Both the position numbers and the translations under genes were made by a program. The notes beneath the pieces were generated by a model. It did not search any database, had not been told where the DNA came from, and saw only the letters and a program-made list of their open reading frames with translations. Shown one piece after another: positions 1 through 64,000 of a stretch of 64,000 nucleotides of DNA. Source of the DNA: an uncultured bacterium (GTDB lineage Bacteria > Muiribacteriota > UBA6191). The stretch's first letter is position 1, and every line of letters begins with the position of its first letter. Location of the stretch: NCBI GenBank assembly GCA_964603885.1, contig CAZRWM010000001.1, positions 729-64,728 of the forward strand, read 5' to 3'.

Positions 1-309
1 TCAAAAGTTTTACTTGATAGCAGCCCTTTTCACCCTGTTGGACTTCATGAAAGATTCCTTTACGGTTCAATGTGCGGAGCAGCCGTTATCACAGACCATA
101 ATCCAGTAAAATCCCAAATTTTCGAACACAAAGTCGATGCTTTTTTATACAATACTGAAAATCTTGTATCGTTGGGCGATAGTATTAACGACTATCTTTC
201 TAATGATTCTTGGATAGACGTTGCACTTAATGGACAAACTAAGGTTAAAGAAAATCACACTTGGAAGCATCGCACCCAAGCTGTAGTGGAGGCTTTTAAT
301 CTTCGATAG
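1..309 (+). CDS. 5'-truncated hypothetical protein (C-terminal fragment)
   Basis: The reading frame of ORF 70..309 stays open back to position 1 with no stop, so the gene probably starts upstream of the window. No recognisable domain in the 102 visible residues. Confidence 0.4.
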   Translation, partial: SKVLLDSSPFHPVGLHERFLYGSMCGAAVITDHNPVKSQIFEHKVDAFLYNTENLVSLGDSINDYLSNDSWIDVALNGQTKVKENHTWKHRTQAVVEAFNLR

Positions 310-324
310 CTAGTCACGGTAATC

Positions 325-1665
325 ATGGAAAAAAACCAAGCCATTTTATGCCTCCAAAACTACTTTTTAGAAAATTGTATATCTAAACAGAAGCATCGTA
401 CAGGGGTTGAATTCGAACTGTTTGCATTAAGCGATGAAGGAAAGTCATTACCATTTAGCGGAAAGCATGGCGTTGAATCCTTGCTAACTGAACTATCCGT
501 CGAATCAAATTCATGGGATAGGAATCAGTCAATAGAAGGTCGTCTTTTGAGTATTAAATCCGAAATCGGGACTCTGACTCTAGAACCAGCCTCACAAATT
601 GAATTCTCAAGTAAACCTCGCCAGAACCTATTTGAATTACAAGAAGACTGGAATATTTACATTAATTCTATTAAAACAAAATATAAGCCCTACAATTTTG
701 CGCTCTTTGGCATTGGAGTTCATCCATTTCAACAACCAATAGATTTAGAGTTACTGCCCAAACCTCGCTATCACATAATGGATCGCCACTTTCAAAATAA
801 AGGGAAACTAGGACAATGGATGATGCGCTGCAGCGCAAGCACTCAAGTAACTAATGATTACGGCAGTCTGGAGGAATTATTTCGAAAAATATACATAAGT
901 TTGAAGCTAGCTCCTTTTACCCAAGCTTTATTTGCAAATTCTACCTTTTGGAAAGGCAAACAATCAGACTATCTATGCCTCAGAGGATTAATTTGGTCTG
1001 ATACAGATTCAAAGCGTTCAGGTATTCCAACCGAACTTTTTCGTGAAGACCTAAATATTGAGTTACTCAGCAAAGTTCTGTTAGAAACACCGGCTATATT
1101 TGGAGAGAGTAATTCGTCCTATTACTACGCCAACGATAAAAACTTTTTTGAAATTCATCCAGATAATTTTGATTCTGATAAAGATCTAACCGAAGCTATT
1201 GATTTGCATATAAATCAAATCTTCACCGAAACCAGGGTGAAAAATTATCTTGAGTTTCGTACCACTGATTCTCAAATACCTCGCTTTCAGATGTGTGCTC
1301 CCGCATTTTACAAGGGTATTTTCAATGATTCGCAAGCTTTGGATGAAACGGCAGATCTCTTGAGGGAGTTCACTCCTGAGGACATCTTAGACCTACAAAC
1401 AAAAGTACCTCTAAAAGCGCTCAATACACCACTCAAAAAATATTTGGTGTTAGACATTGCCAAATCTCTACTCGAAATAGCATCAAGGGGACTTGATCGA
1501 CAAGCTGCAATGCAAAAATTAAGTCGAAGTGAACAAATATTTTTGCACCCTATTCTGGAGATTGTTTTCGAAAATTCCTACTGTCCAGCAGAATATTTTT
1601 TAAGAGCCTACAACAAAGATTTCAATCAAAATTTGCATCAAACCTTAAAAATCAGTAAATACTGA
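325..1665 (+). CDS. glutamate--cysteine ligase family protein (gamma-glutamylcysteine synthetase-like)
   Basis: 446 aa. N-terminal GVEFELF and central hydrophobic-Gly stretches resemble GshA/GCS2-type carboxylate-amine ligases (compare E. coli GshA RGLERE). An RGLIWSDTD segment resembles the RGxxWxDTD motif of plant/cyanobacterial-type GCL. Family assignment from motif recall only. Confidence 0.5.
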   Translation: MEKNQAILCLQNYFLENCISKQKHRTGVEFELFALSDEGKSLPFSGKHGVESLLTELSVESNSWDRNQSIEGRLLSIKSEIGTLTLEPASQIEFSSKPRQNLFELQEDWNIYINSIKTKYKPYNFALFGIGVHPFQQPIDLELLPKPRYHIMDRHFQNKGKLGQWMMRCSASTQVTNDYGSLEELFRKIYISLKLAPFTQALFANSTFWKGKQSDYLCLRGLIWSDTDSKRSGIPTELFREDLNIELLSKVLLETPAIFGESNSSYYYANDKNFFEIHPDNFDSDKDLTEAIDLHINQIFTETRVKNYLEFRTTDSQIPRFQMCAPAFYKGIFNDSQALDETADLLREFTPEDILDLQTKVPLKALNTPLKKYLVLDIAKSLLEIASRGLDRQAAMQKLSRSEQIFLHPILEIVFENSYCPAEYFLRAYNKDFNQNLHQTLKISKY

Positions 1666-1700
1666 TTAACAAATTATTAATTTACGCCAGGAATAAAGCC

Positions 1701-3038
1701 ATGAAACGAGGCAAAATAGCAATTGTTGGAAGACCTAATGTTGGTAAGTCTTCTCTCTTTAATCGATTAATAGGGAACAGACAGGCCATTACGATCGATA
1801 CCCCAGGAACAACTAGAGATCGTATTTATGGCTCATTTGAGTGGCTTGATCGCCATTATGATTTAGTCGATACTGGTGGCCTCGAATTGGTTGAGAAAAA
1901 TAATAAAATTCACAAATTAATTCGTCTACAGGTGGAAGTGGCCGTTGAAGAAGCCGATTTGCTCCTATTTCTAGTAGATGGACGAGAAGGACTAAATCCG
2001 CTGGACGAATATGTAGCTGATTTCTTGAGACGCTTTCAGAAGGACACCCTATTAATTGCCAATAAAGTCGATGACTATACAAAACAAGAACAAATCATGG
2101 AATTCTATGGAATTGGTTTTGGCCAACCTATCTGGTTCTCTTGTCTGCATGGCTTGAATATGGATGATTTATTGACCGGTATTCATGAATTTTTCGAATC
2201 AAAACCTACAAGTAAGGAAGAAGAACATGATGATGTAATCAAACTAGCAATTGTCGGTCAACCAAATGTTGGAAAGTCCTCACTGCTGAACCGATTTCTG
2301 AGTACCGACAGAGTAATGGTTGACAACAAACCCGGAACAACCAGAGATCCTGTAGAAGCTCCTTTCAATATTGGCGATAAAAAATTTATGCTGGTAGATA
2401 CAGCCGGGATCCGTCGAGTCAATAAACTTAAAGATCATATAGATAAAATATCTGTAATATACTCGGAAAAGGTAATTGAGGACTGCGATATGGCAATCTT
2501 TGTGCTCGACGCAACTAGACCTCTGTCCCAGCAGGATAAACGGATCGCTGGAAAAGTTGTAGAAGAGCAAAAGCCCTGCATTTTAGTGGTAAATAAATGG
2601 GATTTAGTTGCGGACCGAGAAGATAAAGTCAGAGAACTGGAAGATCAATTCGATGAGGAACTCTATTTTTTTAGACACTGTCCTCGAGTCTACGTATCGG
2701 CAATGACTGGTTCTAGAATCCCTCGACTGCAAGATCTTGTGCTTCTGCTAAGCGAAAAAATGACACTTCAAGTTAACACGAATCATCTAAACCACATGGT
2801 GCAAGAAGCAGTTACAATTCACCGCCCGCCTGGCTATAAGGGAAGACAGCTAAAAATATACTATGTATCTCAACTTCGTAATAAGTTAGGTACCTTTGTT
2901 TTTCAAGTAAATGACTCAGAATTAGTTCACTTTTCCTACTACCGATATCTAGAAAATCGCATTCGTGAATTTTATAAATTTGATGGAGTCCCTCTAAGAT
3001 TAATTTTTAAAGGCAAGAAAGGATCACAAGAATCGTGA
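1701..3038 (+). CDS. der: ribosome biogenesis GTPase Der (EngA), two tandem GTPase domains
   Basis: Two P-loops (GRPNVGKSSLFN and GQPNVGKSSLLN), DTPG/DTAG and NKxD motifs, plus a C-terminal KH-like domain. Typical 445-aa Der. Confidence 0.95.
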   Translation: MKRGKIAIVGRPNVGKSSLFNRLIGNRQAITIDTPGTTRDRIYGSFEWLDRHYDLVDTGGLELVEKNNKIHKLIRLQVEVAVEEADLLLFLVDGREGLNPLDEYVADFLRRFQKDTLLIANKVDDYTKQEQIMEFYGIGFGQPIWFSCLHGLNMDDLLTGIHEFFESKPTSKEEEHDDVIKLAIVGQPNVGKSSLLNRFLSTDRVMVDNKPGTTRDPVEAPFNIGDKKFMLVDTAGIRRVNKLKDHIDKISVIYSEKVIEDCDMAIFVLDATRPLSQQDKRIAGKVVEEQKPCILVVNKWDLVADREDKVRELEDQFDEELYFFRHCPRVYVSAMTGSRIPRLQDLVLLLSEKMTLQVNTNHLNHMVQEAVTIHRPPGYKGRQLKIYYVSQLRNKLGTFVFQVNDSELVHFSYYRYLENRIREFYKFDGVPLRLIFKGKKGSQES

Positions 3039-3661
3039 GTAGTTTCATTACCGATATCAGTATCTGGCAATATAGTCTGTTAATTATTAGTTACCTCATA
3101 GGCAGCTTTCCAACCGGATATATTATGGGGAGAGTAGTCTATGGAATCAATTTATTCGATCATGGCAGTAAAAATGTAGGTGCCACAAATGCATTAAGAG
3201 TCCTTGGAAAAAAAGCTGGTCTAACTGTTTTACTGATCGATGCATTAAAGGGAGCCATTCCTGTTCTAGTAGTTAATCATGCTACTCAATTAAATTATGA
3301 GTGGTCATTGGCAGTAGGTGTTTCGTCAATCTTCGGACATACATTTTCGCCCTTTATAAGATTTAAGGGTGGTAAGGGTGTCGCTACCTCCGCAGGAACA
3401 TTCCTAGCCTTAGTACCAGAAGCATTTGGAACGAGCTTCGCCACCTTTGTTTGCATTGTTATTCTGACTAAATTCGTATCACTCGGATCAATTTTAGCAT
3501 CGATATCATTACCCATTGCATGCGCTTTTTTATATCCATCCAAACCCGCACTCTGGCAAGCTTGTTCAGTATTGGCTATTTTCATAACATACAAACACCG
3601 CAGCAATGTTGGCAGATTAATTCGTGGTGAGGAGAATCGACTGGATTGGAGTAAAAAGTGA
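3035..3661 (+). CDS. plsY: glycerol-3-phosphate acyltransferase PlsY
   Basis: 208-aa multi-TM protein with PlsY motifs (GSxNxGATN, KGGKGVAT). GTG start overlaps the der stop. Conserved der-plsY-gpsA synteny. Confidence 0.9.
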   Translation: MSSFITDISIWQYSLLIISYLIGSFPTGYIMGRVVYGINLFDHGSKNVGATNALRVLGKKAGLTVLLIDALKGAIPVLVVNHATQLNYEWSLAVGVSSIFGHTFSPFIRFKGGKGVATSAGTFLALVPEAFGTSFATFVCIVILTKFVSLGSILASISLPIACAFLYPSKPALWQACSVLAIFITYKHRSNVGRLIRGEENRLDWSKK

Positions 3662-4656
3662 TAAAAAATAGCTTGGTCGTTGGATCTGGAAACTGGGGTA
3701 CAACTATGGCAAAAATCCTCGCAGAAGCTGGTAGAGAGGTTACACTCTGGGTTCTTGAGGAAAAAGTGGCGACTGACATTCAAGAAAATAAGATGAATAG
3801 CATCTTTCTGCCGGGAGTAAAACTTCCAGACAACATTTCTGTGAAAACAGACTACGAAAATTTCGAGAAATTCGAGCTCATCATTCTCGTAATTCCTGTG
3901 AATTCAACTCGACAGTTCTTAAAGAAAATACAGACATCAATTACATCTAAACATAAAGTTCTATGCTTATCTAAGGGCATTGAACTTAATACGGGAAGGA
4001 GAGTCTCTCAAATTATCCAAGAAACTTTACCTGGATTCGCAAACATAGCTGTACTAAGTGGTCCTAACATTGCTAATGAGATTGCTATCGGAAAACCCGC
4101 ATTAAGTACGGTAAGTTCACAGAACATTGAAATCTCAAAACAAATCCAAGAATACTGTTCATCACACAGATTCAGAATCTATACTAATCCTGACTTGATT
4201 GGAGTTGAAATCTGCGGTGCTCTTAAAAATATAATCGCAATTGGAGCGGGAATTTGTCACCAACTTAATTTGGGCGATAATGCTATTGCTGCGTTAATTA
4301 CAAGAGGAATTGCAGAAATTGCACGATATGGTCAGAGGTTTGGGGCCAACCCCACTACATTTATGGGCATGGCTGGAGTCGGAGATCTTAGTGTTACCTG
4401 CATGTCACCGCATTCAAGGAATAATCGGATGGGACGCTACTTGGCCCAAGGCCTAAACCTAGATGAGGCTCGAGATCAAATGAAAATGGTAAGTGAGGGC
4501 GTTCCCACGTGCAAAATTGTTTACAGTTTATCAAAAAAACATGATATCTATATGCCTATCACGGAAGCAATTTATAAGGTGCTTTTTGAAAACTTACCTG
4601 CTCATGATGCAGTCGATTTACTAATGCAAAGCGACCTTAAAGATGAGCTTCATTAA
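3658..4656 (+). CDS. gpsA: NAD(P)H-dependent glycerol-3-phosphate dehydrogenase
   Basis: N-terminal Rossmann motif GSGNWGTTMAKIL and the typical GpsA C-terminal domain. GTG start overlaps the plsY stop. Confidence 0.9.
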   Translation: MIKNSLVVGSGNWGTTMAKILAEAGREVTLWVLEEKVATDIQENKMNSIFLPGVKLPDNISVKTDYENFEKFELIILVIPVNSTRQFLKKIQTSITSKHKVLCLSKGIELNTGRRVSQIIQETLPGFANIAVLSGPNIANEIAIGKPALSTVSSQNIEISKQIQEYCSSHRFRIYTNPDLIGVEICGALKNIIAIGAGICHQLNLGDNAIAALITRGIAEIARYGQRFGANPTTFMGMAGVGDLSVTCMSPHSRNNRMGRYLAQGLNLDEARDQMKMVSEGVPTCKIVYSLSKKHDIYMPITEAIYKVLFENLPAHDAVDLLMQSDLKDELH

Positions 4657-6187
4657 CAAATTCATTTTCATTACTACATTTGGATCACTGACTAGTTTAG
4701 TAGTCAGCGCTTTGGACCCTACCGTTCATTTCGAAGGCAAACGATTCGCATCACCAAAATCAGAGCGCAATCGAAACTTTTCAAAGCCCTCTGCATTTTT
4801 GGGTCTTCCAGGAAGTAGAATCTTGGTAAGTGACTCCAAAAGGCGTAATCTTCAACTATTCGACAAACAATGGTCCTTAGAATTACAATTCAAACCCAAA
4901 TCCCCAATAGAAAGAATCAGTAGTATGTGTTTTGGCGGAGAAAATGCAATTCTTGTGTTAGACGCCCCCAAGCATAGAGTCCTAAAATTCAATAGTAACG
5001 GTAATCAATCCGCGAAATTTGGAGGCAAAGGAACTAATCGAAAACAGTTTCTTTATCCACGAGCAATTAGCTGTGGCGTAGATCAAACAACGTTTTATGT
5101 TTCCGACACAGGCAATTTAAGAGTTCAAGAGTGGACTTTGAGTGGGAATACCCGTAAAAGCTTTTTATATGTAAATCCTAAGACAGCAACTCTTGGTGCA
5201 CCTGCCGCTCTAGCTATTTCCAATAGAAAATTAGCTGTTATTTACCCGGAGTTACCTGCTTTAGTTTTGTTTCAAAGGGACTCAGGTCGCGAATTATCTT
5301 CCGTTGACTTATCTAAATATGCAGCCAGTAATGATCACTTGCAATTGCATGTCGCGCCAAGGGATCATTGGTTTTTACTAAATATTAGTAGAAATGAGCT
5401 ATACATTTTAAGTCCAGAGGGTGATAACCTTCATAAATTAGTTGCTAAGAAAAATTTACTATCCCCAATTGCTCATATGGGCTACATGGATCTCGATATT
5501 TATGGAGGCCTGAGGCTATTGGATAAGCAAAATCAAAGAATATGGCATTTCCCTGCAAGAGCTGAATTCCAAGCCTTACAGGAAGCGCAAAATCACCTGA
5601 AAAAGAAAGAATATCATGATGCCCTTAATCGCTACAAAACTGCTATAAATCTTGATCCATCTAATACAGAGGCTCTTGAGGAAATCGTAGATCTTTATCT
5701 GATATTAAGTGCGGCTGCGATGCAAAAAAAACAATATGGTCGTGCTCAAAAGCTCTTACGAGAACTTTTAGAGATTCAACCATCTAATAAAATTGCTGTC
5801 ACCCGAATGAGACTATTACTAATTGATGAACATCGCGATTGGTTTACCTTAATATTCAGTGGCCTGTCTTTAATATTTGCCGGCCTATTTCTTATTCCTA
5901 TTGTCGTACGTCGAGTGAGTCAGGAAAAATTGAATTTTAACTCCGAGGAACCCATCTCGAAAACCCAGGAAAATTTAGTCAATGTGGAATCTAAATCTTT
6001 AGTCGTGGAAAGGCAAATAAGTAACAAGAAACAAGAGCAGAGTATTGTAGAAAATAACGATCGTGAACCAAGCGATAGAATCGAGCCCTCCAATATGTCA
6101 GAATCGTCAGACAAGAATGACATAAATATAAAAACAAACTCTGAAGTTTCAAACGCGGTTTCAGAAAATCAAGAGACGGATTCTTGA
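4643..6187 (+). CDS. NHL-repeat / TPR-containing membrane protein with acidic Ser/Glu-rich C-terminal tail
   Basis: N-terminal hydrophobic signal or anchor. NHL-like repeats (FGGKGTNRKQFLYPRAISCGVDQTTFYVSDTGNLRVQEW). TPR-like region (YHDALNRYKTAINLDPSNTEALE). One TM helix near residue 400, then a low-complexity polar tail. Confidence 0.6.
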   Translation: MSFINKFIFITTFGSLTSLVVSALDPTVHFEGKRFASPKSERNRNFSKPSAFLGLPGSRILVSDSKRRNLQLFDKQWSLELQFKPKSPIERISSMCFGGENAILVLDAPKHRVLKFNSNGNQSAKFGGKGTNRKQFLYPRAISCGVDQTTFYVSDTGNLRVQEWTLSGNTRKSFLYVNPKTATLGAPAALAISNRKLAVIYPELPALVLFQRDSGRELSSVDLSKYAASNDHLQLHVAPRDHWFLLNISRNELYILSPEGDNLHKLVAKKNLLSPIAHMGYMDLDIYGGLRLLDKQNQRIWHFPARAEFQALQEAQNHLKKKEYHDALNRYKTAINLDPSNTEALEEIVDLYLILSAAAMQKKQYGRAQKLLRELLEIQPSNKIAVTRMRLLLIDEHRDWFTLIFSGLSLIFAGLFLIPIVVRRVSQEKLNFNSEEPISKTQENLVNVESKSLVVERQISNKKQEQSIVENNDREPSDRIEPSNMSESSDKNDINIKTNSEVSNAVSENQETDS

Positions 6188-7689
6188 AAATAAGAAAAGA
6201 ACTTATTCAATCTATTGGACTTACCCTCATAAGCCGCTTGGTCGGCTTCTTAAGACTTATTGTGGAAACCGCTCTACTTGGACTGACTGGAATCACGGAT
6301 GCCTATCAGGCAGCGTTTAGACTAACTAATTTTTTCAGAGAACTTTTTGGAGAGGGTGCATTAGGCAGTGTTTTCACACCAATGCATGCTACTTGCATGG
6401 AGACTCATGGTGTAAAGGAATCTCAAAACTTTTTCTGGAGCGTTACAACTTTAAGCTTTCTATGCTCGCTTTTACTACTTATTTTTCTAGTTCTTAATCT
6501 TGAAGGGATTTTAAATTTGTGGATGCCAGACTTACCGCAAAAATCCAAGAGATCAGTTCTCGAAATAGCTCCCATTATGCTGCCCTATCTAGTCTGTATA
6601 GCAACTGCAAGCATGTTCATGATTATGCACCAGATTAAGGGACGATTCATCCTCTCAAGTTTACATCCCATCCTATTTTCTTTCTCTGTAATTGGTATCG
6701 GCTTATGGAATCCCACCAAGAATTATGCGGAATCTTTAGCATGGGGTGTAGTTTGTGGTGGTATTTTACAATTTAGTTTACTGAGTTTTACGTTAAAATA
6801 TCCGTTACCAAAATGTAGTTTTATTCGATATCAGTTACCGAATTTAAAGCATCTTGTAATTCTTCTCGCCCCAATCCTTGCCTCGCTAGTGGTGAATAGA
6901 ACAAATCGATTAATTGATCTCTATTTTGCTGCAGGACTAGCGGCTGGCAGCCTCAGCTCTCTATCATATTCCTTCGTTCTGATTAATGTGCCAATGGGAC
7001 TTATTTCGGTAGCCAGTAATGCAGTATTTTATCCATTAATATCTCGCCTGAAAGCTGCGAGAAAAGTTGTCGAATATAATCAAGCTGTTCTTTCAAATCT
7101 CAATTTTATTACGCTACTCGGCTTCTGGACTATGGGATTACTAATTTTCCATTCCCATGATCTAGTAAACTTTTTATTTCTGAGTGCGCCATCTTGGATT
7201 GGCCTTTCCACCCAATTTGACCATCAAGCCGCAAATCTAATGGGAGACTCACTACAGTTCTATTCGATTGGTCTGGGATTCTTGATAATGAATCCATACA
7301 TTGTGAAGCTTTTTCACAGTAATTTAGATACAAGCTACCCCGCTAAAATCGCTATTTTTATGGTGTTTTTTAATATTATTCTTAACTACTATCTAACACC
7401 TATACTAATGCATCGCGGCATTGCATTAGCAACTAGCTTGGCAGCAATTTGTTATTGTTTACTCCTTTTGTATGGCCTTCAGTATAAAAATTACATAAAA
7501 ATACCAGCGAAAAATATTCTACAATGGATAGCAAGACTCGTGACAAGTGTGACCATATTTAGCTTCTGTATACAATTTAATCTATCCTTCGGGCTATTTG
7601 GACAAATTATCATACCCACTTTGATTTACTTCAGCTTTTGGCATCTTGTAGAATTAATCACAGCTCATGTTGTCGACCCACTCACCTGA
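6184..7689 (+). CDS. murJ: lipid II flippase MurJ (MviN)
   Basis: 501 aa, about 14 TM segments, N-terminal MurJ signature (LISRLVGFLRLIVETALLG...DAYQAAFRLTNFFRELFGEGALGSVF). Apparent TTG start overlapping the upstream stop. Confidence 0.85.
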   Translation: MKIRKELIQSIGLTLISRLVGFLRLIVETALLGLTGITDAYQAAFRLTNFFRELFGEGALGSVFTPMHATCMETHGVKESQNFFWSVTTLSFLCSLLLLIFLVLNLEGILNLWMPDLPQKSKRSVLEIAPIMLPYLVCIATASMFMIMHQIKGRFILSSLHPILFSFSVIGIGLWNPTKNYAESLAWGVVCGGILQFSLLSFTLKYPLPKCSFIRYQLPNLKHLVILLAPILASLVVNRTNRLIDLYFAAGLAAGSLSSLSYSFVLINVPMGLISVASNAVFYPLISRLKAARKVVEYNQAVLSNLNFITLLGFWTMGLLIFHSHDLVNFLFLSAPSWIGLSTQFDHQAANLMGDSLQFYSIGLGFLIMNPYIVKLFHSNLDTSYPAKIAIFMVFFNIILNYYLTPILMHRGIALATSLAAICYCLLLLYGLQYKNYIKIPAKNILQWIARLVTSVTIFSFCIQFNLSFGLFGQIIIPTLIYFSFWHLVELITAHVVDPLT

Positions 7690-9931
7690 ATGTTATAACC
7701 CCGATGAATTTCTGAAAGCTCTGACTTCAGAAAAACGCCCTAACCGCGATCTCAAAACAATTGAACGGGCTGCCAGATTTGCTTTCAAGGCCCATGCCGA
7801 GCAGAAACGAAAATCAGGTGAGCCTTATATAACCCATCCATTTGCAGTAGCAATTCTTGTAGATGAATTAAAACTAGATACTAATTCAATATGTAGTGCT
7901 CTGCTGCATGATGTGATTGAGGATTGTAGTGTTAAGTCAGACACCTTGAAAAAAGAGTTCAATAATACAGTAGCTGAGATGGTAGATGGAGTTACAAAAC
8001 TTTCGAAGCTAAAGTTTAATACAAAAGCTGAACTTCAAGCAGAGTCACTCAGAAAGATGCTGTTAGCGATGACAAAAGACGTTCGCGTAATCCTTATCAA
8101 GCTTTGCGACAGACTGCATAACATGCGTACACTCGATCATATGACAGCTGATAAGCAATCACGAATAAGCCAGGAGACTTTAGATATTTTTTGCCCTCTC
8201 GCTCATCGTTTGGGAATGTCTAATTTAAAGTGGCAGCTAGAAGATTTATGCTTAAAATATACAGAACCAGAGGCTTACTACGACATATTAAAGAGAATTG
8301 CACAAAAACGGAAAGAACGAGAAGTTTTCATTAACGCGGTCATCAAAGAGTTACGTTTAGTAATAAAAGAGAATGGCTTTAAGGCTGATATCTCAGGGAG
8401 ACCAAAGAGCTTCTATTCTATTTTTCAAAAATCTCAACGTAATGAAAAATATATGGATGAAATGTATGATCTCATAGGAATCCGTATAATCACCGAATCA
8501 AAAGCCAATTGTTACGCAATTCTAGGATTAGCCCATAGCATTTGGACCCCATTGCAACACCGCTTTAAGGATTATATAGCTGTACCTAAACCAAATTTAT
8601 ATCAAAGCTTACACACTACAGTAATTCATCCGGAAGGACAAATGGTAGAGGTTCAAATCAGAACGCAGACTATGCACGAAACCAGTGAAAACGGTGTTGC
8701 TGCTCACTTCCTTTATAAAGAAAGTGATAAAACTAAATCTAATGATAGTAAACAACCTGTTGAAGAACTGAAGTGGTTAAAACAAATTGTGCAATGGCAT
8801 ACGGATGTGCGAGATAGTCAGGAATTTATAGAAAACCTAAAGCTCGATCTTTTTCAGAATATGGTCTATGCATTTACTCCCAATGGCAAAGTTATAGAAC
8901 TCCGTGAGGGATCTACACCTATTGACTTCGCCTACTATATACATACCGAAGTCGGAAATAAATGCGTTGGAGCCAAAGTCGATGATCGAGTAGTTCCACT
9001 AAGCTATAGACTTAAAAATGGCGATATCGTTCGAATTGTTACAAGTAAAAACTCAAAAGGACCTAGCAGGGATTGGCTCGAAACAATTAAAACAAGACGG
9101 GCTCGTGAGGGCATACTAGCGTTCTTACGAAAATCGGCTAAAGAGGATTATATTGCTAAAGGTAGTGGAATGATTTTTCAAGCTCTGGAAGAGCGAATTA
9201 AAAAATTACCTGCAGAAAAAAAAGTTTCACCTAGAGAAGTTACAAATTCAGAAGAGTTTCAAAAAGTTCTTGATGCATATGGTTTCCGTGATATCACCTT
9301 TATGCAAGAAGCTATTGGAAAAGGAGAGTTCAAACTTGCTAACCTTCTACGTCATTTAGAGATATTTAAAGAAGAACCGAAAGTTGAAACCGGTTTAGAA
9401 GAGTTAAGTTCCAAGGTAAAAAAACAATCAAAAAGCAGCAAAAAAGATACTGTCTTCGTAGCTGGATCCCAAGATATGTTAGTGAAAATGTCCAAATGCT
9501 GCAGCCCTCTCTATGGTGATGAAATTATTGGCTTCATAACTAGAGGGCGAGGAGTAACTATTCATCGAGGGGATTGCCCCAATGCGATAAATTTATTAGA
9601 AACAGAATCCGAAAGAGCGGTTGATGTTCAATGGGATCCAAACTCTCTTTTTAACAAAGAAACGTCCTTCTTAACACAAGTACAAATCACCGCAAAACAT
9701 AAGCCTACTGTTATTCATCAAATTACAACTGTGCTAACTAGCTTTAAAGTAAACATATGTAATATGAATGCTAAAACTAAAAATGGAATGGGTATTTTAG
9801 ATCTCACAATTGAAATTGGTAATGTTGGCCAACTTAATAATTTGATAAAAACTATAGGTGATTTGGAAGATGTCACCTCTATCTATCGATTAGAACCCGG
9901 ACGAAAAAAATCAAAATCGAAAAAAAAATAA
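7667..9931 (+). CDS. rel: bifunctional (p)ppGpp synthetase/hydrolase RelA/SpoT family
   Basis: HD hydrolase motif (HPFAVAILV...HDVIED), synthetase domain (GRPKSFYSIFQK...YQSLHTTV), TGS and C-terminal ACT-like domains. 754 aa. Confidence 0.9.
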   Translation: MLSTHSPECYNPDEFLKALTSEKRPNRDLKTIERAARFAFKAHAEQKRKSGEPYITHPFAVAILVDELKLDTNSICSALLHDVIEDCSVKSDTLKKEFNNTVAEMVDGVTKLSKLKFNTKAELQAESLRKMLLAMTKDVRVILIKLCDRLHNMRTLDHMTADKQSRISQETLDIFCPLAHRLGMSNLKWQLEDLCLKYTEPEAYYDILKRIAQKRKEREVFINAVIKELRLVIKENGFKADISGRPKSFYSIFQKSQRNEKYMDEMYDLIGIRIITESKANCYAILGLAHSIWTPLQHRFKDYIAVPKPNLYQSLHTTVIHPEGQMVEVQIRTQTMHETSENGVAAHFLYKESDKTKSNDSKQPVEELKWLKQIVQWHTDVRDSQEFIENLKLDLFQNMVYAFTPNGKVIELREGSTPIDFAYYIHTEVGNKCVGAKVDDRVVPLSYRLKNGDIVRIVTSKNSKGPSRDWLETIKTRRAREGILAFLRKSAKEDYIAKGSGMIFQALEERIKKLPAEKKVSPREVTNSEEFQKVLDAYGFRDITFMQEAIGKGEFKLANLLRHLEIFKEEPKVETGLEELSSKVKKQSKSSKKDTVFVAGSQDMLVKMSKCCSPLYGDEIIGFITRGRGVTIHRGDCPNAINLLETESERAVDVQWDPNSLFNKETSFLTQVQITAKHKPTVIHQITTVLTSFKVNICNMNAKTKNGMGILDLTIEIGNVGQLNNLIKTIGDLEDVTSIYRLEPGRKKSKSKKK

Positions 9932-9970
9932 AATTAGCGTGTTACTCGTCTGAACGTAAGATAATCGTTA

Positions 9971-10999
9971 TTAGACCGAAAATTTTCGGGCGCATATTTC
10001 CATCGACCCGTTGTATTTAGCGCTTACCTGATAATCCAGGACCTTAAAACCAATAATATCTAATAATTTTCTAAAGCTCTCATATGAAAAAAATTGTAGA
10101 TGCTCACACACACTCCACATAGGATCAGCATGATCTAATAACCTAGTGTGCGCACTATTAAAATTTGGTGTAGACAGCCACAAAATACCATCTTCCTCGA
10201 GGAGTTCGTATGCTTGCTTCATAGCTTTTAATGGTTCCGCAAAATGTTCAATAACATCACCCATCACTAGAACATTATATTTCTGATTACTTTGGAAATT
10301 GAGAAAATCACACCTGTGAACTTTTATCTTAAGTTTTTGCTCCAAAACTTGAGCATAGTAACTACGAATCTCAATACACTCCAATTGATACAGCATTTCC
10401 AATGCTACGCCTGCAAATTCACCAATACCACTTCCCACTTCAAGAATACTATCACCTTTCGCAAAGCCCATTATCCGTTTGATAATATTACACTCTTCAG
10501 AGAAAGCTTTTGGATCAGGAGTCAATAATGAGTTCATCTTAGTTTCTTTCAAAACTCGTTCTAAGTATTTAGGACGATTGTGAGCAAATAGATGATCACA
10601 TTTTTCACAATGCATCCATACTCGAACAGGGTCAAAACCAGGGGTAAAGTCATAACTTACACCAACGTTATAACATCTTTTTGCCTTAGAATGAGCGCCA
10701 CAAATAGGACAATTGTGAGTCTCGATTAGTTCTAATTTCTGATGTACATAGTTTCTGTGAGGTAAGTTCTGTGGCAAAATATTTGAAAATAATTTAGGGT
10801 CATTTTCGAACGCTAGATAGTGATGTTTTCGTGATTGTTCATAATGCTCCATACGGTTGTAAACTTGCCCCATACGAAAATGTGCAATAGCACCTAAACC
10901 TGGTTTTTCAGCTATTTTCAAATACTGTTCAATGCACGGCACATTCAAACCTTTTTGAAAAAGCTGTTCTGCTTGCTCAAAAACCTGTTGATCATTCAT
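9971..10999 (-). CDS. class I SAM-dependent methyltransferase with N-terminal TPR-like segment and Zn-ribbon
   Basis: SAM-binding motif I ILEVGSGIGEFAG, motif post-I (VLVMGDVIEH), and a CPICG...CEKCDH Cys4 cluster. Confidence 0.7.
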   Translation of the reverse strand: MNDQQVFEQAEQLFQKGLNVPCIEQYLKIAEKPGLGAIAHFRMGQVYNRMEHYEQSRKHHYLAFENDPKLFSNILPQNLPHRNYVHQKLELIETHNCPICGAHSKAKRCYNVGVSYDFTPGFDPVRVWMHCEKCDHLFAHNRPKYLERVLKETKMNSLLTPDPKAFSEECNIIKRIMGFAKGDSILEVGSGIGEFAGVALEMLYQLECIEIRSYYAQVLEQKLKIKVHRCDFLNFQSNQKYNVLVMGDVIEHFAEPLKAMKQAYELLEEDGILWLSTPNFNSAHTRLLDHADPMWSVCEHLQFFSYESFRKLLDIIGFKVLDYQVSAKYNGSMEICARKFSV

Positions 11000-11095
11000 A
11001 TGAGAATCCCCCGCAAATAATATTTGTATTAGGATATTTTAGTATATCGAATAGTCTTAATTAACATAACGAAAATGTAGCTTAAAACATACTTT

Positions 11096-12502
11096 TCATT
11101 GAGAAGATACCCGGCCACAAATTTTCCAATTTTCTTCATTAATATAATTGATATCGAATTCATCTTGAAAAATATATTCCCAATCCCCAAGGGCACTGAA
11201 TTCCTCCTTTGCATAGCCCGTCTCTTTAATGAGAAGTGGACAAAGCTCTATGGGGTGCGGAGGGTCAAGTTTCTTATAGTCTGAATAGCTTATATCCATT
11301 TTCATAATATCCGGAAATTTAGATTGGTATTCAGAAACATAGTCATGATTAGAGCGATATTTAAATATTCTAACTAACTGAAACCATCTATTTAATTTCT
11401 CAGCATAATGATTATCGACTGTTAAATCTCTCAACTCTGAGGAATTTAATCTATCTTGTCTATTAAGGGCGTAAGTGATTGGGTATATTGAATGAAAAAT
11501 ATTAATGTAAATATTGGCTAATTTATCATAGATCGATTTGATAGTTTGATCACCAGTAGCAATGTAGTATTGCCATGCTGCTTTCATTGCAAATGGAAAA
11601 CGGTCAGCTGAATCTACTTTCTCTTCTCGAAGAATATTCAACCAAGACTGCAATGTATCTTTTAGTTCTCTCAAAGCCTCGTCATCAACAGTCAAATCAA
11701 ATTGCTGTGCTGGTATCAGGTTTAGTTTTGAGCGTGCTGCAAACCAATTAAATGTCGCTTGAGCTTGCAGTCGATATCCGAGGTCATTTGCGTGTACTAG
11801 GTCATAACTCAAAAACCGTTTTGAAATTCGATTCTGTTGATTAGAAAATCCAGCTTCACTTAGAATTTTTGCTAGAGGGATAAAATTAGAATGACTCTTA
11901 AAAAAACTATTCATGAAGGTTTTTTCACCTAGAAAATAATCAATAAAATAAAGATTAAAAGATTTATTCCTTGCTAGAGTTTGTAATTCCTCAAAATAAG
12001 CCTTAGTAGCAGATTCAGACGTTTCATCCCTCATCCAGCCATACCAGAAAATCATACCTAGCTTGAGGAGTCTTACCTCAATATAATGCCCGAATATATG
12101 GAGTTTATAATTTTCATGACGCTTCCAGGAATCATTGATGCCGGTGCGCATAATAACTTTAGAACTTGGGGGAAGCAGTCTTAAAATTTCTAAGTGTTCC
12201 TTTCCTGTGGTTCCAGGGTAACCAAGATTGACCACACGAAGAGAGTTGCCACTTCGCTTCAATAAATTTTGAAATTGAGCTGGTAGTGAGTAAATTTTCT
12301 CATTAGACGCTCCGCCTCCAAAAATAGTTGAGTCGCCAACAAAAAAAATAGTTGAATCAGATTTAGCTTGTTCAATTTTACCCTCAGCCACCTTAAAGAA
12401 CTCTGGATAAGAGCCATATGGGTTTACAGTTCTTGCCAGATACTGGAGAGTAATCTCCGACATAATTATTAGGATGAAAAAACCGATCAGTACATAGCGC
12501 AT
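11096..12502 (-). CDS. membrane-anchored SGNH/GDSL-like hydrolase family protein
   Basis: N-terminal TM helix. GDS block FFVGDSTIFGG (catalytic Ser motif of SGNH hydrolases) and a downstream GxND-like block (TGINDSW). Confidence 0.55.
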   Translation of the reverse strand: MRYVLIGFFILIIMSEITLQYLARTVNPYGSYPEFFKVAEGKIEQAKSDSTIFFVGDSTIFGGGASNEKIYSLPAQFQNLLKRSGNSLRVVNLGYPGTTGKEHLEILRLLPPSSKVIMRTGINDSWKRHENYKLHIFGHYIEVRLLKLGMIFWYGWMRDETSESATKAYFEELQTLARNKSFNLYFIDYFLGEKTFMNSFFKSHSNFIPLAKILSEAGFSNQQNRISKRFLSYDLVHANDLGYRLQAQATFNWFAARSKLNLIPAQQFDLTVDDEALRELKDTLQSWLNILREEKVDSADRFPFAMKAAWQYYIATGDQTIKSIYDKLANIYINIFHSIYPITYALNRQDRLNSSELRDLTVDNHYAEKLNRWFQLVRIFKYRSNHDYVSEYQSKFPDIMKMDISYSDYKKLDPPHPIELCPLLIKETGYAKEEFSALGDWEYIFQDEFDINYINEENWKICGRVSSQ

Positions 12503-12507
12503 ATGTA

Positions 12508-13659
12508 TTATTTATTAGCCATAGCTCTGCGAGCTATAATCTGTGTAAACACTTCATATCCACATATTAAAGCGGATTCGTCAAAATCAAATGTTGGTGA
12601 ATGATGGGGAGAAAAAGTACAAGAGTCGCCTCCGACTCCAAGCAAAAAATAGCACCCTGGGGCTTCGCGGAGAAAATAACTCACATCTTCACCACCCATA
12701 CCCATGCCCTCATCAGTAACCTCAACAACACTTCCTAAATTTGCTCCAATCTCTCTTACAAGCTGACTGCACTTATGATCATTATAAATAGCTGGGTAAC
12801 CTTCAATTAGCTCAAACGATATTTTACAATCGTATTCAGACTGTAAAGATACAAATTTTTTTTGAAGACGAGACACAATAAACTCTCTTGATTCTACTCT
12901 CAGCGTACGTAATGTTCCTCCCATCTGGAGATGATCATCAATTACATTATAGGCTGATCCTGAATGAATGGTTGTAAAAGTCATGACATTACTGTCCATT
13001 GCATAAAGCTCTCTTGCTATAAGATTCTGACAATCTTGAATGATTCGAGTAGCTATCATAATAGGTTCTATGCATTGATAAGGCCTGGCACCGTGGCCGC
13101 CCTTACCCTCAATACAAATCTTGAACTCATCACAATACGCCGAGCTTATTCCGCTCTTCACTCCGAGGACACCTGATGGAAGGCGATTAGCTATATGTAA
13201 CCCATAAACCTCTGCTACATCGGGGTTCTGCATAACTCCCTCGGAAATCATAACGGAAGCACCGCCAATTTTCTCTTCTGCTGGTTGAAAAATAAACTTC
13301 AAAGGTTTTATTAATTTATCCTTATTTTTTACAGCCCATTCTAATGTGTGAAAAATTATCGACATATGAGCGTCATGTCCACAAGCATGCATCACACCAT
13401 CATGACAGGATTTATAATCGAATTCATTCTGTTCCTGAATTGGAAGCGCATCCATATCGGCTCTAAACATAATCGCTGTATCTTGAGTCAGGTTCTCACC
13501 GCCGACATTCACTACTAGCCCGGTCCCTGCACTCATTTGAGGTACCAAACCCATAGCTTCTATCTTTTCCTTTATGTAACTACTAGTAAGATGTTCCTCA
13601 AAACTTAACTCAGCAATACGATGCAAATCTCTTCTAACTTTTATGATATCTGAGAGCAT
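12508..13659 (-). CDS. M20D-family amidohydrolase (N-acyl-amino acid amidohydrolase / hippurate hydrolase-like)
   Basis: Metal-binding motifs HACGHDAH, EExGGGA-like (PAEEKIGGASVM) and the dimerisation domain. 383 aa. Confidence 0.85.
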   Translation of the reverse strand: MLSDIIKVRRDLHRIAELSFEEHLTSSYIKEKIEAMGLVPQMSAGTGLVVNVGGENLTQDTAIMFRADMDALPIQEQNEFDYKSCHDGVMHACGHDAHMSIIFHTLEWAVKNKDKLIKPLKFIFQPAEEKIGGASVMISEGVMQNPDVAEVYGLHIANRLPSGVLGVKSGISSAYCDEFKICIEGKGGHGARPYQCIEPIMIATRIIQDCQNLIARELYAMDSNVMTFTTIHSGSAYNVIDDHLQMGGTLRTLRVESREFIVSRLQKKFVSLQSEYDCKISFELIEGYPAIYNDHKCSQLVREIGANLGSVVEVTDEGMGMGGEDVSYFLREAPGCYFLLGVGGDSCTFSPHHSPTFDFDESALICGYEVFTQIIARRAMANK

Positions 13660-13727
13660 TTTTCTTCCTCCTTAATTATGATAGCAACATATTTCCTCAA
13701 AGCGAAAAATTAGACGATCACTTTCGC

Positions 13728-13760
13728 AAAAAAAAAGACCACTCCTAATTTGGAGTGGTC
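13728..13760 (-). terminator. rho-independent terminator downstream of ATP-grasp gene
   Basis: Perfect 9-bp inverted repeat gaccactcc/ggagtggtc with a 6-nt loop. On the minus strand it is immediately followed by a T9 run (A9 on the plus strand). Confidence 0.65.
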
Positions 13761-13776
13761 CATTAGTAATTTGATT

Positions 13777-15198
13777 TTAGGCAAATACAACAGTGCTTAA
13801 ATAGCGCTTAGCATTAGGCCGAAACATCGTATCCATCATATTTTTGTAATAATGAAAGAATTGTCCTTTCTCATAATCAGGAAAATCTGAATATTCGATA
13901 GCGAATTCGATGATACGATCGAAATGCTGATCGTAGAACGCAATCATCGTATCTTCCAATTCTTGAAAGTTTTCATCACAGAATTCCTGAAATTTCTGAA
14001 TCTCAAAATATTTATCGCTCATCTGTTTGTGAAAATCGAATTTATCTTGTTGACTCTTTTTAGGATTCATAAAAACTTTCGAATATTTTTCTTGTTCCAG
14101 ATCAATACCCATATTTTTCTTCGTTACCGCAACATACGAAATCCACTTAACCAGAGCACATAGCAACCAGGGAAAATGAGTATGTAACGAAGTGAAATTA
14201 GAGTCCGGACATGCATTCGCGAAATCGATAGGGTGGATGGCACCATCTTTCACGAGACACTCAAATGAATTATAAGTCCAACGATGATAGCTATTTATAA
14301 AACGCACATAGGCCTGTAAGCGCTCATATATATCAGGATCCATAACAATCTTATCGGGACTGTAATGCTCATGCAACGGCGTATCAGGCTGAAAAATCAT
14401 CGGTAAAATCATTGGCCCAATACCCATGCAACGGATAAATACGTCATAATTTTCAACCGCTTCTTGAATATGGAAAACACGACCATTAGTCTGATCATAT
14501 TTTTCGTATAGTTCTTCTAATGAATCGATTTTGAAAACGTCACTTCCACCGCCACCAAAAGCTTTTTTCAGAAAGACTGGGTATTGGTTATTAAAGTGCT
14601 TTTCCATAGTATCTGCAATATAGTTATTGCCTGGATAGAATTGTTCTCTTATTAATTGTCCACGCTTTAAATACTGCTGCATCTGTCCCATGCTTTCATT
14701 TACTTTTTGCATGTCCACAGTTTTACGTTTAGGGTCCCATCCATACTTAGTATTTTTAGTGATAAGACTTTGCTCATGACCCCACATTTCATCACGCCAT
14801 TGTTCTTCGGTGTATGGATGAAAATCAGGCATTAGCACAGTCGTTGGAAAACGATCCTTTGGATGCATTGCTCGAGCAATTAAATCATAAGTGCTATGCT
14901 TATCGAGGTTAGAAAAGGTAAGGCTGCTATTTAGTATACTAGAGCCACAATTTTGAGCCGTTTGTGCCCAACATTTGTAAAAGTCATTCCAGTGGATAGT
15001 ACGATCCACAACCACATCCGCTTGAGGAGTAACGTTAGTACCGCATTTTAGAGGCTCTGCGATAATTCGCCCCAAATCAATCCTGTATTCCTTTTTTTTA
15101 TGACGGATAACGGGATCTGCAAATTTAATGAACTCTTGCATCGCATAGCGCATACTCCAATCTTGTGAAGCCATGATACGAACTTTGATATTTTCCAT
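13777..15198 (-). CDS. ATP-grasp superfamily ligase (possibly glutathione-synthetase-like)
   Basis: Gly-rich loop VFLKKAFGGGGSDVFKI, comparable to ATP-grasp loops of GshB/RimK/eukaryotic GSS. The 473-aa size fits eukaryotic-type glutathione synthetase. Family recall only. Confidence 0.45.
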   Translation of the reverse strand: MENIKVRIMASQDWSMRYAMQEFIKFADPVIRHKKKEYRIDLGRIIAEPLKCGTNVTPQADVVVDRTIHWNDFYKCWAQTAQNCGSSILNSSLTFSNLDKHSTYDLIARAMHPKDRFPTTVLMPDFHPYTEEQWRDEMWGHEQSLITKNTKYGWDPKRKTVDMQKVNESMGQMQQYLKRGQLIREQFYPGNNYIADTMEKHFNNQYPVFLKKAFGGGGSDVFKIDSLEELYEKYDQTNGRVFHIQEAVENYDVFIRCMGIGPMILPMIFQPDTPLHEHYSPDKIVMDPDIYERLQAYVRFINSYHRWTYNSFECLVKDGAIHPIDFANACPDSNFTSLHTHFPWLLCALVKWISYVAVTKKNMGIDLEQEKYSKVFMNPKKSQQDKFDFHKQMSDKYFEIQKFQEFCDENFQELEDTMIAFYDQHFDRIIEFAIEYSDFPDYEKGQFFHYYKNMMDTMFRPNAKRYLSTVVFA

Positions 15199-15334
15199 CG
15201 TTTAACACCCTTCGTGTAAAGTTACGGTTATAAAAACTACAGAATGTTGCAACAGGTACAAAGAGCACACATACCGAATTTGTTCGTCTAAGTCAGAAGC
15301 AAATACCCCGTGCCCGTTACAGACAGGCTTGGGA

Positions 15335-15343
15335 TTATAGCAC
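15335..15343 (-). promoter_or_regulatory. candidate extended -10 promoter (TGnTATAAT) for ATP-grasp gene, giving ~140-nt 5' UTR
   Basis: Minus-strand TGCTATAAT in the 216-bp intergenic region upstream of the 15198 start. No strong -35. Confidence 0.3.
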
Positions 15344-15414
15344 CTCAAATCATTTAGCTAAAGCTGACCCTCAATTTTTATAATTCTAATATGTAAGGAC
15401 TAATCAAGAAAAAA

Positions 15415-16335
15415 CTACTTCTCAGCCCACAAAATCCCAGGCGTATCATAACCAGGTAAACCCTTCACGCAAAAACATATGTAGCGTTTATCTACCGTTT
15501 CCATGATTGCGCATAGATGAGCCTCTGCTACAAAAGGCTCCTCCACATTATTAACTCTTGGATTTCCCTGGTCATGGCTGACTTTTTTAACTTGCTGAGT
15601 ACCCTCCATTCGAGTACTAATTTGCAAAATTTGGTTATATAATCCCTCTAATTGCAACATAGTTCCAGGAATTCCTATTGCCTCCGCTGCTTGAATCTTC
15701 AGTCCAGACGTCAGTAATAAATAGCGACCAAGATGCGCCTGTGATCCAAACCGATGATCTAAATAGGACTGTAAAAGCCTTTTAAGTCTTTTATGAGCAG
15801 TATCTGCCTCCGAAAGAGATTCATCTAATAATTTCAGAAAGTCACGCCAAAAGTCACTGTTGTGAGGCTCACTAATCAATTTTGTCTCGACGATCTCCTG
15901 TAGTCGCAACAACTCGGCATTACGATCTTCAGAACTATGCATGGGAAAAAAACCTGCCCGTCCTCCTAATACGCACTCTGAAGCACCAAAGACTAAACCT
16001 AAGCCTTGTAATCCACTTCCTGCCAACACGAGACTGTAAGAACCTTTATGATCAAGTAAATAATGGTGAAGCGCTAATGCGTCAGTTCCGGGTAGATGTT
16101 GCGTTTGGAGAAAAAGATCTACCGGTTCAGAGGAAGAGCTATTTTGTAGAATCATTTCTAAAGGTTTAAGTAAATCTAGATGAATACCATCGAATGGCAA
16201 ATTTCGCATACTTATAGCTACAATCTTTCGATCTCGTATTTGTTCTAGATGTCTGAGACACTGAGAGGTTTCAGATGGTAATTGAACTGAGTCTAAGAAT
16301 GCTTTCATGATGGGGTTCATTATGATTTCTCTCAA
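15415..16335 (-). CDS. ClpP/crotonase-fold protein, putative S49/SDH-family serine peptidase-like
   Basis: Segment VLAGSGLQGLGLVFGASECVLG resembles the nucleophile-Ser helix of the ClpP/SppA fold (ClpP AASMGAFLLAAGAKGKR). Start overlaps the stop of the upstream radical SAM gene by 4 nt. Confidence 0.35.
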   Translation of the reverse strand: MREIIMNPIMKAFLDSVQLPSETSQCLRHLEQIRDRKIVAISMRNLPFDGIHLDLLKPLEMILQNSSSSEPVDLFLQTQHLPGTDALALHHYLLDHKGSYSLVLAGSGLQGLGLVFGASECVLGGRAGFFPMHSSEDRNAELLRLQEIVETKLISEPHNSDFWRDFLKLLDESLSEADTAHKRLKRLLQSYLDHRFGSQAHLGRYLLLTSGLKIQAAEAIGIPGTMLQLEGLYNQILQISTRMEGTQQVKKVSHDQGNPRVNNVEEPFVAEAHLCAIMETVDKRYICFCVKGLPGYDTPGILWAEK

Positions 16336-17432
16336 TCTAATCGCTGTAAAACTTGTTCATTTACTTGGGCTGTCGTCTTAGGAATATACGGATGAAACTT
16401 TCTCCAGTGAGAGCCCTTTTCAACGCATGAATAGCGTGGAATATTCGCATCCCATTCTTGTAGATTTTTATATAAAAAAGAATAAATTTCATCCCGTATA
16501 GGTTTAGGGTATCTATATTTGCGGTCAGGCCCCTGCACAAATTCCTGATCAAAGATTTTAATCCCTGGAAACCTCTGCCTAGCAATTCCAGCCAACCCTG
16601 GAATATAACGCAGTAATCCCAAGTGCATCCATGCTATTTCGCCCGGTTTAAATTGTTCTTTTAGGGTATTAAATAGCCCTACATAGTCTTTCTTCCAACC
16701 ATCATAATATAAAACAGGATCTATATTGAAGGCCACATGATAACCGGCAGAAATTAATTTTCGCGCTGCAGACAACCGGTCTGATAGGCCAGAGGTATGT
16801 AGTTCAATTTTACTTACAATTGTTTTCGGATTTAATGAAAAAGAAACTACGGTTCGGCCATTAGGATTTACATCTAAAAGATTTTCAATAGCGGCAGATT
16901 TCGTTTTCAGTTCAAGGTATAAATTTTTACATCCAGCAAAGTAGTTTACGAGATATTTGTTCTGATGAAGCATATTATCGAGTGCTAAAGAATCTGCAAC
17001 TTCGCCGGTACAAATCCGAATAGGTTGCTTCACGGTATTATCAAATATGTCCAGCTCAGTAAATATATTATCCAAATTACAATGTACTTGCATAACAGGA
17101 TTCGTTAAACAAGCTTGTAAAATGCAGTACGCGCAGTTGAACACGCAATTGCTCATTAGATTAATCGTATGTAAGTCGCAGCATAAATACTCTCCTGGAC
17201 TCTTTGCAGGGCAATACTTAATAACATCACCTTTGAAATTATTGAGGTATAGTAGTTTTTTTCCCGAATTGATGATCGACTTTGAATCGCTACGATCAAT
17301 AAACTTCTTGATCGCCTCAAAGCCGTCTACTTCTACTAAAGTTTGCTTAGGAAAATAATCCCGTACGTGACTGGGAACTCTCAAATCGCTTACTTCTCTA
17401 TCAATAAATATATGTTCAAACATGACCGACAT
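16332..17432 (-). CDS. spore photoproduct lyase (SplB) family radical SAM protein
   Basis: CX3CX2C radical SAM motif in NCVFNCAYCILQ (B. subtilis SplB GCMGHCHYCYLQ). C-terminal block GYHVAFNIDPVLYYDGWKKDYVGLFNTL (SplB GYPLGFIVAPIYIHEGWEEGYRHLFEKL). 366 aa. Confidence 0.8.
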   Translation of the reverse strand: MSVMFEHIFIDREVSDLRVPSHVRDYFPKQTLVEVDGFEAIKKFIDRSDSKSIINSGKKLLYLNNFKGDVIKYCPAKSPGEYLCCDLHTINLMSNCVFNCAYCILQACLTNPVMQVHCNLDNIFTELDIFDNTVKQPIRICTGEVADSLALDNMLHQNKYLVNYFAGCKNLYLELKTKSAAIENLLDVNPNGRTVVSFSLNPKTIVSKIELHTSGLSDRLSAARKLISAGYHVAFNIDPVLYYDGWKKDYVGLFNTLKEQFKPGEIAWMHLGLLRYIPGLAGIARQRFPGIKIFDQEFVQGPDRKYRYPKPIRDEIYSFLYKNLQEWDANIPRYSCVEKGSHWRKFHPYIPKTTAQVNEQVLQRLD

Positions 17433-17436
17433 TATC

Positions 17437-18300
17437 TCAATTCTCCAATATCTCCTCTACTACTTGATCTAAGTTGTGAGATTGTAAAATCTTTCTGAGA
17501 TTTTTAAAGTCCTCAACTGTCTTGATGCTCCAATTAAGCTTAAGCTCGTTAGACTCAAGGGAACGGTCCCAATCAACTTGTTTCGCCTGTAACTTCTGCT
17601 CTAAAGTTTTAATAAGCTTCTCACGCTTTGCACGATACTCAATTAGCTTCGGACTACATAATGTGTGCAAAAAAGTGATTAACTTTCGTCGATCACCCCT
17701 AAACGACTCCAAAACTCCACTATATTTTGCTGTAAACGTTTCTGAGTTAAAACCTTCTCGACGAATATACCTACCTAATGACTCAATCATATCTCGCTGC
17801 TGCGACGAACTCAGATGAAAATCAACTAAAATCTCAGCGTAACAACTACGCCATTTAAATCCATTATTGAGCATGAAGCTTAGCAAACCAGGCTCTATAA
17901 CTCCTCCGGTAATTAAATCCTGATATTTTTGAGGTAATTCCAAAATAAATCCCCACTTAGAAAGTAATTTCCTCAAATGTCCTCCAAAATATTTATGAAA
18001 AATTTGCCAGTCGAGATTAAATTCCTTAATTAAATTTTGGATACTGAAAAGGTCTTGTGGCACCAGCATCTGCTCCCAAGAATATGTATCCAAAAGATAA
18101 ATAATCAAATCAGTAAGCGAACTTTGCAAGACTAGGACTTTACTTGGATTTTGATCAAAATTATCCAACCAAAAAAAGTTTTGATCAATTTTTGCTACTA
18201 CTGGCAAATAATGGAGACGTTTCTGACCTCGCCAAGGAAAAAATCGCTGGAGAGTAGAATTTTTAATATCTTGTATGTCTTTTTGTATTTGAAATTGCAC
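17437..18300 (-). CDS. hypothetical protein, first gene of SPL-like operon
   Basis: 287-aa ORF, 4 nt upstream of the radical SAM gene on the same strand. No recognisable motif. Confidence 0.5.
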   Translation of the reverse strand: MQFQIQKDIQDIKNSTLQRFFPWRGQKRLHYLPVVAKIDQNFFWLDNFDQNPSKVLVLQSSLTDLIIYLLDTYSWEQMLVPQDLFSIQNLIKEFNLDWQIFHKYFGGHLRKLLSKWGFILELPQKYQDLITGGVIEPGLLSFMLNNGFKWRSCYAEILVDFHLSSSQQRDMIESLGRYIRREGFNSETFTAKYSGVLESFRGDRRKLITFLHTLCSPKLIEYRAKREKLIKTLEQKLQAKQVDWDRSLESNELKLNWSIKTVEDFKNLRKILQSHNLDQVVEEILEN

Positions 18301-18453
18301 TTATCTGTACCTATTGGGTGGCGGCGAGTCTAGCAGTAGAAAACAATTGTTGCAATGCCATAACTTTTCATCAAAATGCTACCGAAACTTTCTATGAACA
18401 AGTAATTTTTGTTCGTAATCTTTCATGATATAACAAATTTGAAGGCATCAAGG

Positions 18454-19272
18454 ATGATTTCGCCAAATACTAAAGTCTCCATTCTGTTTGTTTTATTTTT
18501 TACAGTTGGTGTAACAAATAACAGGGCTGATGATTTGTACAGCACTATGCACGGTTTGACCGGTGCAATAATGACTCCTTCTCCGTTTAGTCGCCGACTT
18601 GAAGAGGGTGCAGGCGTTTATTCCGTAAACTTTTTTGAACAACGAGATCCCTCTACACTTGTACAAGAACGTGGAGCACATCATTGGCTTAGCTTTAATG
18701 CCGGTATCATTAAAAATGTTGAATTCGCATCTGGGCAAGAGTTTTTTACCGGATCCGCTAATCGAAGAAGAAGATACTTTTGGAATCTTAAGTACTCCTT
18801 CCCAAACGATAGTTTACCGGCAGCTATTAGTGCAATTATTCCAGGTTCGTCTCATGATTACACCAGTATCATAGCGACATTTGGATGGAAAGCTTTCTAT
18901 GCCGGTCTTGGCACAAACGTTTCCGGAACTGAGCTTACCGAACCCAGATTACTCAGTGAACTTCCTTTTGGAGTTGCTCAATTTGGTGGCTATAGAATGA
19001 TTCGTAGAAAAGCAACTAGCGGTATGCAACAAAATGCTCTAGAGGTAGTTGGGCGACCTGACGAAATTTATCCAGTTGTAGGTGGTCAGGTGAACCTAGG
19101 GAATAATATTCAATGGCTTTATGACTACAACGGAGACATTTTCTCAAGTGGTTTTAGACTTACCTTTGATACGAGTACATTCCAAATAGTCTGGAACAGT
19201 AGCGGAGATTATGATCGACTTTTCTTGAGAAATCAGGACAATATTACGGCCAGTGCACAATATCGATTTTAA
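18454..19272 (+). CDS. putative outer-membrane beta-barrel protein
   Basis: Signal peptide MISPNTKVSILFVLFFTVGVTNN (internal Met at 18454 preferred over ORF-track start 18409). Alternating amphipathic strands. C-terminal ...AQYRF with terminal Phe typical of OMPs. Confidence 0.5.
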   Translation: MISPNTKVSILFVLFFTVGVTNNRADDLYSTMHGLTGAIMTPSPFSRRLEEGAGVYSVNFFEQRDPSTLVQERGAHHWLSFNAGIIKNVEFASGQEFFTGSANRRRRYFWNLKYSFPNDSLPAAISAIIPGSSHDYTSIIATFGWKAFYAGLGTNVSGTELTEPRLLSELPFGVAQFGGYRMIRRKATSGMQQNALEVVGRPDEIYPVVGGQVNLGNNIQWLYDYNGDIFSSGFRLTFDTSTFQIVWNSSGDYDRLFLRNQDNITASAQYRF

Positions 19273-20024
19273 TGATCCCATTAAGTGAATTATATTCCAC
19301 TCTTACAAATAAAATTCCTAAAGACCTTGGTGTAATCGATGTTATCCAAGCCGAGGGCTGGACCCTTGTAGAATCTGAACTTGGAGTGGGAATAGCCATG
19401 TCTCATCGAGGCGGTCATACAGAGTCAATTTATAAAAATTGGATTGGGTCACGTCTCTGCGATTTGGCTACACAAGTAAACTCATGGAATTTTCGACACG
19501 CAAGTATGGGACTAGCAGCGGTTAACGCATATTGGAATACGGAGTCCGTGTTAAAGGTAGAGTGCGAGAATGAGCCCCTTAAATCTAAACTGGAATTGCA
19601 ATCTATTCTTCGAGAAGAACAATCCAAAGGAGCAATCATTGGAAGTGTAGGTCACTTTCCCTTCTTAGACGAGCTTCCCGAAAAAGTTATTATTTTCGAA
19701 ATAAATCCCAAACTACCAAATGAATACCCCGCAAGTGCCGCCGAATATCTACTACCTAAATGTGATATTGTACTGTTGACAGGATCCACTTTGATAAACA
19801 AAACATTCGAGCCCTTAAGTCGCCTAATAGAAAAAGCTGAAGTTTGGCTTCTAGGCCCAAGTACGCCATTTGCCCCACAACTAAAGAATTATAATATTTC
19901 TTATTTGGGAGGACTCATGGTCACCGACCAATCCTTGGTTAAAAATCTCATTCGTTGTGGATCTCGCAAAGAACTTGTCAGAAGCACTGGAGTCAAAAAA
20001 ATTCAATTCTGTCTTCTAAGTTAA
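19272..20024 (+). CDS. DUF364/DUF4213-like Rossmann-domain protein (putative heavy-metal chelation domain family)
   Basis: 250 aa. Start overlaps the OMP stop by 1 nt (TAATG). Architecture recalled as matching the DUF4213-DUF364 family. Low certainty. Confidence 0.4.
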   Translation: MIPLSELYSTLTNKIPKDLGVIDVIQAEGWTLVESELGVGIAMSHRGGHTESIYKNWIGSRLCDLATQVNSWNFRHASMGLAAVNAYWNTESVLKVECENEPLKSKLELQSILREEQSKGAIIGSVGHFPFLDELPEKVIIFEINPKLPNEYPASAAEYLLPKCDIVLLTGSTLINKTFEPLSRLIEKAEVWLLGPSTPFAPQLKNYNISYLGGLMVTDQSLVKNLIRCGSRKELVRSTGVKKIQFCLLS

Positions 20025-20566
20025 TCAGCATTTCTTTCTCTAAAAACAGCTATGAGTAATTCCGCAACCTCCTTATCAAAAGGAAAAGTCATCTTTTCAG
20101 ATTTTAATTCACCAAGTGGAATCCACATAAACTTCTGACGACCAGGTGTTCCCTTATCCGTTAAAATATCCCGAGGACTATCCAAGGGAATTTGACCTCC
20201 GAGCCTCTTCACGTTCCAGTAAAAAGCAACCACTTGTGTATCATCAAAATGAGACTTCAAAAAACCATCTGGCACATGAAAAATACTTTCAATAGAAATC
20301 GGCATTTCAAGTTCTTCAATAAATTCTCGACGAACAGCCTGCCCGACACCCTCCCCTAATTTTACGCCACCTCCAGGGAACTTGATCATTCCATCAGGAT
20401 AGTGTGGATACCACTCCTTGCTTAATAGTACTCGATCGTCTTCGATCAAGAGTCCATATGATCTAAGATTAAAAGAGTCTATATTCCACCGACTAAGATT
20501 ATTTGCATGATCTTTCATGGTCATTCCATAGTCTCCAAGACTTGAGTAATTTGATCGATAGCCCAA
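20021..20566 (-). CDS. NUDIX hydrolase
   Basis: Nudix box [24 protein letters not shown] (GX5EX7REUXEEXGU). Confidence 0.75.
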
Positions 20567-21726
20567 TCTAATTCTTCTTTTTTAATGACGAGGGGAGGAG
20601 TGATTCTTATAACATTTTCGTGAGTTTCCTTACATAAAAGTCCTCGCATTTTTAATTCTTCACAAAAACGCCGTGCTCCTCCTGCAGCATCTGTCAAAAC
20701 GATCCCTATCATAAGCCCCTGCCCGCGAATAAAATTAACATGTTCGGATTTAATGTTCTCCAGGCCTTTCTTTAGTTGGTCACCTAATTCAGCACTTCGC
20801 TCAATCAATTTTTCTTCAATCAAAACGTCAATAGCTTCAATTGCTACAGCACATGCCAATGGATTACCCCCAAAAGTTGACCCATGACTACCTGGTTTAA
20901 AAACCCCTAGAACCTCTTTACTTGATACAAAGGCCGATATTGGATAAACACCGCCACCGAGGGCTTTACCAAGTATGTACCCATCAGGTTGAATATCATA
21001 ATGCTCCATACAAAACATTTTGCCCGTACGACCCAGGCCGGTCTGAATCTCATCTGCAATAAATAAAACCTTATGCTGTCTACAGATCGCCGCCGCCTCC
21101 ACCATAAAATCGATGCTGGGAACAACTACACCGGCCTCACCTTGTATAGGCTCAACCAAGAAAGCCACCGTGTTTTCATTAACTGCATCTTTGAACGCCT
21201 CAATATCTCCATAAGGAATAATTTTAAATCCAGGTGTAAACGGACCAAAACCTTCTTTGTATGAATCTTCTGAGGAAAAGCTAATAATGGTAGTTGTTCG
21301 ACCGTGAAAATTTTCTGTACATACAATTATTTCGGCCTGACCATCCGGGATGCCTTTATTTAAGTAACCCCACTTTCGAACAGCTTTAATAGCAGTCTCA
21401 ACAGCTTCGGCTCCAGTATTCATTGGCAGCGCCATATCCATGCCACACAACTCGGTCAATTTTTTTAGAAACGGACCGAGTTGATCGTTATGAAATGCCC
21501 TTGAGGTCAAAGTACAACGATGAGCTTGCCGGGTCAGAGCTTCTATTAATCTAGGGTGGCCATGCCCCTGGTTTAACGCAGAATACGAAGACAAACAATC
21601 CAAATATCTTTTACCCTCCGGGTCCTCTACCCAAACACCCTCCGCCTTTGCAATTACTATTGGAAGCGGCTTATAGTTCATAGCCCCATAGGCTTCAGTC
21701 ATCTCAATAATTTCTTTGCTGTGCAT
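20521..21726 (-). CDS. rocD: ornithine--oxo-acid aminotransferase (class III PLP aminotransferase)
   Basis: 401 aa. OAT-like TSRAFHND, GxGHP, and the PLP-lysine region ([17 protein letters not shown]). Confidence 0.85.
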
Positions 21727-21837
21727 TGAAGCTCCTTTCGCTCCAACTCATACAATAGAGTCAGTCCCTTACTAGATTACAAAATAGGAGTTGATACCCG
21801 TTATTCGCAAGGTATTAATATAATAAACGACTCCCGA

Positions 21838-22110
21838 TCAGAAATTCATAGAGTCTAAAGATAGAACATTTAGTAATTCGTTAAATTCACGCTCTACACG
21901 ACTAATACTGGCTTGAATTTGGGCCTGTTCTGTTCTATCAGATTCCAACTCTAATTCTTTTCTCAGCTCATCTTTTTCAAGAACTAGCTCGTGAATCCTG
22001 TCATAAATTTTTCGACATCGCTGATCAGCTTTCTCTGCACTAAGATCGTTTTGATCCTCTTCATCAAGTATTTTGCCAAGGAAGTCTTTTACACGCTCTG
22101 AAGGACTCAT
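21838..22110 (-). CDS. small coiled-coil hypothetical protein
   Basis: 90-aa charged or helical ORF in an otherwise empty 490-bp gap. No homology recognised. Confidence 0.35.
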   Translation of the reverse strand: MSPSERVKDFLGKILDEEDQNDLSAEKADQRCRKIYDRIHELVLEKDELRKELELESDRTEQAQIQASISRVEREFNELLNVLSLDSMNF

Positions 22111-22213
22111 AAAATATCGCTTTGTTTACAGATATATTATACCCTCTGCTGCTCTATCTAACCAATTTACTTCTCAAGCTTTCCGAAAGGTCTTATCATA
22201 AGTTAATGGAGGT

Positions 22214-23662
22214 ATGATGAAAATTGAAAAGATTTTTGAAGAATTTCAAGCCCTTCTGCCTGAAAACGAAGCCTACGAGGGCTATCGCGAGGACGTTGTA
22301 TTAAAGGGTAGCCCTCTAGCTGTATTGAGACCAAAAGATAAATTCGAATTACAAAGAATTATTAAACTATGTGCTCACCATGAAATTCCATTTACAGCAT
22401 GTGGATCTCAGACGTCAGTCACAGGTGCTAGTGTTGCTCAACGAGGAATTCTAATCTCCATGGAAAAATTTAAAGACTTTGAAATACCAAAGGAGAGAGC
22501 GGACGGGACCGCTAGTGTACTGACCCAACCTGGCGTATTGTTGGGGGATTTCCAGCAAGAGATGGAGGCATATGGTTGGCATTATCCGCCTGACCCTACA
22601 AGCTGGGAGGAGGTTCAACTAGGTGCTAGTATTGCCACTAATGCCACGGGAGAGAACTCTTTTTACTATGGCAGCTCCAGGAATTATGTTCTTGGATTAG
22701 AGATTATAATGCCCGATGGAGAATTCAAAAGCTTAAAGAGAGCAGGTAATCCACTGGAATTAAGTCGTGAGAAGAATCGAGCTGGCTACCTGTTAGGTCA
22801 AGAGGAAATTGATGAATGGATAGGAAGTGAAGGTTCTCTCGGTATAATAACAGAAGCAAAGCTACTACTACTTAAAAAGCCCAAACCCTTTACAAGTCTG
22901 TTTCTATTCTTTCGTCACGAACAAGAAGCACTTAAATTTAGTTTGAATCTTAACGATCAAAGGACTAATTTTAATCTGCGTTGTTTGGAATATATGGACC
23001 ACGAAGCAACACAAATGATGCGTGTAAAATCTGAACGTTTGGCTATCCCTGAAAATACTTGTACGATCTATATCAAGATAGAAGAGGTTTCTGAAGGTTT
23101 TTTTGAGAATTGTCTAGAAAATCTTCTGGAAATCAACAATGCCATAATTGCTCAAAATGAGGATTTATTCGAGCAGGCATTAGTTGCTCAAGACCGTAAT
23201 GAATTACTTGAGTTTAGAAGACTTCGGCATCATGTACCAGCTACTATCAACGAAAATGCTTCCGAGCAAAGGTTATCAGGAGGTGGTAAAGTTAGTAGCG
23301 ATTGGTGGGTTCCACTACCCCATTTACTGGAGCAATTTGAATATCTTAGAAATCAATTGAAAAATATTTCTATGCCCGCTGTAGCCTTTGGTCATATTGG
23401 AAATGGCCATCCGCACGTAAATTTGATTCCATCGAATGCAGATCAAAAAGATGAAGCATTACAATTTACTAAGAAATGTATGCAACGCGCCGCAGGTTTA
23501 GGTGGCGGGGTGTGTGGAGAGCACGGTTTGGGGAAAATAAAGCACTGGGCGCTTGATATTCAATGGGATATTCACACAGTCAAAGACATGCGAGCTGTAA
23601 AAAGTAAATGGGATCCAAAAGGACTAGCCGCCCCCGGCAATCTTTTTGAAGATCGTAAATAG
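22214..23662 (+). CDS. FAD-linked oxidase (GlcD / D-lactate dehydrogenase-like)
   Basis: N-terminal FAD-binding PCMH domain (AVLRPKDKFELQRIIKLCAHHEIPFTACGSQTSVTG) and C-terminal FAD-oxidase_C domain with HxGNGHxH-like motif (GHIGNGHPHVN). Confidence 0.8.
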   Translation: MMKIEKIFEEFQALLPENEAYEGYREDVVLKGSPLAVLRPKDKFELQRIIKLCAHHEIPFTACGSQTSVTGASVAQRGILISMEKFKDFEIPKERADGTASVLTQPGVLLGDFQQEMEAYGWHYPPDPTSWEEVQLGASIATNATGENSFYYGSSRNYVLGLEIIMPDGEFKSLKRAGNPLELSREKNRAGYLLGQEEIDEWIGSEGSLGIITEAKLLLLKKPKPFTSLFLFFRHEQEALKFSLNLNDQRTNFNLRCLEYMDHEATQMMRVKSERLAIPENTCTIYIKIEEVSEGFFENCLENLLEINNAIIAQNEDLFEQALVAQDRNELLEFRRLRHHVPATINENASEQRLSGGGKVSSDWWVPLPHLLEQFEYLRNQLKNISMPAVAFGHIGNGHPHVNLIPSNADQKDEALQFTKKCMQRAAGLGGGVCGEHGLGKIKHWALDIQWDIHTVKDMRAVKSKWDPKGLAAPGNLFEDRK

Positions 23663-23665
23663 ACA

Positions 23666-24523
23666 TTGATAATGATGCAAATTGCAAGTTACAAAATTTA
23701 TTCTATTGATACCGGTCGCTTCAGATTAGACGGTGGAGCTATGTTTGGTGTAATTCCTCAAGTTTTGTGGGCTAAAACGAATCCTCCTGATGAGAAAAAC
23801 AGAATAGAATTAGCTTTAAGGACGCTTCTTCTCGATGATGGTAAAAGACGAATCCTCGTTGATACTGGAATAGGTACAAAGTTTGATAGAAAACACCAGA
23901 AAATTTACGATATCAAACACGAACGACTTAATCTTAACGTTGAATTAGATAAGGTTGGTTATTCCTGCGGAGATATTACCGATGTTTTCCTGACTCATCT
24001 GCACTTCGATCATGTGGGAGGTGCAACTTATCGTAAAAATGGAGAACTTTTTCTGACTTTTCCAAAAGCTAAATATCATGTAGAGAAGTCACATTGGGAT
24101 TGGGCACTCAATCCCAGTAGACGAGATAAAGCCTCCTTCCTAGGTGAAAATTATCGCTTAATGGCGGAAACTGGGGCATTAAATCTTTTTGATGGAGATA
24201 AAGATCAATTATTTGAAAATACTACAATTTTAAAAGTTCACGGTCATACCCCCCATATGGCCTTACTTAAAATCCATGATCAAAATAATCAGCTACTTTA
24301 TTGTGCTGATTTAATCCCTACGGCTTCTCATATACCTTTACCTTTTATAATGGGATACGATTTGAATGCCTTGCAAACACTTATCGAAAAAGAAAAAATT
24401 TTACAAAAAGCATTTGAGGAAGATTGGATTTTATTTTTTGAACATGATCCTAATTGTGACGCTGCTAAAATTGAAAAAACGAATAAAGACGACTATAGAG
24501 CTCGAGAGACTTTTTACATATAA
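23666..24523 (+). CDS. MBL-fold metallo-hydrolase
   Basis: HxHxDH motif THLHFDHVGG plus downstream His/Asp ligands. Confidence 0.75.
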   Translation: MIMMQIASYKIYSIDTGRFRLDGGAMFGVIPQVLWAKTNPPDEKNRIELALRTLLLDDGKRRILVDTGIGTKFDRKHQKIYDIKHERLNLNVELDKVGYSCGDITDVFLTHLHFDHVGGATYRKNGELFLTFPKAKYHVEKSHWDWALNPSRRDKASFLGENYRLMAETGALNLFDGDKDQLFENTTILKVHGHTPHMALLKIHDQNNQLLYCADLIPTASHIPLPFIMGYDLNALQTLIEKEKILQKAFEEDWILFFEHDPNCDAAKIEKTNKDDYRARETFYI

Positions 24524-24537
24524 TCGTCGAAGCACTT

Positions 24538-24864
24538 ATGAAAACTGAAACACCAAAATTTAACAAAGGTCTCGTACTTCTTTGCAACCGTTGTAAAGCA
24601 CGCGTAGCTAAGCGCGATTTAGTAGGTCAAGATTTTGGTGAATTAAGGGTTAAACTCAAAGCTCAATGGAAAAAAAATAAACTATGGGGCCAAGTGAGAG
24701 CTTGTGAAACTGGTTGCTTAGGTCATTGCCCACTTGGAGCAAGTGCAATTTTTGTACAAAATCGAACGAATCTGTCTGATCATTGTTTAGCAATACCAAC
24801 TACAGCAACTGAAGAAGAAATCATAGAATCTATTGAAAGTTTTTTAGATATTGCAGTTAAATAA
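24538..24864 (+). CDS. thioredoxin-like [2Fe-2S] ferredoxin domain protein
   Basis: Cys pattern CNRC...CETGCLGHC characteristic of NuoE/thioredoxin-like 2Fe-2S ferredoxins. 108 aa. Confidence 0.55.
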   Translation: MKTETPKFNKGLVLLCNRCKARVAKRDLVGQDFGELRVKLKAQWKKNKLWGQVRACETGCLGHCPLGASAIFVQNRTNLSDHCLAIPTTATEEEIIESIESFLDIAVK

Positions 24865-27715
24865 CCAAATGCGAATTGCTCTGTTTTTATTATTGGTTAT
24901 CAACTTACAGGCTACAGCTACTATTGTTCTTGAGGCTACTCAACAAGGTTTGTTCATAAATGGGAATTTGCATCACCTTCAGATTTCTAAGGATTTTAAT
25001 AAGGTCTGTAAAACCAAATTTTTAGATGGTAGATGGGCCATAAAAGCAAAATGCCTGCAAACACTTGACACATTAAATATCAATGGTGACTTAGGTCACG
25101 GTATTAGTTTACACTTTTGGCGACAAAAAGACGATCAAGACGCAGAGTATGTTCTTGCTTATAGTAGTGATATAGCAAAATCTACCGCCTTGAAGATCTT
25201 TCGAATTATAAATCGACCGAAAGAAGCGTGGCTCCAACAGAATCTCTACTTGCCTGGACTTCTTTTCAGAGATAACCGAGCAAGTCTAACATTTAAGAAT
25301 ACCGACAAATCTATTCATCAATATCAAAAGAGTGTGACTGAACTGGACTCTCTCGGTGCATCCAATTTCATAGACCCAACACGCTTCAAATTAAAACCAT
25401 TCACATCTATCCAAAATATTCAACAGCACGGATTGTTCAGTAATAATAAACTTTGGATAAATCGTATTGTACTGTTTACGGACTCCCTTGAAAACCAAGA
25501 GAAAATTGTTACCAATTTTTTGAAAAACATCCAAAATCAGTATTTACCATTTCTACAAAAGAAAGAAAATCATTCAATCTTGATACTGATTTTATTAGCT
25601 ATCTTAGGCACCTCCCTCTGGGCTGTAACTCGCTACCTTCAAATTCAATTAATGAGCTCCCTCATCATGCCAACAACACTCATCGTGATTTTAATGACTA
25701 AGCCAATGATTGAATATTTTAACTCGCTGGAGGAAATAAGGCTTCAGAAAATCGAACAAGAAGTTAGGACAGTATTTACGAATATCAAGCAGGCACGAAA
25801 GATAGCAATGAAAAACATACATCGAAAACTTACCCAAGAAAAATATTTACTAAAACAAGCCCTAGACGCTACAAATTTCGTTAATCATCCACCCTATATT
25901 GTTACACCACAAAAGATTGATCAGTTAACCAATAAAGAATTAAAAAAAAGAATAAAAAGATTACAGAAAAAACGAATCCACAAACTCTACGACATCTCCG
26001 AAAAAGACAATTTTTTAAAAGCTCGTCTGAGTAATTGCAAACAAATGATAGAGGAATTTAGTTATGAAACTTTAAACCAACAACAATTAAGAGAATTATA
26101 TTCAAAGTTAGTTTATCAAAATTCGATAGTTCCGTTCACTTTAGCAAAGCTCGAAGTTAAAACTGGCTTAGGCCTCAAATTAAGTAATGGAAGAGTAGTA
26201 ATCGAAGCTTCGAGAATAAATTCAGGATTTCATAATCAGCGGGGTTTAGAAGGTCCACTGATGATTCAACTACTGCATAATCTTAAAAAAACGCCTGATC
26301 AAATTTCTAAGTTAAATAGGGAACACCGCCAAGCAGTTTTGTTATTTAGAAAACAATTAAGTGAATTGGAAATTAAACCACAATTTATAACTAAGTATAT
26401 GAATGAGCCACACAACTGGCATGAAATTGTTACGAGCCGAAAAACTGATACTTTTACAATGAATTCGTGGCAGCTTATTGATGCTAGAAATGGCCCTTGG
26501 GTTCTGCTCATGAATCTTAATTTAAGCTCTTTAACCCGAGAGATGGCAGCATTGATAAAAGATAACCAACTCAACAAGTTAGTATCCAAAAATAAAATTT
26601 CCAAAACTACACTTGATTATTTCAATTCCAATCAAAGACCAGAACCCTCCTTCGAATATTTATTCCTTGGAGAGAAAAATCGCGAAACTTTTCCTATACA
26701 TAAGGAGAATTCCTACTTAAGTCGAGCTGCAAATCTATCTAAAATCTACCAAACACCCGTATTTCTACCATCAATAATTAACAATCGTAGCTATGTTGCG
26801 ATGGGTTTTCCTTTACCTGATAATCCAGCGTATGTAATCTCTATTGGACGTGAAGTTACGAACGACTGGATTTTTCTCCGAGACTTAAAGACAAGAATTC
26901 AGTGGCTAATTCTTTTCCTTATTCTATCGCCTCTTCTTTTGGCAGCTAAAATTGCAGGGAAAATTACAGAGCCACTGAGACAATTGGGAAAAGCGGTTTT
27001 TGAAATTGCTAAGGGACGCTACTCAACTCAACTAAAACTTTCTGGTCTGGATGAATTTTCCAGACTTGCTAGCGAGTTCAACCGAATGTCTGTTTCATTA
27101 CAGAAAGGCGAAGAGCTAACATCATTTATTTCAAATGAATCATTACAGAATATATTACAGAAAAAAAACGTCAGTAATCGTGAGGAAGTAAGCATACTAT
27201 TTTGTGGCCTTCACAATTTCGATGACTATCATAAAATCGATTCCGATTCGGCTCGTCAATTCTTTGAAAAATTTATTATAAACTGTCAAATCCATATACA
27301 GGCCAATGGTGGAAGTGTTGATAAGTTTACCGGTATCGCTATTCTAGCTATCTTTAGAAATCAAAACAAAGAGATACGAGCTGTTTCAGCAGCACAAAAA
27401 ATTAAATTCACTCTAGAAAAAATTAATAAAACTTCAATAATTCCATTTCATGTTGGCATTGGACTAGCGACAGGCCCTGTCATATTAGGACAGGTAGGTG
27501 CTAATAAACGAAAAGATTTCACATGTATCGGTAATACTGTAAATCTAGCAGCCCGTCTTGAGTCTTTATCGCTTAAATCTCATGCAGAGATTACTATTTA
27601 TCTTGACTATGAAACATTATCAAAAGTTCCCGAAGATGAAGTATCTACCCAGGAACTTCAACCTACCAAAATTAAAGGCAAACAAGAACTTCAGAAGGTC
27701 TATGAGCTGGTATAA
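24851..27715 (+). CDS. membrane sensor adenylate/guanylate cyclase (large periplasmic domain, TM, HAMP, class III cyclase domain)
   Basis: Signal/TM at the N-terminus, a ~650-aa extracytoplasmic region and a second TM. HAMP (ITEPLRQLGKAVFEIAKGRYST...LASEFNRMSVSL). CYCc domain (FTGIAILAIF...GIGLATGPVILGQVG...IGNTVNLAARLESL). Confidence 0.8.
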   Translation: MQLNNQMRIALFLLLVINLQATATIVLEATQQGLFINGNLHHLQISKDFNKVCKTKFLDGRWAIKAKCLQTLDTLNINGDLGHGISLHFWRQKDDQDAEYVLAYSSDIAKSTALKIFRIINRPKEAWLQQNLYLPGLLFRDNRASLTFKNTDKSIHQYQKSVTELDSLGASNFIDPTRFKLKPFTSIQNIQQHGLFSNNKLWINRIVLFTDSLENQEKIVTNFLKNIQNQYLPFLQKKENHSILILILLAILGTSLWAVTRYLQIQLMSSLIMPTTLIVILMTKPMIEYFNSLEEIRLQKIEQEVRTVFTNIKQARKIAMKNIHRKLTQEKYLLKQALDATNFVNHPPYIVTPQKIDQLTNKELKKRIKRLQKKRIHKLYDISEKDNFLKARLSNCKQMIEEFSYETLNQQQLRELYSKLVYQNSIVPFTLAKLEVKTGLGLKLSNGRVVIEASRINSGFHNQRGLEGPLMIQLLHNLKKTPDQISKLNREHRQAVLLFRKQLSELEIKPQFITKYMNEPHNWHEIVTSRKTDTFTMNSWQLIDARNGPWVLLMNLNLSSLTREMAALIKDNQLNKLVSKNKISKTTLDYFNSNQRPEPSFEYLFLGEKNRETFPIHKENSYLSRAANLSKIYQTPVFLPSIINNRSYVAMGFPLPDNPAYVISIGREVTNDWIFLRDLKTRIQWLILFLILSPLLLAAKIAGKITEPLRQLGKAVFEIAKGRYSTQLKLSGLDEFSRLASEFNRMSVSLQKGEELTSFISNESLQNILQKKNVSNREEVSILFCGLHNFDDYHKIDSDSARQFFEKFIINCQIHIQANGGSVDKFTGIAILAIFRNQNKEIRAVSAAQKIKFTLEKINKTSIIPFHVGIGLATGPVILGQVGANKRKDFTCIGNTVNLAARLESLSLKSHAEITIYLDYETLSKVPEDEVSTQELQPTKIKGKQELQKVYELV

Positions 27716-30059
27716 ATATAAAAATTTTGAATGGCTTAACTTATTATTATTAAGCGTTGTTGTTAGCTTACTTGTGATTGCTTTTTTCAGAAATTCTGAA
27801 ACTCAAATCGAGTCTGTAACGATTACATCTGAATCGAAACAGTCAACTCCATCTAATCAAGCAGAATATGAAAATCGTCTGAAGAAAAAAATGGAAGAAA
27901 TTATTGATAGACTGAATTCCAAGGTTCCTGCCAAAAGTTTAGATTACACCTTTGATAGTTCCGCTTACTGGGTTATAGCTCGCAAAGGTAAAATCATGCA
28001 CCAATCTGGCAAAAAACCAAATCTTAGATTAACTACTGGTTGGCAAAAACATTTCATGCTAGGTGCATACCTGGGTAGAACAAATCCCGAGGTTTTCGAA
28101 TCAAAATGTCTGAGATTATTACAACAACCAATTAGCTTCGAAGAATTTGCAAATCAACAACTTCAATTACATTCAATCCAGATTGGATTTAACAATATAG
28201 CTTACTGCTATCTTGAGAAAAATAGCCTTTCTATCCTAGTGATATTGAGTCCAAATCCATTAAGCCAAGAGAGTTACAAGCTTAAAAAGCTACCTTTATC
28301 TAACCCCACTGTAGACTTTAGCTTTCAAGCACTTTTGATAAGTCTACTAATTTTTGCTCTATTAGTGGTTCTTCAAAAAACATTTTTAGGCTTTTGGATT
28401 CGTCGAAAGTTTTCTCGACAATACGCTTTATTTTATTTTTCGCTACTTAGTTTGCTAGCAAGTTTTCTCATCATACAAATATTTTCTATTGTCAGGGTTA
28501 AAGAATTTTATGCTAAACAAAACATGCAGGCCAAATTCCGGCTACATTTAGCCAAAATAGATGCTCAATATTTAGTATTTAAGAAAAGCCTCGAAGAACA
28601 TCTGGTAAGTACAATCCTGGATGATAAAAATGAAGAGGACGCTGACTTAATAAAACTCCTTGACATTGATGCGTGTCATATCAGTAGGGAAGGACTTTTC
28701 TTTCCCAAGGGCAAAGCCACTACTCGACTTTCTAAACTATTCTGTAAATTATTTGGACTCGAGATTTACAAAAAACAGTTTCCACAAGATTCTTCATATT
28801 TTCAGAAAATAAAATCAAAGATGGAAAGTCAATATAATCTGAATAAATTTGATGATTTAAGCTGGAATTACAAGAGGGCTTCGAAGCATTTAGAGGAATT
28901 TAAGTCAGATCAACTTATAAATTGGAGTTTAGGCAAATTTAATAAGGAAATACTGTGGACCAAAAACAATGGTGTACCTGCACCAAAACTAGCAATCGGT
29001 ATGCTATCCAATAAAAATATTCAGAACTACTATTTTGAATTCTCCAAACGCGATTTACCCCAAAACTGGAAACTAATTAAGAAAGATAATCACTTTACTC
29101 AGACTAAGGGCCATATTAATATCTTGTTAGCTAGTAACGTTTTTGACTTTGATGTCATCTACTCGGTATCAGAAAGCTCTGTATTCAAAGAAGTTCGTGA
29201 ATTTGAATTCACTATCTATCTATTGATAGCACTATCTTTTGTTCTGGCGATTCCCTCTTGGTATTTCATGAGCAACGCTATGACAAAACCAATTCAGAAA
29301 ATTTTTATTGGACTCGCTAACGTACGACAACGTAAATGGCAAAAACTCGATATAATTTCCCGTAATGAATTCGGCCAAGTTATGAAAGGCTTCAATCACA
29401 TGGTTGATCGTCTGAGAGAAAAGTCGGAACTATCGAGTTTTGTTGCAGAACAGATTTTGGATTTACTATCAAATGAGAGAGGAGAATTGAATAATCAAAT
29501 TGAAGATAATGCAGCTGTTCTTTTTTGCGATATCCGTTCATTCACAAGTATTTCCGAGTCCCATGATCCCGAGAAAGTCGTAGATATGCTCAATAGTTAC
29601 TTTGAAATGTGGCAATTAGTGGTACAAAAAAGAGGAGGAGTTATCGAGCGTTTTATTGGTGACGCGATAGTGGTGATTTTTTTCGAGAGATTTAGTAAAC
29701 AGTATGCTCAGGATGCAGTACAGTGTGCTATGGATATCATGTCACAGATGTCATCATTTAACAAAAAATGTTTTCAGACAAATGATTTTACAATAAAAAA
29801 TGGAATTGGAATCTCACAAGGTAAGATACGTTTTTCTGTAATTGGAGATAAAATTAAGAAGCATCTATTTGCTTCAGGAGAAGCGGTTATCAGAGCCGAG
29901 CACTTAGAATACCTTAGTAAGCAAGGTAATATTTCAATGATTATGGTAGATCAATATATTTATCAAACCACTCAGTATCAATTTGACTATCAAAAGCTCG
30001 AAAACAACGCACTTGATACTACTGTGTATGAGTTAAAATTAGATCGAGTGATAGACTAG
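27702..30059 (+). CDS. membrane sensor adenylate/guanylate cyclase, second paralog (TM, HAMP, class III cyclase domain)
   Basis: Start refined to Met at 27702 (MSWYKYKNF...), overlapping the upstream stop by 14 nt; the ORF track begins at 27558 inside the previous gene. HAMP (PIQKIFIGLANVRQRKWQ...FNHMVDRL). Cyclase motifs (VLFCDIRSFTSIS, ERFIGDAIVV). Confidence 0.8.
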   Translation: MSWYKYKNFEWLNLLLLSVVVSLLVIAFFRNSETQIESVTITSESKQSTPSNQAEYENRLKKKMEEIIDRLNSKVPAKSLDYTFDSSAYWVIARKGKIMHQSGKKPNLRLTTGWQKHFMLGAYLGRTNPEVFESKCLRLLQQPISFEEFANQQLQLHSIQIGFNNIAYCYLEKNSLSILVILSPNPLSQESYKLKKLPLSNPTVDFSFQALLISLLIFALLVVLQKTFLGFWIRRKFSRQYALFYFSLLSLLASFLIIQIFSIVRVKEFYAKQNMQAKFRLHLAKIDAQYLVFKKSLEEHLVSTILDDKNEEDADLIKLLDIDACHISREGLFFPKGKATTRLSKLFCKLFGLEIYKKQFPQDSSYFQKIKSKMESQYNLNKFDDLSWNYKRASKHLEEFKSDQLINWSLGKFNKEILWTKNNGVPAPKLAIGMLSNKNIQNYYFEFSKRDLPQNWKLIKKDNHFTQTKGHINILLASNVFDFDVIYSVSESSVFKEVREFEFTIYLLIALSFVLAIPSWYFMSNAMTKPIQKIFIGLANVRQRKWQKLDIISRNEFGQVMKGFNHMVDRLREKSELSSFVAEQILDLLSNERGELNNQIEDNAAVLFCDIRSFTSISESHDPEKVVDMLNSYFEMWQLVVQKRGGVIERFIGDAIVVIFFERFSKQYAQDAVQCAMDIMSQMSSFNKKCFQTNDFTIKNGIGISQGKIRFSVIGDKIKKHLFASGEAVIRAEHLEYLSKQGNISMIMVDQYIYQTTQYQFDYQKLENNALDTTVYELKLDRVID

Positions 30060-30340
30060 TTTTGATTCTTGTATAGAAATCCGTTCAAAGCTATAAAAGT
30101 ATCCTCCACCAATGACTTTTCTCTCCAATAACCATTTTTGGTTTCAGTGATGCCATTATCCTGCTTTAGAAATCCATTCAGTTTTCTATCCATCGTTTTA
30201 CGATCGTAACTTAGAAGAAGATTTTGGGGGTCCTCCTGACATCTTAGCTCTCGGAGTAATTTAGCATTAGATTTCAGTAGATTTAATAATTCTCTTCGTT
30301 TCGACCTAGACTCATTTGATGCTTGCTTCGATTTTTCCAT
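30056..30340 (-). CDS. small basic hypothetical protein
   Basis: 94-aa ORF overlapping the upstream ORF by 58 nt in another frame. Possibly real, possibly the product of a frameshift. Confidence 0.25.
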   Translation of the reverse strand: MEKSKQASNESRSKRRELLNLLKSNAKLLRELRCQEDPQNLLLSYDRKTMDRKLNGFLKQDNGITETKNGYWREKSLVEDTFIALNGFLYKNQN

Positions 30341-30807
30341 AAAGGTTTTACTGCGACTGGTACTTGAGTGAATTCAATAATTTCGTTCCCCGAATCATCG
30401 GCAATTACATTGCGACTCCTGAGAGCCTCAAGACCCGAAACTTTTGTAGCAGGTTGATTTTTTATCCTGACATAAAAACTTATTCGATATCTACTATCAC
30501 AAGAAAAATCACTAAGAGTCATTAGATAATCGGAAGCTTCCTTGGTGCCGTTTACGGTAACTAGTTCAGTCGAGTCGCAGGGATTTATCAAAAGAGCAGC
30601 ATTAAATTTCAGTCTACTTTTTTGTTTAATACCACTTGTATATGTCCTTAACCCGAGATAAGTTTCCTTGAAGTCGAGATTTTTCACAGTATTTAATTCA
30701 GGTAATCTATTACCCAATCCGACTTTTAAGGCCATAGTGTTTTGAGTGCAAAGATGAAAACTGAATATGCATACACACATTAAAAGTAAACGACTCAGGA
30801 AATACAT
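30283..30807 (-). CDS. secreted/lipoprotein-like hypothetical protein
   Basis: N-terminal signal peptide with Cys (MYFLSRLLLMCVCIFSFHLC). 174 aa. Confidence 0.45.
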   Translation of the reverse strand: MYFLSRLLLMCVCIFSFHLCTQNTMALKVGLGNRLPELNTVKNLDFKETYLGLRTYTSGIKQKSRLKFNAALLINPCDSTELVTVNGTKEASDYLMTLSDFSCDSRYRISFYVRIKNQPATKVSGLEALRSRNVIADDSGNEIIEFTQVPVAVKPLWKNRSKHQMSLGRNEENY

Positions 30808-30916
30808 TTTGTTAAATTAGACTAAAGCTCGGTAAATATTAAATAATCGGGTTACTATTTAAGTCGAACAAAATGGCTTTTAGTATAATATTTGATGAGT
30901 TTTTATGAGTGAACAT

Positions 30917-31558
30917 CTAAGGGATTAGAACTGCCCGCACGGGACTAGCATCCGCATCGACTAAAGGTAATGGTAAAGCAATCAAATTATAAACACCTGG
31001 ATCAACCTGATCTAGAATAATACCTTCAAGAATAGCTAAATCGTGTTCACTGACAGCTTTATGAGCAGGAAGACTTTTGCTATCAGAGGAATCAATACTT
31101 GGGGTATCGATTCCTAATAAAATTCCACCTCGATGAGCGAAGTTCGTTACTAGTTGGGGACAAAAAAACCAGAAATCATGATTCCAATTCTGTGAATCTG
31201 GAAAGCTACCTGTTTTGAACAAAATCCTTGGTGCAGGTAACTCCTCGGGCAAGTAATCCATCCCAATTTTACCATCCTCACATCGTGCTACTTCAATAAC
31301 TGCACATGAACCTATATATAGATTTAGACTCCTCGAATAGATACCAGAACCATCGGGAGAGTAATGATTTGGAGCATCTGTATGGGCACCTACATGGAGG
31401 GTGCTTCTGATAGAAGATAAGGTCAAATGATCGCCCTGAGCTACATCCATTGAGACATCTCTTTGAAAAGAAACATCTCCTGGAAAAACTGCTATTTTAT
31501 CGCTAATCGGCGGACTTATATCAATAATTCGTATTCCTTCCCAACTATTTTCAGACAT
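30917..31558 (-). CDS. kynB: kynurenine formamidase (cyclase-family arylformamidase)
   Basis: Cyclase-family motif HVGAHTDAPNHY (HxGTHxDxPxH). Start placed at the second Met (minus-strand ATG at 31558..31556), 4 nt after the upstream stop, rather than the overlapping 31588 start. Confidence 0.75.
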   Translation of the reverse strand: MSENSWEGIRIIDISPPISDKIAVFPGDVSFQRDVSMDVAQGDHLTLSSIRSTLHVGAHTDAPNHYSPDGSGIYSRSLNLYIGSCAVIEVARCEDGKIGMDYLPEELPAPRILFKTGSFPDSQNWNHDFWFFCPQLVTNFAHRGGILLGIDTPSIDSSDSKSLPAHKAVSEHDLAILEGIILDQVDPGVYNLIALPLPLVDADASPVRAVLIP

Positions 31559-31562
31559 TGTC

Positions 31563-32888
31563 TTATCCTTTTTCTGGTTTACGCGCAACTACTTTGAATT
31601 CTACATGAATAGGAGTCGGTAGAGCCTCTATACCAACCGTGGTTCTAGTAGGTCCATCTTGTGGAAAATACTCCCCGTAAATCTCATTAAATTTCTTGAA
31701 ATCGGCCTCCATATCTGTGAGAAAAACTTGAACATCAACAACATCGCTTAAATTACATCCCGAAGCCTCAAGTACTGCTTTGATATTTCGGAAGACCCCA
31801 TGAGTCTCAGCACTTATGTCATAAGATAAAACATTACCTTTCGAATCCATTCTTAAACCAGGAATATTATCAGTCCCCCTTTCTCTTGGACCTATACCCG
31901 AAAGAAAAATAAAATCGCCTTCCTCTCTCGCATGAGGGTACGGTCCTACGGGCAATGCAGCCTCATGACTTTCAATCACGGTAGTACTTTCAATCACGGT
32001 AGTACTTTCAACTTTCCCCTGATCAGCGCCAAGAGGCTGATTCCAGAGTTTTCTTAAATCCGCATTGGGATACAAACCCACCAAAGCTGCGCCCGTTCCC
32101 CATACAGGTTGGTATTCAAAAACTTGACCACTGAACTCATTAGATTCCAGACCTATTGAATTCAACCACCATATTCCTTTGAATTGCATATCTCCATTGG
32201 CCTCTCGAGCAAATTCACGAGCACACTGAGCCACATCCTCAAGACGACCCTCAGCTAATAATTCCAAGATCTTCAAATTCCATTCATTATCCTTTTTACT
32301 TGATACATAATCCTCCGGAGGATTGATATCGTGAGTGAAATAACGATTTGACAAGTTACTTATGAGTATTACCACCACTCTTTTATCATATTTTTTGAGT
32401 GCCCTAAGCGTACTAGCTCCAATCGCCATGGTCTCCTGTTTCTCAGCATACATATTGCAACTGAGCATACTTGCAGCATAACGATTTTCCGGATTAATTA
32501 GCTTCTGAGCAACTACAGTGCCTGTGTCAATGGGAAAACCCTCATAATTAACTAGCATTGTGTGCCTACCGGTTTTTTTTACTTCTGCGGCATGAATTGG
32601 TGCAAAAACCTCATCTACCTTGAACTTGTATGGCATAGTTCCCAGATCATGCCAATTAGAATCTACATGAACCCATTCCGGTGAGGGATCTGACTGAAAA
32701 AGCCAACCTAAAACGGATAGCCATTGTGTTGACATGTAAAGAATCATATCGGGTTCGAGTTGGTTAATTTCCTCACGAACGCAAGCATATCCTTCATTTA
32801 ACTTCTGCCAAGCAGGACTCTCACTCGGAGTGAGTAAAATATGGGGCTGTCCGGCTAGTAAATACATTGCAGGAATTTCAAAACTCAT
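31563..32888 (-). CDS. fusion protein: LigB-type extradiol dioxygenase non-catalytic alpha-like subunit (AmnA-like) + RidA/YjgF-family deaminase (AmnD-like)
   Basis: N-terminal ~300 aa has the class III extradiol dioxygenase fold but lacks the His ligand motif. C-terminal ~125 aa carries RidA hallmarks (LPVGPYPHA...FLSGIGP...HGVFRNIKAVLEASGCNLSDVVDVQVFLTDM...RTTVGIEALPTPIHVEFKVVA). Linker contains VES-TTVIES-TTVIES. Confidence 0.7.
   Translation of the reverse strand: MSFEIPAMYLLAGQPHILLTPSESPAWQKLNEGYACVREEINQLEPDMILYMSTQWLSVLGWLFQSDPSPEWVHVDSNWHDLGTMPYKFKVDEVFAPIHAAEVKKTGRHTMLVNYEGFPIDTGTVVAQKLINPENRYAASMLSCNMYAEKQETMAIGASTLRALKKYDKRVVVILISNLSNRYFTHDINPPEDYVSSKKDNEWNLKILELLAEGRLEDVAQCAREFAREANGDMQFKGIWWLNSIGLESNEFSGQVFEYQPVWGTGAALVGLYPNADLRKLWNQPLGADQGKVESTTVIESTTVIESHEAALPVGPYPHAREEGDFIFLSGIGPRERGTDNIPGLRMDSKGNVLSYDISAETHGVFRNIKAVLEASGCNLSDVVDVQVFLTDMEADFKKFNEIYGEYFPQDGPTRTTVGIEALPTPIHVEFKVVARKPEKG
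31970..32015. repeat. 18-bp direct tandem repeat (~2.4 copies) encoding TTVIES linker repeat
   Basis: tttcaatcacggtagtac repeated twice in tandem, followed by a partial third copy, inside the CDS 31563..32888. Confidence 0.85.
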
Positions 32889-33820
32889 AGATCCTCCCCC
32901 CTGCTAATTGCATCCCATTCGACTACTGCGTTACCCGTACCAATGACTGAGCCGTAAGAGTGAACCTCTGCAGGGTAATCTGGCACATCCATTGCATGTA
33001 GCATCCAAGCCAAAGCTCCTGCTTTGACCTCAGCAACAGCCATGTCAAAAAATTCTGGTAGAATGTCGAGTAGTTGCTGGCATTCACCCCTCTTCATTAA
33101 GTCTAAAACTTGCATATCCCATAAGTACTGTCCATGATGATAAATATGCTCTTTGCTCATATCTTCAGGGATGTCTGCTTCCCATGTAAAGTGTCGATGG
33201 GAGAGCGAATTACTCGCCAGTAGCCAGGCCTTTTTACCGGAATCAACTATCGCTTGGGCTGTAGCTCTACCTAATTTAGCCATTTCTTTCTGACCCACCT
33301 CGTTAGAAAAGTAATATGGTGAATTGTTTGAAGAAATACAAACTATGGGAATATCCCAGTCGGGATTAACCATATGAAGCGAAATAATTGTCCCGTAATC
33401 GATTCTAAAATTAGGATTTTGCATTACTTTCATGGTTAATCCCTGTTTTTCACCTCCCGTCTTTATTGCCATTGATAGTTCAACATCTACCTCTAAATCA
33501 TATTTATAACGAAATAGATGCGGAAAAATGGGATCAACCGATAATCCATGAAATTCTGGTAGACCCAACACATGGTGCCCAACTACAGTCTGCCAGTGTG
33601 GGGAATGTACCAACAGTACATCAGGCGGATCTTTTTTTAATTTTTTACGAACATTATCATAACCCCATCGAATAACCTCCCAGCCACCTTCACTTCTGGG
33701 TTCATTACGCTCCGGATTTTCCGCATACACAAGGTGAGGTGGATGAGGAGCAAGAATTCCCTTAGTTATAACACCTTTAGTAACTGTCATGCTAACTCCT
33801 AAATCATCAAATAAGTGCAA
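32885..33820 (-). CDS. LigB-type (class III) extradiol ring-cleavage dioxygenase catalytic beta subunit (2-aminophenol 1,6-dioxygenase AmnB-like)
   Basis: 311 aa. N-terminal LAPHPPHL His-Pro metal-ligand motif typical of the LigB family, plus SPHW and a C-terminal His. ATGA overlap with the downstream alpha-like gene. Confidence 0.75.
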   Translation of the reverse strand: MHLFDDLGVSMTVTKGVITKGILAPHPPHLVYAENPERNEPRSEGGWEVIRWGYDNVRKKLKKDPPDVLLVHSPHWQTVVGHHVLGLPEFHGLSVDPIFPHLFRYKYDLEVDVELSMAIKTGGEKQGLTMKVMQNPNFRIDYGTIISLHMVNPDWDIPIVCISSNNSPYYFSNEVGQKEMAKLGRATAQAIVDSGKKAWLLASNSLSHRHFTWEADIPEDMSKEHIYHHGQYLWDMQVLDLMKRGECQQLLDILPEFFDMAVAEVKAGALAWMLHAMDVPDYPAEVHSYGSVIGTGNAVVEWDAISRGEDL

Positions 33821-35255
33821 TGCAAACGTTTTTAGATTCAGTATAGAAATCTATCGAATAATGCCCGCCCTCGCGACCTACTCCGCTAGCTTTATAACCT
33901 CCAAATGGAGTTTTAAGATCTCTCTTAAGCCAGGTATTGACCCAGATTATACCTGCCTTTAAACCTGCTGCAAAACGATGGGTTCTCGTAGAATCTTTCG
34001 TCCAAATAGTTGCTGATAAACCATACGGAGTATCATTGGCCAGTTTGAGCGCCTCTTGCTCACTGCTGAAAGACTGTAATGTTACAACAGGACCAAAAAT
34101 TTCTTGCTGAATTACATCACAGTCTTGGGATAGTCCTTCTATCACTGTTGGCAGAATAAAATAACCCTTGCTCAGTCCATCCTCTAACAAAGGGATCTCT
34201 CCGCCACAAAGAACCGTACCACCCAACTGTCTCGCACTATCAATATATGACAAAACTTTATCTCTGTGCGAGGCGCTTATCAGCGCACCCAGATCACTAT
34301 TTTCACAAAAAGGATCTCCAGTTATGAGTGATTTTACTTTAGCAACAAATGCTTGTTTGAATTGATCATAGATACTTTCTTGAATTAGTATTCGAGATCC
34401 ACAAAGACATATTTCGCCTTGATTAGTAAATGCTGACCGCACACTTTCTTCAACTGCCAAATCAAAATCGGCGTCAGCGAAAATCACATTTGGATTCTTA
34501 CCGCCCAACTCCAAAGAAAGTTTTTTAAAGTAAGGCGCAGCTTGCCGTTGAATATCTACAGCTGTCTGGGTGCCCCCGGTAAAAGAAATCAGTGGTATAT
34601 CAGGGTGAGCTGAAATTGCACGTCCTACCTGATGGCCCAGTCCATGAACTAAGTTTACTACCCCTGGTGGTAAATCAATCTCAGAAAATATCTCACATAG
34701 GGCATTAGCCGTAGCAGGAGTTAATTCACTGCATTTAGCCACACAGGTATTACCACAGGCAATAGCCGGAGCTATTTTCCAGGTCAGAAGATAAAGTGGT
34801 AAATTCCAAGGACTAATCAAACCGGCAACCCCTATGGGTTCTCTCAATGAATAATTAATCGCTTGACCATCCATTGTACTTGCCTGCTCCAGATGATGAG
34901 AAATTGCTCCCGCAAAAAATCTAAAATTGCTGGCAGCCCTTGGGATATCTATTTTTAATGCAAGATTTAGTGGTTTACCCTGATCAGTAGATTCTAATTC
35001 AGCAAGATATTGGGCTTTATTTTCGATGGCCTCAGCAATTCTATTTAAGAAATTGATTCGAGAGGCTAGTGGCAATTTCGACCATGAATAAAAAGCCTTA
35101 TTAGCCGCCTGAACAGCTGTATTTACATCGACAACCGAAGATGAAACCACCCTAGCATAAACCTTTCCCGTGGAAGGCTGATATACATTCATTTGATCAC
35201 CACTAGCTGCATCGATGAACTGACCATTTATATAATTTTTAAAAATCACCAACAC
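33807..35255 (-). CDS. NAD-dependent aldehyde dehydrogenase (2-aminomuconic/2-hydroxymuconic semialdehyde dehydrogenase-like)
   Basis: ALDH motifs LELGGKNP, catalytic Cys region GQ(V/I)C...(EICLCGSRIL), GxxxxG NAD site. 482 aa. Sits between LigB dioxygenase genes, as amnC does. Confidence 0.85.
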   Translation of the reverse strand: MLVIFKNYINGQFIDAASGDQMNVYQPSTGKVYARVVSSSVVDVNTAVQAANKAFYSWSKLPLASRINFLNRIAEAIENKAQYLAELESTDQGKPLNLALKIDIPRAASNFRFFAGAISHHLEQASTMDGQAINYSLREPIGVAGLISPWNLPLYLLTWKIAPAIACGNTCVAKCSELTPATANALCEIFSEIDLPPGVVNLVHGLGHQVGRAISAHPDIPLISFTGGTQTAVDIQRQAAPYFKKLSLELGGKNPNVIFADADFDLAVEESVRSAFTNQGEICLCGSRILIQESIYDQFKQAFVAKVKSLITGDPFCENSDLGALISASHRDKVLSYIDSARQLGGTVLCGGEIPLLEDGLSKGYFILPTVIEGLSQDCDVIQQEIFGPVVTLQSFSSEQEALKLANDTPYGLSATIWTKDSTRTHRFAAGLKAGIIWVNTWLKRDLKTPFGGYKASGVGREGGHYSIDFYTESKNVCIALI

Positions 35256-36286
35256 TACTCCAGATATTTCTCAGGGTCAAATTCCCAACGATCACGATCC
35301 ACATCCCAGCTATCCCAGGCTTGAATAGACGATATTTTATGACGTAATTTTGGTGGTATTACATCATTGACAATGAATCCCTTCTGACGATCTAATGCAT
35401 AAGGATTGCGAAGTTCAAAATCTAATACACCCAGTATCCATCTTGCGACAAACCAAGTCGCTGTGTTGTCCCAGCCATGTGCAATTTTAACAACGACCCC
35501 TAAACCCTCTGGATAATCTTCATGCTTAATGGCCAGTCCAAGGAGCCCATCAGCGCCCTCTTTGGCGATAATTCTCCCATCACAACTCTTCATTATGGTG
35601 CTATCTAGACGATTGAATCCACCAACTAAGTCAGGGTTACGCACCATAGACTCCCATATCCAGTCCTCATCTTTTCGGGTAACCAATGAAGCATACATAG
35701 TTGCTAACTCATTTACACTCATACTTAAAGTTGGTAAACCGCAACCATCCTTCGCAATCACACTAGGTTTCCATTCAGTACCTAATAATTTTTGTACCTC
35801 TTTAATATATTCTTGAGTAAACTGATGATGAGGCCATGTATAACCTACTCGGGACCAGCCTTTAAGTTGACAACCTCTTAAAATAGCAGCATGCTCACCC
35901 GAGCAAGTATGATACCAGCGCCTTGGTCGACGGCGCTGCTTACCGAATTGAATCATGGGAAGTGCATGAGGAGTCTGCATTAATCCTAATTCTGACTCTT
36001 TAAGAATAGATTTAACCGTCCGTACATGCTCTGTATCCCCATTATGGCTGGAGACAGAAATCGCCTTTTGGTCCCAGTTAAGAATATTATCCAAATCCCT
36101 ACTAAATACCCTCATCATAACTGGTTTCATCATGCTACGACCATAGCAAACAACATTTCCTCCCCAACTGTAGATTAAACGCTTACCAGTAACCCATGCT
36201 ACTGCGCCATGTATGGTGCATTCGGCGACACCATTTCGCCGATACTCGACTAGGGGAACCCAAGCATTGCTAATATCTGTGCTCAC
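35255..36286 (-). CDS. asparaginase II (PF06089-like) family protein
   Basis: Blocks SSHNGDTEHV and KDGCGLPTLSMSVNELATMYA resemble the L-asparaginase II (AnsA-like) family. Function in this operon unknown. Confidence 0.5.
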   Translation of the reverse strand: MSTDISNAWVPLVEYRRNGVAECTIHGAVAWVTGKRLIYSWGGNVVCYGRSMMKPVMMRVFSRDLDNILNWDQKAISVSSHNGDTEHVRTVKSILKESELGLMQTPHALPMIQFGKQRRRPRRWYHTCSGEHAAILRGCQLKGWSRVGYTWPHHQFTQEYIKEVQKLLGTEWKPSVIAKDGCGLPTLSMSVNELATMYASLVTRKDEDWIWESMVRNPDLVGGFNRLDSTIMKSCDGRIIAKEGADGLLGLAIKHEDYPEGLGVVVKIAHGWDNTATWFVARWILGVLDFELRNPYALDRQKGFIVNDVIPPKLRHKISSIQAWDSWDVDRDRWEFDPEKYLE

Positions 36287-36301
36287 AGCTTGCCTCCATT
36301 C

Positions 36302-37513
36302 TCAAAAGTGAGGGGCTACTTTTTCCATAAATAGTCGCATACATTGCATAACTTCATTACTGTTATGATTGTTGAAATCAAACCAAAGAAGTAATTTATC
36401 TTGAGGATTGAATCGCTGCCTTATTTGATCTACAACATCCTCAGGCGTTCCGACGAGAGCATTGTCGGTGGCGTTGGCTACCTTAGCAGGGTCAAGAGTA
36501 CCCTCGATAGCTTTCCAGTAATTTTCATTCGCGTTGACTGCAGCCTTCTTTGCTCGGTCACGTCTTTCATCGATTCCCACACCCTGATCATCATTCAAAA
36601 AGCATAGTACTGTCCGAGGCATATATTCACGTTTCCAAGGGCCGCCCAAGGAATGATAAATTTTGCTCATCTTGGCGTGAGTTTCCTCAATCTGCTTTGT
36701 AGGTGTTATAGATAAATTAAAAACAGACACCGGTAGTATCTCATTTGCTAGCGCATGAACTTCGGGGTCCGCGGAGCCAACTGTCAATCTTAGTTTTTCA
36801 ATAGGTGCCTCAAATGGTATCACCCCAACAGGATCAAAATCATAAAATGAAGGAATTATGACATGATCTACTGACTCACCGACGGCCTGCTCAACTGCTT
36901 CCCAATCTTCTTTATTCCTGAAATCCGTAGGTCTTATATAACCACGCTGACGAATGTCATCTGAACCGATAACCTCACCTTTCAGTAGACGGCAAAAAAT
37001 TTCAGTAGCCTCCTGAAAAACCCGGCCTTTCAAGACAGGCCAAAGAGCTTTTTCGACAGGATTACGAGGCCGAATTCCGTAAGGCGTATTACTAAAAGGA
37101 AAACGACCCGATGCAAAACCGATATTAAGTCCTCGAGAATCTTTCGCATCCATGCGATGGATGGTTAGAAAAGTACGAATCGCTTCAGCATGAGCCAATG
37201 GGCCACCATTACACAAAATATTTCTAATCGCCGAACCCACTTCAATGTTTCTAGTTCGAGCATAAAGCCAATGGGCCATCTGTAAAATATCAGTATTTAA
37301 TCCAATCTCTCCCTGAAAATGAGGAACTACGGCTCCTGGATTTTTTTTCTGAATCTGACAGGATAGATGCGTCTCTGCAATCCAGCCAATCCCAAATCCC
37401 AGCTTATCAGCGAGCAAAAATTGCTCAAGAAAATTCTTGAACATGGTTTGCTCGTCTGGAGTGTGTCCATCCACCGGGGTTTGACAAATTGCAAAGAAGA
37501 TATCAAATTTCAT
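36302..37513 (-). CDS. LLM-class (luciferase-like) flavin-dependent monooxygenase/oxidoreductase
   Basis: N-terminal MKFDIFF...GWIAETHL pattern and TIM-barrel LLM features. 403 aa. Confidence 0.65.
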   Translation of the reverse strand: MKFDIFFAICQTPVDGHTPDEQTMFKNFLEQFLLADKLGFGIGWIAETHLSCQIQKKNPGAVVPHFQGEIGLNTDILQMAHWLYARTRNIEVGSAIRNILCNGGPLAHAEAIRTFLTIHRMDAKDSRGLNIGFASGRFPFSNTPYGIRPRNPVEKALWPVLKGRVFQEATEIFCRLLKGEVIGSDDIRQRGYIRPTDFRNKEDWEAVEQAVGESVDHVIIPSFYDFDPVGVIPFEAPIEKLRLTVGSADPEVHALANEILPVSVFNLSITPTKQIEETHAKMSKIYHSLGGPWKREYMPRTVLCFLNDDQGVGIDERRDRAKKAAVNANENYWKAIEGTLDPAKVANATDNALVGTPEDVVDQIRQRFNPQDKLLLWFDFNNHNSNEVMQCMRLFMEKVAPHF

Positions 37514-38295
37514 AGACTAGGCGTCCTTCCTCCGTCGACCGGTAAATTTATCCCAGTAATATAGGCCGCACCGGGACTCGCTAGAAAAGTAACTGCATTT
37601 GCTACTTCTTCTGCTTCCGCAAAACGACCCAACGGTACTTTATCTTTCCAAGTCTCTATAATTTTATTTTCACTTATGCCCTGTCTTGAGCTAGCGGATT
37701 TAATGAGCTCTTGTAAGCGCTCTGTATTGGTGTAGCCAGGTAATACGTTATTCACTGTAATACCGTATTGGCCTAGCTCATTAGATAATGATTTAGACCA
37801 ACTAGCCACCGCCCCCCGAATTGTATTGCTCACCCCAAGATTAGGTATAGGAGCTTTCACAGAAGTAGAAATAATCTGAATGATTCGCCCGTACTGAGTA
37901 GTTTTCATACCTTCTAAACATAAGTTCACCAGCAATTGAGAAGCTAAGACATGATTTTGGAGCCCTTCAACAAATATTCTTTCGCTAGCCTCCAATAGTG
38001 GACCTGCCTTTGGCCCCCCTGAATTATTTATTAGAATATTTACAGGTCTACGATCTACCAAGCCCGACACAGCTTTTGTTAAGGAATCTGGATCACCTAG
38101 GTCTACTGCTAAAACCTCATGATTACTCCCGGGGAGCTCCTTTATTAAGCTTTCCATAGCATCGTAATTTCTAGCTAGTAGTACAACCGAACAACCTAAC
38201 TCGGCGAGAGACTTCGCACAAGCTGCTCCGATGCCCCGACTAGCACCACAAACAATAGCCCTTTTACCACTCAAAGATTGTACTACTCCTGGCAT
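37510..38295 (-). CDS. SDR-family oxidoreductase
   Basis: Gly-rich NAD(P) motif GASRGIGAA, NNSG, catalytic YxxxK-type region. Confidence 0.85.
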   Translation of the reverse strand: MPGVVQSLSGKRAIVCGASRGIGAACAKSLAELGCSVVLLARNYDAMESLIKELPGSNHEVLAVDLGDPDSLTKAVSGLVDRRPVNILINNSGGPKAGPLLEASERIFVEGLQNHVLASQLLVNLCLEGMKTTQYGRIIQIISTSVKAPIPNLGVSNTIRGAVASWSKSLSNELGQYGITVNNVLPGYTNTERLQELIKSASSRQGISENKIIETWKDKVPLGRFAEAEEVANAVTFLASPGAAYITGINLPVDGGRTPSL

Positions 38296-39138
38296 TTATC
38301 CCCCATAATTCCCACTACCAATATGATTACGAACTTCCCAGATCTCAGGAAAATATTTGAGATGCGAACGAGATTGAAGAAACTTATAACCAGCACTGCC
38401 ACCGGTACCTTTTTTGTGACCTATTGTGCGTTCTACCATTAACATATGCGTCGATCTAAAAAGAGAAAATTTCTCGTCAAAATCCATCATCGCTTCGAAT
38501 AGAAGGCACAAATGATAGTCATCACCTGGATCAGTGTAGATTCCCCTCAAGACTTCAATTAAATCGGGATTCATAACATGATTTTGTGTATAGTCTCGAG
38601 TTACGCATTCCACAGGTATTGAATACCCAAGTAGCTTTAAACTATTCCAAAATTCATCGTAAATCGATGGTAATCTACTAATTTCTTCAAGTTTTTGAGC
38701 TACTTCAGGTTTAGACTCAAAAAACTTGAGAAAAAACGCATCACGCACCCCAAATTTAAATTCTATCTCACGAAATTGAACTGATTGAAAACCACTCGCT
38801 GGATTAAGACTATCCCGAAAACCGGCGAATTCTACCGGTGTAAGCGTTGATAAAAGATTAATTTGCTTGACCATTAAATCCATAATTGCCGTAATGCGCT
38901 TAAAACCCTTTAATGCTCTGCTTACAGAGGGCTTTTGAAAAGCTTCAATCACCTTATCTGATTCATGCAGAATATTCTTAAACCATAGCTCAGAAGCCTG
39001 ATGAATAATGATAAAAAACATTTCATCATGATGCTGGGGCTCAGAAATTAAATCCTGCAATTCTAGCAATTGGGGAATTTTTAAGTATGAGTTGTAATTA
39101 AGTTTCTCTAACACCAAAGAATCGTATTTTATAGTCAT
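38296..39138 (-). CDS. kynA: tryptophan 2,3-dioxygenase
   Basis: YNSYLKIPQLLELQ...HDEMFFIIIHQASELWFK matches the bacterial TDO signature (YxxYLxLDxLLxxQ...SDEHLFIITHQAYELWFKQ). 280 aa. Confidence 0.8.
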   Translation of the reverse strand: MTIKYDSLVLEKLNYNSYLKIPQLLELQDLISEPQHHDEMFFIIIHQASELWFKNILHESDKVIEAFQKPSVSRALKGFKRITAIMDLMVKQINLLSTLTPVEFAGFRDSLNPASGFQSVQFREIEFKFGVRDAFFLKFFESKPEVAQKLEEISRLPSIYDEFWNSLKLLGYSIPVECVTRDYTQNHVMNPDLIEVLRGIYTDPGDDYHLCLLFEAMMDFDEKFSLFRSTHMLMVERTIGHKKGTGGSAGYKFLQSRSHLKYFPEIWEVRNHIGSGNYGG

Positions 39139-39183
39139 AGTGGACTAAATATAGCACAGCGAAATTCCTCTGAATGGGATATT

Positions 39184-40020
39184 ATGAATAATATGAGTCC
39201 CGATTCCCAATGCTTACGATCTGTATCAGCGCTACGATTATCAAAATCAAACTTTGCCAAATCACTTAGAACTGAATCTATTGCGGAAGAACAGCCTTTG
39301 CACATTACGATTAAGCATCACGGGTCATTAGGCTTAACACTTTGCAGTCCTGGAAATTTAGATGATCTGGTAGTTGGGTTTTTGTTTACGGGAGGTTTTA
39401 TTGAGCAACTCGATGACATTTTGGAAATTGAGTGGATTGACAATAATCACTGCGAAGTTTCACTAAAATATTTACCAACCCTACCGGGAATCTCAGCCAA
39501 TAGTATTTCTCACAGTGCATGCGGAATTTGTCGCTTCGATGAATTAGAACATCTACCCTCACGTCAAACTTATTGGAGCGAACAACCGATTCCCAAACAC
39601 AAATTTTTCGAATGGTTCAAAGAACTTCAGCTCAGTCAACCGCAATTCATTCAAAGTGGGGGACTCCATGCTTCCGCACTATTTTCACCTGTTAACGGGC
39701 TTATTAAAGTTAGAGAGGACATAGGTAGGCATAACAGCATGGATAAACTTATCGGATCTGTCTTAAAAGAACAAAAATTTGATCGTCTATCTCATACCGT
39801 ACTACTACTGAGCGGTCGCGCAGGATTTGAGCTGCTTCAGAAGGCTGCTAGATCAGGAATAGCTATAGTCGCGGCGATTGGAGCCCCATCGTCTCTTGCT
39901 CTTGATATGGCTCGTAAATTTGGCATTACTCTTTTGGGATTCTTGAAATCGGAACGATTTAACATCTACTGCCATGCCAGTCGAATTGAGGGAATAGAAG
40001 ATGAAATTAAGGATACATAA
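39184..40020 (+). CDS. fdhD: formate dehydrogenase accessory sulfurtransferase FdhD
   Basis: Conserved SACGICR Cys motif and C-terminal GRAGFEL...AIGAPSSLA region. Confidence 0.85.
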   Translation: MNNMSPDSQCLRSVSALRLSKSNFAKSLRTESIAEEQPLHITIKHHGSLGLTLCSPGNLDDLVVGFLFTGGFIEQLDDILEIEWIDNNHCEVSLKYLPTLPGISANSISHSACGICRFDELEHLPSRQTYWSEQPIPKHKFFEWFKELQLSQPQFIQSGGLHASALFSPVNGLIKVREDIGRHNSMDKLIGSVLKEQKFDRLSHTVLLLSGRAGFELLQKAARSGIAIVAAIGAPSSLALDMARKFGITLLGFLKSERFNIYCHASRIEGIEDEIKDT

Positions 40021-40366
40021 AAATAGTATTCGCTTAAGACTTGATCGCAATGATTTTTATGAATTGAGTGATAGAAACGTACTAATTCAGTCATTGGAGA
40101 CATCGACTTACAAATGGAATTTTAGCATTTTGCTTGCTGAGGTCTTTAAAGTCGAGTTGAGTAATGAGGGCTTTAAATTTTTCATTCCTCATTCTGATTT
40201 TGATAACTTAAAAAGTACAAAATTAGAATATTTGAAATATATTGTAGATAATCTGAAGATCAGCATTGAAAAGGAATATTCTTGCTTGCATCCGTCCGAG
40301 CTGAAGACTCAAAAAAAGTCTGATTCTGCATTTTTTCCCAGACCTACGGAAGAGAGTAACCAATGA
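40001..40366 (+). CDS. small hypothetical protein between fdhD and molybdoenzyme gene
   Basis: 121-aa ORF overlapping both neighbours' ends (20 nt and 4 nt). No known motif. Confidence 0.35.
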   Translation: MKLRIHKNSIRLRLDRNDFYELSDRNVLIQSLETSTYKWNFSILLAEVFKVELSNEGFKFFIPHSDFDNLKSTKLEYLKYIVDNLKISIEKEYSCLHPSELKTQKKSDSAFFPRPTEESNQ

Positions 40367-42711
40367 ACGAGCCAACCAAGCCAAAACTTGATCATTCGGT
40401 AAATGAAACTTCTGCAAAGACTCAAAGTAAACCCCCTGCCGTCATACCGGACAAACTCGGCGAGCTTAAACTTCATCCTATTCCTGATAGTGCCGGAGGC
40501 TTGTCGGCCATTAAGTCAAGTCTTGAGCATTTACATTCTGAAACTGGTCTCATAAGAGGTACGCAGTTGATGCTTAAAGCTAATCAGAATAATGGTTTTG
40601 ATTGTCCAGGTTGTGCATGGCCGGACCCCGACGAGAAAAGAAGCTTTGCGGAATTTTGCGAAAATGGGGCAAAAGCAATAGCTGAAGAAGCAACTCAGCA
40701 TCGAGTAACTCCTGATTTTTTCTCCAAATATAGCGTAGATGAGCTACTGAAAAAAGATGATTACTGGCTAGGCAAACAAGGACGATTGACTCATCCAATG
40801 ATATTACGCGATAACACAAGATATTATGAACCAATATCATGGGAAAAAAGTTTCCAAATGATAAATAATCAGCTGAAGAAACATGATTCTCCCCATCAAT
40901 CTGTATTTTACACTTCTGGAAGAACTAGCAACGAAACCGCTTTTTTGTATCAATTAATGGTACGTAAACTGGGTACAAATAATTTGCCTGACTGCAGTAA
41001 TATGTGTCATGAATCTAGTGGTCAGGCACTCAAACAAAGTATCGGTGTAGGGAAGGGTACAGTAACTCTAAAAGACTTCGAGATAGCTGATATGATATTA
41101 ATTATAGGTCAGAATCCTGGTACCAATCACCCGAGAATGCTCAGTAGTCTTCAATCTGCAGTACGCAACGGCGCGACTATCATAACCATTAACCCATTAC
41201 TCGAAACCGCTAATCGAAGATTTCAACATCCACAGGAACCATTATCATTCTTAAGTTCTGGAACTTCGCTATCACAACTACATTTACCTATTAAAATTAA
41301 TGGCGATGTAGCTACCTTTCAAGGAATAAATAAACTACTTTTGGAAATGGAAAAGGAATATTCAACAATAGACTGGGATTTTCTAAAAACTTATTGTTTC
41401 GGTTATGAAGATTACTTCGAGCAGCTTAGAGAAATAAGCTGGGACGAAATACTAAAAGCTAGCGGCCTTTTAATGGATCAGATACATCGAAGTGTGGAAC
41501 TAATTCTTAAATCTAAAAAAATTATATGTTGCTGGGCTATGGGTCTAACACAACATGAAAATGCTATCGCCAACATACAAGAAGTCGTTCACTTCCTAGC
41601 AATGCGCGGAAACTTAGGACGCCCTGGTGCTGGAGTATGTCCTGTCAGAGGCCATAGCAATGTACAGGGTGATCGAACCATGGGAATATGGGAGCGTCCT
41701 AGCTCTCAATTTCTTGATAATCTTGAGAGGGTCTTTGATTTTGATCCGCCCCGTGAACATGGCTTTAATACAGTAGAAGCTATTCAGAAAATGCTTGAGC
41801 AAAAAGTGAAATTCATGTTCGCTATGGGAGGGAATTTTTTATCTGCAGCACCTGATACCAATCAAACAGCAAGAGCACTGCGAAGTCTCGAATTAAGTGT
41901 TCAAGTTTCCACAAAACTCAATCGTTCTCATCTAGTCACGGGAAAACGAGCCCTAATTCTTCCCTGTCTCGGCAGGAGCGAGAGCGATTTCCAAGAACAA
42001 GGACAGCAATTTCAAAGCGTAGAGAATTCTATGGGAATTGTACACTCCACTCAGGGAGACCTGAAGCCTGCAAGTGTTCACCTTAAAAGCGAAGTGTCAA
42101 TAATCTGCGAACTTGCTTCTACAATTCATCAGAAGAATCCAGTAGATTGGCTTTACTTAGCTCAAGATTACAATCGAATTCGTGATCTTATATCTCGATG
42201 TATCCCAGGTTTTGAGGATTATAATCAGAGGGTCAGAGACAAATACGGTTTTTATCTACCAAATCCTATTCGTGATGAGCGAAAATTCCCAACAGAAAAC
42301 GGAAAAGTAAATTTTTATTTACACGAAATCCCAAAATGGAAGTTACCTAAAGATCGCTACTTAATGATGACCATTCGAAGTCATGATCAATTCAATACGA
42401 CCATTTACGGTTTAGAGGATAGATACAGAGGAATAAGTGGAGATAGAAGAGTGCTTCTCATGAATTTACATGATATGAAAGATGCACAACTTGTCTCTGA
42501 ACAAGTAATAAATATACGAAGTCATTACAAAGGCGAATGTAGGCAAGTTAATAATTTCCGAGTCATACCGTTTGAGATTCCTCAAGGTTGTTGTGCCAGT
42601 TATTTTCCGGAAGCAAACCCTTTGGTACCGCTTCAATATACTGCAAAAGGTAGCATGACTCCGGTATCAAAATCGATTGTTATCGAAATCATCAATGTAG
42701 AATCAAATTAA
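40363..42711 (+). CDS. FdhF/YdeP-family molybdopterin oxidoreductase alpha subunit
   Basis: 782 aa. N-terminal CPGCAW Cys cluster, molybdopterin-binding domains, and characteristic Cys motifs (LPDCSNMCHESSG) of the YdeP subfamily. Confidence 0.8.
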   Translation: MNEPTKPKLDHSVNETSAKTQSKPPAVIPDKLGELKLHPIPDSAGGLSAIKSSLEHLHSETGLIRGTQLMLKANQNNGFDCPGCAWPDPDEKRSFAEFCENGAKAIAEEATQHRVTPDFFSKYSVDELLKKDDYWLGKQGRLTHPMILRDNTRYYEPISWEKSFQMINNQLKKHDSPHQSVFYTSGRTSNETAFLYQLMVRKLGTNNLPDCSNMCHESSGQALKQSIGVGKGTVTLKDFEIADMILIIGQNPGTNHPRMLSSLQSAVRNGATIITINPLLETANRRFQHPQEPLSFLSSGTSLSQLHLPIKINGDVATFQGINKLLLEMEKEYSTIDWDFLKTYCFGYEDYFEQLREISWDEILKASGLLMDQIHRSVELILKSKKIICCWAMGLTQHENAIANIQEVVHFLAMRGNLGRPGAGVCPVRGHSNVQGDRTMGIWERPSSQFLDNLERVFDFDPPREHGFNTVEAIQKMLEQKVKFMFAMGGNFLSAAPDTNQTARALRSLELSVQVSTKLNRSHLVTGKRALILPCLGRSESDFQEQGQQFQSVENSMGIVHSTQGDLKPASVHLKSEVSIICELASTIHQKNPVDWLYLAQDYNRIRDLISRCIPGFEDYNQRVRDKYGFYLPNPIRDERKFPTENGKVNFYLHEIPKWKLPKDRYLMMTIRSHDQFNTTIYGLEDRYRGISGDRRVLLMNLHDMKDAQLVSEQVINIRSHYKGECRQVNNFRVIPFEIPQGCCASYFPEANPLVPLQYTAKGSMTPVSKSIVIEIINVESN

Positions 42712-43129
42712 TCCTAAAAATTTTAAAGCACAATCTAACAGAGTCTCTTAAAAGTTCAGCTATGGTTTATTTTGTGCTAGCCGAACATAGTCCCATATTT
42801 GCAGGTGTTAGAAATATGATGGTGGTGTTGAACTTTATATTTACTAAAATTTTTCAGTCGGTAGTTACCTTTTAAGGATAGGTAATCCAATGATTTTAAT
42901 CACTTTCTCGTAAAACTAAATAAAAGTTATACAGAGTATTCATCGTCGAGTATTTAGAACATTAAACCTCTGAAAATAATTATTAACTGTCTGCGCTAGA
43001 TTCTAAGTTCGTGGACTAGCACTCATATATATATATTGCTGGATCTACTTCTTCAGTATAGATACAGGACCAGCATAATGTAGTATGCCTACCATCACAT
43101 AAGGGACATGATTTCGATTTTTCACAATA

Positions 43130-44158
43130 TCACTCTTCTTCATCTGGTTTAGTCAATAGTTTGATGAGACGTTCTTCTATTCTCTTACTTTCAACTAAAT
43201 CGTAGTTTTTACTCCAGTAATTTGAAAGCTTTCTACGATGTTCTATTAAAGCCTGGTAGGGAATCGACATTTTTTCTAATTTGGAAATTAACTCCACTGA
43301 TGTACGAGCCGCACCTTTAGGTAACAAAATATCGAGTACTTGTGACCTCAATTCCGATCCAACAAAAATAGTTTCTCGACTGGAAATTCTCTTACCTTCA
43401 ATAAATACAAAAGTTGTCTCTGTTAAAGCAGTTGGACTAAGCCATCTCTCCAATTGACCACTCAGATCAAATGGCCTAAGACGTGTAAAAACCTCTCGGT
43501 TATACGCCTTACGATACTGTTTAAAGGTAGGTACACGTAAAGCGAAATTTTGACGGTAAGCTTGGGCAGCTAAGCGCATTGAGTGACTTATGGTGAGGGA
43601 TGCTAGATTGATCATATAATCACGAGCATACATGAGAATAAATCGATTTATATTCTCATTAGAAATATTGTAATCTTGCCCTCCACTAGTCAGTTTGTTT
43701 TGAAGTTGTTGCTTCAGTAGTTTCTCAGCAAACTTTCTTAATATGAATTGAAATTCTCGGGCTCGCTTTCTTCCAACTGAATCTTTTTTTGATTTTGCTA
43801 TCTGGCGGTTTAGGTTAAATCTTATATCCATATCAAGATATAAAGAACATATTGCTTTAAACTGCGACCAATGGAGTGTTTCACGTGGATGTATGAGTGC
43901 TTTCTTAGAATCCCAGTTATACATTGGAAAATAGTAACTACTCCAACGACGTTTTAGCCATTTTTTTGTATTCTGAGACTTCAAGTTCGATCTTCGCTGT
44001 TCAAGTGAAGAAAACTTCTCAGTATCTAATCCATAATATTTAACTAAATTCAGGAATTCTTGATAAAAATCTGGCCGAAACAACTCCCTGGTATGTTGCA
44101 CTTGGGCACCACACACCATAAAGTGAAACTGCAGAAACAAAAGTATTTTAATGATCAA
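43130..44158 (-). CDS. secreted basic hypothetical protein
   Basis: N-terminal hydrophobic signal (MIIKILLFLQFHFMVCGAQV), K/R-rich. 342 aa, 3-nt gap from the upstream gene. Confidence 0.5.
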   Translation of the reverse strand: MIIKILLFLQFHFMVCGAQVQHTRELFRPDFYQEFLNLVKYYGLDTEKFSSLEQRRSNLKSQNTKKWLKRRWSSYYFPMYNWDSKKALIHPRETLHWSQFKAICSLYLDMDIRFNLNRQIAKSKKDSVGRKRAREFQFILRKFAEKLLKQQLQNKLTSGGQDYNISNENINRFILMYARDYMINLASLTISHSMRLAAQAYRQNFALRVPTFKQYRKAYNREVFTRLRPFDLSGQLERWLSPTALTETTFVFIEGKRISSRETIFVGSELRSQVLDILLPKGAARTSVELISKLEKMSIPYQALIEHRRKLSNYWSKNYDLVESKRIEERLIKLLTKPDEEE

Positions 44159-44161
44159 TCT

Positions 44162-45433
44162 TTAACGGAATCCCATGTCAAGACTTTGCTGAAAACGTAC
44201 TTCACCTCGCACCGATATGGATGCTTGGAAACGTTTTTTATGTGCTTCTGTAGCAGTCCTAACTTTTCGATCCAGTAAATCTAATTCGTTCACTAATTGT
44301 ATGAGAGGCTTGGTTGTCAATTCTTCTAAATCCGAAACATCATTGATACTAGTCCAGCCTTGCTGCGTCATCTTATGAATATTTAAAATTTCGCGTCTCA
44401 AAGCATCATATTGCTGAGCTACGTCCTCCAAAAAAACAATCGCCGCATAACGATTCAGGGTGTTAGAGCTTACTAACTTGGCGAATTGCTTTATAGATTC
44501 TGAGAAATGCTCTGTAAATTTGTAGCGATAAGTGGTTGCACTGCGCTTTTCTACTTGAATTAAATGCCCCCGTGAACTCCTCACCGGATTTTTAATTTGT
44601 CTGATGTATCGACGCAAAGAGCCGAGAATAGATTCTAAGTGCAAAAAACCATCAATAAGGTCATTTTGATAAGCCCTGCACAACTGACTTGTAATGCGAC
44701 CATCTCGAGCAGATTCCACTACGAAATATTGCATAAAAGCATGTTTCAATGCTTCTCTTGACCATGGCAGCAAATCTGCATCGACACTTTTTGTTGATGC
44801 CATGATGAAACTGGGTTTACGGTTTACCAATGCAATTAGAATTAAAGCGCGGGGTTTAACATCTTTTAACAGAATATCCCAATCATCACCATCGATATTA
44901 ATAATTTTCTTCCCCGAGCTGATTAGTCGAGAAATAACTGAAAAACGCATTTTAAAGTCAGTGAGATCATAGGCGTAGCCAAAAACCCTTGATTGCGCAA
45001 AAGATACATCTTCCTCTGGATTTTTAACGAGTTCGTCCATGTAATGCATTCTGTACTCGCTATCTCCGCCCTCACTGTAACCGATGACCACCTTACGCGA
45101 GTTATGATTAAACCTCAAAAAATCTCGCCAACGCTTACGTTTCACTTTCCGACTAAATTCTCGAAAATAATGTTCACTAAGTTGCAAAAAGACCAACGAG
45201 CCACTATCTGAATATATCCGATCTGGATCAATTTCTAACCATTTCTGACGTAACTCTAACGACCCTTTGAGCTGCTTATCTCTCAAAACTACTGGCTTAC
45301 TATCAACATAAGAACTTGGCGCAAATATATCAGAAAATCCATCGGTGAGATCATCATCATCGTCATAAGCAAAGTCAATCACTACAAATAGAGTGAATAA
45401 TGATAAAAAAATATACAGGCGCAATAATTGCAT
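44162..45433 (-). CDS. secreted hypothetical protein with poly-Asp tract after signal peptide
   Basis: Signal (MQLLRLYIFLSLFTLFVVIDFA) then YDDDDDL. 423 aa. No recognisable domain. Confidence 0.5.
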   Translation of the reverse strand: MQLLRLYIFLSLFTLFVVIDFAYDDDDDLTDGFSDIFAPSSYVDSKPVVLRDKQLKGSLELRQKWLEIDPDRIYSDSGSLVFLQLSEHYFREFSRKVKRKRWRDFLRFNHNSRKVVIGYSEGGDSEYRMHYMDELVKNPEEDVSFAQSRVFGYAYDLTDFKMRFSVISRLISSGKKIINIDGDDWDILLKDVKPRALILIALVNRKPSFIMASTKSVDADLLPWSREALKHAFMQYFVVESARDGRITSQLCRAYQNDLIDGFLHLESILGSLRRYIRQIKNPVRSSRGHLIQVEKRSATTYRYKFTEHFSESIKQFAKLVSSNTLNRYAAIVFLEDVAQQYDALRREILNIHKMTQQGWTSINDVSDLEELTTKPLIQLVNELDLLDRKVRTATEAHKKRFQASISVRGEVRFQQSLDMGFR

Positions 45434-45492
45434 TGTAAGGCTCCATTAATCAGTTACGACTTATGAAGACAATTGTTACCAGATCGTTGAAA

Positions 45493-46215
45493 TTAATCCG
45501 AAAGAGCCTTTTGGAGATTGGGCAAAATCGTGCCCGACTCCCCCTTTAAAAAAATAGTATGATTAGAAAAATCTGATTTTTCTGGATTTATTTCTATTAC
45601 AGGGATCTCCTCATTTATAGCATAAGGAACCATGCTTGCCGCTGGATATACAGCTAATGATGTTCCAACAACTACTAGGATGTCTGCATTTTTCACAGCA
45701 TTAATTGCCGTTTCCATGGTCCCAGGGTAAAGAGCTTCACCGAACCATACAATGTGAGGTCTAAGCATGGAGCCGCAGTGGCAGAATGGAGGAACCGTTT
45801 TAAAGGAGTCTAGACGATTTAAAACTCGATCTGTTTCAAGACAACGAACCTCTAGTAAATTGCCATGAAGACACACAATTTTGCGACTACCTGCTCGCTG
45901 ATGTAAGCCATCTACATTTTGTGTAACTAATAGAAATTCAGGATACTGATTTTCCCATTCAGCTAAAACTTCATGCCCCGCATTGGGCATGGCTTTAAAG
46001 GCTTTCTCACGTCTCCAGTTGTACCACTTCCATACTAACTCTGGGTCCTTATTAAATGCTTGCGGAGTAGCCAATTCCATAGGATTATAGCGACTCCAAA
46101 TTCCGTCGCCTTCAGAGTCACGGAAAGTATCCAACCCAGACTCTTTCGAGATACCCGCTCCTGTTAGAAGAACAACCCTTCGGGCTGATCTGAGATACTG
46201 TACAGCTTCTTCCAT
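45493..46215 (-). CDS. cobB: NAD-dependent protein deacylase (Sir2/CobB)
   Basis: GAGISKESGLDTFRD, HG motif (CLHGNL), degenerate Zn-ribbon (RC...CHC). Aligns along its whole length with short bacterial sirtuins (Sir2Tm). Confidence 0.85.
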   Translation of the reverse strand: MEEAVQYLRSARRVVLLTGAGISKESGLDTFRDSEGDGIWSRYNPMELATPQAFNKDPELVWKWYNWRREKAFKAMPNAGHEVLAEWENQYPEFLLVTQNVDGLHQRAGSRKIVCLHGNLLEVRCLETDRVLNRLDSFKTVPPFCHCGSMLRPHIVWFGEALYPGTMETAINAVKNADILVVVGTSLAVYPAASMVPYAINEEIPVIEINPEKSDFSNHTIFLKGESGTILPNLQKALSD

Positions 46216-46241
46216 GCAAACTCCTTATAGATGGACCACTA

Positions 46242-46625
46242 TTGTCCGAAAGGATACAACGAGAACGATTATTACATCCAGGAGCAAAGATGACCAACAT
46301 GTCTCAACGCAAACAGTTCAGTCTTCTAGAGGTATCTAATTTGACTCAAATAAAAAAGAAAACATTAGAACATTATTGTAAAACCTTTCTTGGTAATTTA
46401 GGTGCTGATAATGAAGTATCATCCTTGCCCAAAATAACTAGTTTTGAGATCCAATTACTTTTAATTGCCCATGAAACTTCAAAAAGAGGGTTCAGTACTT
46501 CTCAGGTGCGCGATATTATTTACGAAACTCAAAAGAAAGCTCGCAATCCCCTTCGATCAAACTTTGATTCTCTTGATGTAGATCAAAAACGTAAAGTAAT
46601 CGAAAAGTACGTGCGAGCACTCTAA
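46242..46625 (+). CDS. small putative HTH DNA-binding protein
   Basis: Segment FSLLEVSNLTQIKKKTLEHYCKTF resembles a MerR-like helix-turn-helix. Real start may be an internal Met (~46290). Confidence 0.35.
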   Translation: MSERIQRERLLHPGAKMTNMSQRKQFSLLEVSNLTQIKKKTLEHYCKTFLGNLGADNEVSSLPKITSFEIQLLLIAHETSKRGFSTSQVRDIIYETQKKARNPLRSNFDSLDVDQKRKVIEKYVRAL

Positions 46626-46683
46626 TTGTCGTGACCTTTAAGTTCGACTTTAATCCATCAGATAGCTTTTGGTAACATGAGGA

Positions 46684-49600
46684 ATGCCACTCAAAATAAG
46701 AATAGGAATTGATCAGGGCGGCACCTTTACAGATTGTATTGCTGCTTGCTCTAATTCGGTTGAAACCGCTACTTTTAGTTGTAAAGTCTTAACCAACAGT
46801 AACTGCCAGAATTACTCAGCACCCCATATTGGAGTCCGTCAATTAATTCAAAAAATCCAATCCAACTATCCCAATCATTCAATCGATGTAGAGTCTGTTA
46901 GACTTGGTACGACAATCACCACTAATGCTGTTTTACAAAATAAAGGTAAATCAGTAGGTGTCCTGATAACATCTGGTTTTGAAGATTTATTCTGGATCGG
47001 AGACCAGAGTCGTAAAGATATCTTCGATCTTAGAGGTCAAAATCCAAGACCCGCTTACTCAAAAATCTTGGGTGTTGAGGAAAGAGTTGTTCTAAAGCAA
47101 AACAATATTTATGTTGAAACTAAACCTCAAAAAGCACAAATCAGACCTCTACTCGATTACTTCAAAAATAATGATATTGAGAGCATTGCAATTTGTTTAA
47201 TTCATAGTTGGAAATTCACTGAACATGAACAACTTGTTGCAGAATGGTGTCGTAAAGCGGGCTTCTTAAATGTCTTCTGTTCGCATGAGGTGTCATACCA
47301 ACCCAATTTTCTCAAACGTTCATATTTGACCGTGATCGACGCAGGTCTGAGCCCTTTGATCTCTAATATTCAAAATGATTTTATTAAAAATTTAAATGAT
47401 CTAAAAGTACGCAAACACTGGTTCATGAAATCAGATGCAGGCCTTTGTAGCATCGGTAATTTTAGAGGATGTAATAGTCTACTTTCTGGACCCTGTGGAG
47501 GAGTAACTGCGCTCTCTAAGTTCTTCACTGATAATTTACCACTCATTGGATTCGACATGGGAGGTACTAGTAGTGACGTGACTCGTTTTGATGGCGAGGT
47601 AGATATATCGCTTGATCATACTATTGACGGACTACCAATGCATATTCCTCAAGTGAATATCGAAACTGTGGCAAATGGTGGGGGCTCTATCCTTAGCATT
47701 GAAGATGGATTATTAAAAGTCGGCCCGGAGAGCTCCGGCTCCTATCCCGGCCCCCTTTGCTATGGCTTCGATGGTAGGCTAAGTCTTAGTGATGCCAATA
47801 TTGTTTTGGGTCGATTACAACCTACTTTGATCAAAGCTTGTTTCGGAGTAAACCGAGATGAACCATTAAATGTATTGTTAGCCCGCAAAGGCTTTGAGAA
47901 TTTATTACGAATGAACCCTGAAGTAGTTTTTCGATCTATCGAGGAATTAGCAGAAGCCTTTGTCATGGTTGCCAATCAACAGATGAGTCAACCGATCTTA
48001 GAAGTCTCCTTAGCCAAAGGTTATGAATTAAACAAGCATAGCTTAGTATGTTTTGGAGCTGCTGCAGGCCAACATGCTTGTCAGATCGCCAAAGATTTAG
48101 GTCTTAAAAAAGTCTTGATCCATCATCAAGCGGGTTTACTCAGTGCAGCTGGTCTCTTGGCAGCATGTCCCGAGGATTACAAATATTATTACATAGGAAA
48201 ATGTATAGATTCCGTAACACTTCCTAAAAGCCTACCAGCTTGTCAAAGCCTAAGCGCTATCTGCCGCTATTCAAATACCAATACATTTTTAAAGATAGAC
48301 TGGCATCCAATAAAAAGTTTAAAATACCGATTCGAACAAGCCTTTTACAAACAATTTGGTTTCACGCACAAGAATGTAAAAATTTTGGTAGAGCATGCTG
48401 TCACTCACCATGCTGAAAAGGAGAAATCGCCGGAACTTGCATCACCAAATCAAATGCCTTCTAAACATGAGCAAAAAGTCTCGATGGTTAATATTTATGT
48501 CGGTGGTAAATATCAATCAATTCCTTGTTATCCCTGGCAGGATTATCCCCAAATAGCGGGGCCAGCGATTATTTATAATCAATTCACTTCTATTTTTGTG
48601 GAGCATGGATTTGAATGTTATTGGGACTCATCGGAAATCTTGACCTTAAAACTAGAAAAATCTGACATATCAAAATCAACTTTAAACGAAGCACTGCAAG
48701 TTTCACTTTTTGCTGGTAGGATTCAAAGTATTGCTCGCCAAATGGGACAAGTCTTACAAAAGACTGCATTATCGATAAATATCCGAGAGAGGCTGGACTT
48801 CAGCTGCGCAATATTCTCTCCCACCGGTGAACTCATTTGTAATGCACCACACATACCAGTTCACTTGGGTAGCATGTCTAGTACAGTTAAATCATTACTC
48901 CAAAAGTCAGATTACACGGATTTTCTTGAAGCTTGTTTGTCTAATTCCCAACAAGGGATTCTTTGTAATAGTCCTAATACTGGTGGAACTCATCTACCGG
49001 ATTTAACATTAATTAGTCCGATCGTTTTTGAAAATAAGTTATTAGGCTGGTTAGCAAGTAGAGGTCATCATTCGGATGTGGGTGGAATGTCTCCTGGCTC
49101 AATGTCAGCTCAAGCTCAGTATCTGTCTGACGAGGGCCTCTGTCTAGAGTTTTTATGGATAGTAAAAAAGGGTAGATTTTTGACAAAAGAATTTCAGGAA
49201 CAGCTAGAGAAGTCTGGTGCGCGTAATTCAAACCAAAATATTGCGGATGTGAAAGCACAATGGAATGCTAATTTAAAAGGACAAACACTACTCAAAGAGT
49301 ATTTACATGAATACGGATATTATAATTGGCTTCAGAACAAGGAGACTTTACTTCAAACGAGTCATAAAATATCTCAAAATTTACTAGACAAGTTACTGGA
49401 TAAATTCTTACAAAGTAGAGAATTTTTAGATGATGGCAGTCGACTTGAACTTCAAATCTTTCGTGAATCTGAGTTTATAGTTTTCGACTTCGGAGCATGC
49501 TCGAATGAAGTTAAAGGACCATTCAATGCCCCTAAAGCCATATCTTATTCTGCATTAATTTACTGTTTACGCTGTATGATCAATCGTAATATCCCCTTAA

Positions 49601-50220
49601 ATGACGGTCTAATGAGATCAGTAAAATTAAGATTTCGTAAGGGAAGTATTTTATCGCCTTCCCAGGAAGCTGCAGTTTGTGCTGGCAATGTCACTACGTC
49701 GCAAAGACTTGTAGATTTAATATTTAAGGCCTTTGAATGGTGCGGTGCCTCTCAAGGATGCATGAATAACGTAATATTCGGTAACGAATTTTGTACCTTT
49801 TATGAGACCATAGCAGGAGGTCATGGAGCGATGTCAGACTGGCATGGTGCTCATGGAAAGCATTCCCACATGACAAATACAAAAATCACAGACGTAGAAA
49901 TCATAGAACGAGAGCTGCCGTTAATTTTAAGAAGGTTTAGTCTGCGAAAAAATTCAGGAGGGGATGGACAATTTAGAGGGGGTGATGGTGTCTTCAGACA
50001 TCTTGAGTTTATGGAAAATTTTTCCCTTAGTTTACTTACCGAACGTCGCTTGAGTGAACCATATGGGATGCATGGAGGCCAACCTGGTAAGAGTGGGCAA
50101 AATATCCTGTTGAGAAACGGGTTAGTCAGGCTGTTAGGAAGTCGTGAAGAATTGAAAATCCTAAAAGGAGATCAACTGATTATCAAAACACCAGGCGGAG
50201 GTGGCTATGGTGCGCCGTAA
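46684..50220 (+). CDS. 5-oxoprolinase (ATP-hydrolysing) / hydantoinase A-B fusion
   Basis: N-terminal Hydantoinase_A (IGIDQGGTFTDC). C-terminal Hydantoinase_B domain (…GNVTTSQRLVD…). 1178 aa, typical of fused OplAH/eukaryotic-type oxoprolinases. Confidence 0.85.
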   Translation: MPLKIRIGIDQGGTFTDCIAACSNSVETATFSCKVLTNSNCQNYSAPHIGVRQLIQKIQSNYPNHSIDVESVRLGTTITTNAVLQNKGKSVGVLITSGFEDLFWIGDQSRKDIFDLRGQNPRPAYSKILGVEERVVLKQNNIYVETKPQKAQIRPLLDYFKNNDIESIAICLIHSWKFTEHEQLVAEWCRKAGFLNVFCSHEVSYQPNFLKRSYLTVIDAGLSPLISNIQNDFIKNLNDLKVRKHWFMKSDAGLCSIGNFRGCNSLLSGPCGGVTALSKFFTDNLPLIGFDMGGTSSDVTRFDGEVDISLDHTIDGLPMHIPQVNIETVANGGGSILSIEDGLLKVGPESSGSYPGPLCYGFDGRLSLSDANIVLGRLQPTLIKACFGVNRDEPLNVLLARKGFENLLRMNPEVVFRSIEELAEAFVMVANQQMSQPILEVSLAKGYELNKHSLVCFGAAAGQHACQIAKDLGLKKVLIHHQAGLLSAAGLLAACPEDYKYYYIGKCIDSVTLPKSLPACQSLSAICRYSNTNTFLKIDWHPIKSLKYRFEQAFYKQFGFTHKNVKILVEHAVTHHAEKEKSPELASPNQMPSKHEQKVSMVNIYVGGKYQSIPCYPWQDYPQIAGPAIIYNQFTSIFVEHGFECYWDSSEILTLKLEKSDISKSTLNEALQVSLFAGRIQSIARQMGQVLQKTALSINIRERLDFSCAIFSPTGELICNAPHIPVHLGSMSSTVKSLLQKSDYTDFLEACLSNSQQGILCNSPNTGGTHLPDLTLISPIVFENKLLGWLASRGHHSDVGGMSPGSMSAQAQYLSDEGLCLEFLWIVKKGRFLTKEFQEQLEKSGARNSNQNIADVKAQWNANLKGQTLLKEYLHEYGYYNWLQNKETLLQTSHKISQNLLDKLLDKFLQSREFLDDGSRLELQIFRESEFIVFDFGACSNEVKGPFNAPKAISYSALIYCLRCMINRNIPLNDGLMRSVKLRFRKGSILSPSQEAAVCAGNVTTSQRLVDLIFKAFEWCGASQGCMNNVIFGNEFCTFYETIAGGHGAMSDWHGAHGKHSHMTNTKITDVEIIERELPLILRRFSLRKNSGGDGQFRGGDGVFRHLEFMENFSLSLLTERRLSEPYGMHGGQPGKSGQNILLRNGLVRLLGSREELKILKGDQLIIKTPGGGGYGAP

Positions 50221-51265
50221 ATGGCTAGTTTCAGCGCCTTGGGATATAACAATATTTGCAGGACCTTTTTTGATTGCAGTTGTTTTCAGTCATTATTGGT
50301 GGCATTTAGGAGAAGGAGATAAAACCCCTTTATGGTCATTTCTTCTATTGATTGTTGCATTCGATGTTGCTCATGTTTGGGCAACCGCCTACAGAACCTA
50401 TCTTGATCCCCAAGAATTGCGACGTCGACCTCAGCTTTATCTTGGAATTCTAGCCCCTACGCTATTAAGTGCCATGCTACTTCATTTCTATGACGCAATA
50501 CTTTTTTGGACTGTAATTGCCTACATTGCTATTTGGCATTTCGTAAGACAGCCATATGGTTTTATAGTAATTTACAAATTTTTACAAAAAGAAACTGGCT
50601 CTATTGATTTCCATCTCGACCGTTTATCAGTGTACGTAGCAGCAATAGGTCCTATTCTAGCTTGGCATGCAAGTCCAGAGAGACAGTTTGATTGGTTCGG
50701 ACATGGAGAAAAATTCATCGTAACCTTACCCGAAAGTTTTAAGTTTTATATTGCTTTGATCTATTTTGGATTCGCTCTAGTTTATTCACTCAGACAGTTG
50801 TATCTAATTTGGAGGGGGCATTTCAATTTTGGTAAACAAATGGTTATGATTCTCACTTGGGCGACTTGGGCTATTGGCATTTCTATCAGCAATCCACTCA
50901 TTTCGGCTGCATTTATCAATCTTTTTCATGGTATTCCATTTTTGGGAGTCACTTGGCTCTACGGTAATAGTAAATATCGATCCGGTTTTCTTGGGGCCAT
51001 TTTTCGAACCAAAAATTTAGCTTGGTTCTTTATTTTGATTTTTCTCCCTGCTATGATTGAGGAAGGCTTATGGGATGCTATTTTTTGGCATCAATACTCA
51101 TCTATATTTCCCACTCTTTTTATCGGTGAAACCAATAGCTTGGTAATGAGCGCATGTTGTGCATTACTGATAATGCCACAACTTATTCACTATATTTTAG
51201 ACGTATTCATATGGAAAATGGATTCAAGCAATCCAGACCTTAGAAAACATTTAAGCCTGCTGTAA
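50201..51265 (+). CDS. polytopic membrane hypothetical protein
   Basis: About 8 predicted TM helices. Start overlaps the oxoprolinase stop by 20 nt. Confidence 0.5.
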   Translation: MAMVRRKWLVSAPWDITIFAGPFLIAVVFSHYWWHLGEGDKTPLWSFLLLIVAFDVAHVWATAYRTYLDPQELRRRPQLYLGILAPTLLSAMLLHFYDAILFWTVIAYIAIWHFVRQPYGFIVIYKFLQKETGSIDFHLDRLSVYVAAIGPILAWHASPERQFDWFGHGEKFIVTLPESFKFYIALIYFGFALVYSLRQLYLIWRGHFNFGKQMVMILTWATWAIGISISNPLISAAFINLFHGIPFLGVTWLYGNSKYRSGFLGAIFRTKNLAWFFILIFLPAMIEEGLWDAIFWHQYSSIFPTLFIGETNSLVMSACCALLIMPQLIHYILDVFIWKMDSSNPDLRKHLSLL

Positions 51266-51369
51266 ATTTGAAACATACACGCCGGCCCTTTATACTAAAT
51301 TGAGTCCAATTTGTGGTATGACCCTAGTGTGCTGACAAAAGCTCTGTTTTTACCTAATTTCTGTCCGAA

Positions 51370-51376
51370 TTTAAGG
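51370..51376 (+). promoter_or_regulatory. ribosome-binding site (AAGGAGA) for prkA
   Basis: aaggaga lies 8 nt upstream of the ATG at 51384. Confidence 0.55.
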
Positions 51377-51383
51377 AGAAGAG

Positions 51384-53408
51384 ATGGCAAAGGAAAAGTC
51401 TGGCGAATCCAAATCTGCTGCTTCACAGTTTTTGACCACAATCGCCCAAGAATTTAATCGAGACAAATTTGAGACCCTAAACGAATGTCTCAGTTTTGAT
51501 GATTATCTGAATAAAGTGATCGAAAACCCCAAAATCGCAGCTCTTTCACATGAAAGAGTTTTCAATATGATCATGTCTCACGGAACGGATGAGCGAGAGA
51601 TAAATGGTGAGAAAATACCAGTTTATAGTTTTTTTAAGAGCTCCCTCTTTGGAATTGAAGACTCGATTCATGCCATGATGAATTACTTTAAGTCCGCAGC
51701 AGACAGACTCGACACTCGCAAAAGAATTCTCCTTCTACACGGGCCTGTATCGGGCGCGAAATCGACAATAGTCACAGCCCTCAAAAGGGGCTTGGAAGCC
51801 TATAGCAAAACTAGTGAGGGCGCTATCTATGCCTTGGAGTGGTTATTAGATGACGGCAAAATCAGACGCTGTGAGATGAATTCTGATCCTCTCTTGGTTA
51901 TTCCTTTCAATATGCGCTCTAAACTGTATGAAGATTATGGAATTTATGTTGAGGGTGAACTCCCCCCCCAAAGTAGAAAAATATTCAAGGATCTGGAGGA
52001 TAAGTATCAGGGCGATTTCGCCAAAATTTTGAAGCATGTTCGTGCTAGACGCATAATAATAAGTGAACAAGATCGAATTTGCCTCGGAACATTTCAACCC
52101 GCAGATCCGAAAAGTCAAGATATGGCAGAATTGAATGGAAGTATCAATTATTCAATGATAGGCAAAGTAGGCAGCGAATCAGATCCCGATGCTTGGAAAT
52201 TCGATGGTGAGCTCAATAAAGCTAATCGAGGTTTAATGGAGTTTATCGAAATGCTTAAAGCTGACGAGCGTTTCTTATATATACTTCTAACACTTAGCCA
52301 GGAACGCCAAATTAAGACTCCTCGCTTTCCGCTCATTTCAGCTGATGAGGTCATTATTGCCCATACAAATGAAAGTGAGTATAAGGACTTCGTTTCGGAT
52401 CCCTCTAAAGAAGCTTTAATGGATCGTATTATAAAAATCGATGTCAAATATAACCTTAGTGTGTCGGAGGAAGAGAAGATCTATGACAAGCTGTTAAGTA
52501 TGGAAGCTAAACGCATAACCAAGCATATAGAACCATATGCGATTCAGGTAGCCGCTATGTTCGGGGTTCTTACTCGCCTAGAGGAACCCAAGAAAATGAC
52601 TCTAGCACAGAAAATGAAGCTTTATGATGGTCAGAATGTAGAAGGTTTTAAGGAGCAAGATATCAAGGAGGTTCGAAAGGACACGCAACGCGAAGGCTTA
52701 CATGGTATCTCTCCGCGTTCAATGGTAAACATCATCAGTGAGACTCTAATCGATCAAGAAATACCTAGCTTGAACCCCTTCGCTATACTCTCTAATATAC
52801 ACACTTCTTTGCAATTGAGCCGATTTCCTAAGGTCTCGGTAGAAGACAAAGAACGCTATCTCGACATCATTGATATTGTTCGTAAGGAATTTACTGATAT
52901 TGCTAAAAATGAAGTTCTGAAAGCATTTTTAGCTAGCTATGAACCAGCTATGGAAGCACTATGTGCAAATTACCTCGATCATGTGGAAGCCTACATAAAT
53001 CAGGAAAAAGTCAAGGACCCTATTACTGGAGAAGATATGGATCCAGACGAAACTTTGCTTCGATCGATTGAAGAAAAAATTGGCGGTATAACGGAAGCTA
53101 GAAAAGAACAATTTAGGGCAAGTTTAATGGCATCGATTGGGTCATTGATGCGTCGTGGTGAAAAGTTCAGTTACAAGACAGATAACCGCTTACGGCGAGC
53201 TATTGAAAAAAAGATATTCGAAGATAATCGTAATAATATAAAATTGACAACTTTCTCCTCTGCTCAAACAGATAGTGAAAATCTCAAAAAGCTAGAAGCA
53301 GTTAAGAACCGCCTGATTGAGGAATACGGGTGGAGTGAACACGGAGCCAAAGACCTGATGAACTATATTGGAGGACTATTGGCCCGAGGTGATATCAATT
53401 TTGACTGA
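51384..53408 (+). CDS. prkA: PrkA-family serine protein kinase (AAA+ domain), YeaG-like
   Basis: Walker A HGPVSGAKST. 674 aa. Characteristic PrkA N- and C-terminal domains. Followed by yeaH and spoVR homologs. Confidence 0.9.
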   Translation: MAKEKSGESKSAASQFLTTIAQEFNRDKFETLNECLSFDDYLNKVIENPKIAALSHERVFNMIMSHGTDEREINGEKIPVYSFFKSSLFGIEDSIHAMMNYFKSAADRLDTRKRILLLHGPVSGAKSTIVTALKRGLEAYSKTSEGAIYALEWLLDDGKIRRCEMNSDPLLVIPFNMRSKLYEDYGIYVEGELPPQSRKIFKDLEDKYQGDFAKILKHVRARRIIISEQDRICLGTFQPADPKSQDMAELNGSINYSMIGKVGSESDPDAWKFDGELNKANRGLMEFIEMLKADERFLYILLTLSQERQIKTPRFPLISADEVIIAHTNESEYKDFVSDPSKEALMDRIIKIDVKYNLSVSEEEKIYDKLLSMEAKRITKHIEPYAIQVAAMFGVLTRLEEPKKMTLAQKMKLYDGQNVEGFKEQDIKEVRKDTQREGLHGISPRSMVNIISETLIDQEIPSLNPFAILSNIHTSLQLSRFPKVSVEDKERYLDIIDIVRKEFTDIAKNEVLKAFLASYEPAMEALCANYLDHVEAYINQEKVKDPITGEDMDPDETLLRSIEEKIGGITEARKEQFRASLMASIGSLMRRGEKFSYKTDNRLRRAIEKKIFEDNRNNIKLTTFSSAQTDSENLKKLEAVKNRLIEEYGWSEHGAKDLMNYIGGLLARGDINFD

Positions 53409-53458
53409 TTTCGACAATCGTAAATGAACTAATTCGGCCTTTTCTGGAGTTTTACAGG

Positions 53459-54634
53459 ATGACAAGTATTCAAGTCACAGACATGATCCGGAACGGTGAG
53501 CGAGAGAAAAAGAGGCTCAACGAAAAGATCAAAGACAAGATCAAAAAGAATCTTAAGCAGTATGTTACTGATGAGAGCTTTATTGGTCGGCAGGGCAAGA
53601 AATTTGTTCGCGTTCCAATTTACGGATTACGTTTACCAAGATTCGTAGTAGATGGAAGAAAGGGCGGCGGAGTTGGTCAAGGAGAGGGTGATGTCGGGGA
53701 CGCGCTACCTGGTCAAGGACCACCTAAGCAAGGTAAAAAAGGTTCCAAAGGTCAAAAAGCCGGCAATGAACCAGGAGAACACCAGGTAGAAATCGATGTT
53801 GATCTTGATGAAATGGTAGAGCTTATCAGCGAAGTGTTGGAATTGCCTAACATAGAAGAAAAGGGTAAAAAAAGCTCTATCAAAAGTAAAAAAATTAGAT
53901 GGACTAATCTCCGGAAAGTTGGACCAGAAGCGACGCTAGACATTCGGAGAACAATTAAGAATTCCATCGTACGGAATATCATTGAAGGTCACTATGATCC
54001 ACAAAAAGATGACAGTCCACCAATAATGATTGATCGTGATGACAAGCGTCACAAAGTTTGGGATGAAATCTTAGAGAGACGAACTAACGCCGTGATAATA
54101 GCAATGATGGACGTCTCTGGCTCTATGGGAGATGAACAGAAGGATATCGTTCGCACTGAAATGTTCTGGATCGAGCAATTCCTGAAGAGGCAATATGACG
54201 ACTTAGAGATCGTCTATATTATTCACGACACACAAGCAAAGATAGTAGATCACGAAATATTTTACAGAATTAGCGAAGGGGGCGGAACAAATATCTCGTC
54301 GGCATATGCCCTTTGCGAACAGGTGATTCGTCAGAAATATCCTCCGAGTGAGTGGAATATATACCCCTTTCACTTCAGTGATGGCGATAACTGGTCGAGT
54401 GAAGACGATGCTTTGTGTATAAAGCTTCTGAAAGAGTATTTATTACCAAATAGCAATCAATTCTCCTATGCGCAAGTTACAAGCAAATGGGGCAGTGGTA
54501 AGTTTAAGGATGTCCTTGAGCGTGCAATGGAGGGTATGGATGACAGGACAAGTAATAAACTTGTAATCTCTCTGGTAAAAAGTAAAGACGAAATTTTAGA
54601 TTCCATCAAAGAATTCCTACAAAAGGGTAAATAA
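53459..54634 (+). CDS. yeaH: YeaH/YhbH-family protein (DUF444, vWA-like)
   Basis: Gly/Lys-rich N-terminal region (GGGVGQGEGDVGD) and vWA-like MIDAS (MMDVSGSMGD). Confidence 0.8.
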   Translation: MTSIQVTDMIRNGEREKKRLNEKIKDKIKKNLKQYVTDESFIGRQGKKFVRVPIYGLRLPRFVVDGRKGGGVGQGEGDVGDALPGQGPPKQGKKGSKGQKAGNEPGEHQVEIDVDLDEMVELISEVLELPNIEEKGKKSSIKSKKIRWTNLRKVGPEATLDIRRTIKNSIVRNIIEGHYDPQKDDSPPIMIDRDDKRHKVWDEILERRTNAVIIAMMDVSGSMGDEQKDIVRTEMFWIEQFLKRQYDDLEIVYIIHDTQAKIVDHEIFYRISEGGGTNISSAYALCEQVIRQKYPPSEWNIYPFHFSDGDNWSSEDDALCIKLLKEYLLPNSNQFSYAQVTSKWGSGKFKDVLERAMEGMDDRTSNKLVISLVKSKDEILDSIKEFLQKGK

Positions 54635-56145
54635 TGATCAACGCTCTAGATTTACCTAAGGAACTCGAGGATTGGAACCAACACATTTTGAAACGTGCGC
54701 GTGCGGAGGGACTCGATTTTTTTGACACAATCTTTTACATGTTGCCATACTCATATCTTACTGAAATAGCTGCTCATGGGGGTTTTCCGAGAAGATATCA
54801 ACATTGGTCGTTTGGAATGGAACATGAAAAACTTAAACGATCGTACGAGTGGGGAATGGGGAAAATATATGAATTGGTGATCAATAACGATCCTTGCTAT
54901 GCCTACTTACTAGAAAACAACAATTTGATGCAGCAGAAGCTTGTGATGGCACATGTATATGGTCATTGCGACTTCTTCAAGAATAATATTTATTTTAAAA
55001 GTACCAATAAAAATATGATGGATGAGATGGCTAACCATGCAAGCCGCGTAGATCGCTACATCAGACAATTTGGTTTAGATGAAGTCGAACGTTTTCTCGA
55101 TGCTTGTATATCCATTCAGGATCATATTTCTCCTCTCTCAATGCCCTCCCAAAGTGCTACTCCCTCTGAGGAAATGGAAACAGAAGAAGCTTTAATAAGG
55201 ATATTAAAACGCAAAAGTAATCCAGAAAATCCAGACTATATGGAAATTTTCTTAAACAGTAAAGAGTACATAGAATTCAAACACAAACAGTTAGAGGAAA
55301 CTGTTAAAAAAGCACAACGCTTTCCGTCACGTCCGCAGAAAGATCTACTATATTTTTTATTGTTGCATGCCCCTTTAAAAAAATGGCAAGAAGATATTCT
55401 CTATATAATACGTAAAGAGCGTTACTATTTCATACCGCAAGGCTATACCAAAATTATTAATGAAGGCTGGGCAAGTTATTGGCACTTTAAACTGATGACT
55501 GAAAGCTTTTTGGAGCCAGAAGATTTTATCGATTTTGCTATGGATCACTCCGGCACGCTCGCCCGTCACCCACATCAACTTAACCCATATCTACTGGGTT
55601 TTACCCTACTACATGACATAGAAGAGCGTTGGAATAAGGGTCAATTCGGTAGAGAATGGGATGAATGCACCTCAAGAAGTGAAAAGTTAGCATGGGATAA
55701 AAAACTGGGTCTCGGACGTGAAAAAATCTTCGAATGTCGCCTTACGGAGAATGACTACTCTTTAGTTGATAAATATCTGACCGAAGATTTCTGTGACAAA
55801 CACAAAATGTTTAAGTACAACTACGATCAGCAATCTGGCCAATGGGTTATTAGTGATCGTAGTTTTGAATCTATAAAAAATCAACTTCTTGAAAATTTAG
55901 CAAACTTTGGTATTCCGCACATTATGATTTACGACGGTAATTACCAAAATCGTGGAGAACTCTACTTAAAACATCACCACGAGGGTGACCTTAGGCAAGA
56001 TTATGCTTGGGATACCCTGGCTAATATCGCATACATATGGCAGCGACCTGTTCATCTAGAAACATTTGTAGACGGTAAAAGAAAGTTGTACTCCTATGCT
56101 GGAGAAGAGAACAAACAGTTAACAAATCTAGAGGATCAAAGTTAA
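54634..56145 (+). CDS. spoVR: SpoVR-family protein (YcgB-like)
   Basis: 503 aa. N-terminal region with conserved HGHxDFFKNN motif. ATG overlaps the yeaH stop. Confidence 0.85.
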   Translation: MINALDLPKELEDWNQHILKRARAEGLDFFDTIFYMLPYSYLTEIAAHGGFPRRYQHWSFGMEHEKLKRSYEWGMGKIYELVINNDPCYAYLLENNNLMQQKLVMAHVYGHCDFFKNNIYFKSTNKNMMDEMANHASRVDRYIRQFGLDEVERFLDACISIQDHISPLSMPSQSATPSEEMETEEALIRILKRKSNPENPDYMEIFLNSKEYIEFKHKQLEETVKKAQRFPSRPQKDLLYFLLLHAPLKKWQEDILYIIRKERYYFIPQGYTKIINEGWASYWHFKLMTESFLEPEDFIDFAMDHSGTLARHPHQLNPYLLGFTLLHDIEERWNKGQFGREWDECTSRSEKLAWDKKLGLGREKIFECRLTENDYSLVDKYLTEDFCDKHKMFKYNYDQQSGQWVISDRSFESIKNQLLENLANFGIPHIMIYDGNYQNRGELYLKHHHEGDLRQDYAWDTLANIAYIWQRPVHLETFVDGKRKLYSYAGEENKQLTNLEDQS

Positions 56146-56153
56146 TCTAACAT

Positions 56154-56170
56154 AATAATCTAAGATTATT
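56154..56170. terminator. weak AT-rich hairpin between convergent spoVR and glycosyltransferase genes
   Basis: aataatc-taa-gattatt inverted repeat. AT-only stem, overlaps the GT stop. Low confidence. Confidence 0.25.
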
Positions 56171-57431
56171 TACTAGTCCTTTGATGCCGGAACTGAATAA
56201 GATACTGAGCAGCTCTCTCAGCCCCTAAATAGTCATCTTTAAATTGTGCTATTTCAATAGACTTACGACTTATTTGATCATTTTTTAGAAGCTGATTCAA
56301 TTTATGTTCAAGATTTAATCTCAGCCCCTTTTGCGTATTTAATTCCAATGCTACTCCTAGATCTCTTAATCGCATTGAATTATCCCACTGATCAACTCCC
56401 CAGGGTGCTATAAGCTGTGGGACCCCTGCTCGAAGACATTGTGCACTAGTTCCTATTCCGCCATGATGAATCACTGCCTTACATCTGGGTATTACTCGAG
56501 AGTATGATAAGAAATTCGAGTAAAAGATATTCTCATCTTTGGAAGATAATTTATTAATAAAATTACCGGAAACCAAAATAGCTCTTTCATTTAGGTTTCG
56601 AATAGCTCGGGATGCATTTTTCATAAACTCTTCTACTCTCGTATTCGGTGTTCCTCTACACACTAATATTGGCTCTGAGCCCCTATTCAAAAAACTTTCG
56701 AGAGATTTACTAATATCTAAATTATCATCGAACATTGGAAAAGCAATGGCACGAAATTGCGAGGGCCAATCACTAGGGGTAACGCCTAAAAACCTTTGAG
56801 GATACAAGCCTATGATCGACTGAGAAGAATGAAACAAGTCTAATATATTTTCTGATTTTGGTAATCCAGACAGAGATCTTAAACGATTCACCTTGCTCAA
56901 TAACAAGGAATTTAAAAAAAAACTAAACAGCTTTAAGCTCCCTTTTTTAATGGTCAAAGGTAAGAATCTTGCCAAATGATACTTAAATAATCTGGGAAAA
57001 AAATGACTCGAAGGAAGTACACAGGGTGCGAAATAAGCACTTACAAAATCACAATTGGTTTTATCGTGATATAGCCTAGCTCCTATATTAGTTCCGTTTG
57101 CGACAAGAACTATGTTGCCATCACTCGAAATTTTTCCCAGATACTCTAAAATTGGCTCTAAAGGGTCTAACAGTAAGTAGTTGACAAGAGCCGAACCTAA
57201 CTCGTAGCTTCGATTTACATCAACCGAATTAATAAGACTCTCGTACTCCTGCGAAGAACTCAATCGTAAAAATTCAATATCATTATTTGTAAATAAATAC
57301 TCGAAATAACCGTTACTTAAAAAGAATACCTTTTCACCGTTCTGAGAAAGCTGCTTGGCTATACACAGCATTGGTAACACATCACCATAACTACCTAGAG
57401 TGATAAACACGAATGGCTTTTTAGCTGACAC
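56166..57431 (-). CDS. GT1-family glycosyltransferase (MGT/UDP-glycosyltransferase-like)
   Basis: C-terminal UDP-sugar binding motif HHGGIGTSAQCLRAGVPQL...WGVDQWDN typical of GT1 (MurG/MGT) enzymes. Confidence 0.75.
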   Translation of the reverse strand: MSAKKPFVFITLGSYGDVLPMLCIAKQLSQNGEKVFFLSNGYFEYLFTNNDIEFLRLSSSQEYESLINSVDVNRSYELGSALVNYLLLDPLEPILEYLGKISSDGNIVLVANGTNIGARLYHDKTNCDFVSAYFAPCVLPSSHFFPRLFKYHLARFLPLTIKKGSLKLFSFFLNSLLLSKVNRLRSLSGLPKSENILDLFHSSQSIIGLYPQRFLGVTPSDWPSQFRAIAFPMFDDNLDISKSLESFLNRGSEPILVCRGTPNTRVEEFMKNASRAIRNLNERAILVSGNFINKLSSKDENIFYSNFLSYSRVIPRCKAVIHHGGIGTSAQCLRAGVPQLIAPWGVDQWDNSMRLRDLGVALELNTQKGLRLNLEHKLNQLLKNDQISRKSIEIAQFKDDYLGAERAAQYLIQFRHQRTSK

Positions 57432-57501
57432 GTTAACAACCGCCTAAGTGTAATATTTACCGAACTAGCTGAATCAGTAGTATCCGCTACGTTAGAATTG
57501 A

Positions 57502-57789
57502 TTAGTACATACTTGTAGGTTCGTCATCATCAGGAGCTACTATTCGAACTCCCTGAGCCTCGAGAAATTTTCGTAATCTCCAAATGTCGCAACGTACACA
57601 ATGAGAGTGCTTGATTAGTCGGATGTCGCCCTCTGATCCGTCATTAATTCTATGCCGATCAATACTTTCTTGTACAGGACATTTTGAAGCCCTACAGTAG
57701 TCGATGACATATTTCTTAACGGAATTCATGCAAATATACTCCCAGGGCCCAATGTTACATATATGATACCATTTTGAAATCTGGTTCAC
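57502..57789 (-). CDS. small Cys-rich hypothetical protein (possible Zn-binding)
   Basis: 95 aa with CNIGPWEYIC...CRASKC...HCVRC Cys/His clusters. Confidence 0.3.
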   Translation of the reverse strand: MNQISKWYHICNIGPWEYICMNSVKKYVIDYCRASKCPVQESIDRHRINDGSEGDIRLIKHSHCVRCDIWRLRKFLEAQGVRIVAPDDDEPTSMY

Positions 57790-57862
57790 AGGGTAATTCG
57801 AAGCTAGGTTAAAGATACTAATTTTTTGGATAAAAAGCCTCTGAGCTGCCGATATAAATATA

Positions 57863-58984
57863 ATGAAATCAGAAGTAAAAGTCCCTTTCTTAAACCTTAA
57901 AAATCAAATTAATCAATTACCTGAAATCCACCACAAGATAAAATCCCTGGTAAGTTCCTGTGCTTTTGTAGGTGGTCCATCTGTTTCAGAATTTGAAGAA
58001 AATTTTGCTACATTCGTGCAAAGTAAACATTGCATAGGAGTTGGAAATGGTACCGATGCTTTAGAAATTGCGTTACAAGCCCTCCAATTACCATCAGACA
58101 GTGAGGTAATCGTTCCAGCTAACACGTTTGTGGCATCAGCCGAAGCGATTAGAAACAGTGGCCTTACTCCTCGTTTCGTAGACTGTAACCCAGCTCACTT
58201 AAATCTTGATCCAGAATCACTTAAAAATGCTATCAATTCAAAAACCTCAGCAGTGATGGTCGTACATCTCTACGGACAAAGTGCTCCACTAAACGAAATA
58301 GTCGAACTTTGTAACAAGAAAAATCTTATGATTATTGAAGACTGCGCACAGGCTCATGGAGCGACCTACGGTGGTAAACCAGTTGGCTCTTTTGGAGCTA
58401 TCGCCGCTTATAGTTTTTATCCAGGAAAAAATCTTGGTGCCTTCGGTGATGCGGGCGCTATCACAACAAATAATTCAAACTTAGCCAAGCAATGTAGGAT
58501 GATATCTATGCATGGAGCAGCACAAAAATATATGCATGAGATCGATGGCCGCAACTCAAGATTAGACAGTTTACAAGCACTGGTATTAAACGAAAAGTTG
58601 AGTAAACTAAGCAAATGGAATGAAATTCGGCAGCACACCGCTACGTTGTATTTTGACTTACTATACGACACCCCACAACTACAACTGACGAGAGAGCTCG
58701 AGTTATCAAAAGGAGTCTACCATTTGATGGTAATTCGTCATCCTCAACGAGATTTAATTCGTAAAAAGCTGGACGAGTACGGTATTCAGTCTGGAATTCA
58801 CTATCCCCATGCCTTGACTGAACTTCCTCACTATAAAGATGACTCTAAGGACGTAATGTGTCCGGAGGCTGAGAAAGCGGCATCTCAAGTTTTTAGTTTA
58901 CCTATGGGGGAACATATGAATCCACATTTGGTAGAATACGTCTGCAAAATTCTACGAAAAATTGTGAATGAAGAATTGAGTTAA
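57863..58984 (+). CDS. DegT/DnrJ/EryC1/StrS-family sugar aminotransferase (WbpE-like)
   Basis: PLP-dependent sugar aminotransferase signatures (GNGTDALEIAL, EDCAQAHGA, SFYPGKNLGAFGDAG). Confidence 0.9.
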   Translation: MKSEVKVPFLNLKNQINQLPEIHHKIKSLVSSCAFVGGPSVSEFEENFATFVQSKHCIGVGNGTDALEIALQALQLPSDSEVIVPANTFVASAEAIRNSGLTPRFVDCNPAHLNLDPESLKNAINSKTSAVMVVHLYGQSAPLNEIVELCNKKNLMIIEDCAQAHGATYGGKPVGSFGAIAAYSFYPGKNLGAFGDAGAITTNNSNLAKQCRMISMHGAAQKYMHEIDGRNSRLDSLQALVLNEKLSKLSKWNEIRQHTATLYFDLLYDTPQLQLTRELELSKGVYHLMVIRHPQRDLIRKKLDEYGIQSGIHYPHALTELPHYKDDSKDVMCPEAEKAASQVFSLPMGEHMNPHLVEYVCKILRKIVNEELS

Positions 58985-58992
58985 GGCAGAGA

Positions 58993-59511
58993 CTAGTTTG
59001 AAGACCGTCGGACATCGCCCATCACACGTGCTGGATTACCCCCTACAATAGAATAATCAGGAACATCTTTTGTGACCACAGCCCCTGCTCCAATTAAACA
59101 CTTCTTACCCAAAGTCAAACCAGGCAAAATAACAGCTCCGGAACCAATACTTGCTCCCTCTTTTACGAGAGTCTTTTCCAAGGAATAGTCACCTGCTTTT
59201 TTCAGACTACCGTCGGGATTACAAGCTCGAGGCCACTTATCATTCGTAAATAGAACACCATGACCAACAAAAACAGCATCTTCTAGGGTAATGCCTTCAC
59301 AAATGAAGCTATGACTAGAGATTTTGCAATATTCTCCTATAACGACCCCTTTTTGAATCTCAACGAAAGCACCCACTCTACTTTCAGAACCAATGAAACA
59401 CTCATATAAATTAACAAAGGAATAAATCTTCACATTTTCACCAACGCGAACCATACGAATATTTGTGTCAGGTCCCTGCTCATTTAACAGCTTCATATTT
59501 TCAAAAATCAT
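58993..59511 (-). CDS. left-handed beta-helix (hexapeptide) sugar N-acetyltransferase (WbpD/PglD-like)
   Basis: Hexapeptide repeats ([LIV]GxxxxI), 172 aa. Adjacent to aminotransferase and dehydrogenase genes. Confidence 0.8.
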
Positions 59512-60503
59512 AAATTGACCTTCTGTCCTGTTGCCAACGAACGGTCAGCAGCTTCCAAAATTTTTACGACCCACAAGCCTTGCTCACCTCCAGCAATTGG
59601 TTTTTTATACCCTTTGGCACAGTCTATAAAATGCTTAGCCTCATCGGCTAATGCTTCTCGATTCGGTAAAGCTGGAATATGAATATCTCCAATACGATAC
59701 TGTATTCGAGCTTGGTTCATATCTTCCTCGCTCTTCAAAATCTCTACACCCTTGTCATAGATTTTAATTTTCTCATTACTTTCCATATCATCGTAAACCA
59801 TCATTTTACGGTCACCAGCCAGAGTAATCCGTCTTACTTTTGTAGGTGAAAGCCAACTTAAGTGGAAATTAGCGAGATAATTTTCTTCGAAAAACACCGT
59901 AACATAAGCCATATCTGCCATGCCCTCTCGATAATGCTGCATACCATTTGCTTGTACCGCAATAGGCTTATATGGGACTAAATGTAACATGATAGAAAGA
60001 TCGTGTGGGGCGAGATCCCAAATTACATTTACGTCACTCTGATAAAGGCCCAAATTGACACGAACTGAATCAAAATATAGAGCCTTGCCAAGGTCTCCCC
60101 TATCTACAACTTCTTTCATTTTCTGTACTGCTGGATGAAAGAGAAATGTATGGTCAACCATCAGCTGGACATTATTTTCCGCCGCTAATTCAAGTAACTT
60201 CTCGCTTTCTTCAACAGTTGCGGTCATAGGTTTTTCCACAAGAACATCACAACCCGATTTAATCGCTTTACTAGCCAAGTCAAAATGCGTACTAACTGGA
60301 GTGGCAATAACAGCTAGATCCACTTTTTGAAGACATGTTTCTAGGTTTTTACTTATCTCTACAGAAGGAAATTCACGCTTAACCTTAAAGAGTTTTTTTT
60401 CTTCTATGTCAAAAACCATGACAGTTTCGATTTCTTCTAAAGCTAAAAAATTTCTGACCAACTTTGGTCCCCAGTAACCGACACCTACCACAACAAGTTT
60501 CAT
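59508..60503 (-). CDS. Gfo/Idh/MocA-family NAD(P)-dependent sugar oxidoreductase (WbpB-like)
   Basis: N-terminal Rossmann ([14 protein letters not shown]), GFM family C-terminal domain. Start overlaps the acetyltransferase gene. Confidence 0.85.
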
Positions 60504-60610
60504 AAAATTTTCCTTGATCTACAATTTTAGTACTTATCGACCATTTTACTTACTGATTTGCAGTTAAACGAAGCCTTCAAGTAAACTGGCACTAATTTCA
60601 GGGAGTCAGT

Positions 60611-62122
60611 ATGTCCAAATTAAACTCATACGAAAACTATGTGACACAAAGTCGCGAGATGTCCACGTTAGGAAGTATTCTGTCTCATCTTGGATGGGAT
60701 CAGCAGGTGATGCTTCCAATTGAAGGGCAAGCCCACAGGCAAGAACAAATAGTTGCTTTATCAACGATTTTACACAAAAAAAGTACTGATCCGCAGTGGG
60801 GAGAGTTAATAAAAAACTTGGTAAAACAGGGAGAAGATAAATTTGACCCTCATCAATGGCGTAGTTTGAAAGAAAGCTTGAAGAATTTTGAAGAATCTAC
60901 AAAATTACCTGAAGAATTAGTCGTCGAAATGGCCAAATTATCCGCCGCAGGCCATTCTCTTTGGATAGAGTCAAAACAAAAAAATCACTATCCAACTTTT
61001 GCACCTATACTAAAAAAGTTTATTGAAATGCGGCGGCAGATTGCAGATATTCTGTACCCAGATATACATCCTTATGATGTCTGTATTGATCGATTCGAAC
61101 GAAATTTCAACCGCCATAAAATTGACCCTGTCTTCGAACAGCTTAGAAACGCTTTAGTACCTCTTGTAAAAAACCTCCAAACCAATGGAGATGCTCCGTC
61201 AAAATTTACAGAGGGAAACTACTGTATCAGTAGACAGCGGGAATTAAATCGTAAGATATCTGAGGCTATTGGCCTCGATTACTCCAAAGCTCGTTTAGAT
61301 GAAAGTGCTCACCCCTTCTCTGGCGGCGGACATTCTACAGACGTTAGAATAACCACTCGCTATGAAGAATGTAGTTTTTTCAGTTCTTTGAGCTCTACTA
61401 TCCATGAAACAGGTCATGGAATGTATGAGCAAGGACTTCCAATTGAAAAGCATGACGGTTTACCAGTTGGTGAATCTCTTGGCCTAGTAATTCACGAATC
61501 TCAATCCTTACTTATGGAACGAATGGTCTGTCAAGGAAGACCTTTCTGGAATGCATTTGGAGAAAGGATAAGAAGTAGCTTTCCGGAGCTATTAGGAGAA
61601 TTGAATAACGAAGAACTTTACAGGCGTAGTAACCATGTTTCCTTTGGTCTCATTAGAGTCGACGCAGACGAATTAACATATCCTCTGCATATTATTTTAA
61701 GATATGAGATAGAGAAAGCACTGTTTGATGATGAAATTCAAATTGACGAATTACCAGAAGCTTGGAATGCCAAATGTCATGAACTAATGGGTTTTATACC
61801 TCCAACGGACAGTCAGGGGATTTTACAAGATGCACATTGGTCAGATGGCTGTTTCGGATATTTTCCTATGTACACCCTAGGGGCTATGTACGCTGCGCAA
61901 TTTTACAAAGCTTGTTGTAAAGAAAATCCACTACTAGAAGCTGATATATCAAAAGGTAATTTTAATACACTCAAAAACTGGCTCAATCAGAAGATTCACA
62001 AAATGGGACGTCTTATGGATGCAGATGAATTACTGCTGCATGTTACAGGATCAGATTTAAACTGTGAGGCGTATTTGAATTACCTCGAAAATAAGTATAG
62101 TGATATATATAAATTGAAATAA
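60611..62122 (+). CDS. M32-family carboxypeptidase (Taq-type thermostable carboxypeptidase 1-like)
   Basis: HEXXH zinc motif HETGHGMYEQ, HESQS and IRVxADELTYPLHI blocks. 503 aa. Confidence 0.85.
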   Translation: MSKLNSYENYVTQSREMSTLGSILSHLGWDQQVMLPIEGQAHRQEQIVALSTILHKKSTDPQWGELIKNLVKQGEDKFDPHQWRSLKESLKNFEESTKLPEELVVEMAKLSAAGHSLWIESKQKNHYPTFAPILKKFIEMRRQIADILYPDIHPYDVCIDRFERNFNRHKIDPVFEQLRNALVPLVKNLQTNGDAPSKFTEGNYCISRQRELNRKISEAIGLDYSKARLDESAHPFSGGGHSTDVRITTRYEECSFFSSLSSTIHETGHGMYEQGLPIEKHDGLPVGESLGLVIHESQSLLMERMVCQGRPFWNAFGERIRSSFPELLGELNNEELYRRSNHVSFGLIRVDADELTYPLHIILRYEIEKALFDDEIQIDELPEAWNAKCHELMGFIPPTDSQGILQDAHWSDGCFGYFPMYTLGAMYAAQFYKACCKENPLLEADISKGNFNTLKNWLNQKIHKMGRLMDADELLLHVTGSDLNCEAYLNYLENKYSDIYKLK

Positions 62123-62156
62123 TTTGAATGACCAAATCATACTGTGTCCGGTCAAG

Positions 62157-63167
62157 CTAATAGCTTCGCTTCAATTCTGAAGTAGTCTTAAAGTGTAACT
62201 TGCAATATTCTCCAAGAGCTTCGATTCCCTTTAGAGCTATGAGTTTTTCAGCAATTTGCTTAGTGAGATTTCCAGCACCCCGTGGAAGTTCAAATCCAAG
62301 CTTTTCTTTTTGCGTATGATGCCAAGTAAGCAATCTGTCTCTAGCAATTATAGAGGCTGCTGCCACAGCAAGATTCTCCTCAGCTTTCGTTCTTTGCAAT
62401 AACCTAAAGTTATATTCCTTAATACTGTTATGACAGGCTGTCAACATAACTTTTTCATTCGCAAATTGATCGACTAGGGCCATTTTTAAGTCTAAATTCT
62501 CAGCCATTAAATTAGCTATGACCTTTGCATGCATCCAAGCTAACAATTCATTTAGACCTTTGCCTTGAGACTTAAAAGACTCGTATAATTGATTGTATTT
62601 GAAAGGATTAAGCTGTACAACGCTAATATGGTTTTTTCCAATGGCAAAAAGTTTTGAGGCCATTTTTTCAATACGAGAGTCAGTAAGTTTTTTACTGTCT
62701 TGGACACCAACCGAGGTCAAAATTTTTTCTTGACCTGGTTCGATAGCAACACCCACACAAACGATAGGACCGAAATAGTCTCCCTTACCAGACTCGTCCG
62801 ACCCCATGTAAGCAAAGTCATAGTGCCGAGAAAATAGTGTCGGATCGCTACCCACAGGAGATTGACCATTAAAAAGTAAGTCTAATTCTTCTTGCATTTG
62901 GAGCTTTGCTTCGGCATCCTTGCCCTGAACAACAAAAGAGAAGCCTCTCTTTCCATGATATAGATTTATCTGAACCCCTCCGCCCAGAATTGAAAACCGT
63001 ATGCCATAAGGGATCTCTTTGAAATTGAAATCAAGACCATTGTCATCAAAATATTCAGTTAAACTATCAAACTTGTTCTTCAATTCAAAATGCATCAATG
63101 CTCGCTTCCAAAGTTTTAAGATACGCCTTAAATCAACAGATACAATTTGGTATAATTGAACCACCAA
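62157..63167 (-). CDS. rnhC: ribonuclease HIII
   Basis: RNase HII/HIII catalytic DESGKG motif (GSDESGKGDYFGPI) preceded by a ~100-aa N-terminal TBP-like domain. 336 aa. Confidence 0.8.
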   Translation of the reverse strand: MVVQLYQIVSVDLRRILKLWKRALMHFELKNKFDSLTEYFDDNGLDFNFKEIPYGIRFSILGGGVQINLYHGKRGFSFVVQGKDAEAKLQMQEELDLLFNGQSPVGSDPTLFSRHYDFAYMGSDESGKGDYFGPIVCVGVAIEPGQEKILTSVGVQDSKKLTDSRIEKMASKLFAIGKNHISVVQLNPFKYNQLYESFKSQGKGLNELLAWMHAKVIANLMAENLDLKMALVDQFANEKVMLTACHNSIKEYNFRLLQRTKAEENLAVAAASIIARDRLLTWHHTQKEKLGFELPRGAGNLTKQIAEKLIALKGIEALGEYCKLHFKTTSELKRSY

Positions 63168-63328
63168 TCTATGAGCATAATAAACTATGATCGACTAAAT
63201 CAATTAGTGTCCGGCGTTTATCCTATCACATTGAGAGAAATCGTCCACACCGACACATCTGCAGCGCTTATCTCTGCTGCAGACTACTTTAGCTACGGCG
63301 GTGGTGCAGATCGCTCTAAGCGACAATT

Positions 63329-64000
63329 AATGATTCGCAAGGGGACCAACTTAAAGAAAATCAAAAGAGCCTTGAAGCGGATTATCGAAGGTGAGTCGCT
63401 TGGAAGTGATGGAGATCGAGCGCCATCTAAACTGGGTGACTCGGACGGTAATACGGTAACGTCACTTGAGATAGTCGTTGATGAGCATAGTATGCTCTAC
63501 TTCATTGAAACGCTCGACCCTACCTTTGATGAACTCGAAAAATTCGTCAAATACCATGATCTTAAAGCTAGGCTCCAACATGAGGGGCTAAAATACTTTT
63601 CAAAAGCAATGTCGTTTGCTCGCAGAATGTACAAAAAAAGAGAAGCTACTTTTTATTTCTTTGAGCTTCGAGATCAGAACAAATTCGGCTTATTCCAAAA
63701 TTGTATAGTTTCTATTTTTTCAATGATATTAGCTCTGAATTTTGGTATGCCCGAAGAAGAAGTAAAACAGATAGGGATGGCTGGCCTTTTTCATGATGCT
63801 GGTGATGAAGACCATTTATCTGCCAAAGAGGCAACAAGGGATACTGTAGTAGAAAGAAAAATAGACGCGGGGACTTTTGTTCTACAGAAATTAGATTTAG
63901 ATCCAAAAGTGATTGATATAGTAAGGCATCAGCATGACAATTTGGTCGAGGAAAAAGAACATTTGCACAGTGCTATCCTGCAAACTGTGGTAGCGCTTGT
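63329..64000 (+). CDS. HD-domain phosphohydrolase (possibly HD-GYP-like), 3'-truncated at window end
   Basis: Frame open from 63191 to the window end; first ATG at 63329. HD motif in GLFHDAGD. Not in the ORF track because it runs off the window. Confidence 0.45.

Follow-up and report, generated by a model that had tools for sequence, protein, structure and literature searches.

The window, by which we mean the whole stretch of 64,000 nucleotides that was analysed, carries on its minus strand three co-directional, tightly packed genes: gene A, a gene for a radical SAM enzyme that resembles spore photoproduct lyase (SPL), and gene C, in this order (Table 1). The three same-strand open reading frames described in an earlier note on this DNA are indeed present (287, 366 and 306 aa), as is the 4-nt spacer given there for the first junction: 4 nt lie between the TGA stop codon of gene A (17439-17437) and the ATG of the SPL-like gene at 17432. 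Of the description of the second junction, only the tight packing stands. The reported 4-nt overlap of the SPL-like gene with gene C exists only if the latter is started from the TTG at 16335. Since the homologues of C begin with MNPIMK in seven cases out of eight and with MNSIMK in the remaining one, and are 301-302 aa long, the start of gene C is likely to be the ATG at 16320, 11 nt past the SPL-like stop codon.

Table 1. Features of the A/SPL-like/C locus, in coordinates of the window
Feature	Coordinates	Strand	Remarks
Gene A	18300..17437	-	GTG start, 287 aa; apparently a diverged ParB-like family member
SPL-like radical SAM enzyme	17432..16332	-	366 aa; Pfam SPL
Gene C	16320..15415	-	301 aa from the likely start, ATG 16320; ORF opens with TTG 16335 (306 aa)
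Conserved non-coding stretch, gene A to D287 (divergent gene)	18301..18453	none	

The non-coding region between gene A and D287 shows 87-93% nucleotide identity to the corresponding regions of loci L009, L001 and L080, as compared to 66-87% for the adjoining coding DNA, and it probably contains promoters or operators of both genes. Within this region, on the minus strand, lies a pair of hexamers, TTGCAA-N17-TAGACT (18355-18327), which is nearly identical in four loci, the sole difference being one position of the second hexamer; the pair matches the consensus at 8 of 12 positions and is not among the sites that the scan tool listed. An SOS-type operator was looked for, and none was found.

The 366-aa protein matches the Pfam SPL model (PF20903) with an E-value of 6e-33 and a score of 114.6 bits (the gathering cut-off being 27), and the SPL of Geobacillus (PDB 4fhc) with an E-value of 2e-27. 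The latter alignment is far beyond chance and spans CX3CX2C, YC(I/Y)LQ and the AGY..F...P....GW..Y..LF block, so that the likeness to the SplB family claimed in the earlier note is confirmed together with the motifs named there. When the profile of the respective subfamily is compared with the PDB, Geobacillus SPL is the sole match (E 4e-44, positions 5-295). The curated models of the family are, in contrast, not reached: the window protein scores 128.4 bits against the SplB equivalog model TIGR04070 (cut-off 400 bits; other subfamily members, 124-153 bits) and 76.3 bits against TIGR03886, the "spore photoproduct lyase family protein" of non-spore-formers with a likely role in DNA damage, which this branch otherwise resembles (cut-off 437.55 bits; other members, 47-78 bits). 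Because these scores are far under both cut-offs, the SPL-like subfamily constitutes a third branch of the SPL family, one without a curated model, and the window enzyme itself, as the earlier note had surmised, is apparently an SPL paralogue rather than an SplB orthologue, that is, a true spore photoproduct lyase.

The residue pattern points in the same direction. In an alignment of 84 subfamily sequences, from which the counts below are taken, the three cysteines of the radical SAM motif CX3CX2C (C96, C100 and C103 in the window enzyme) are present in all 84 sequences; the motif has a Tyr between its last two cysteines, as in the SplB of Bacillus subtilis and of Geobacillus thermodenitrificans (Gt; 4FHC). 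Four extra cysteines, C74, C84, C85 and C336, are each found in 83-84 of the 84; we take them to be absent from Bacillus SplB. The subfamily is further marked by a 6-residue insertion with an invariant Cys-Cys, by an invariant C-terminal Y.C.E....W motif and by conserved C-terminal residues of its own (Y308, R313, Y334, C336 and E338), whereas one more cysteine, C141, is specific to the window lineage. An auxiliary Fe-S or Zn site built from the extra cysteines is possible. Retained from SPL are the residues that contact SAM and phosphate in the Gt enzyme, Lys174, Ser195 and Arg273 (PMC3467042): of their equivalents, Lys178 and Arg275 never vary, and Ser199 occurs in 83 sequences out of 84. 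In contrast, Arg193 and Glu268, the lesion-contact side chains of the true SPL, and Tyr98, which is strictly conserved among true SPLs (PMC3467042), are replaced by Ser197 (Ser or Ala across the family), Gly272 (Gly in 84/84) and Ile104 (in the family, I 59, Y 10, V 7, F 7 and A 1), respectively. The position of Gt Cys140, the hydrogen-atom donor of the Bacillus type (PMC3467042), is taken by Glu144, a glutamate in 84/84 sequences. Cys74 (84/84), for its part, falls on chain residue 103 (native Gt residue 76) in a profile alignment that speaks to position only; this is where the conserved donor cysteine of the Clostridium-type SPL (Cys77; Gt position 76) is found, at 4.2 A from the lesion (PMC3467042). 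The profile alignment to Geobacillus SPL ends at chain residue 323, short of the beta-hairpin tip (Arg304/Tyr305), Lys309 and the Tyr339 region, and the C-terminal 81 residues, when searched alone, do not retrieve SPL. With Arg193, Glu268 and Tyr98 all substituted and a set of four near-invariant cysteines added, either the substrate or the way in which the radical is returned probably differs from that in spore-photoproduct repair.

The SPL-like subfamily is found in at least 569 loci in GTDB species-representative genomes of non-sporulating phyla, SAR324, Desulfobacterota, Acidobacteriota and Nitrospinota among them. Therefore the occurrence of an SPL-family gene in a non-spore-former, which the earlier note had pointed out, is not unusual. 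The window lineage is a marine MAG lineage, and the reading of its host as a non-sporulating bacterium of the Gram-negative type is consistent with the taxa that share the subfamily.

The neighbours of the SPL-like gene were surveyed in 88 loci, over about 8 kb around the gene. In 31 of these, an iterated HMM detects a gene of the A family directly upstream, on the same strand; the gap to the SPL-like gene is between -49 and +80 nt in 30 of the 31 pairs and 232 nt in the outlier. With an HMM made from the window lineage alone, ORFs that immediately precede SPL are detected in other phyla (E 5.6e-8 in L061), and the pairing is also seen on independently retrieved Acidobacteria contigs. The carriers of the pair belong to Acidobacteriota, several lineages of Desulfobacterota, Binatia, Oligoflexia, Aerophobetes and the window lineage, and are scattered across deep branches of the SPL-like tree. 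In the other 57 loci, including those of SAR324, Nitrospinota, Leptonemataceae and Desulfobulbales, a ParB-like gene is absent within about 8 kb; hence the partner is either dispensable or encoded elsewhere. The searchable literature yielded no report of a ParB-like protein paired with an SPL-like enzyme.

The product of gene A has no Pfam or NCBIfam match of its own, and the earlier note had left it as an unknown 287-aa protein. It does, however, belong to a family in which 15 of 24 members match Pfam ParB_N (PF02195; best E 1.8e-13) and in which about 18 of the 22 members from outside the window lineage contain a G[FY][RK]R motif; an hhalign comparison of the window lineage with the ParB_N-bearing members gives a probability of 98.1% and an E-value of 6.6e-14 over residues 88-288. 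Most members of the family share with the CTP-dependent clamps ParB, Noc and KorB a ParB_N domain with G[FY][RK]R and [ED]NLxxRxLxxxE, followed by a helical domain of the DNA-binding type. They differ from these clamps in that their scores are sub-threshold for the partition ParB and Noc models, an aromatic residue replaces the Glu of GERR, the C-terminal domain (RYP.L ... FE) is their own, and the genes are coupled to a radical SAM enzyme and not to ParA. The window protein has gone further still: it retains the HTH/middle and C-terminal domains, but the N-domain motifs GxRR (box II) and ENLxxR (box III) are not present at the aligned position. In its AF2 model (pLDDT 75.5), the top 14 Foldseek matches in the PDB are all ParB, Noc or Spo0J, each of them weak (E 0.013-0.5, TM 0.17-0.40). 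Thus, gene A appears to encode a divergent, degenerate ParB-like protein, the conserved upstream partner of the SPL-like subfamily. The suggestion of the earlier note that the enzyme has a different function and a partner of its own fits this picture, with gene A as the cross-phylum partner in place of the peptidase-like protein that had been cast in that role.

Gene C is of another kind. Its orthologues follow SPL in loci L001, L004, L006-8, L009, L010, L080, L089-91, L094, L108 and L109 and nowhere else among the loci, and only 8 representatives are found among 1.84 billion proteins; C is an orphan restricted to the lineage of the window. Of the checks that the earlier note had proposed, profile searches of the flanking ORFs led to a family for gene A and to none for gene C, which has no Pfam, NCBIfam or PADLOC match, and co-occurrence with SPL genes outside Firmicutes extends over several phyla for A and is confined to this one lineage for C. 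The ClpP- or SppA-like nucleophile helix that had been read into C does not withstand comparison of the orthologues: the serine gives way to Pro, Lys and Pro in those of L006, L010 and L004, respectively, the following His is not conserved either, and none of 12 members of the C family matches the ClpP, S49 or SDH models of Pfam, even at E<=10. What C shares with ClpP (S14) and SppA (S49) is a Gly-rich helix pattern, where residues 55-113 of C are set against ClpP 63-123 over the same stretch that the earlier note had flagged; this alignment is not significant (hhalign probability 0.7%, E 0.08). The AF2 model of C is poor (pLDDT 53), with a beta-rich C-terminal half that is extra to and unlike ClpP, and the Foldseek list obtained from it is incoherent, ClpP being placed at ranks 11, 14 and 21 with E >= 0.36.

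When considering what such a locus might do, a true SplB orthologue should be weighed, one that repairs 5-thyminyl-5,6-dihydrothymine in a non-sporulator, with A as a regulator in the manner of SplA in Bacillus. There, splA precedes splB, and here, too, a gene of the DNA-binding type stands upstream. SPL provides the sole PDB relatives and the closest solved structure, the Pfam SPL model is matched, and a Cys occupies the Clostridium-type donor position; moreover, a UV-C-induced SPL-family gene is known in the non-spore-former Curtobacterium (PMC12029717), presumably one of the TIGR03886 kind, a related branch. Many SPL-like carriers, however, are anaerobes or organisms of dark habitats, in which the combination of UV and dry DNA that forms the spore photoproduct is unlikely. 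The partner in the window is a 287-aa ParB-like protein and not the small regulator SplA, and SplB is known from endospore formers, whereas the hosts of the SPL-like subfamily come from non-sporulating phyla. Given also the shortfall against TIGR04070, which other subfamily members share, the replacement of Tyr98, Arg193, Glu268 and Cys140, the C-terminal hairpin and Tyr339 region that cannot be aligned, and the four extra invariant cysteines, we regard orthology with SplB as distinctly improbable.

DNA-modification systems often include a partner protein of the ParB/Srx type, and a system of this kind, epigenetic or possibly defensive, could be envisaged here; the ParB-like member would do the DNA targeting, and its radical SAM companion would introduce or rearrange a base modification. 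The patchy distribution of the ParB-SPL pair across phyla would agree with such a role, and the extra cysteines could hold an auxiliary cluster of the sort that many modifying radical SAM enzymes possess; a precedent is gp53 of phage M6, a DNA-modifying radical SAM enzyme (PMC8989533). Yet PADLOC-DB v2 has no match for A, SPL or C; a nuclease, methylase, integrase or other hallmarks of an island are not seen beside the pair in the loci examined; and the surroundings in the window are ordinary chromosomal housekeeping DNA, syntenic in the lineage. This reading, therefore, is unlikely, albeit worth serious attention.

We give hardly any credence to the reading of the earlier note, a radical SAM enzyme coupled to a ClpP-fold protein, which would amount to a system that modifies and processes peptides or proteins, possibly together with the ATP-grasp-like G473 and an M20 peptidase encoded downstream. 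Gene C does follow the enzyme gene closely, ClpP does figure among the noise-level hhalign and Foldseek matches, no terminator-like site separates C from G473 whereas a strong one lies after G473, and G473 has a weak ATP-grasp match. However, the putative catalytic residues of C are not conserved and its peptidase matches fail as described above, C occurs in one lineage as compared to a widespread enzyme family, C and G473 are set apart by gaps of 86-334 nt, homologues of G473 (57-61% identity) reside on contigs where A, SPL, C and M20 are all missing over 7 kb, and no ORF resembling a precursor peptide was noted. Alternatively, A, SPL and C might form no functional module at all and be neighbours only by virtue of the inherited gene order of one lineage. 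Indeed, D287, DUF364, the aminotransferase, G473 and M20 are all syntenic in the window lineage, along with A, SPL and C, and C has no relatives elsewhere; with an entire neighbourhood in synteny, C may owe its linkage to inherited gene order rather than to function. For the three genes together, this explanation seems quite improbable: genes of the A family adjoin SPL-like genes in unrelated phyla with different flanking genes, the gaps within A-SPL-C are kept at no more than about 80-120 nt while the remaining gaps in the region are larger, and the orthologues of A and C hold their places despite identities down to 17-32%.

Set beside the observed gene order, tight spacing, family memberships, linkage of A and SPL across phyla and residue patterns, the reading that we prefer is that the locus represents a lineage-specific, three-gene form of a widespread, DNA-acting two-gene module that consists of a ParB-type protein and an SPL-like radical SAM enzyme; we consider this about as probable as its contrary. 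The nucleic-acid substrate of the enzyme is inferred only from homology and neighbours. Among the latter is an SSB gene, which follows the SPL-like gene in 24 loci of Desulfobulbales; the UV-C response of the Curtobacterium gene, from a related branch, likewise speaks for this reading. In such a module, SAM would be bound at the [4Fe-4S] cluster held by C96, C100 and C103, with contacts from Lys178, Ser199 and Arg275, and the 5'-deoxyadenosyl radical would take a hydrogen atom from a base, damaged or targeted, that is flipped out. Scission or rearrangement of a bond would follow, after which a cysteine would quench the substrate radical, Cys74, at the Clostridium-type donor position, being a candidate. 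The ParB-like partner, which in most lineages has the nucleotide-binding motifs GxRR and ENLxxR, could bring the enzyme to DNA or load it there. In the window lineage, the N-terminal ParB switch would have decayed, and the operon would have gained the orphan C, perhaps as a substitute accessory. We favour direct-reversal repair of a base lesion of the dimer or cross-link type over installing a modification in the DNA.

The fuller scenario can be put forward only tentatively, and we would sooner expect it to need revision than to hold throughout. It envisages a widespread, hitherto unrecognised DNA-directed radical SAM system of non-sporulating bacteria, in which a DNA clamp of the ParB type, probably switched by CTP, guides an SPL-like enzyme with an additional four-Cys metal or redox site to mend or rewrite some base lesion distinct from the classical spore photoproduct, the window lineage having a derived version with a decayed ParB switch and a recruited C. 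Methylene-bridged cross-links formed under anoxia are one candidate for the lesion.

To our knowledge, spore photoproduct lyase, the textbook example, is nearly the only radical SAM enzyme of DNA repair, and it is seen as a speciality of spores. A sister subfamily with an altered active site, spread over non-sporulators and accompanied, in roughly one third of the loci examined, by a ParB-like partner with translational coupling, is of interest in this respect: should the pair act on DNA, direct repair or modification by radical chemistry would reach well beyond spores, and the ParB CTPase fold would gain a new kind of client, an enzyme instead of a partition complex. The window itself is a more modest case, a derived and partly degenerate copy for which the "ClpP" lead has found no support. 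A comparison by gene partners can be made with the SplB-like, COG1533-type radical SAM "photolyases" that occur in SOS-linked operons with ImuB-C, DUF4130 and uracil-DNA glycosylase (Aravind et al. 2013, PMC3765255). Those enzymes, too, are radical SAM proteins with a predicted action on DNA bases, and they were defined by their DNA-repair gene neighbourhoods; in contrast, ImuB-C, DUF4130 and uracil-DNA glycosylase are not seen in the SPL-like loci examined, where the partner is ParB-like. A cultured carrier of the enzyme alone is available in Desulforhopalus singaporensis DSM 12130.

The result of general value here is the pairing of a ParB-like protein with radical SAM enzymes related to spore photoproduct lyase (SPL), and the window copy is a derived example of this pairing. 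In the window, the gene of the ParB-like protein (A), the enzyme gene and a third gene downstream (C) make up a tightly packed operon. The earlier note had described three genes on one strand, with 4 nt between A and the enzyme gene, and both points stand: all three ORFs lie on the minus strand, and 4 nt separate the stop codon of A from the ATG that opens the radical SAM gene. The 4-nt overlap that it also proposed between the enzyme gene and C has to be abandoned. Seven of the eight C homologues are 301-302 aa long with the N-terminus MNPIMK, one starting with MNSIMK, and, given these lengths and N-termini, the likely start of C is an ATG 11 nt past the radical SAM stop. No terminator-like site was found between C and G473, a gene of 473 codons flanking the operon; the sole convincing terminator-like hairpin lies 3' of G473. 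The window itself is ordinary chromosomal DNA of a marine MAG lineage that is unclassified (sources: Tara and ENA), with a G+C content of about 38% and genes for RelA/SpoT, aldehyde dehydrogenase and oxoprolinase, as well as a PrkA-DUF444-SpoVR operon. It contains no Rfam match at gathering thresholds, and the PADLOC defence models gave zero matches for A, the SPL-like enzyme or C.

Positions of the features discussed (in the window unless another locus is named)
Feature	Position	Strand	Remarks
A	18300..17437	minus	287 aa, GTG start
SPL-like radical SAM gene	17432..16332	minus	366 aa
C	ORF opens TTG 16335, ends 15415	minus	likely start ATG 16320
G473	15198..13777	minus	next gene downstream of C, 216 nt away
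Terminator-like hairpin	13761-13736		
A-D287 intergenic region	18301-18453		153 nt; D287 divergent from A
TTGCAA-N17-TAGACT	18355-18327	minus	within the A-D287 intergenic region
D287 ORF	18409-19272	plus	likely true start ATG 18454
DUF4213/DUF364 ("heavy-metal chelation") gene	19272-20024	plus	abuts the end of D287
Two adjacent large genes	24851-30059	plus	each with a terminal adenylate/guanylate cyclase domain
PrkA-DUF444-SpoVR operon (yeaG/yeaH/ycgB-like)	51384-56145	plus	
GDSL-like ORF	11096-12502	minus	468 aa
SAR324 LON N-domain protein	~9104-9772 in L012, L015, L019 and L021; 2936-3574 in L011		other loci with an SPL-like gene

The relationship of the enzyme to SPL is clear: it matches the Pfam SPL family (E 6e-33, 114.6 bits), its PDB relatives are exclusively the SPL entries of Geobacillus thermodenitrificans (Gt; E about 1e-27 with the single sequence and 4e-44 with the family profile), and the alignments to Gt SPL bear out the SplB-type motifs recognized in the earlier note. 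Nevertheless, the enzyme is not an SplB orthologue, since it scores 128.4 bits against TIGR04070 (cut-off 400) and 76.3 bits against TIGR03886 (cut-off 437.55), other members of its branch likewise falling below both cut-offs. This branch is without a curated model, and we found no characterised member of it. The enzyme thus belongs to a distinct branch of the SPL fold, and the branch is widespread: when GTDB was pattern-scanned with one genome for each species, at least 569 loci were confirmed, the best 80 of which come from SAR324, many Desulfobacterota (including the cultured Desulforhopalus singaporensis DSM 12130 and Desulfurivibrio), Acidobacteriota, Nitrospinota, Leptonemataceae, Oligoflexia, Binatia and Aerophobetes. 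Given the number of these loci and the taxa that carry them, an SPL-family gene in a non-spore-former, which the earlier note had considered noteworthy, is ordinary for this branch. The PrkA, DUF444 and SpoVR genes of the window carry "sporulation" names, yet are common in Gram-negative bacteria, and are therefore uninformative on sporulation here.

The residues of Gt SPL for which roles have been described by Benjdia et al. (PMC3467042) were mapped onto the alignments and counted over 84 sequences. Those that serve the cofactor are kept: the CX3CX2C cluster motif is invariant, as are Lys178 and Arg275, the counterparts of the SAM/phosphate contacts Lys174 and Arg273, and Ser199, the counterpart of Ser195, is present in 83 of 84 sequences. 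At the remaining positions, the radical-relay residue Tyr98 is replaced by Ile104, the H-atom donor of the Bacillus type, Cys140, by Glu144 (84/84), and the lesion contacts Arg193 and Glu268 by Ser or Ala and by Gly (84/84), respectively; the C-terminal region, which in Gt SPL includes the DNA-inserting hairpin with Tyr339, could not be aligned with the enzyme. The enzyme thus retains the scaffold and the cofactor chemistry of SPL; the tyrosine relay and the lesion-recognition residues are not retained. The family also has extra near-invariant cysteines, namely C74, C84, C85 and C336, each found in 83-84 of the 84 sequences. In the profile alignment, C74 coincides exactly with Gt residue 76, the position of the alternative H-donor cysteine of Clostridium SPLs, 4.2 A from the lesion (PMC3467042), so that a plausible donor cysteine is at hand. 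The pair C84-C85 lies within a 6-residue insertion beside C74, and the enzyme would probably carry an additional metal or redox site. Yet another cysteine, Cys141, is restricted to the window's lineage, i.e. the relatives that share the A-enzyme-C arrangement; it is present in 7/7 sequences there, whereas 76 of 77 others have Gly. Cys141 sits three residues ahead of the position of SPL Cys140 and co-occurs with the presence of C and with A proteins that have lost their ParB N-domain motifs.

Taken alone, A of the window matches nothing in Pfam, NCBIfam or PADLOC, and a word-indexed search retrieves close relatives only. Its orthologues precede the enzyme gene throughout the window's lineage (loci L001, L004, L006-8, L009, L010 and L080); their identity drops to 17-23%, that of the enzymes of these loci being 49-90%. 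With the lineage sequences as its sole input, an HMM picked up ORFs directly upstream of the SPL-like gene in other phyla (E 5.6e-8 in locus L061, for instance) and, once iterated to convergence, gave 31 of 88 loci with an A-family gene in this place, in all cases on the same strand and, in all but one, with a gap to the enzyme gene of -49 to +80 nt (the single outlier being 232 nt). The same arrangement was found on two more, independently retrieved Acidobacteria contigs. Several observations mark the family as ParB-like: Pfam ParB_N matches 15 of 24 aligned members (best E 1.8e-13) and HTH_ParB two, matches to the Noc and ParB models of NCBIfam stay below threshold, and about 18 of the 22 members outside the window's lineage show G[FY][RK]R followed by [ED]NLxxRxLxxxE. 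These motifs, which we take to be ParB boxes II and III, are absent from A in the window's lineage. The hhalign match between lineage A and the ParB_N-bearing members covers residues 88-288 only, i.e. the helical middle and the C-terminal domains (probability 98.1%, E 6.6e-14). For the AF2 model of the window protein (pLDDT 75.5; 85-92 in the helical core), the 14 top-ranking PDB structures are ParB, Noc and Spo0J, at weak E values (0.013-0.5).

The ParB-like family is thus a recurrent, translationally coupled upstream partner of the enzyme in several phyla. In a neighbour-joining tree of the enzymes, many deep branches hold ParB-linked genes, and an adjacent ParB-like partner is absent in SAR324, Nitrospinota, Leptonemataceae and Desulfobulbales. 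In SAR324, the gene downstream of the SPL-like one codes for a LON substrate-binding (N) domain standing alone, a protein of 212 aa (E 1e-36); in Desulfobulbales (L022 and 23 other loci), the enzyme gene is flanked by those of a GT2 glycosyltransferase and SSB. On the converse question, whether A-family genes always lie beside SPL, a metagenome scan confirmed no relative.

Of the two flanking genes, for which the earlier note recommended profile searches and co-occurrence analysis, A is tied to the ParB-like family and linked to the enzyme across phyla; C has no Pfam match and is confined to the window's lineage. Throughout this lineage, and in no other of the 109 loci, C comes directly after the enzyme gene, and HMMER, run exhaustively on 1.84 billion representatives, returned 8 proteins only, all of about 300 aa. 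The ClpP/SppA-like nucleophile helix, for which the locus had been flagged, does not hold, and the ClpP/SppA reading of C was rejected as unsupported. The three orthologues that are most distant have Pro, Lys and Pro in place of the proposed Ser, the His after it is likewise not conserved, Clp-fold peptidase models match no member of the C family at E<=10, and hhalign of C against ClpP returns the very stretch that had caught attention, with a probability of 0.7%. As a detached ParB N-domain or a relative of the LON N-domain, C fares no better (hhalign 0.4% and 0.1%, respectively). Its AF2 model, in which a helical middle connects an alpha/beta N-terminal half with a C-terminal half rich in beta structure, is of low confidence (pLDDT 53) and yields an incoherent Foldseek list. 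C remains an orphan protein.

SplB is the closest known enzyme, and the window protein resembles it in cofactor and fold, but fails several of its defining features, which is why we do not class it with SplB. Linkage of SplB-like radical SAM genes to SOS components is known from earlier work (PMC3765255), but with different partners. In the literature covered, which is incomplete, we came across no account of an SPL-family enzyme with a ParB-like partner, and this is absence of evidence only. We propose that the A-enzyme module would act on DNA, with the ParB-like protein targeting the enzyme to DNA or loading it there. The enzyme would apply radical chemistry of the SPL type to a substrate that is probably other than the classical spore photoproduct; Cys74 would be the returning H-donor, and a second metal site may take part. 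The ParB nucleotide switch would have decayed, and C would have been added, in the lineage of the window. A serious rival is that the module installs a DNA modification instead of repairing DNA. Restriction, island or defence hallmarks are, however, not seen beside the A-enzyme pair, and UV induces an SPL-family gene that belongs to another branch (PMC12029717); for these two reasons, we favour repair over modification.

On its upstream side, the operon is separated from the divergent flanking gene D287 by a region that is 87-93% identical to that of three related loci and thereby exceeds all flanking coding DNA in conservation, the latter being 66-87% identical. This conservation, together with the conserved TTGCAA-N17-TAGACT element, suggests selection on regulation. 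An SOS/LexA-type operator was considered upstream of A and rejected, the GAAC-N11-GTTC repeat of the window not being conserved in the related loci L009 or L001. D287, with its signal-peptide-like N-terminus and C-terminal ...YRF, is conserved, has no Pfam match and may be an outer-membrane protein; both D287 and the DUF4213/DUF364 gene are syntenic with the operon across the window's lineage. On the other side, G473, which gives a weak ATP-grasp (RimK-type) signal and belongs to no Pfam family, is very strongly conserved, at 68-97% identity across loci whose SPL-like enzymes show 49-90%. Because its homologues (57-61% identity) also occur on long contigs that lack A, SPL, C and M20 within 7 kb, we treat G473 as a mere neighbour; for this reason and because of larger intergenic gaps, G473 and M20 were rejected as parts of the system.

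Elsewhere in the window, the first of the two cyclase-domain genes also has a HAMP domain, and the two listed ORFs overlap by about 150 nt. The GDSL-like ORF corresponds to two called genes (305 and 163 aa; 10921-12326) in L001, a relative with 85% identity.

Follow-up and report, generated by a model that had tools for sequence, protein, structure and literature searches.

An operon of eight genes (positions 30917-39138 of the 64-kb stretch of DNA analysed, hereafter the window) may encode catabolism of L-tryptophan to 4-oxalocrotonate independently of kynureninase and KMO, by way of a Baeyer-Villiger oxidation catalysed by a luciferase-like flavin monooxygenase (LLM) and subsequent beta-aspartyl hydrolysis; this is the preferred interpretation, with a probability put a little below even. 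If it is true, tryptophan is degraded by an undescribed route that known 2-aminophenol ring-opening enzymes complete.

Operon layout and gene families

Genes were taken from the ORF listing of the window and assigned to families by Pfam and NCBIfam profile searches, as follows.

38296..39138, minus strand: kynA, tryptophan 2,3-dioxygenase (TDO; PF03301, TIGR03036)
37510..38295, minus strand: atypical NAD(P)-binding SDR (PF13561/PF00106)
36302..37513, minus strand: LLM (PF00296), proposed kynurenine Baeyer-Villiger monooxygenase
35255..36286, minus strand: class-3 (Rhizobium etli type) asparaginase-like serine hydrolase (Asparaginase_II PF06089), with the beta-aspartyl 2-aminophenyl ester or N4-(2-hydroxyphenyl)asparagine as proposed substrates
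33807..35255, minus strand: AmnC-type 2-aminomuconate-6-semialdehyde dehydrogenase (ALDH; PF00171, TIGR03216)
32885..33820, minus strand: AmnB-type catalytic beta subunit of 2-aminophenol 1,6-dioxygenase (LigB PF02900)
31563..32888, minus strand: AmnA-type non-catalytic alpha subunit fused to an AmnD-type RidA domain (PF02900 + PF01042)
30917..31558, minus strand: kynB, kynurenine (aryl)formamidase, 213 aa (PF04199, TIGR03035)
39184..42711, plus strand, divergent from the operon: FdhD, DUF7009 and an FdhF/YdeP-family molybdoenzyme

The junctions in transcription order, from kynA to kynB, are 0, -4, +15, -1, -14, -4 and +4 nt, and the overlap of 14 nt between the ALDH and AmnB genes becomes a gap of 16 nt if an internal ATG is used. 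An earlier interpretation made from the letters alone (the sequence-only reading) had described this block of eight genes as a single operon; the ORF listing confirms the block, and the co-directional, abutting genes do look like one operon. The profile searches that it had proposed uphold all eight of its family assignments, with one correction: the RidA deaminase has no gene of its own and forms the C-terminal part of a fusion with the LigB alpha subunit.

TDO is 280 aa long (273 aa from an alternative start) and matches PF03301 with 195 bits and TIGR03036 over its full length with 264 bits, under the equivalog cutoff of 390.7; it contains HQASELW, FRDSLNPASGFQS and THMLMVERTIG, which we take to be the heme-histidine and substrate motifs by comparison with the Xanthomonas TDO. 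KynB (213 aa in the gene calls of identical contigs too) matches the arylformamidase model TIGR03035 over its full length with 192 bits (cutoff 223) and carries the metal motif HxGxHxDxPxH. The divergent FdhD gene begins 45 nt from the kynA start and is retained as a neighbour in loci L007 and L014. FdhD (TIGR00129, 165 bits) and FdhF/YdeP (TIGR01701, 925 bits) both score above cutoff, and the FdhF/YdeP-type enzyme might, as a tentative association, be a sink for the formate released by KynB.

No kynureninase or class-A monooxygenase was recognisable in the window or in 71 related genome loci. Pfam annotations of identical TARA/ENA contigs covering most of the window include none of the kynureninase, KMO, 3-HAO and ACMSD families, and tblastn of the full 64-kb window with a single kynureninase query found nothing. 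A set of 80 metagenome loci was screened for kynureninase only; the sole match, a weak one in locus L111, is on inspection not a kynureninase. Within this scope the sequence-only reading was right that no kynureninase or KMO lies nearby, and also that the gene combination is undescribed, as no description of it was found in the searchable literature.

A conserved gene module

There is strong support for the Amn-type identity claimed for the dioxygenase, the dehydrogenase and the deaminase. AmnB shares 57% identity with both solved 2-aminophenol 1,6-dioxygenases (PDB matches 3vsg_B, 1.4e-116; 8ihg_A, 2e-114; 7txy_B, 4e-103), and its iron ligands and catalytic residues are all retained (H13, H62, E251 and H195 are invariant). 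The AmnB proteins of these clusters form a sister clade to the canonical enzymes with seven fixed substitutions, including F257L, H261L and W196R, which adjoins the catalytic His195; these differences could point to a larger, anionic substrate such as 3-hydroxykynurenine, and count against the preferred mechanism. The ALDH matches PF00171 with 555 bits and TIGR03216 with 552 bits, and its best seven PDB sequence matches are all 2-aminomuconate-6-semialdehyde dehydrogenases (7bzv, 1.5e-138; 4i1w, 1e-134). The fusion protein of 441 aa consists of an AmnA part (aa 1-~285, of which aa 7-270 match 7txy_A at 5e-52 and 3vsg_A at 3e-42) and a RidA part (aa ~300-441) whose best RidA-type match is the 2-aminomuconate deaminase 6izh (aa 310-438, 1e-22); the two are joined in one protein in 21 loci and encoded separately in 10. 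The linker between them is encoded by a perfect tandem repeat (18 nt x 2.4, 31968-32011).

The LLM matches PF00296 with 42 bits only and has no above-cutoff NCBIfam match. Its family is isolated in sequence, with 281 representatives among 1.84 billion at E<=1e-3, and phmmer with the operon LLM found no other LLM family at that threshold. The Foldseek neighbours of its AF2 model (pLDDT 89.6) are RslO1, bacterial luciferases, 2I7G, the type II Baeyer-Villiger monooxygenase (BVMO) 3,6-DKCMO and MsnO8, the characterised ones at a TM of about 0.6 and 14-21% identity; a conserved insertion at aa ~50-75 is modelled at lower confidence. Because the LLM is too distant from every characterised enzyme, its chemistry is not assignable from homology. 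The neighbours of the model include enzymes whose flavin peroxide attacks a carbonyl (luciferases and the type II BVMO), which would favour a Baeyer-Villiger reaction.

The hydrolase matches PF06089 with 174 bits and can be aligned with ReAIV (8cly), and its residues R50, S51, K54, S80, H81 and K242 are invariant among 42 homologs. In ReAV, Arg47 binds the alpha-carboxylate and Ser48 is the nucleophile, while roles have also been described for Lys51, Ser80 and Lys263 (PMC12292245); the invariant residues of the hydrolase appear to correspond to these five. The ReAV residues found essential by mutagenesis (PMC12292245) are all kept, including the arginine that holds the alpha-carboxylate of L-asparagine, and therefore a beta-aspartyl-X substrate is expected. 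Kynurenine with one inserted oxygen atom is exactly a substrate of this type.

The SDR has the Gly-rich motif, but a conserved LGVSNxxR stands in the place of the catalytic YxxxK (39 homologs), and the SDR's closest PDB entries, 5VPS and 5IDX, are named there just generically as SDR. Its gene is directly upstream of the LLM gene in most loci, absent from many clusters, and never in the same locus as a FAA_hydrolase pair resembling 4-oxalocrotonate decarboxylase/hydratase, which occurs in just seven related loci. Because the SDR lacks Tyr-x3-Lys, is often absent and never accompanies the decarboxylase/hydratase pair, it is unlikely to be an obligatory hydroxylation partner. The 64-kb window yielded no gene for a dedicated flavin reductase; the SDR may either reduce flavin for the LLM or act as a reductase after deamination of 2-aminomuconate, in place of the decarboxylase/hydratase pair.

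The LLM, hydrolase, ALDH, AmnB, AmnA and RidA genes are a conserved module in at least eight phyla, its hosts belonging to Bdellovibrionota, Acidobacteriota, Sericytochromatia, Cyanobacteria, Planctomycetota, Myxococcota, Eisenbacteria and Proteobacteria. The hosts are predatory and other environmental bacteria. Conservation of the kynA-kynB block was a check proposed in the sequence-only reading; about 150 independent loci turn out to have this gene set, so that the arrangement is far beyond chance. When 71 genome loci were anchored on the LLM, the 37 with enough flank included the hydrolase in 24, ALDH in 28, AmnB with AmnA in 22, RidA in 24 and TDO or KynB in 12, and the hydrolase was present in all 32 AmnB-containing loci. 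When the 80 metagenome loci were anchored on the hydrolase, the LLM was found in 40 of 44, immediately upstream of the hydrolase in 37 of 44, with AmnB in 30/32, ALDH in 31/32 and TDO or KynB in 12/21. In many loci TDO is immediately upstream of LLM or SDR-LLM and KynB immediately downstream of LLM; TDO or KynB lies within 10 kb in about a third to half of informative loci only, a point against the preferred mechanism. Modules of LLM, hydrolase and KynB with no Amn genes nearby (L049, and the short loci L061 and L062) fit a self-contained unit that releases 2-aminophenol. Two loci, L026 and L035, have the order TDO-LLM-ALDH-RidA-KynB with neither hydrolase nor AmnBA nearby, and likewise count against the preferred mechanism.

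Proposed pathway and its rivals

TDO is predicted by strong homology to convert tryptophan to N-formylkynurenine, and KynB to release formate from it, giving L-kynurenine. The next two steps would be new. The FMNH2-dependent LLM would direct its flavin peroxide at the aryl-ketone carbonyl of kynurenine or N-formylkynurenine, and in the ensuing Baeyer-Villiger insertion the electron-rich 2-aminophenyl group would migrate to give the 2-aminophenyl ester of the aspartate beta-carboxyl, from which an O-to-N shift could produce N4-(2-hydroxyphenyl)-L-asparagine. The hydrolase would then cleave the beta-aspartyl ester or anilide through a beta-acyl-enzyme to L-aspartate and 2-aminophenol. Strong homology again predicts the remaining steps, from 2-aminophenol to 2-aminomuconate-6-semialdehyde by AmnB/AmnA, to 2-aminomuconate by the AmnC-type ALDH, and to 4-oxalocrotonate and ammonium by the RidA domain fused to AmnA.

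The sequence-only reading had instead proposed that the LLM/SDR pair hydroxylates kynurenine and that the AmnAB-like enzyme cleaves 3-hydroxykynurenine. As stated, this mechanism is unsupported because it gives no role to the hydrolase, the tightest partner of the LLM, and the SDR is unlikely to be an obligatory partner in it; the route by Baeyer-Villiger oxidation and beta-aspartyl hydrolysis accounts for more of the operon's genes. A refined version is a live rival, albeit an unlikely one: the LLM would be a non-homologous kynurenine 3-hydroxylase, AmnBA would open 3-hydroxykynurenine, and the hydrolase would act as a C-C hydrolase that splits 3-acyl-2-aminomuconate, a vinylogous amide of the aspartate beta-carboxyl, freeing aspartate and 2-aminomuconate (or its semialdehyde) for AmnC and AmnD. 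It accounts for the same gene set and co-occurrence data, it too yields aspartate, in keeping with the Asn/Asp-binding residues conserved in the hydrolase, and W196R, F257L and H261L in AmnB could make space, and supply charge, for the side chain of an amino acid. However, aromatic C-hydroxylation is rare among luciferase-type monooxygenases, and an asparaginase would have to depart further from its mechanism to hydrolyse a C-C bond than to hydrolyse an ester or amide. The LLM and hydrolase, adjacent in 37/44 loci, would yet act non-consecutively, the hydrolase of L049, L061 and L062 would have no substrate, and AmnB is close (57% identity) to enzymes of small aminophenols.

It is quite improbable that the cluster feeds a conventional pathway whose kynureninase (and perhaps also KMO, HAO and ACMSD) has its gene elsewhere, ALDH, RidA and AmnBA handling its 2-aminomuconate semialdehyde or aminophenols while the LLM, hydrolase and SDR are peripheral, such as in detoxification or handling of side products. 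The screens for kynureninase and KMO reach no further than the window and related loci, ALDH, RidA and the FAA_hydrolase pair are common to the 3-hydroxyanthranilate pathway, and L026 and L035 would suit such an arrangement; against it, kynureninase, KMO, HAO and ACMSD are never recurrent neighbours in about 150 loci as TDO and KynB often are, no members of the module are linked more tightly than the LLM and the hydrolase, and the canonical route needs no AmnBA-type enzyme. There is only a slight chance that the SDR-LLM-hydrolase-Amn core degrades some other natural or xenobiotic aryl ketone, anilide or aminophenol precursor, with TDO and KynB as occasional neighbours, as their lack within 10 kb in at least half of informative loci might suggest; the natural 2-aminophenol precursor for amn-type pathways is unknown (PMC10470539), which favours this explanation. 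Nevertheless, these rare single-copy genes occur within 10 kb far above chance (19 of 69 genome loci and 12 of 21 metagenome loci) and often begin and end the operon, as in the window. The conservation of the asparaginase-type site, moreover, demands a beta-aspartyl substrate, of which kynurenine is the evident source in nature. A biosynthetic module, making 2-aminophenol as a precursor of phenoxazinone pigments or toxins, or picolinate through cyclisation of 2-aminomuconate semialdehyde, is highly improbable: the Amn-less LLM-hydrolase(-KynB) modules of Gammaproteobacteria include that of an Alteromonas, and Alteromonas strains produce questiomycin, a 2-aminophenol dimer (PMC6943571), but the ring-cleavage enzyme, ALDH and deaminase in the window and most loci would destroy 2-aminophenol and prevent picolinate formation, and oxidase, NRPS and tailoring genes are absent.

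Comparison with known systems

[quoted passage not shown] AP-3, P. pseudoalcaligenes JS45, Comamonas CNB-1 and Burkholderia xenovorans LB400, and from the ARO microcompartment locus of Actinobacteria. The operon shares AmnB with the same iron ligands and catalytic histidine, AmnA, an AmnC-type ALDH and a RidA-type deaminase, but its AmnA and AmnD are fused, the window lacks amnEFGH, and 2-aminophenol would come from an amino acid rather than from nitrobenzene or chloronitrobenzene. To our knowledge, no described amn cluster has TDO, KynB, an LLM or an asparaginase-like hydrolase. The operon adds all four, none of which is mentioned in PMC10470539.

[quoted passage not shown] Their zinc triad is Cys-Lys-Cys, whereas that of the hydrolase is C/E/C and those of other cluster hydrolases are S/H/D or S/Q/D; their leaving group is ammonia, whereas genomic context suggests a bulky aryl group for the operon enzyme. 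The LLM likewise shares a TIM-barrel fold with the type II BVMOs (2,5- and 3,6-diketocamphane monooxygenases; Foldseek E 3e-12 and TM 0.58-0.64 with 3,6-DKCMO), but at only 13-16% identity, and with its sequence-isolated family and insertion.

In the 4-hydroxyacetophenone pathway of Pseudomonas fluorescens ACB, the Baeyer-Villiger monooxygenase HAPMO is followed by an aryl ester hydrolase and a ring-cleaving dioxygenase, and the proposed route would follow the same logic (aryl ketone to aryl ester to phenol and acid to ring cleavage). HAPMO belongs to the single-component FAD/NADPH type I BVMOs and is paired with an esterase of the alpha/beta hydrolase type, whereas the operon has an oxygenase of the luciferase-fold two-component type and a class-3 asparaginase homolog; the likeness is one of analogy, not homology. 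The Rut pyrimidine pathway combines the same enzyme classes (RutA LLM, RutB amidohydrolase, RutC RidA and the SDR YdfG), but in other families within each class: no operon protein matches the NCBIfam equivalogs of RutA or RutB, and the RidA domain is fused to AmnA and nearest to 2-aminomuconate deaminase.

The bacterial kynurenine pathway has a kynA-kynB-kynU branch to anthranilate and a KMO/kynureninase/HAO/ACMSD branch to 2-aminomuconate. The pathway compared here is the one reportedly set out by Kurnasov et al. in 2003 and Colabroy and Begley in 2005. TDO and arylformamidase are also the operon's first two steps, and the sequence from 2-aminomuconate semialdehyde through 2-aminomuconate to 4-oxalocrotonate would also end its route, but PLP kynureninase, class-A KMO, cupin HAO and ACMSD are absent from the operon. 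The side chain leaves as alanine in the kynurenine pathway and would leave as aspartate here, and the ring, there anthranilate or 3-hydroxyanthranilate, would be 2-aminophenol.

Operon layout and family assignments

The ORF listing of the window places eight ORFs, all in the same direction, on the minus strand at 30917-39138, and the same gene calls were made on identical contigs from TARA and other marine metagenomes. From kynA to kynB the junctions are 0, -4, +15, -1, -14, -4 and +4 nt. The operon and its surroundings are as follows.

24851-30059, plus strand: two large tandem adenylate/guanylate cyclase genes, one with HAMP and Guanylate_cyc domains and the other with Guanylate_cyc, convergent with the end of the operon
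30056-30807, minus strand: two small ORFs after kynB, of about 150-174 aa and 94 aa
30917-39138, minus strand: the operon, encoding TDO (kynA), a short-chain dehydrogenase-like protein (SDR), a luciferase-like flavin monooxygenase (LLM), a class-3 asparaginase-like hydrolase, an aldehyde dehydrogenase (ALDH), AmnB, an AmnA-RidA fusion and KynB
39184-42711, plus strand: FdhD (TIGR00129), DUF7009 and an FdhF/YdeP-family molybdopterin oxidoreductase (TIGR01701, 925 bits)
46684-56145, plus strand: a fused hydantoinase A/B (1178 aa, oxoprolinase-like), then a PrkA, DUF444 and SpoVR triad, unrelated to the operon

The larger of the two small ORFs after kynB has a signal-peptide-like N-terminus; neither matches Pfam or NCBIfam, though both are called on all identical contigs. 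Counts in a promoter and terminator scan of 29800-39400 were no higher than in shuffled sequences and gave nothing usable, and an Rfam scan of 29000-43500 found no riboswitch or leader. The GC content of the operon is 0.416, compared with 0.382 in the rest of the window, which together with the cross-phylum distribution described below is compatible with horizontal acquisition.

Profile searches with Pfam and NCBIfam recovered every family that a sequence-only reading of this DNA had named, including TDO and formamidase as the end genes. KynA matches PF03301 (195 bits, above the gathering threshold) and, over its full length, TIGR03036 (264 bits, short of the equivalog cutoff of 390.7). KynB possesses the metal motif and matches PF04199 as well as the cyclase-family arylformamidase model TIGR03035 (192 bits over 203 of 206 positions, narrowly missing the cutoff of 223). 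The closest NCBIfam model of the ALDH is TIGR03216 (552 bits). TDO, KynB and the ALDH all fall under the NCBI equivalog cutoffs and are thus divergent orthologs, although every match spans the full model. The hydrolase belongs to Asparaginase_II (PF06089, 174 bits) and the LLM to PF00296, with only 42 bits. Pfam also identified one free-standing LigB protein and a second LigB joined with RidA in a single protein; the RidA deaminase of the sequence-only reading was thus correct as to family (PF01042, 91 bits), but it is a domain fused to the LigB alpha subunit and not a separate gene.

The SDR assignment was upheld too, and the protein has the dinucleotide motif, but the Tyr and Lys of the classical SDR Ser...Tyr-x3-Lys arrangement are replaced. 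An STSV...LGVSNxxR motif is conserved across 39 homologs and recurs in the closest PDB structures, 5VPS and 5IDX, which carry only a generic SDR name.

To our knowledge, tryptophan catabolism beyond kynurenine has so far been described only via kynureninase, kynurenine 3-monooxygenase (KMO) or transamination. The precomputed Pfam annotation, which covers most of the window, contains no kynureninase, KMO, HAO or ACMSD; the lack of a class-A FAD KMO in the window was judged from this annotation, which has no FAD_binding_3 family, and a motif scan of 71 related genome loci found no ORF with the GxGxxG and GD[AS][AC]H motifs of class-A monooxygenases. In tblastn, an approximate P. fluorescens KynU sequence had no match either in the window or at the 71 genome loci, and gave one weak match among 80 metagenome loci. 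The PLP-enzyme ORF beside the module at that locus (L111) was rejected as a kynureninase, having no NCBIfam kynureninase match and only 22 bits to NifS. The earlier observation that the operon lacks both kynureninase and KMO is therefore borne out at the scale of the locus, in the window and at the 71 genome loci.

Ring-cleavage enzymes, hydrolase and monooxygenase

The best PDB matches agree with the Amn-type functions proposed earlier for the LigB pair, the ALDH and the RidA domain. The 311-aa LigB protein corresponds to AmnB: it matches solved beta subunits of 2-aminophenol and 2-amino-5-chlorophenol 1,6-dioxygenases at 1e-116 to 4e-103 (best 3vsg_B, 1.4e-116), with 57% identity to two of them, and its iron ligands H13, H62 and E251 and catalytic H195 are invariant. 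The AmnBs of related loci also share the invariant changes W196R, F257L and H261L. These fixed changes, W196R among them, may bear on the substrate of AmnB, which is predicted by homology to be 2-aminophenol. In the 441-aa fusion protein, the AmnA part (the non-catalytic alpha subunit) matches 7txy_A at 5e-52, and residues 310-438 have 2-aminomuconate deaminase (6izh, 1e-22) as their best RidA-type match. The two parts are fused in 21 genome loci and split in 10; in the window, a perfect 18-nt tandem repeat of 2.4 copies (31968-32011), encoding TTVIES repeats, lies exactly in the linker between them. The seven best PDB sequence matches of the ALDH (AmnC) are all 2-aminomuconate-6-semialdehyde dehydrogenases (1.5e-138 to 5e-130).

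The hydrolase can be aligned with ReAIV of Rhizobium etli, and its residues R50, S51, K54, S80 and K242, invariant in 42 of 42 homologs, correspond to Arg47, Ser48, Lys51, Ser80 and Lys263 of the R. etli class 3 L-asparaginase ReAV, so that both Ser-Lys tandems and the alpha-carboxylate arginine are kept. In ReAV, where the reaction passes through a beta-acyl-enzyme, Arg47 holds the alpha-carboxylate of L-asparagine, Ser48 is the nucleophile, and all five residues are essential by mutagenesis (PMC12292245). In contrast, the zinc site of class 3 L-asparaginases (Cys135-Lys138-Cys189) is not kept, being C128/E131/C182 in the window hydrolase; across the hydrolases of the module these positions read C/E/C in 16, C/K/C in 15, S/H/D in nine and S/Q/D in two.

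The family of the LLM is tight and isolated in sequence. A word-indexed search returned 3480 homologs at E<=1e-3, the best 120 of which are at least 57% identical, yet no more than 281 representatives among 1.84 billion reached E<=1e-3, and these are essentially all members of the family or fragments. Because sequence and profile searches of the PDB gave nothing significant and only marginal luciferase matches, structure prediction was needed to place the protein. Its AlphaFold (AF2) model is a luciferase-type TIM barrel (pLDDT 89.6), and the nearest solved folds found by Foldseek are RslO1, bacterial luciferases, 2I7G, the type II Baeyer-Villiger enzyme 3,6-diketocamphane monooxygenase and MsnO8 (TM about 0.6-0.7, 13-21% identity), with probability 1.0 to the luciferases, 3,6-diketocamphane monooxygenase and MsnO8. 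The annotated parts of the window contain no flavin reductase gene of the PF01613, PF03358 or Fre type; a Fre-like gene lies near the module in 11 Bdellovibrionales loci, where it may be lineage synteny.

Two other contexts of the LLM were encountered. In the jakobid protist Andalucia godoyi, the gene model of a 1501-aa protein (ANDGO_01838) combines a 40%-identical LLM with two further domains, one similar to class-I glutamine amidotransferases (amidase) and the other an ApbE FMN transferase. The fusion may tie the LLM to an amide hydrolase and to FMN in the Rosetta-stone sense, or the gene model may be a merged one. In the cyanobacteria Scytonema, Tolypothrix and Calothrix (L048, L056 and L069), LLM orthologs of 55-56% identity occur apart from hydrolase or Amn genes, and in the first two the LLM gene adjoins a divergent alpha/beta hydrolase gene with a cytochrome P450 gene near, a different context in which another esterase is possibly the partner.

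Recurrence of the module

The block recurs both in genome loci anchored on the LLM and in metagenome loci anchored on the hydrolase, as the gene-neighbourhood comparison suggested by the sequence-only reading now establishes. The 71 LLM-anchored loci belong in the majority to Bdellovibrionota, and the remainder include Oligoflexia, Bacteriovoracia, Thermoanaerobaculia, Holophagae, Sericytochromatia, heterocystous cyanobacteria, Planctomycetota, Myxococcota, Eisenbacteria and Gammaproteobacteria, among them an Alteromonas isolate. One locus from a MAG labelled Streptomyces griseus (L064) has 47% GC and Bdellovibrionales-like synteny with an RNase T neighbour, and its label is probably a binning error.

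When the window proteins were used in tblastn against the 37 genome loci with enough flanking sequence, the counts, which are phylogenetically non-independent like all locus counts here, were 24/37 for the hydrolase, 28/37 for the ALDH, 22/37 for AmnB plus AmnA, 24/37 for RidA, 21/37 for the SDR and 12/37 for TDO or KynB; the hydrolase is present in all 32 AmnB-bearing genome loci. Conversely, among the 80 hydrolase-anchored metagenome loci, scored where informative, the LLM was found in 40 of 44 (directly upstream of the hydrolase in 37), AmnB in 30 of 32, the ALDH in 31 of 32, RidA in 28 of 32 and TDO or KynB in 12 of 21. Gene order varies, and in one divergent architecture SDR-ALDH-AmnB-AmnA-hydrolase-RidA-TDO faces LLM-KynB-PurT, which indicates that the association reflects function and not just shared ancestry. 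Three homologs of the hydrolase (L084, L085, L094) lie in unrelated contexts with neither LLM nor Amn neighbours and are treated as dispersed copies.

Many recurrent neighbours were rejected as pathway genes and attributed to housekeeping or lineage synteny, among them RNase T, Smr, M24 peptidase, AdoHcy hydrolase, ABC-F, PPase, SWIB, Ser/Thr kinase, OMPs, MacB/HlyD, SNase, FKBP, PIN and M15 peptidase. Besides the Fre-like reductase (11 loci), the other recurrent neighbour is a FAA_hydrolase pair resembling 4-oxalocrotonate decarboxylase and hydratase, found in seven of the 71 genome loci (L008, L009, L013, L015, L026, L032, L035). The SDR, found in 39 of the 71, never accompanies this pair (the hypergeometric P would be about 0.0025 under independence of the loci, an assumption that does not hold). 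The exclusion suggests that the SDR may substitute for the decarboxylase/hydratase branch, reduction of 4-oxalocrotonate being one example, instead of serving the LLM, which can dispense with it, as the many clusters with no SDR show. A second possibility is that the SDR is a flavin reductase for the LLM, a role for which it is a candidate only.

Two further sets of neighbours involve formate. The FdhD-DUF7009-FdhF/YdeP genes are divergent from kynA at a distance of 45 nt, the FdhD neighbour is kept at L007 and L014, and the enzymes of this region could oxidise the formate released by KynB. The gene of the formate-dependent GAR transformylase PurT directly follows LLM-KynB at four loci (L047, L051, L057, L077), a second, independent link between the module and formate. 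Both fit formate release by KynB.

A candidate route from kynurenine to 2-aminophenol

The operon combines the kynurenine pathway with amn meta-cleavage, and the two would be linked by a pair of putatively new enzyme activities. AmnBA needs an o-aminophenol, which could be derived from kynurenine either by hydroxylation of the ring at C3 or by insertion of oxygen between the ring and the ketone. The latter is a Baeyer-Villiger oxidation, the chemistry known from the luciferase fold (luciferase, diketocamphane monooxygenases), in which a flavin peroxide attacks a carbonyl. By such a reaction, suggested by pathway logic, the LLM would convert the aryl ketone of kynurenine to a 2-aminophenyl ester of the beta-carboxyl of aspartate. 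Esters of this kind shift readily from O to N, and the product would be N4-(2-hydroxyphenyl)asparagine. Ester or anilide would be an asparagine analogue in which 2-aminophenol takes the place of ammonia, the expected substrate of a hydrolase that keeps the asparagine-binding and acyl-enzyme machinery with a remodelled metal site. The hydrolase would cleave it to L-aspartate and 2-aminophenol, and AmnBA, AmnC and AmnD would convert the latter to 4-oxalocrotonate and ammonium. The assignments of TDO, KynB, AmnBA, AmnC and AmnD (steps 1, 2 and 5-7) are predictions from homology, and those of the LLM and hydrolase (steps 3 and 4) are what we infer. A third bacterial exit from kynurenine, PLP-free and consisting of a luciferase-fold Baeyer-Villiger enzyme and a class-3 asparaginase homolog that yield L-aspartate and 2-aminophenol, is proposed with slightly more doubt than belief.

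The strongest rival is a refinement of the sequence-only reading, in which an LLM/SDR pair was to hydroxylate kynurenine ahead of ring cleavage by the AmnAB-like enzyme. As refined, the LLM makes 3-hydroxykynurenine, AmnBA cleaves it and the hydrolase acts as a C-C hydrolase that frees aspartate from 3-acyl-2-aminomuconate; the SDR is unlikely to be an obligatory partner, given the many clusters that lack it. This route is chemically possible and could explain why W196R, F257L and H261L are invariant in the AmnBs of the module, but it needs two unusual activities, places the adjacent LLM and hydrolase apart in the pathway, and is unable to explain modules with no Amn genes. The Baeyer-Villiger scheme finds a use for all but one of the eight genes, puts the most tightly linked genes, those of the LLM and hydrolase, in consecutive steps, and accounts for the modules in a gammaproteobacterial MAG (L049), at L061 and in Alteromonas sp. 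a30 (L062), where the LLM accompanies a 44-46% identical asparaginase-like gene, joined by KynB at L049, and the available DNA (shorter for L061 and L062) contains no Amn genes. It leaves unexplained the TDO-LLM-ALDH-RidA-KynB architecture with a FAA_hydrolase pair at L026 and L035, where neither an asparaginase-like gene nor AmnBA lies within 10 kb, unless the missing genes are elsewhere in the genome.

The remaining rivals are that the canonical enzymes are encoded at another site, that the substrate is a different one, or that the module is biosynthetic; as to the last, Alteromonas strains produce questiomycins, which are 2-aminophenol dimers (PMC6943571). By themselves, the LLM and hydrolase could make 2-aminophenol for the biosynthesis of phenoxazinone toxins, and at L062, L049 and L061 the pair could supply the aminophenol of questiomycins. 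Different chemistries for the two central enzymes were also considered. An LLM acting as an oxidative decarboxylase of the amino-acid 2-monooxygenase type was rejected since it would give AmnBA no o-aminophenol. For N-hydroxylation followed by a Bamberger-type rearrangement, also considered, no mutase gene is present. The hydrolase was rejected as a kynureninase analogue on chemical grounds, a serine hydrolase being unable to stabilise an alanyl carbanion.

If the Baeyer-Villiger scheme is correct, PLP-independent cleavage of kynurenine to aspartate and 2-aminophenol would add a new branch to a textbook pathway, with two new enzyme activities and a wide distribution over Bdellovibrionota, Acidobacteriota and other environmental phyla, and functions would be gained for two large uncharacterised families, the sequence-isolated LLM clade and the class-3 "asparaginase" clade. 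As the pathway is concentrated in predatory Bdellovibrionota and in MAGs of marine and soil origin, it is relevant to the use of prey amino acids by these organisms. The long-known "xenobiotic" amn pathway would acquire a natural physiological substrate. The scheme would also explain why close relatives of the 2-aminophenol dioxygenase system, which is known from isolates that degrade nitroaromatics, are common among bacteria that do not encounter nitrobenzene. According to a study of the ARO microcompartment, which mentions neither tryptophan, kynurenine, a flavin monooxygenase nor asparaginase, it is unknown from what natural compound the 2-aminophenol of amn-type pathways derives (PMC10470539). 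Full-text literature searches, which reached few subscription-journal papers, gave no description of such a kynurenine route, in agreement with the earlier impression that this gene combination had not been described as a kynurenine pathway.

The operon shares the dioxygenase subunits, AmnC and AmnD with the amn pathway and differs from it in its lower part, as genes for 4-oxalocrotonate decarboxylase, hydratase, aldolase and acetaldehyde dehydrogenase are absent from the annotated parts of the window. Type II (two-component) Baeyer-Villiger monooxygenases have the luciferase-like TIM-barrel fold that is also predicted for the LLM, and the 4-hydroxyacetophenone pathway parallels the proposed scheme.

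Follow-up and report, generated by a model that had tools for sequence, protein, structure and literature searches.

A RidA-family deaminase domain fused to a dioxygenase alpha subunit in a putative 2-aminophenol operon of uncultured bacteria

In a window of 64,000 nucleotides from an uncultured bacterium, a single gene (31563..32888, minus strand) encodes an AmnA-like alpha subunit joined through a linker to an AmnD/AmnE-like RidA deaminase. On sequence evidence, the gene fusion is genuine and ancient and not a local event. The gene is an ATG-initiated open reading frame of 441 AA plus stop, and its product matches LigB (PF02900) over residues 21-269 (57.3 bits against a cutoff of 26.3) and Ribonuc_L-PSP (PF01042) over residues 311-436 (91.1 bits against a cutoff of 27.3), confirming the single frame with a non-catalytic AmnA-like LigB part and an AmnD/AmnE-like RidA part that a preliminary description had claimed. 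We consider it probable that the protein would act as an alpha subunit carrying its own RidA-type 2-aminomuconate deaminase and pairing with the beta subunit encoded upstream, with a linker that has drifted in length and has here been lengthened by a repeat.

Judged from its matches and predicted structure, the N-terminal domain (residues 1-282; 32043..32888, minus strand) is an alpha subunit of the AmnA/CnbCa type without the Fe ligands, and thus the predicted non-catalytic subunit of a 2-aminophenol-type 1,6-dioxygenase. Its best PDB matches by phmmer were alpha subunits (7txy_A, 5e-52; 3vsg_A, 3e-42; 8ihg_B, 4e-36), and matches to solved beta subunits were weaker (2e-23 to 1e-12). Identity to the solved alpha subunits was only 29-33%. 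In the AF2 model, where pLDDT for this domain was mostly >90, Foldseek gave a target-normalised TM-score (TMt) of 0.92-0.93 and an rmsd of 1.7 A to alpha chains and a TMt of 0.82-0.85 to beta chains. The domain has G, Q, N, and D in place of the beta-subunit residues H13, H62, H195, and E251, and these positions are filled in the same way in 3vsg_A, 7txy_A, and four other fused relatives. In CnbCb, H13, H62, and E251 are reported to be the iron ligands and H195 the catalytic histidine (Li et al. 2013), in agreement with LigB homology.

The C-terminal 139 residues (303-441; 31566..31982, minus strand) form a RidA-family domain, which we predict from sequence and model to be a specialised 2-aminomuconate deaminase of the AmnD/AmnE/NbaF type, closest to AmnE. 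AmnE (6izh) was its best PDB match (1e-23), with 38-40% identity, a TMt of 0.90, and an rmsd of 2.0 A in Foldseek. The alignment to 6izh needed one-residue gaps only across the long Lp2 loop, whereas ordinary RidA proteins (2dyy, 2csl) needed a gap of 11-12 residues there. R415 and K432, invariant in 53 fused relatives, align with AmnE R117 (GPARTTV) and K135 (IEIKVVA), and R117 and R415 correspond to the cleft arginine of RidA (R105); the arginine and the lysine both belong to the cleft between subunits. Alignment of the C-terminal region thus upheld the assignment to AmnD/RidA, and structure prediction upheld the two-domain architecture, with both domains confidently folded within a single chain and matched to alpha chains and AmnE, respectively. 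The expectation that the domain would pass RidA profile thresholds held for Pfam but not for the RidA subfamily model of NCBIfam (TIGR00004; 93.2 bits against a cutoff of 106.25). Because this cutoff was missed, the domain is not filed as a housekeeping RidA, and the score fits a specialised deaminase, since the generic RIDA does not act on 2-aminomuconate (bioRxiv 10.64898/2026.06.05.730449).

Directly upstream of the fusion lies an amnB-like gene for a catalytic beta subunit (32885..33820, minus strand; phmmer 3vsg_B, 1.4e-116; 8ihg_A, 2e-114), whose TGA stop overlaps the ATG of the fusion (ATGA) and whose product keeps H13, H62, H195, and E251. We compared 80 species-level genome loci, each comprising the fusion gene plus 10-kb flanks. 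About 70 of them encode an AmnB of 61-74% identity at a distance of 0.9-1.4 kb upstream from the fusion, and in one small subgroup (L050, L056, L060, L064, and L065) no beta subunit was found within 10 kb. Next upstream is a gene for an amnC-like 2-aminomuconic 6-semialdehyde dehydrogenase (33807..35255, minus strand; Pfam Aldedh), present in 60/80 loci, the best PDB matches of which (7bzv, 1.5e-138; 4i1w/4npi, 1e-134) are 2-aminomuconate semialdehyde dehydrogenases. All of the upper amn functions (amnB, amnA, amnC, and amnD) are contained within 31563-35255, with A and D in one gene.

The separateness of AmnA and AmnD in characterised amn clusters, on which the preliminary description had relied, is borne out by the arrangement amnRJBACDFEHG (PMC3790839), and the window has the order C-B-A~D rather than the B-A-C-D of the canonical cluster. 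As in AmnA/AmnB (CnbCa/CnbCb; 3VSG-3VSJ, 8IHG, 7TXY), there are two homologous LigB-fold subunits, with iron predicted from sequence in beta only, but the alpha subunit of the window bears a C-terminal linker and RidA domain, and no solved chain in Foldseek spans both domains. AmnE of Pseudomonas sp. AP-3 (6IZH; AmnD in other strains), together with NbaF and the Burkholderia and fungal AMD enzymes, is co-encoded with amnB/amnC homologues, as is the C-terminal domain here. The known 2-aminomuconate deaminases are separate polypeptides of some 140 AA, assembled into trimers or hexamers, whereas the domain in the window is covalently tethered to the alpha subunit.

In the reading that we favour, the alpha part would pair with the iron-binding beta subunit to give a two-subunit extradiol 2-aminophenol 1,6-dioxygenase, which would open the ring of o-aminophenol to yield 2-aminomuconic semialdehyde. 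The AmnC-like dehydrogenase of the same operon would then oxidise the semialdehyde to 2-aminomuconate, and the tethered RidA domains, trimerised to form their active sites, would hydrolyse this to 4-oxalocrotonate (2-oxohex-3-enedioate) and ammonia. The fusion would fix alpha, beta, and deaminase at 1:1:1 and hold them together, a putative benefit in stoichiometry. It is not a device for direct channelling from dioxygenase to deaminase, because a separate enzyme, the aldehyde dehydrogenase, acts between the two. The channelling of an unstable 2-aminomuconate-type intermediate suggested earlier therefore proved a weak rationale: the dioxygenase product is the semialdehyde, which needs the dehydrogenase first, and 2-aminomuconate is slow to break down (half-life, about 160 min at pH 7.6; bioRxiv 10.64898/2026.06.05.730449). 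The intermediate that is lost spontaneously, to picolinate, is 2-aminomuconic semialdehyde (PMC3790839; PMC10470539). Several points count against the favoured reading: a symmetry mismatch, in that a domain that forms trimers is attached to a subunit of an alpha2beta2 enzyme, which the shortest linkers may not bridge unless larger assemblies form; the TIGR00004 score of the C-terminal domain; the loci with no beta subunit found within 10 kb; and the absence of lower meta-cleavage genes among the window ORFs scanned.

An unlikely alternative is that the RidA domain deaminates the enamine/imine of 2-aminomuconic semialdehyde to 2-hydroxymuconic semialdehyde before oxidation, preventing cyclisation to picolinate, and that the dehydrogenase uses the hydroxy compound. 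Only with this order of reactions would attachment to the dioxygenase amount to true channelling. Against it, no member of the RidA family is known to use 2-aminomuconic semialdehyde, the nearest characterised relatives of the C-terminal domain are 2-aminomuconate deaminases, and the nearest solved relatives of the dehydrogenase are 2-aminomuconate semialdehyde dehydrogenases. The best NCBIfam model for the dehydrogenase, however, is 2-hydroxymuconic semialdehyde dehydrogenase (TIGR03216; 552 bits, below cutoff), and the 2-amino-2-enoate head group recognised by RidA enzymes would be common to both compounds. Non-enzymatic loss hits the semialdehyde and not 2-aminomuconate, and since the latter lasts about 160 min, it is the semialdehyde that would gain more from being close to the dioxygenase.

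A further proposal, which we consider very unlikely as the principal benefit of the fusion, is architectural: a trimeric or hexameric RidA module on a two-fold alpha2beta2 enzyme would build a large closed or lattice-like complex that concentrates the pathway enzymes in the manner of a microcompartment. In protein design, cages are known to be obtainable by fusing dimeric modules to trimeric ones. The active sites of RidA proteins are formed at the interfaces within the trimer, AmnE being a hexamer of two trimers (PMC6742747), and in the dioxygenase two alpha-beta heterodimers are held together by their beta subunits (PMC10470539). Some family members have very short linkers, and the shortest, with an estimated 7-8 or so free residues, may accommodate the mismatch only with a higher-order assembly. 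On the other side, the proposal is purely inferential, and linkers that vary so widely in length (33-122 AA between the GTG motif and VGxYPH among 117 relatives) speak against a precise geometry. The architectural proposal and the favoured reading could both hold.

The ARO bacterial microcompartment of Actinobacteria (PMC10470539) likewise holds AmnAB, AmnC, and the deaminase physically together in a natural context not tied to pollutants, and its alpha subunit (7txy_A), thought to be encapsulated, is the closest solved relative of our N-terminal domain, a point in favour of the architectural proposal. Co-localisation there is by encapsulation, whereas in the window it would be by covalent fusion; among the window ORFs scanned, none matched the shell-protein families. 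The accessory genes also differ, with HyuA/HyuB in ARO and an LLM monooxygenase, an asparaginase-II-like hydrolase, and KynB in the window.

The weakest alternative, that adjacent genes were mis-joined by an assembly error or a frameshift at the repeat or that the repeat itself was mis-assembled, we regard as effectively refuted: assemblers can collapse or expand tandem repeats and the protein search gave no 100%-identity match to the window protein, but the fusion frame has no stop or frameshift, both domains fold confidently in one chain, the 44-bp array would be shorter than a typical sequencing read, and the nearest relatives share the frame with one repeat unit fewer. An independent Tara Oceans assembly contains a scaffold (L081) with just 4 differences to the window over 21,212 bases, all of them outside the fusion gene, which is identical at 1326/1326 bases, repeat included; this makes an assembly error unlikely.

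The fused frame is conserved in many genomes. All of the best 120 database relatives have both domains, and the full-length fusion is encoded at 80/80 retrieved loci, from Bdellovibrionota, Acidobacteriota, Planctomycetota, and others, so the novelty implied for this one genome did not hold. The fusion is common in uncultured Bdellovibrionota, Acidobacteriota, and other phyla, where it has been annotated by automatic pipelines only. The RidA domains of fused proteins are 51-61% identical to one another and 40-45% identical to AmnE, and the sequences fit a single origin of the fusion. In a crude NJ tree of N-terminal domains, two fused proteins (P0127 and P0125) fell outside the main fused clade, raising the question of independent origins, but in their RidA domains these two resemble the remaining fused proteins as closely as the latter resemble one another, and we therefore do not claim convergence.

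The fusion belongs to an operon of the order tryptophan 2,3-dioxygenase (TDO), short-chain dehydrogenase/reductase (SDR), luciferase-like monooxygenase, asparaginase-II-like hydrolase, AmnC, AmnB, fusion, and kynurenine formamidase, all on the minus strand. The first gene (kynA; 38296..39138) matches Pfam Trp_dioxygenase at 195 bits, and its best model, TIGR03036, scores 264 bits, below the equivalog cutoff of 390.7; the public gene call on L081 starts at 39117 and gives 273 AA. The SDR gene (37510..38295; Pfam adh_short_C2) occurs in 24/80 loci. The last gene, for a kynurenine (aryl)formamidase (kynB; 30917..31558), matches Pfam Cyclase at 42.8 bits and best fits the arylformamidase model TIGR03035 at 192 bits, below the cutoff of 223; the Pfam matches of kynA and kynB both exceed their cutoffs. 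Its ATG lies 4 bases past the fusion stop; the mechanical ORF extends to a TTG at 31588, and the gene call on L081 is of 213 AA. In half of the loci (40/80) kynB follows the fusion within 3.5 kb on the downstream side, in most cases as the very next gene. The order LLM, AsnII-like, AmnC, AmnB, fusion, KynB is conserved across phyla, and the full eight-gene order occurs in three distant lineages; a tryptophan 2,3-dioxygenase is at the corresponding position in L003, L014, and L031.

Two of the operon's enzymes are less familiar. The divergent luciferase-like (LLM) flavin monooxygenase (36302..37513; Pfam Bac_luciferase, 42 bits) had no sequence relative found in the PDB. It has 3480 homologs, about 60% identical across phyla, and is present in 49/80 loci. 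Its AF2 model (mean pLDDT 87.6) had as Foldseek neighbours RslO1, luciferases, MsnO8, and a type II Baeyer-Villiger monooxygenase, so that the fold search for a diagnostic function returned generic FMN LLM neighbours only. The asparaginase-II-like (PF06089) serine hydrolase (35255..36286; Pfam 173.9 bits), found in 55/80 loci at 61-94% identity, matches the Rhizobium-type asparaginases 8cly/7os3 at 4e-17 and keeps the S-x-x-K, SHNG, DGC, and K-x-G-A-x-G motifs. A Lys-to-Glu change in the window protein was considered as a distinctive active-site feature and set aside, being inconsistent across orthologues (23 E, 15 K).

The window ORFs scanned included no kynureninase, kynurenine 3-monooxygenase, cupin 3-hydroxyanthranilate dioxygenase (HAO), or ACMS decarboxylase. 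Likewise, 4-oxalocrotonate decarboxylase, 2-keto-4-pentenoate hydratase, aldolase, and acetaldehyde dehydrogenase had no Pfam match among 45 window ORFs scanned, and the lower meta-cleavage families were also absent from the families recurrent in the 80 loci. The kynurenine clusters (kynA, kynB, kynU; in Burkholderia cenocepacia, 3-hydroxyanthranilate to 2-aminomuconate) share with the window the start, TDO and formamidase, and the end, semialdehyde dehydrogenase and RidA-type deaminase. In contrast, the window has a LigB-type two-subunit dioxygenase, the LLM monooxygenase, and the asparaginase-II-like hydrolase in place of the canonical middle steps.

It is possible, though we put this forward tentatively, that the fusion is the signature gene of an undescribed, widespread bacterial route for tryptophan via natural 2-aminophenol, in which the dimer-plus-trimer fusion may also self-assemble and confine intermediates. 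TDO would convert tryptophan to N-formylkynurenine and KynB would convert this to kynurenine. The LLM monooxygenase would then insert oxygen at the aryl ketone in a Baeyer-Villiger reaction to give a beta-aspartyl 2-aminophenyl ester, which would readily rearrange to N4-(2-hydroxyphenyl)asparagine. Cleavage of the latter by the asparaginase-II-like hydrolase would release L-aspartate and 2-aminophenol, to be processed by AmnB with AmnA~deaminase, plus AmnC. The cross-phylum synteny, the conserved hydrolase motifs, the FMN LLM fold with Baeyer-Villiger-type neighbours, and the absence of the canonical middle steps from the window may all support such a route. In the literature searched, with most subscription journals outside its scope, we found no paper describing the fusion and nothing relevant on a kynurenine Baeyer-Villiger reaction or a tryptophan-to-2-aminophenol route.

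By itself, the fusion joins two known enzymes of one pathway, and it is a ready-made system for asking if flux rises, or a bigger complex forms, when a trimeric deaminase is linked to a two-fold symmetric dioxygenase. It is of greater use as a marker for a conserved operon that links TDO and kynurenine formamidase to 2-aminophenol ring cleavage via two uncharacterised enzymes. The operon makes two questions testable, namely the source of 2-aminophenol in unpolluted environments and the disposal of kynurenine in bacteria without kynureninase. If the proposed route is true, it would identify the compound from which 2-aminophenol naturally arises for amn-type pathways, stated to be unknown (PMC10470539), and might be the 'unknown' tryptophan pathway that predatory bacteria are suspected to possess (PMC4646340).

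Between the two domains of the fusion lies a flexible linker (about residues 283-302; 31983..32042, minus strand), a region of low pLDDT and hypervariable alignment. Mean pLDDT in the AF2 model was 75 for residues 281-290 and 46 for residues 291-300, with values below 50 at residues 294-299. Linkers across the family are rich in A, S, E, P, K, and T. Tandem Repeats Finder (TRF) placed an 18-bp repeat of 2.4 perfect copies at 31968..32011 (minus strand; period 18, 100% matches, 0 indels, score 88), within a few bases of the position 31970..32015 noted before, and the unit given earlier, tttcaatcacggtagtac, differs from the TRF consensus only by cyclic permutation. Read on the coding strand, the repeat has two full in-frame units of AGTACTACCGTGATTGAA (S-T-T-V-I-E), at 31989..32006 (residues 295-300) and 31971..31988 (residues 301-306). 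No other true tandem repeat occurs in the 64 kb of the window, where TRF listed besides it just an A-rich low-complexity stretch, and by our own arithmetic a perfect 26-base tandem recurrence would be expected by chance about 1e-11 times in 64 kb.

The window has exactly one 18-bp unit (6 AA) more than its closest relatives, L001 and L002. By this comparison, the duplication is recent, lineage-specific, and in frame, and copies the first RidA strand into the linker: in the AF2 model the first repeat copy coincides with the low-pLDDT segment and the second supplies the first beta strand of the RidA domain (303-305). The proposal that a recent slipped-strand duplication had created or extended the linker thus holds for extension but not for creation, the fusion being old and widespread; neither linker nor fusion arose through the repeat, since relatives without the extra unit are already fused. 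The duplication is most likely neutral, and its wider significance is confined to illustrating how linker length evolves. In this family linker length would drift freely, partly via small tandem duplications of which the window repeat would be one. Copy number does vary among orthologous loci, the two nearest having one unit fewer, and the more distant linkers are unrelated, some with repeats of their own, at the peptide level in P0100, P0109, and P0091 and at the DNA level in 7/80 loci.

The fusion gene is a single frame of 441 codons with an ATG start (31563..32888, minus strand, in the ORF listing of the window). Both of its Pfam domains scored well over threshold, LigB at residues 21-269 (57 bits) and Ribonuc_L-PSP (RidA) at residues 311-436 (91 bits), confirming the single two-domain ORF of the preliminary description. 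An AlphaFold2 model built on an alignment of 53 relatives had a mean pLDDT of 90.5. The N-terminal domain is the non-catalytic alpha subunit of a 2-aminophenol 1,6-dioxygenase-type enzyme. Its nearest solved structures were alpha subunits of 2-aminophenol 1,6-dioxygenase (7txy_A, 5e-52; 3vsg_A, 3e-42; 8ihg_B, 4e-36), sequence searches gave far lower scores against beta subunits of known structure, and its model gave target-normalised TM-scores (TMt) of 0.92-0.93 against alpha chains (rmsd 1.7 Å) and a TMt of 0.83 against beta chains. At the positions of H13, H62, E251, and H195 (3vsg_B numbering), where the beta subunit has its iron ligands and its catalytic histidine, the domain carries G, Q, D, and N, a pattern also found in crystallised alpha subunits. 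All four residues are retained by the ORF directly upstream (32885..33820, minus strand), which encodes the catalytic beta subunit, AmnB (3vsg_B match, 1e-116). Its TGA stop shares bases with the ATG of the fusion, as read from the sequence, and such ATGA overlaps typically couple the translation of both genes.

The nearest match of the C-terminal domain was AmnE of Pseudomonas sp. AP-3 (6izh, '2-aminomuconate deaminase'), at 1e-23 by sequence and with a TMt of 0.90, an rmsd of 2.0 Å, and 38% identity by fold. The alignment crosses the unusually long Lp2 loop of AmnE with one-residue gaps only, whereas ordinary RidA proteins need a gap of 11-12 residues there, and R415 and K432 of the fusion, aligned with AmnE cleft residues R117 and K135, were both invariant in the 53 relatives. 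The domain passed the Pfam threshold but missed the cutoff of the NCBIfam housekeeping RidA subfamily model (93 bits, cutoff 106), a shortfall that fits a predicted specialised deaminase. Generic RIDA was inactive on 2-aminomuconate and dedicated deaminases active in a 2026 preprint (bioRxiv 10.64898/2026.06.05.730449).

The novelty of the fusion in this genome had been overstated. All 120 best matches in a collection of 5.8 billion proteins (420-557 aa, 48-87% identity to the window protein) contained both Pfam domains, and scanning a single genome for each species yielded 547 stretches encoding a relative. The 80 loci kept from these all aligned, in one uninterrupted frame, with residues ~5 to ~435 of the query. 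These 80 loci were without exception from metagenome-assembled genomes (MAGs), belonging to Bdellovibrionales, Bacteriovoracia, Oligoflexus, Thermoanaerobaculia and other Acidobacteriota, Planctomycetota, Latescibacterota, and Krumholzibacteriota. In an exhaustive search with the N-terminal domain only, the closest 50%-identity clusters were fused, and free-standing alpha subunits appeared from 42% identity downward. The fused RidA domains are closer to one another (51-61% identity) than to AmnE (40-45%), which, on sequence comparison, fits a fusion that arose once, anciently; in a crude N-domain tree the fused proteins were not fully monophyletic. Characterised clusters encode amnA and amnD separately, on either side of amnC (order amnRJBACDFEHG; PMC3790839), whereas the window has the order C-B-A~D. 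The fusion is a conserved AmnA~deaminase architecture, present in databases under automatic names and seemingly undescribed in the literature searched, where no description was found even in the main survey of Rid-family fusions. Among the database relatives, the AmnA-like non-catalytic LigB domain was also fused C-terminally to a branched-chain amino-acid ABC permease domain (P0139, P0143, and P0146, with an alpha/beta-hydrolase domain additionally following it in P0143); P0124 and P0140 end in a non-RidA tail of ~60 aa, and P0125, whose tail retains the RidA-domain start PVGAYPHARRAGDLIFLSG, is probably a fused form that has been truncated.

Tandem Repeats Finder confirmed the 18-bp repeat at the domain junction (31968..32011; 2.4 copies, 100% identical), the only true tandem repeat of the 64-kb window, with two full units, each AGTACTACCGTGATTGAA in coding sense, encoding STTVIE in frame at residues 295-300 and 301-306. 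An assembly artefact is ruled out by a Tara Oceans scaffold (ERZ2782958, sample SAMEA2622843) that differs from positions 26302..47513 at four sites (99.98% identity) and contains the fusion gene in identical form. This match also identifies the source as a marine, uncultured, low-GC (~38%) bacterium; further assemblies hold shorter contigs nearly identical to the window. DNA alignment with the relatives L001 (87% protein identity) and L002 (83%) revealed exactly one 18-bp insertion, so the orthologue comparison places the window one unit above both. Measured between the conserved motifs GTG (end of the alpha core) and VGxYPH (start of the RidA core), the linker spans 47 aa, against 40-41 aa in the closest relatives and 33-122 aa (median 53, n=117) across relatives, whose linkers abound in A, S, E, P, K, and T. 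The duplication is recent, as the lack of mismatches between copies indicates, and lineage-specific, and it is probably neutral. Other family members have their own peptide-level linker repeats (QSTAQSTAQSTA, RQSSRQSS), and 7 of the 80 loci have DNA-level tandem arrays within the linker; slippage is thus a recurrent route of linker length change, and the 18-bp repeat is an ordinary feature. In the model the first copy falls on the low-confidence stretch (residues 291-300, mean pLDDT 46), and the second contributes the RidA domain's first beta strand (303-305). Many long linkers (P0011, P0042, P0051, P0069, P0075, P0093, P0096, P0111, and others) share a conserved motif, PDWVNDEADLVER, right after the alpha domain, suggestive of a functional element, for instance a docking helix, within an otherwise variable tether.

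In the most likely mechanism, the alpha-beta enzyme would cleave an o-aminophenol ring, giving 2-aminomuconic semialdehyde, the AmnC-like dehydrogenase of the operon (top PDB matches 7bzv, 1.5e-138, and 4i1w) would convert this to 2-aminomuconate, and the tethered RidA domains, as trimers, would yield 4-oxalocrotonate and ammonia. The preliminary description, sound on the domains and the repeat, is thus weak in its channelling logic, because the deaminase substrate is not the product of the dioxygenase. The idea needs correction, since 2-aminomuconate is long-lived (half-life ~160 min; bioRxiv 10.64898/2026.06.05.730449) and the intermediate lost spontaneously, to picolinate, is the semialdehyde (PMC3790839, PMC10470539). 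Fixed stoichiometry and co-localisation are a more defensible benefit of the fusion. In a less probable variant, trimer-forming RidA and a two-fold symmetric alpha2beta2 core would together drive a larger assembly: two trimers make up the AmnE hexamer (PMC6742747), 2-aminophenol dioxygenase dimerises via its beta subunits (PMC10470539), and the closest solved homologue of the N-terminal domain is thought to belong to a bacterial microcompartment. In another variant of low probability, the RidA domain would deaminate the semialdehyde directly.

More interesting than the fusion itself is its context, one minus-strand operon of eight tightly packed or overlapping genes (30917..39138). Tryptophan 2,3-dioxygenase (TDO, 38296..39138) is followed by an SDR (37510..38295), a divergent luciferase-like monooxygenase (LLM, 36302..37513), an asparaginase-II-like hydrolase (35255..36286), AmnC (33807..35255), AmnB, the fusion, and kynurenine formamidase (KynB, 30917..31558). 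Real hits to AmnB neighboured the fusion in about 70 of the 80 related loci, AmnC in 60, the hydrolase in 55, LLM in 49, KynB in 40, SDR in 24, and TDO in three, all lower bounds because many loci are truncated. The full eight-gene order recurred in a Bacteriovoracia MAG, a 'Proteobacteria'-labelled MAG, and an Acidobacteria MAG. The core order LLM, hydrolase, AmnC, AmnB, AmnA~RidA, KynB, at times with TDO and SDR in front, was seen in L003, L014, L031, and about 50 others, from Bdellovibrionota, Acidobacteriota, Planctomycetota, and other hosts. In L050, L056, L060, L064, and L065, a subgroup of MAGs chiefly from Thermoanaerobaculia or Acidobacteriota, the fusion gene has no AmnB, AmnC, LLM, or hydrolase within 10 kb; it adjoins a GGDEF-EAL protein and an ECF sigma/anti-sigma pair and is followed by KynB in most.

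Among the window ORFs scanned there was no kynureninase, kynurenine 3-monooxygenase, cupin 3-hydroxyanthranilate dioxygenase, or ACMS decarboxylase, and no lower meta-cleavage gene. The LLM protein, for which no PDB sequence relative was found, was predicted with confidence to fold as an FMN LLM barrel, with luciferases and a type II Baeyer-Villiger monooxygenase among its structural neighbours, and the hydrolase retains the catalytic motifs of Rhizobium-type asparaginases. Baeyer-Villiger oxygenation of the aryl ketone of kynurenine would give a beta-aspartyl aminophenyl ester, or N4-aryl-asparagine after an acyl shift; the asparaginase-like enzyme would hydrolyse this product to aspartate and 2-aminophenol, which would then enter the Amn module. 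This reading is chemically economical, and no report of such a conversion was found in the literature searched. A new route from tryptophan, or from kynurenine, to 2-aminophenol is put forward only tentatively, as possible if doubtful; were it true, interest in the fusion would rise. The reading bears on two published questions: the natural precursor of 2-aminophenol, stated as unknown (PMC10470539), and the tryptophan metabolism of predatory bacteria with kynA and no other known pathway gene, which may use an 'unknown' pathway (PMC4646340).

Divergent from the TDO gene lie genes for FdhD, a DUF7009 protein, and an FdhF/YdeP-family molybdopterin oxidoreductase (TIGR01701, 925 bits; 39184..42711, plus strand); the trio, not among the gene families recurrent in related loci, might remove the formate that the formamidase produces. 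A fused hydantoinase A/B (oxoprolinase-like) protein of 1178 aa (46684..50220, plus strand) is encoded some 8 kb away from the operon. Actinobacterial ARO 2-aminophenol loci also have unexplained HyuA/HyuB genes (PMC10470539), a likeness that may be coincidence. Downstream of kynB, two small ORFs (30283..30807 and 30056..30340, minus strand) match no Pfam family, and conservation of the 174-aa one is limited to the closest relatives, L001 (64% identity) and L002 (57%). Next to the operon, two large membrane proteins that contain HAMP and adenylate/guanylate cyclase domains lie side by side (24851..27715 and 27558..30059, plus strand) and are called as two genes on the Tara scaffold as well, and a PrkA kinase, DUF444, and SpoVR-like trio of the YeaG-YeaH-YcgB stress-module type occupies 51384..56145 (plus strand).
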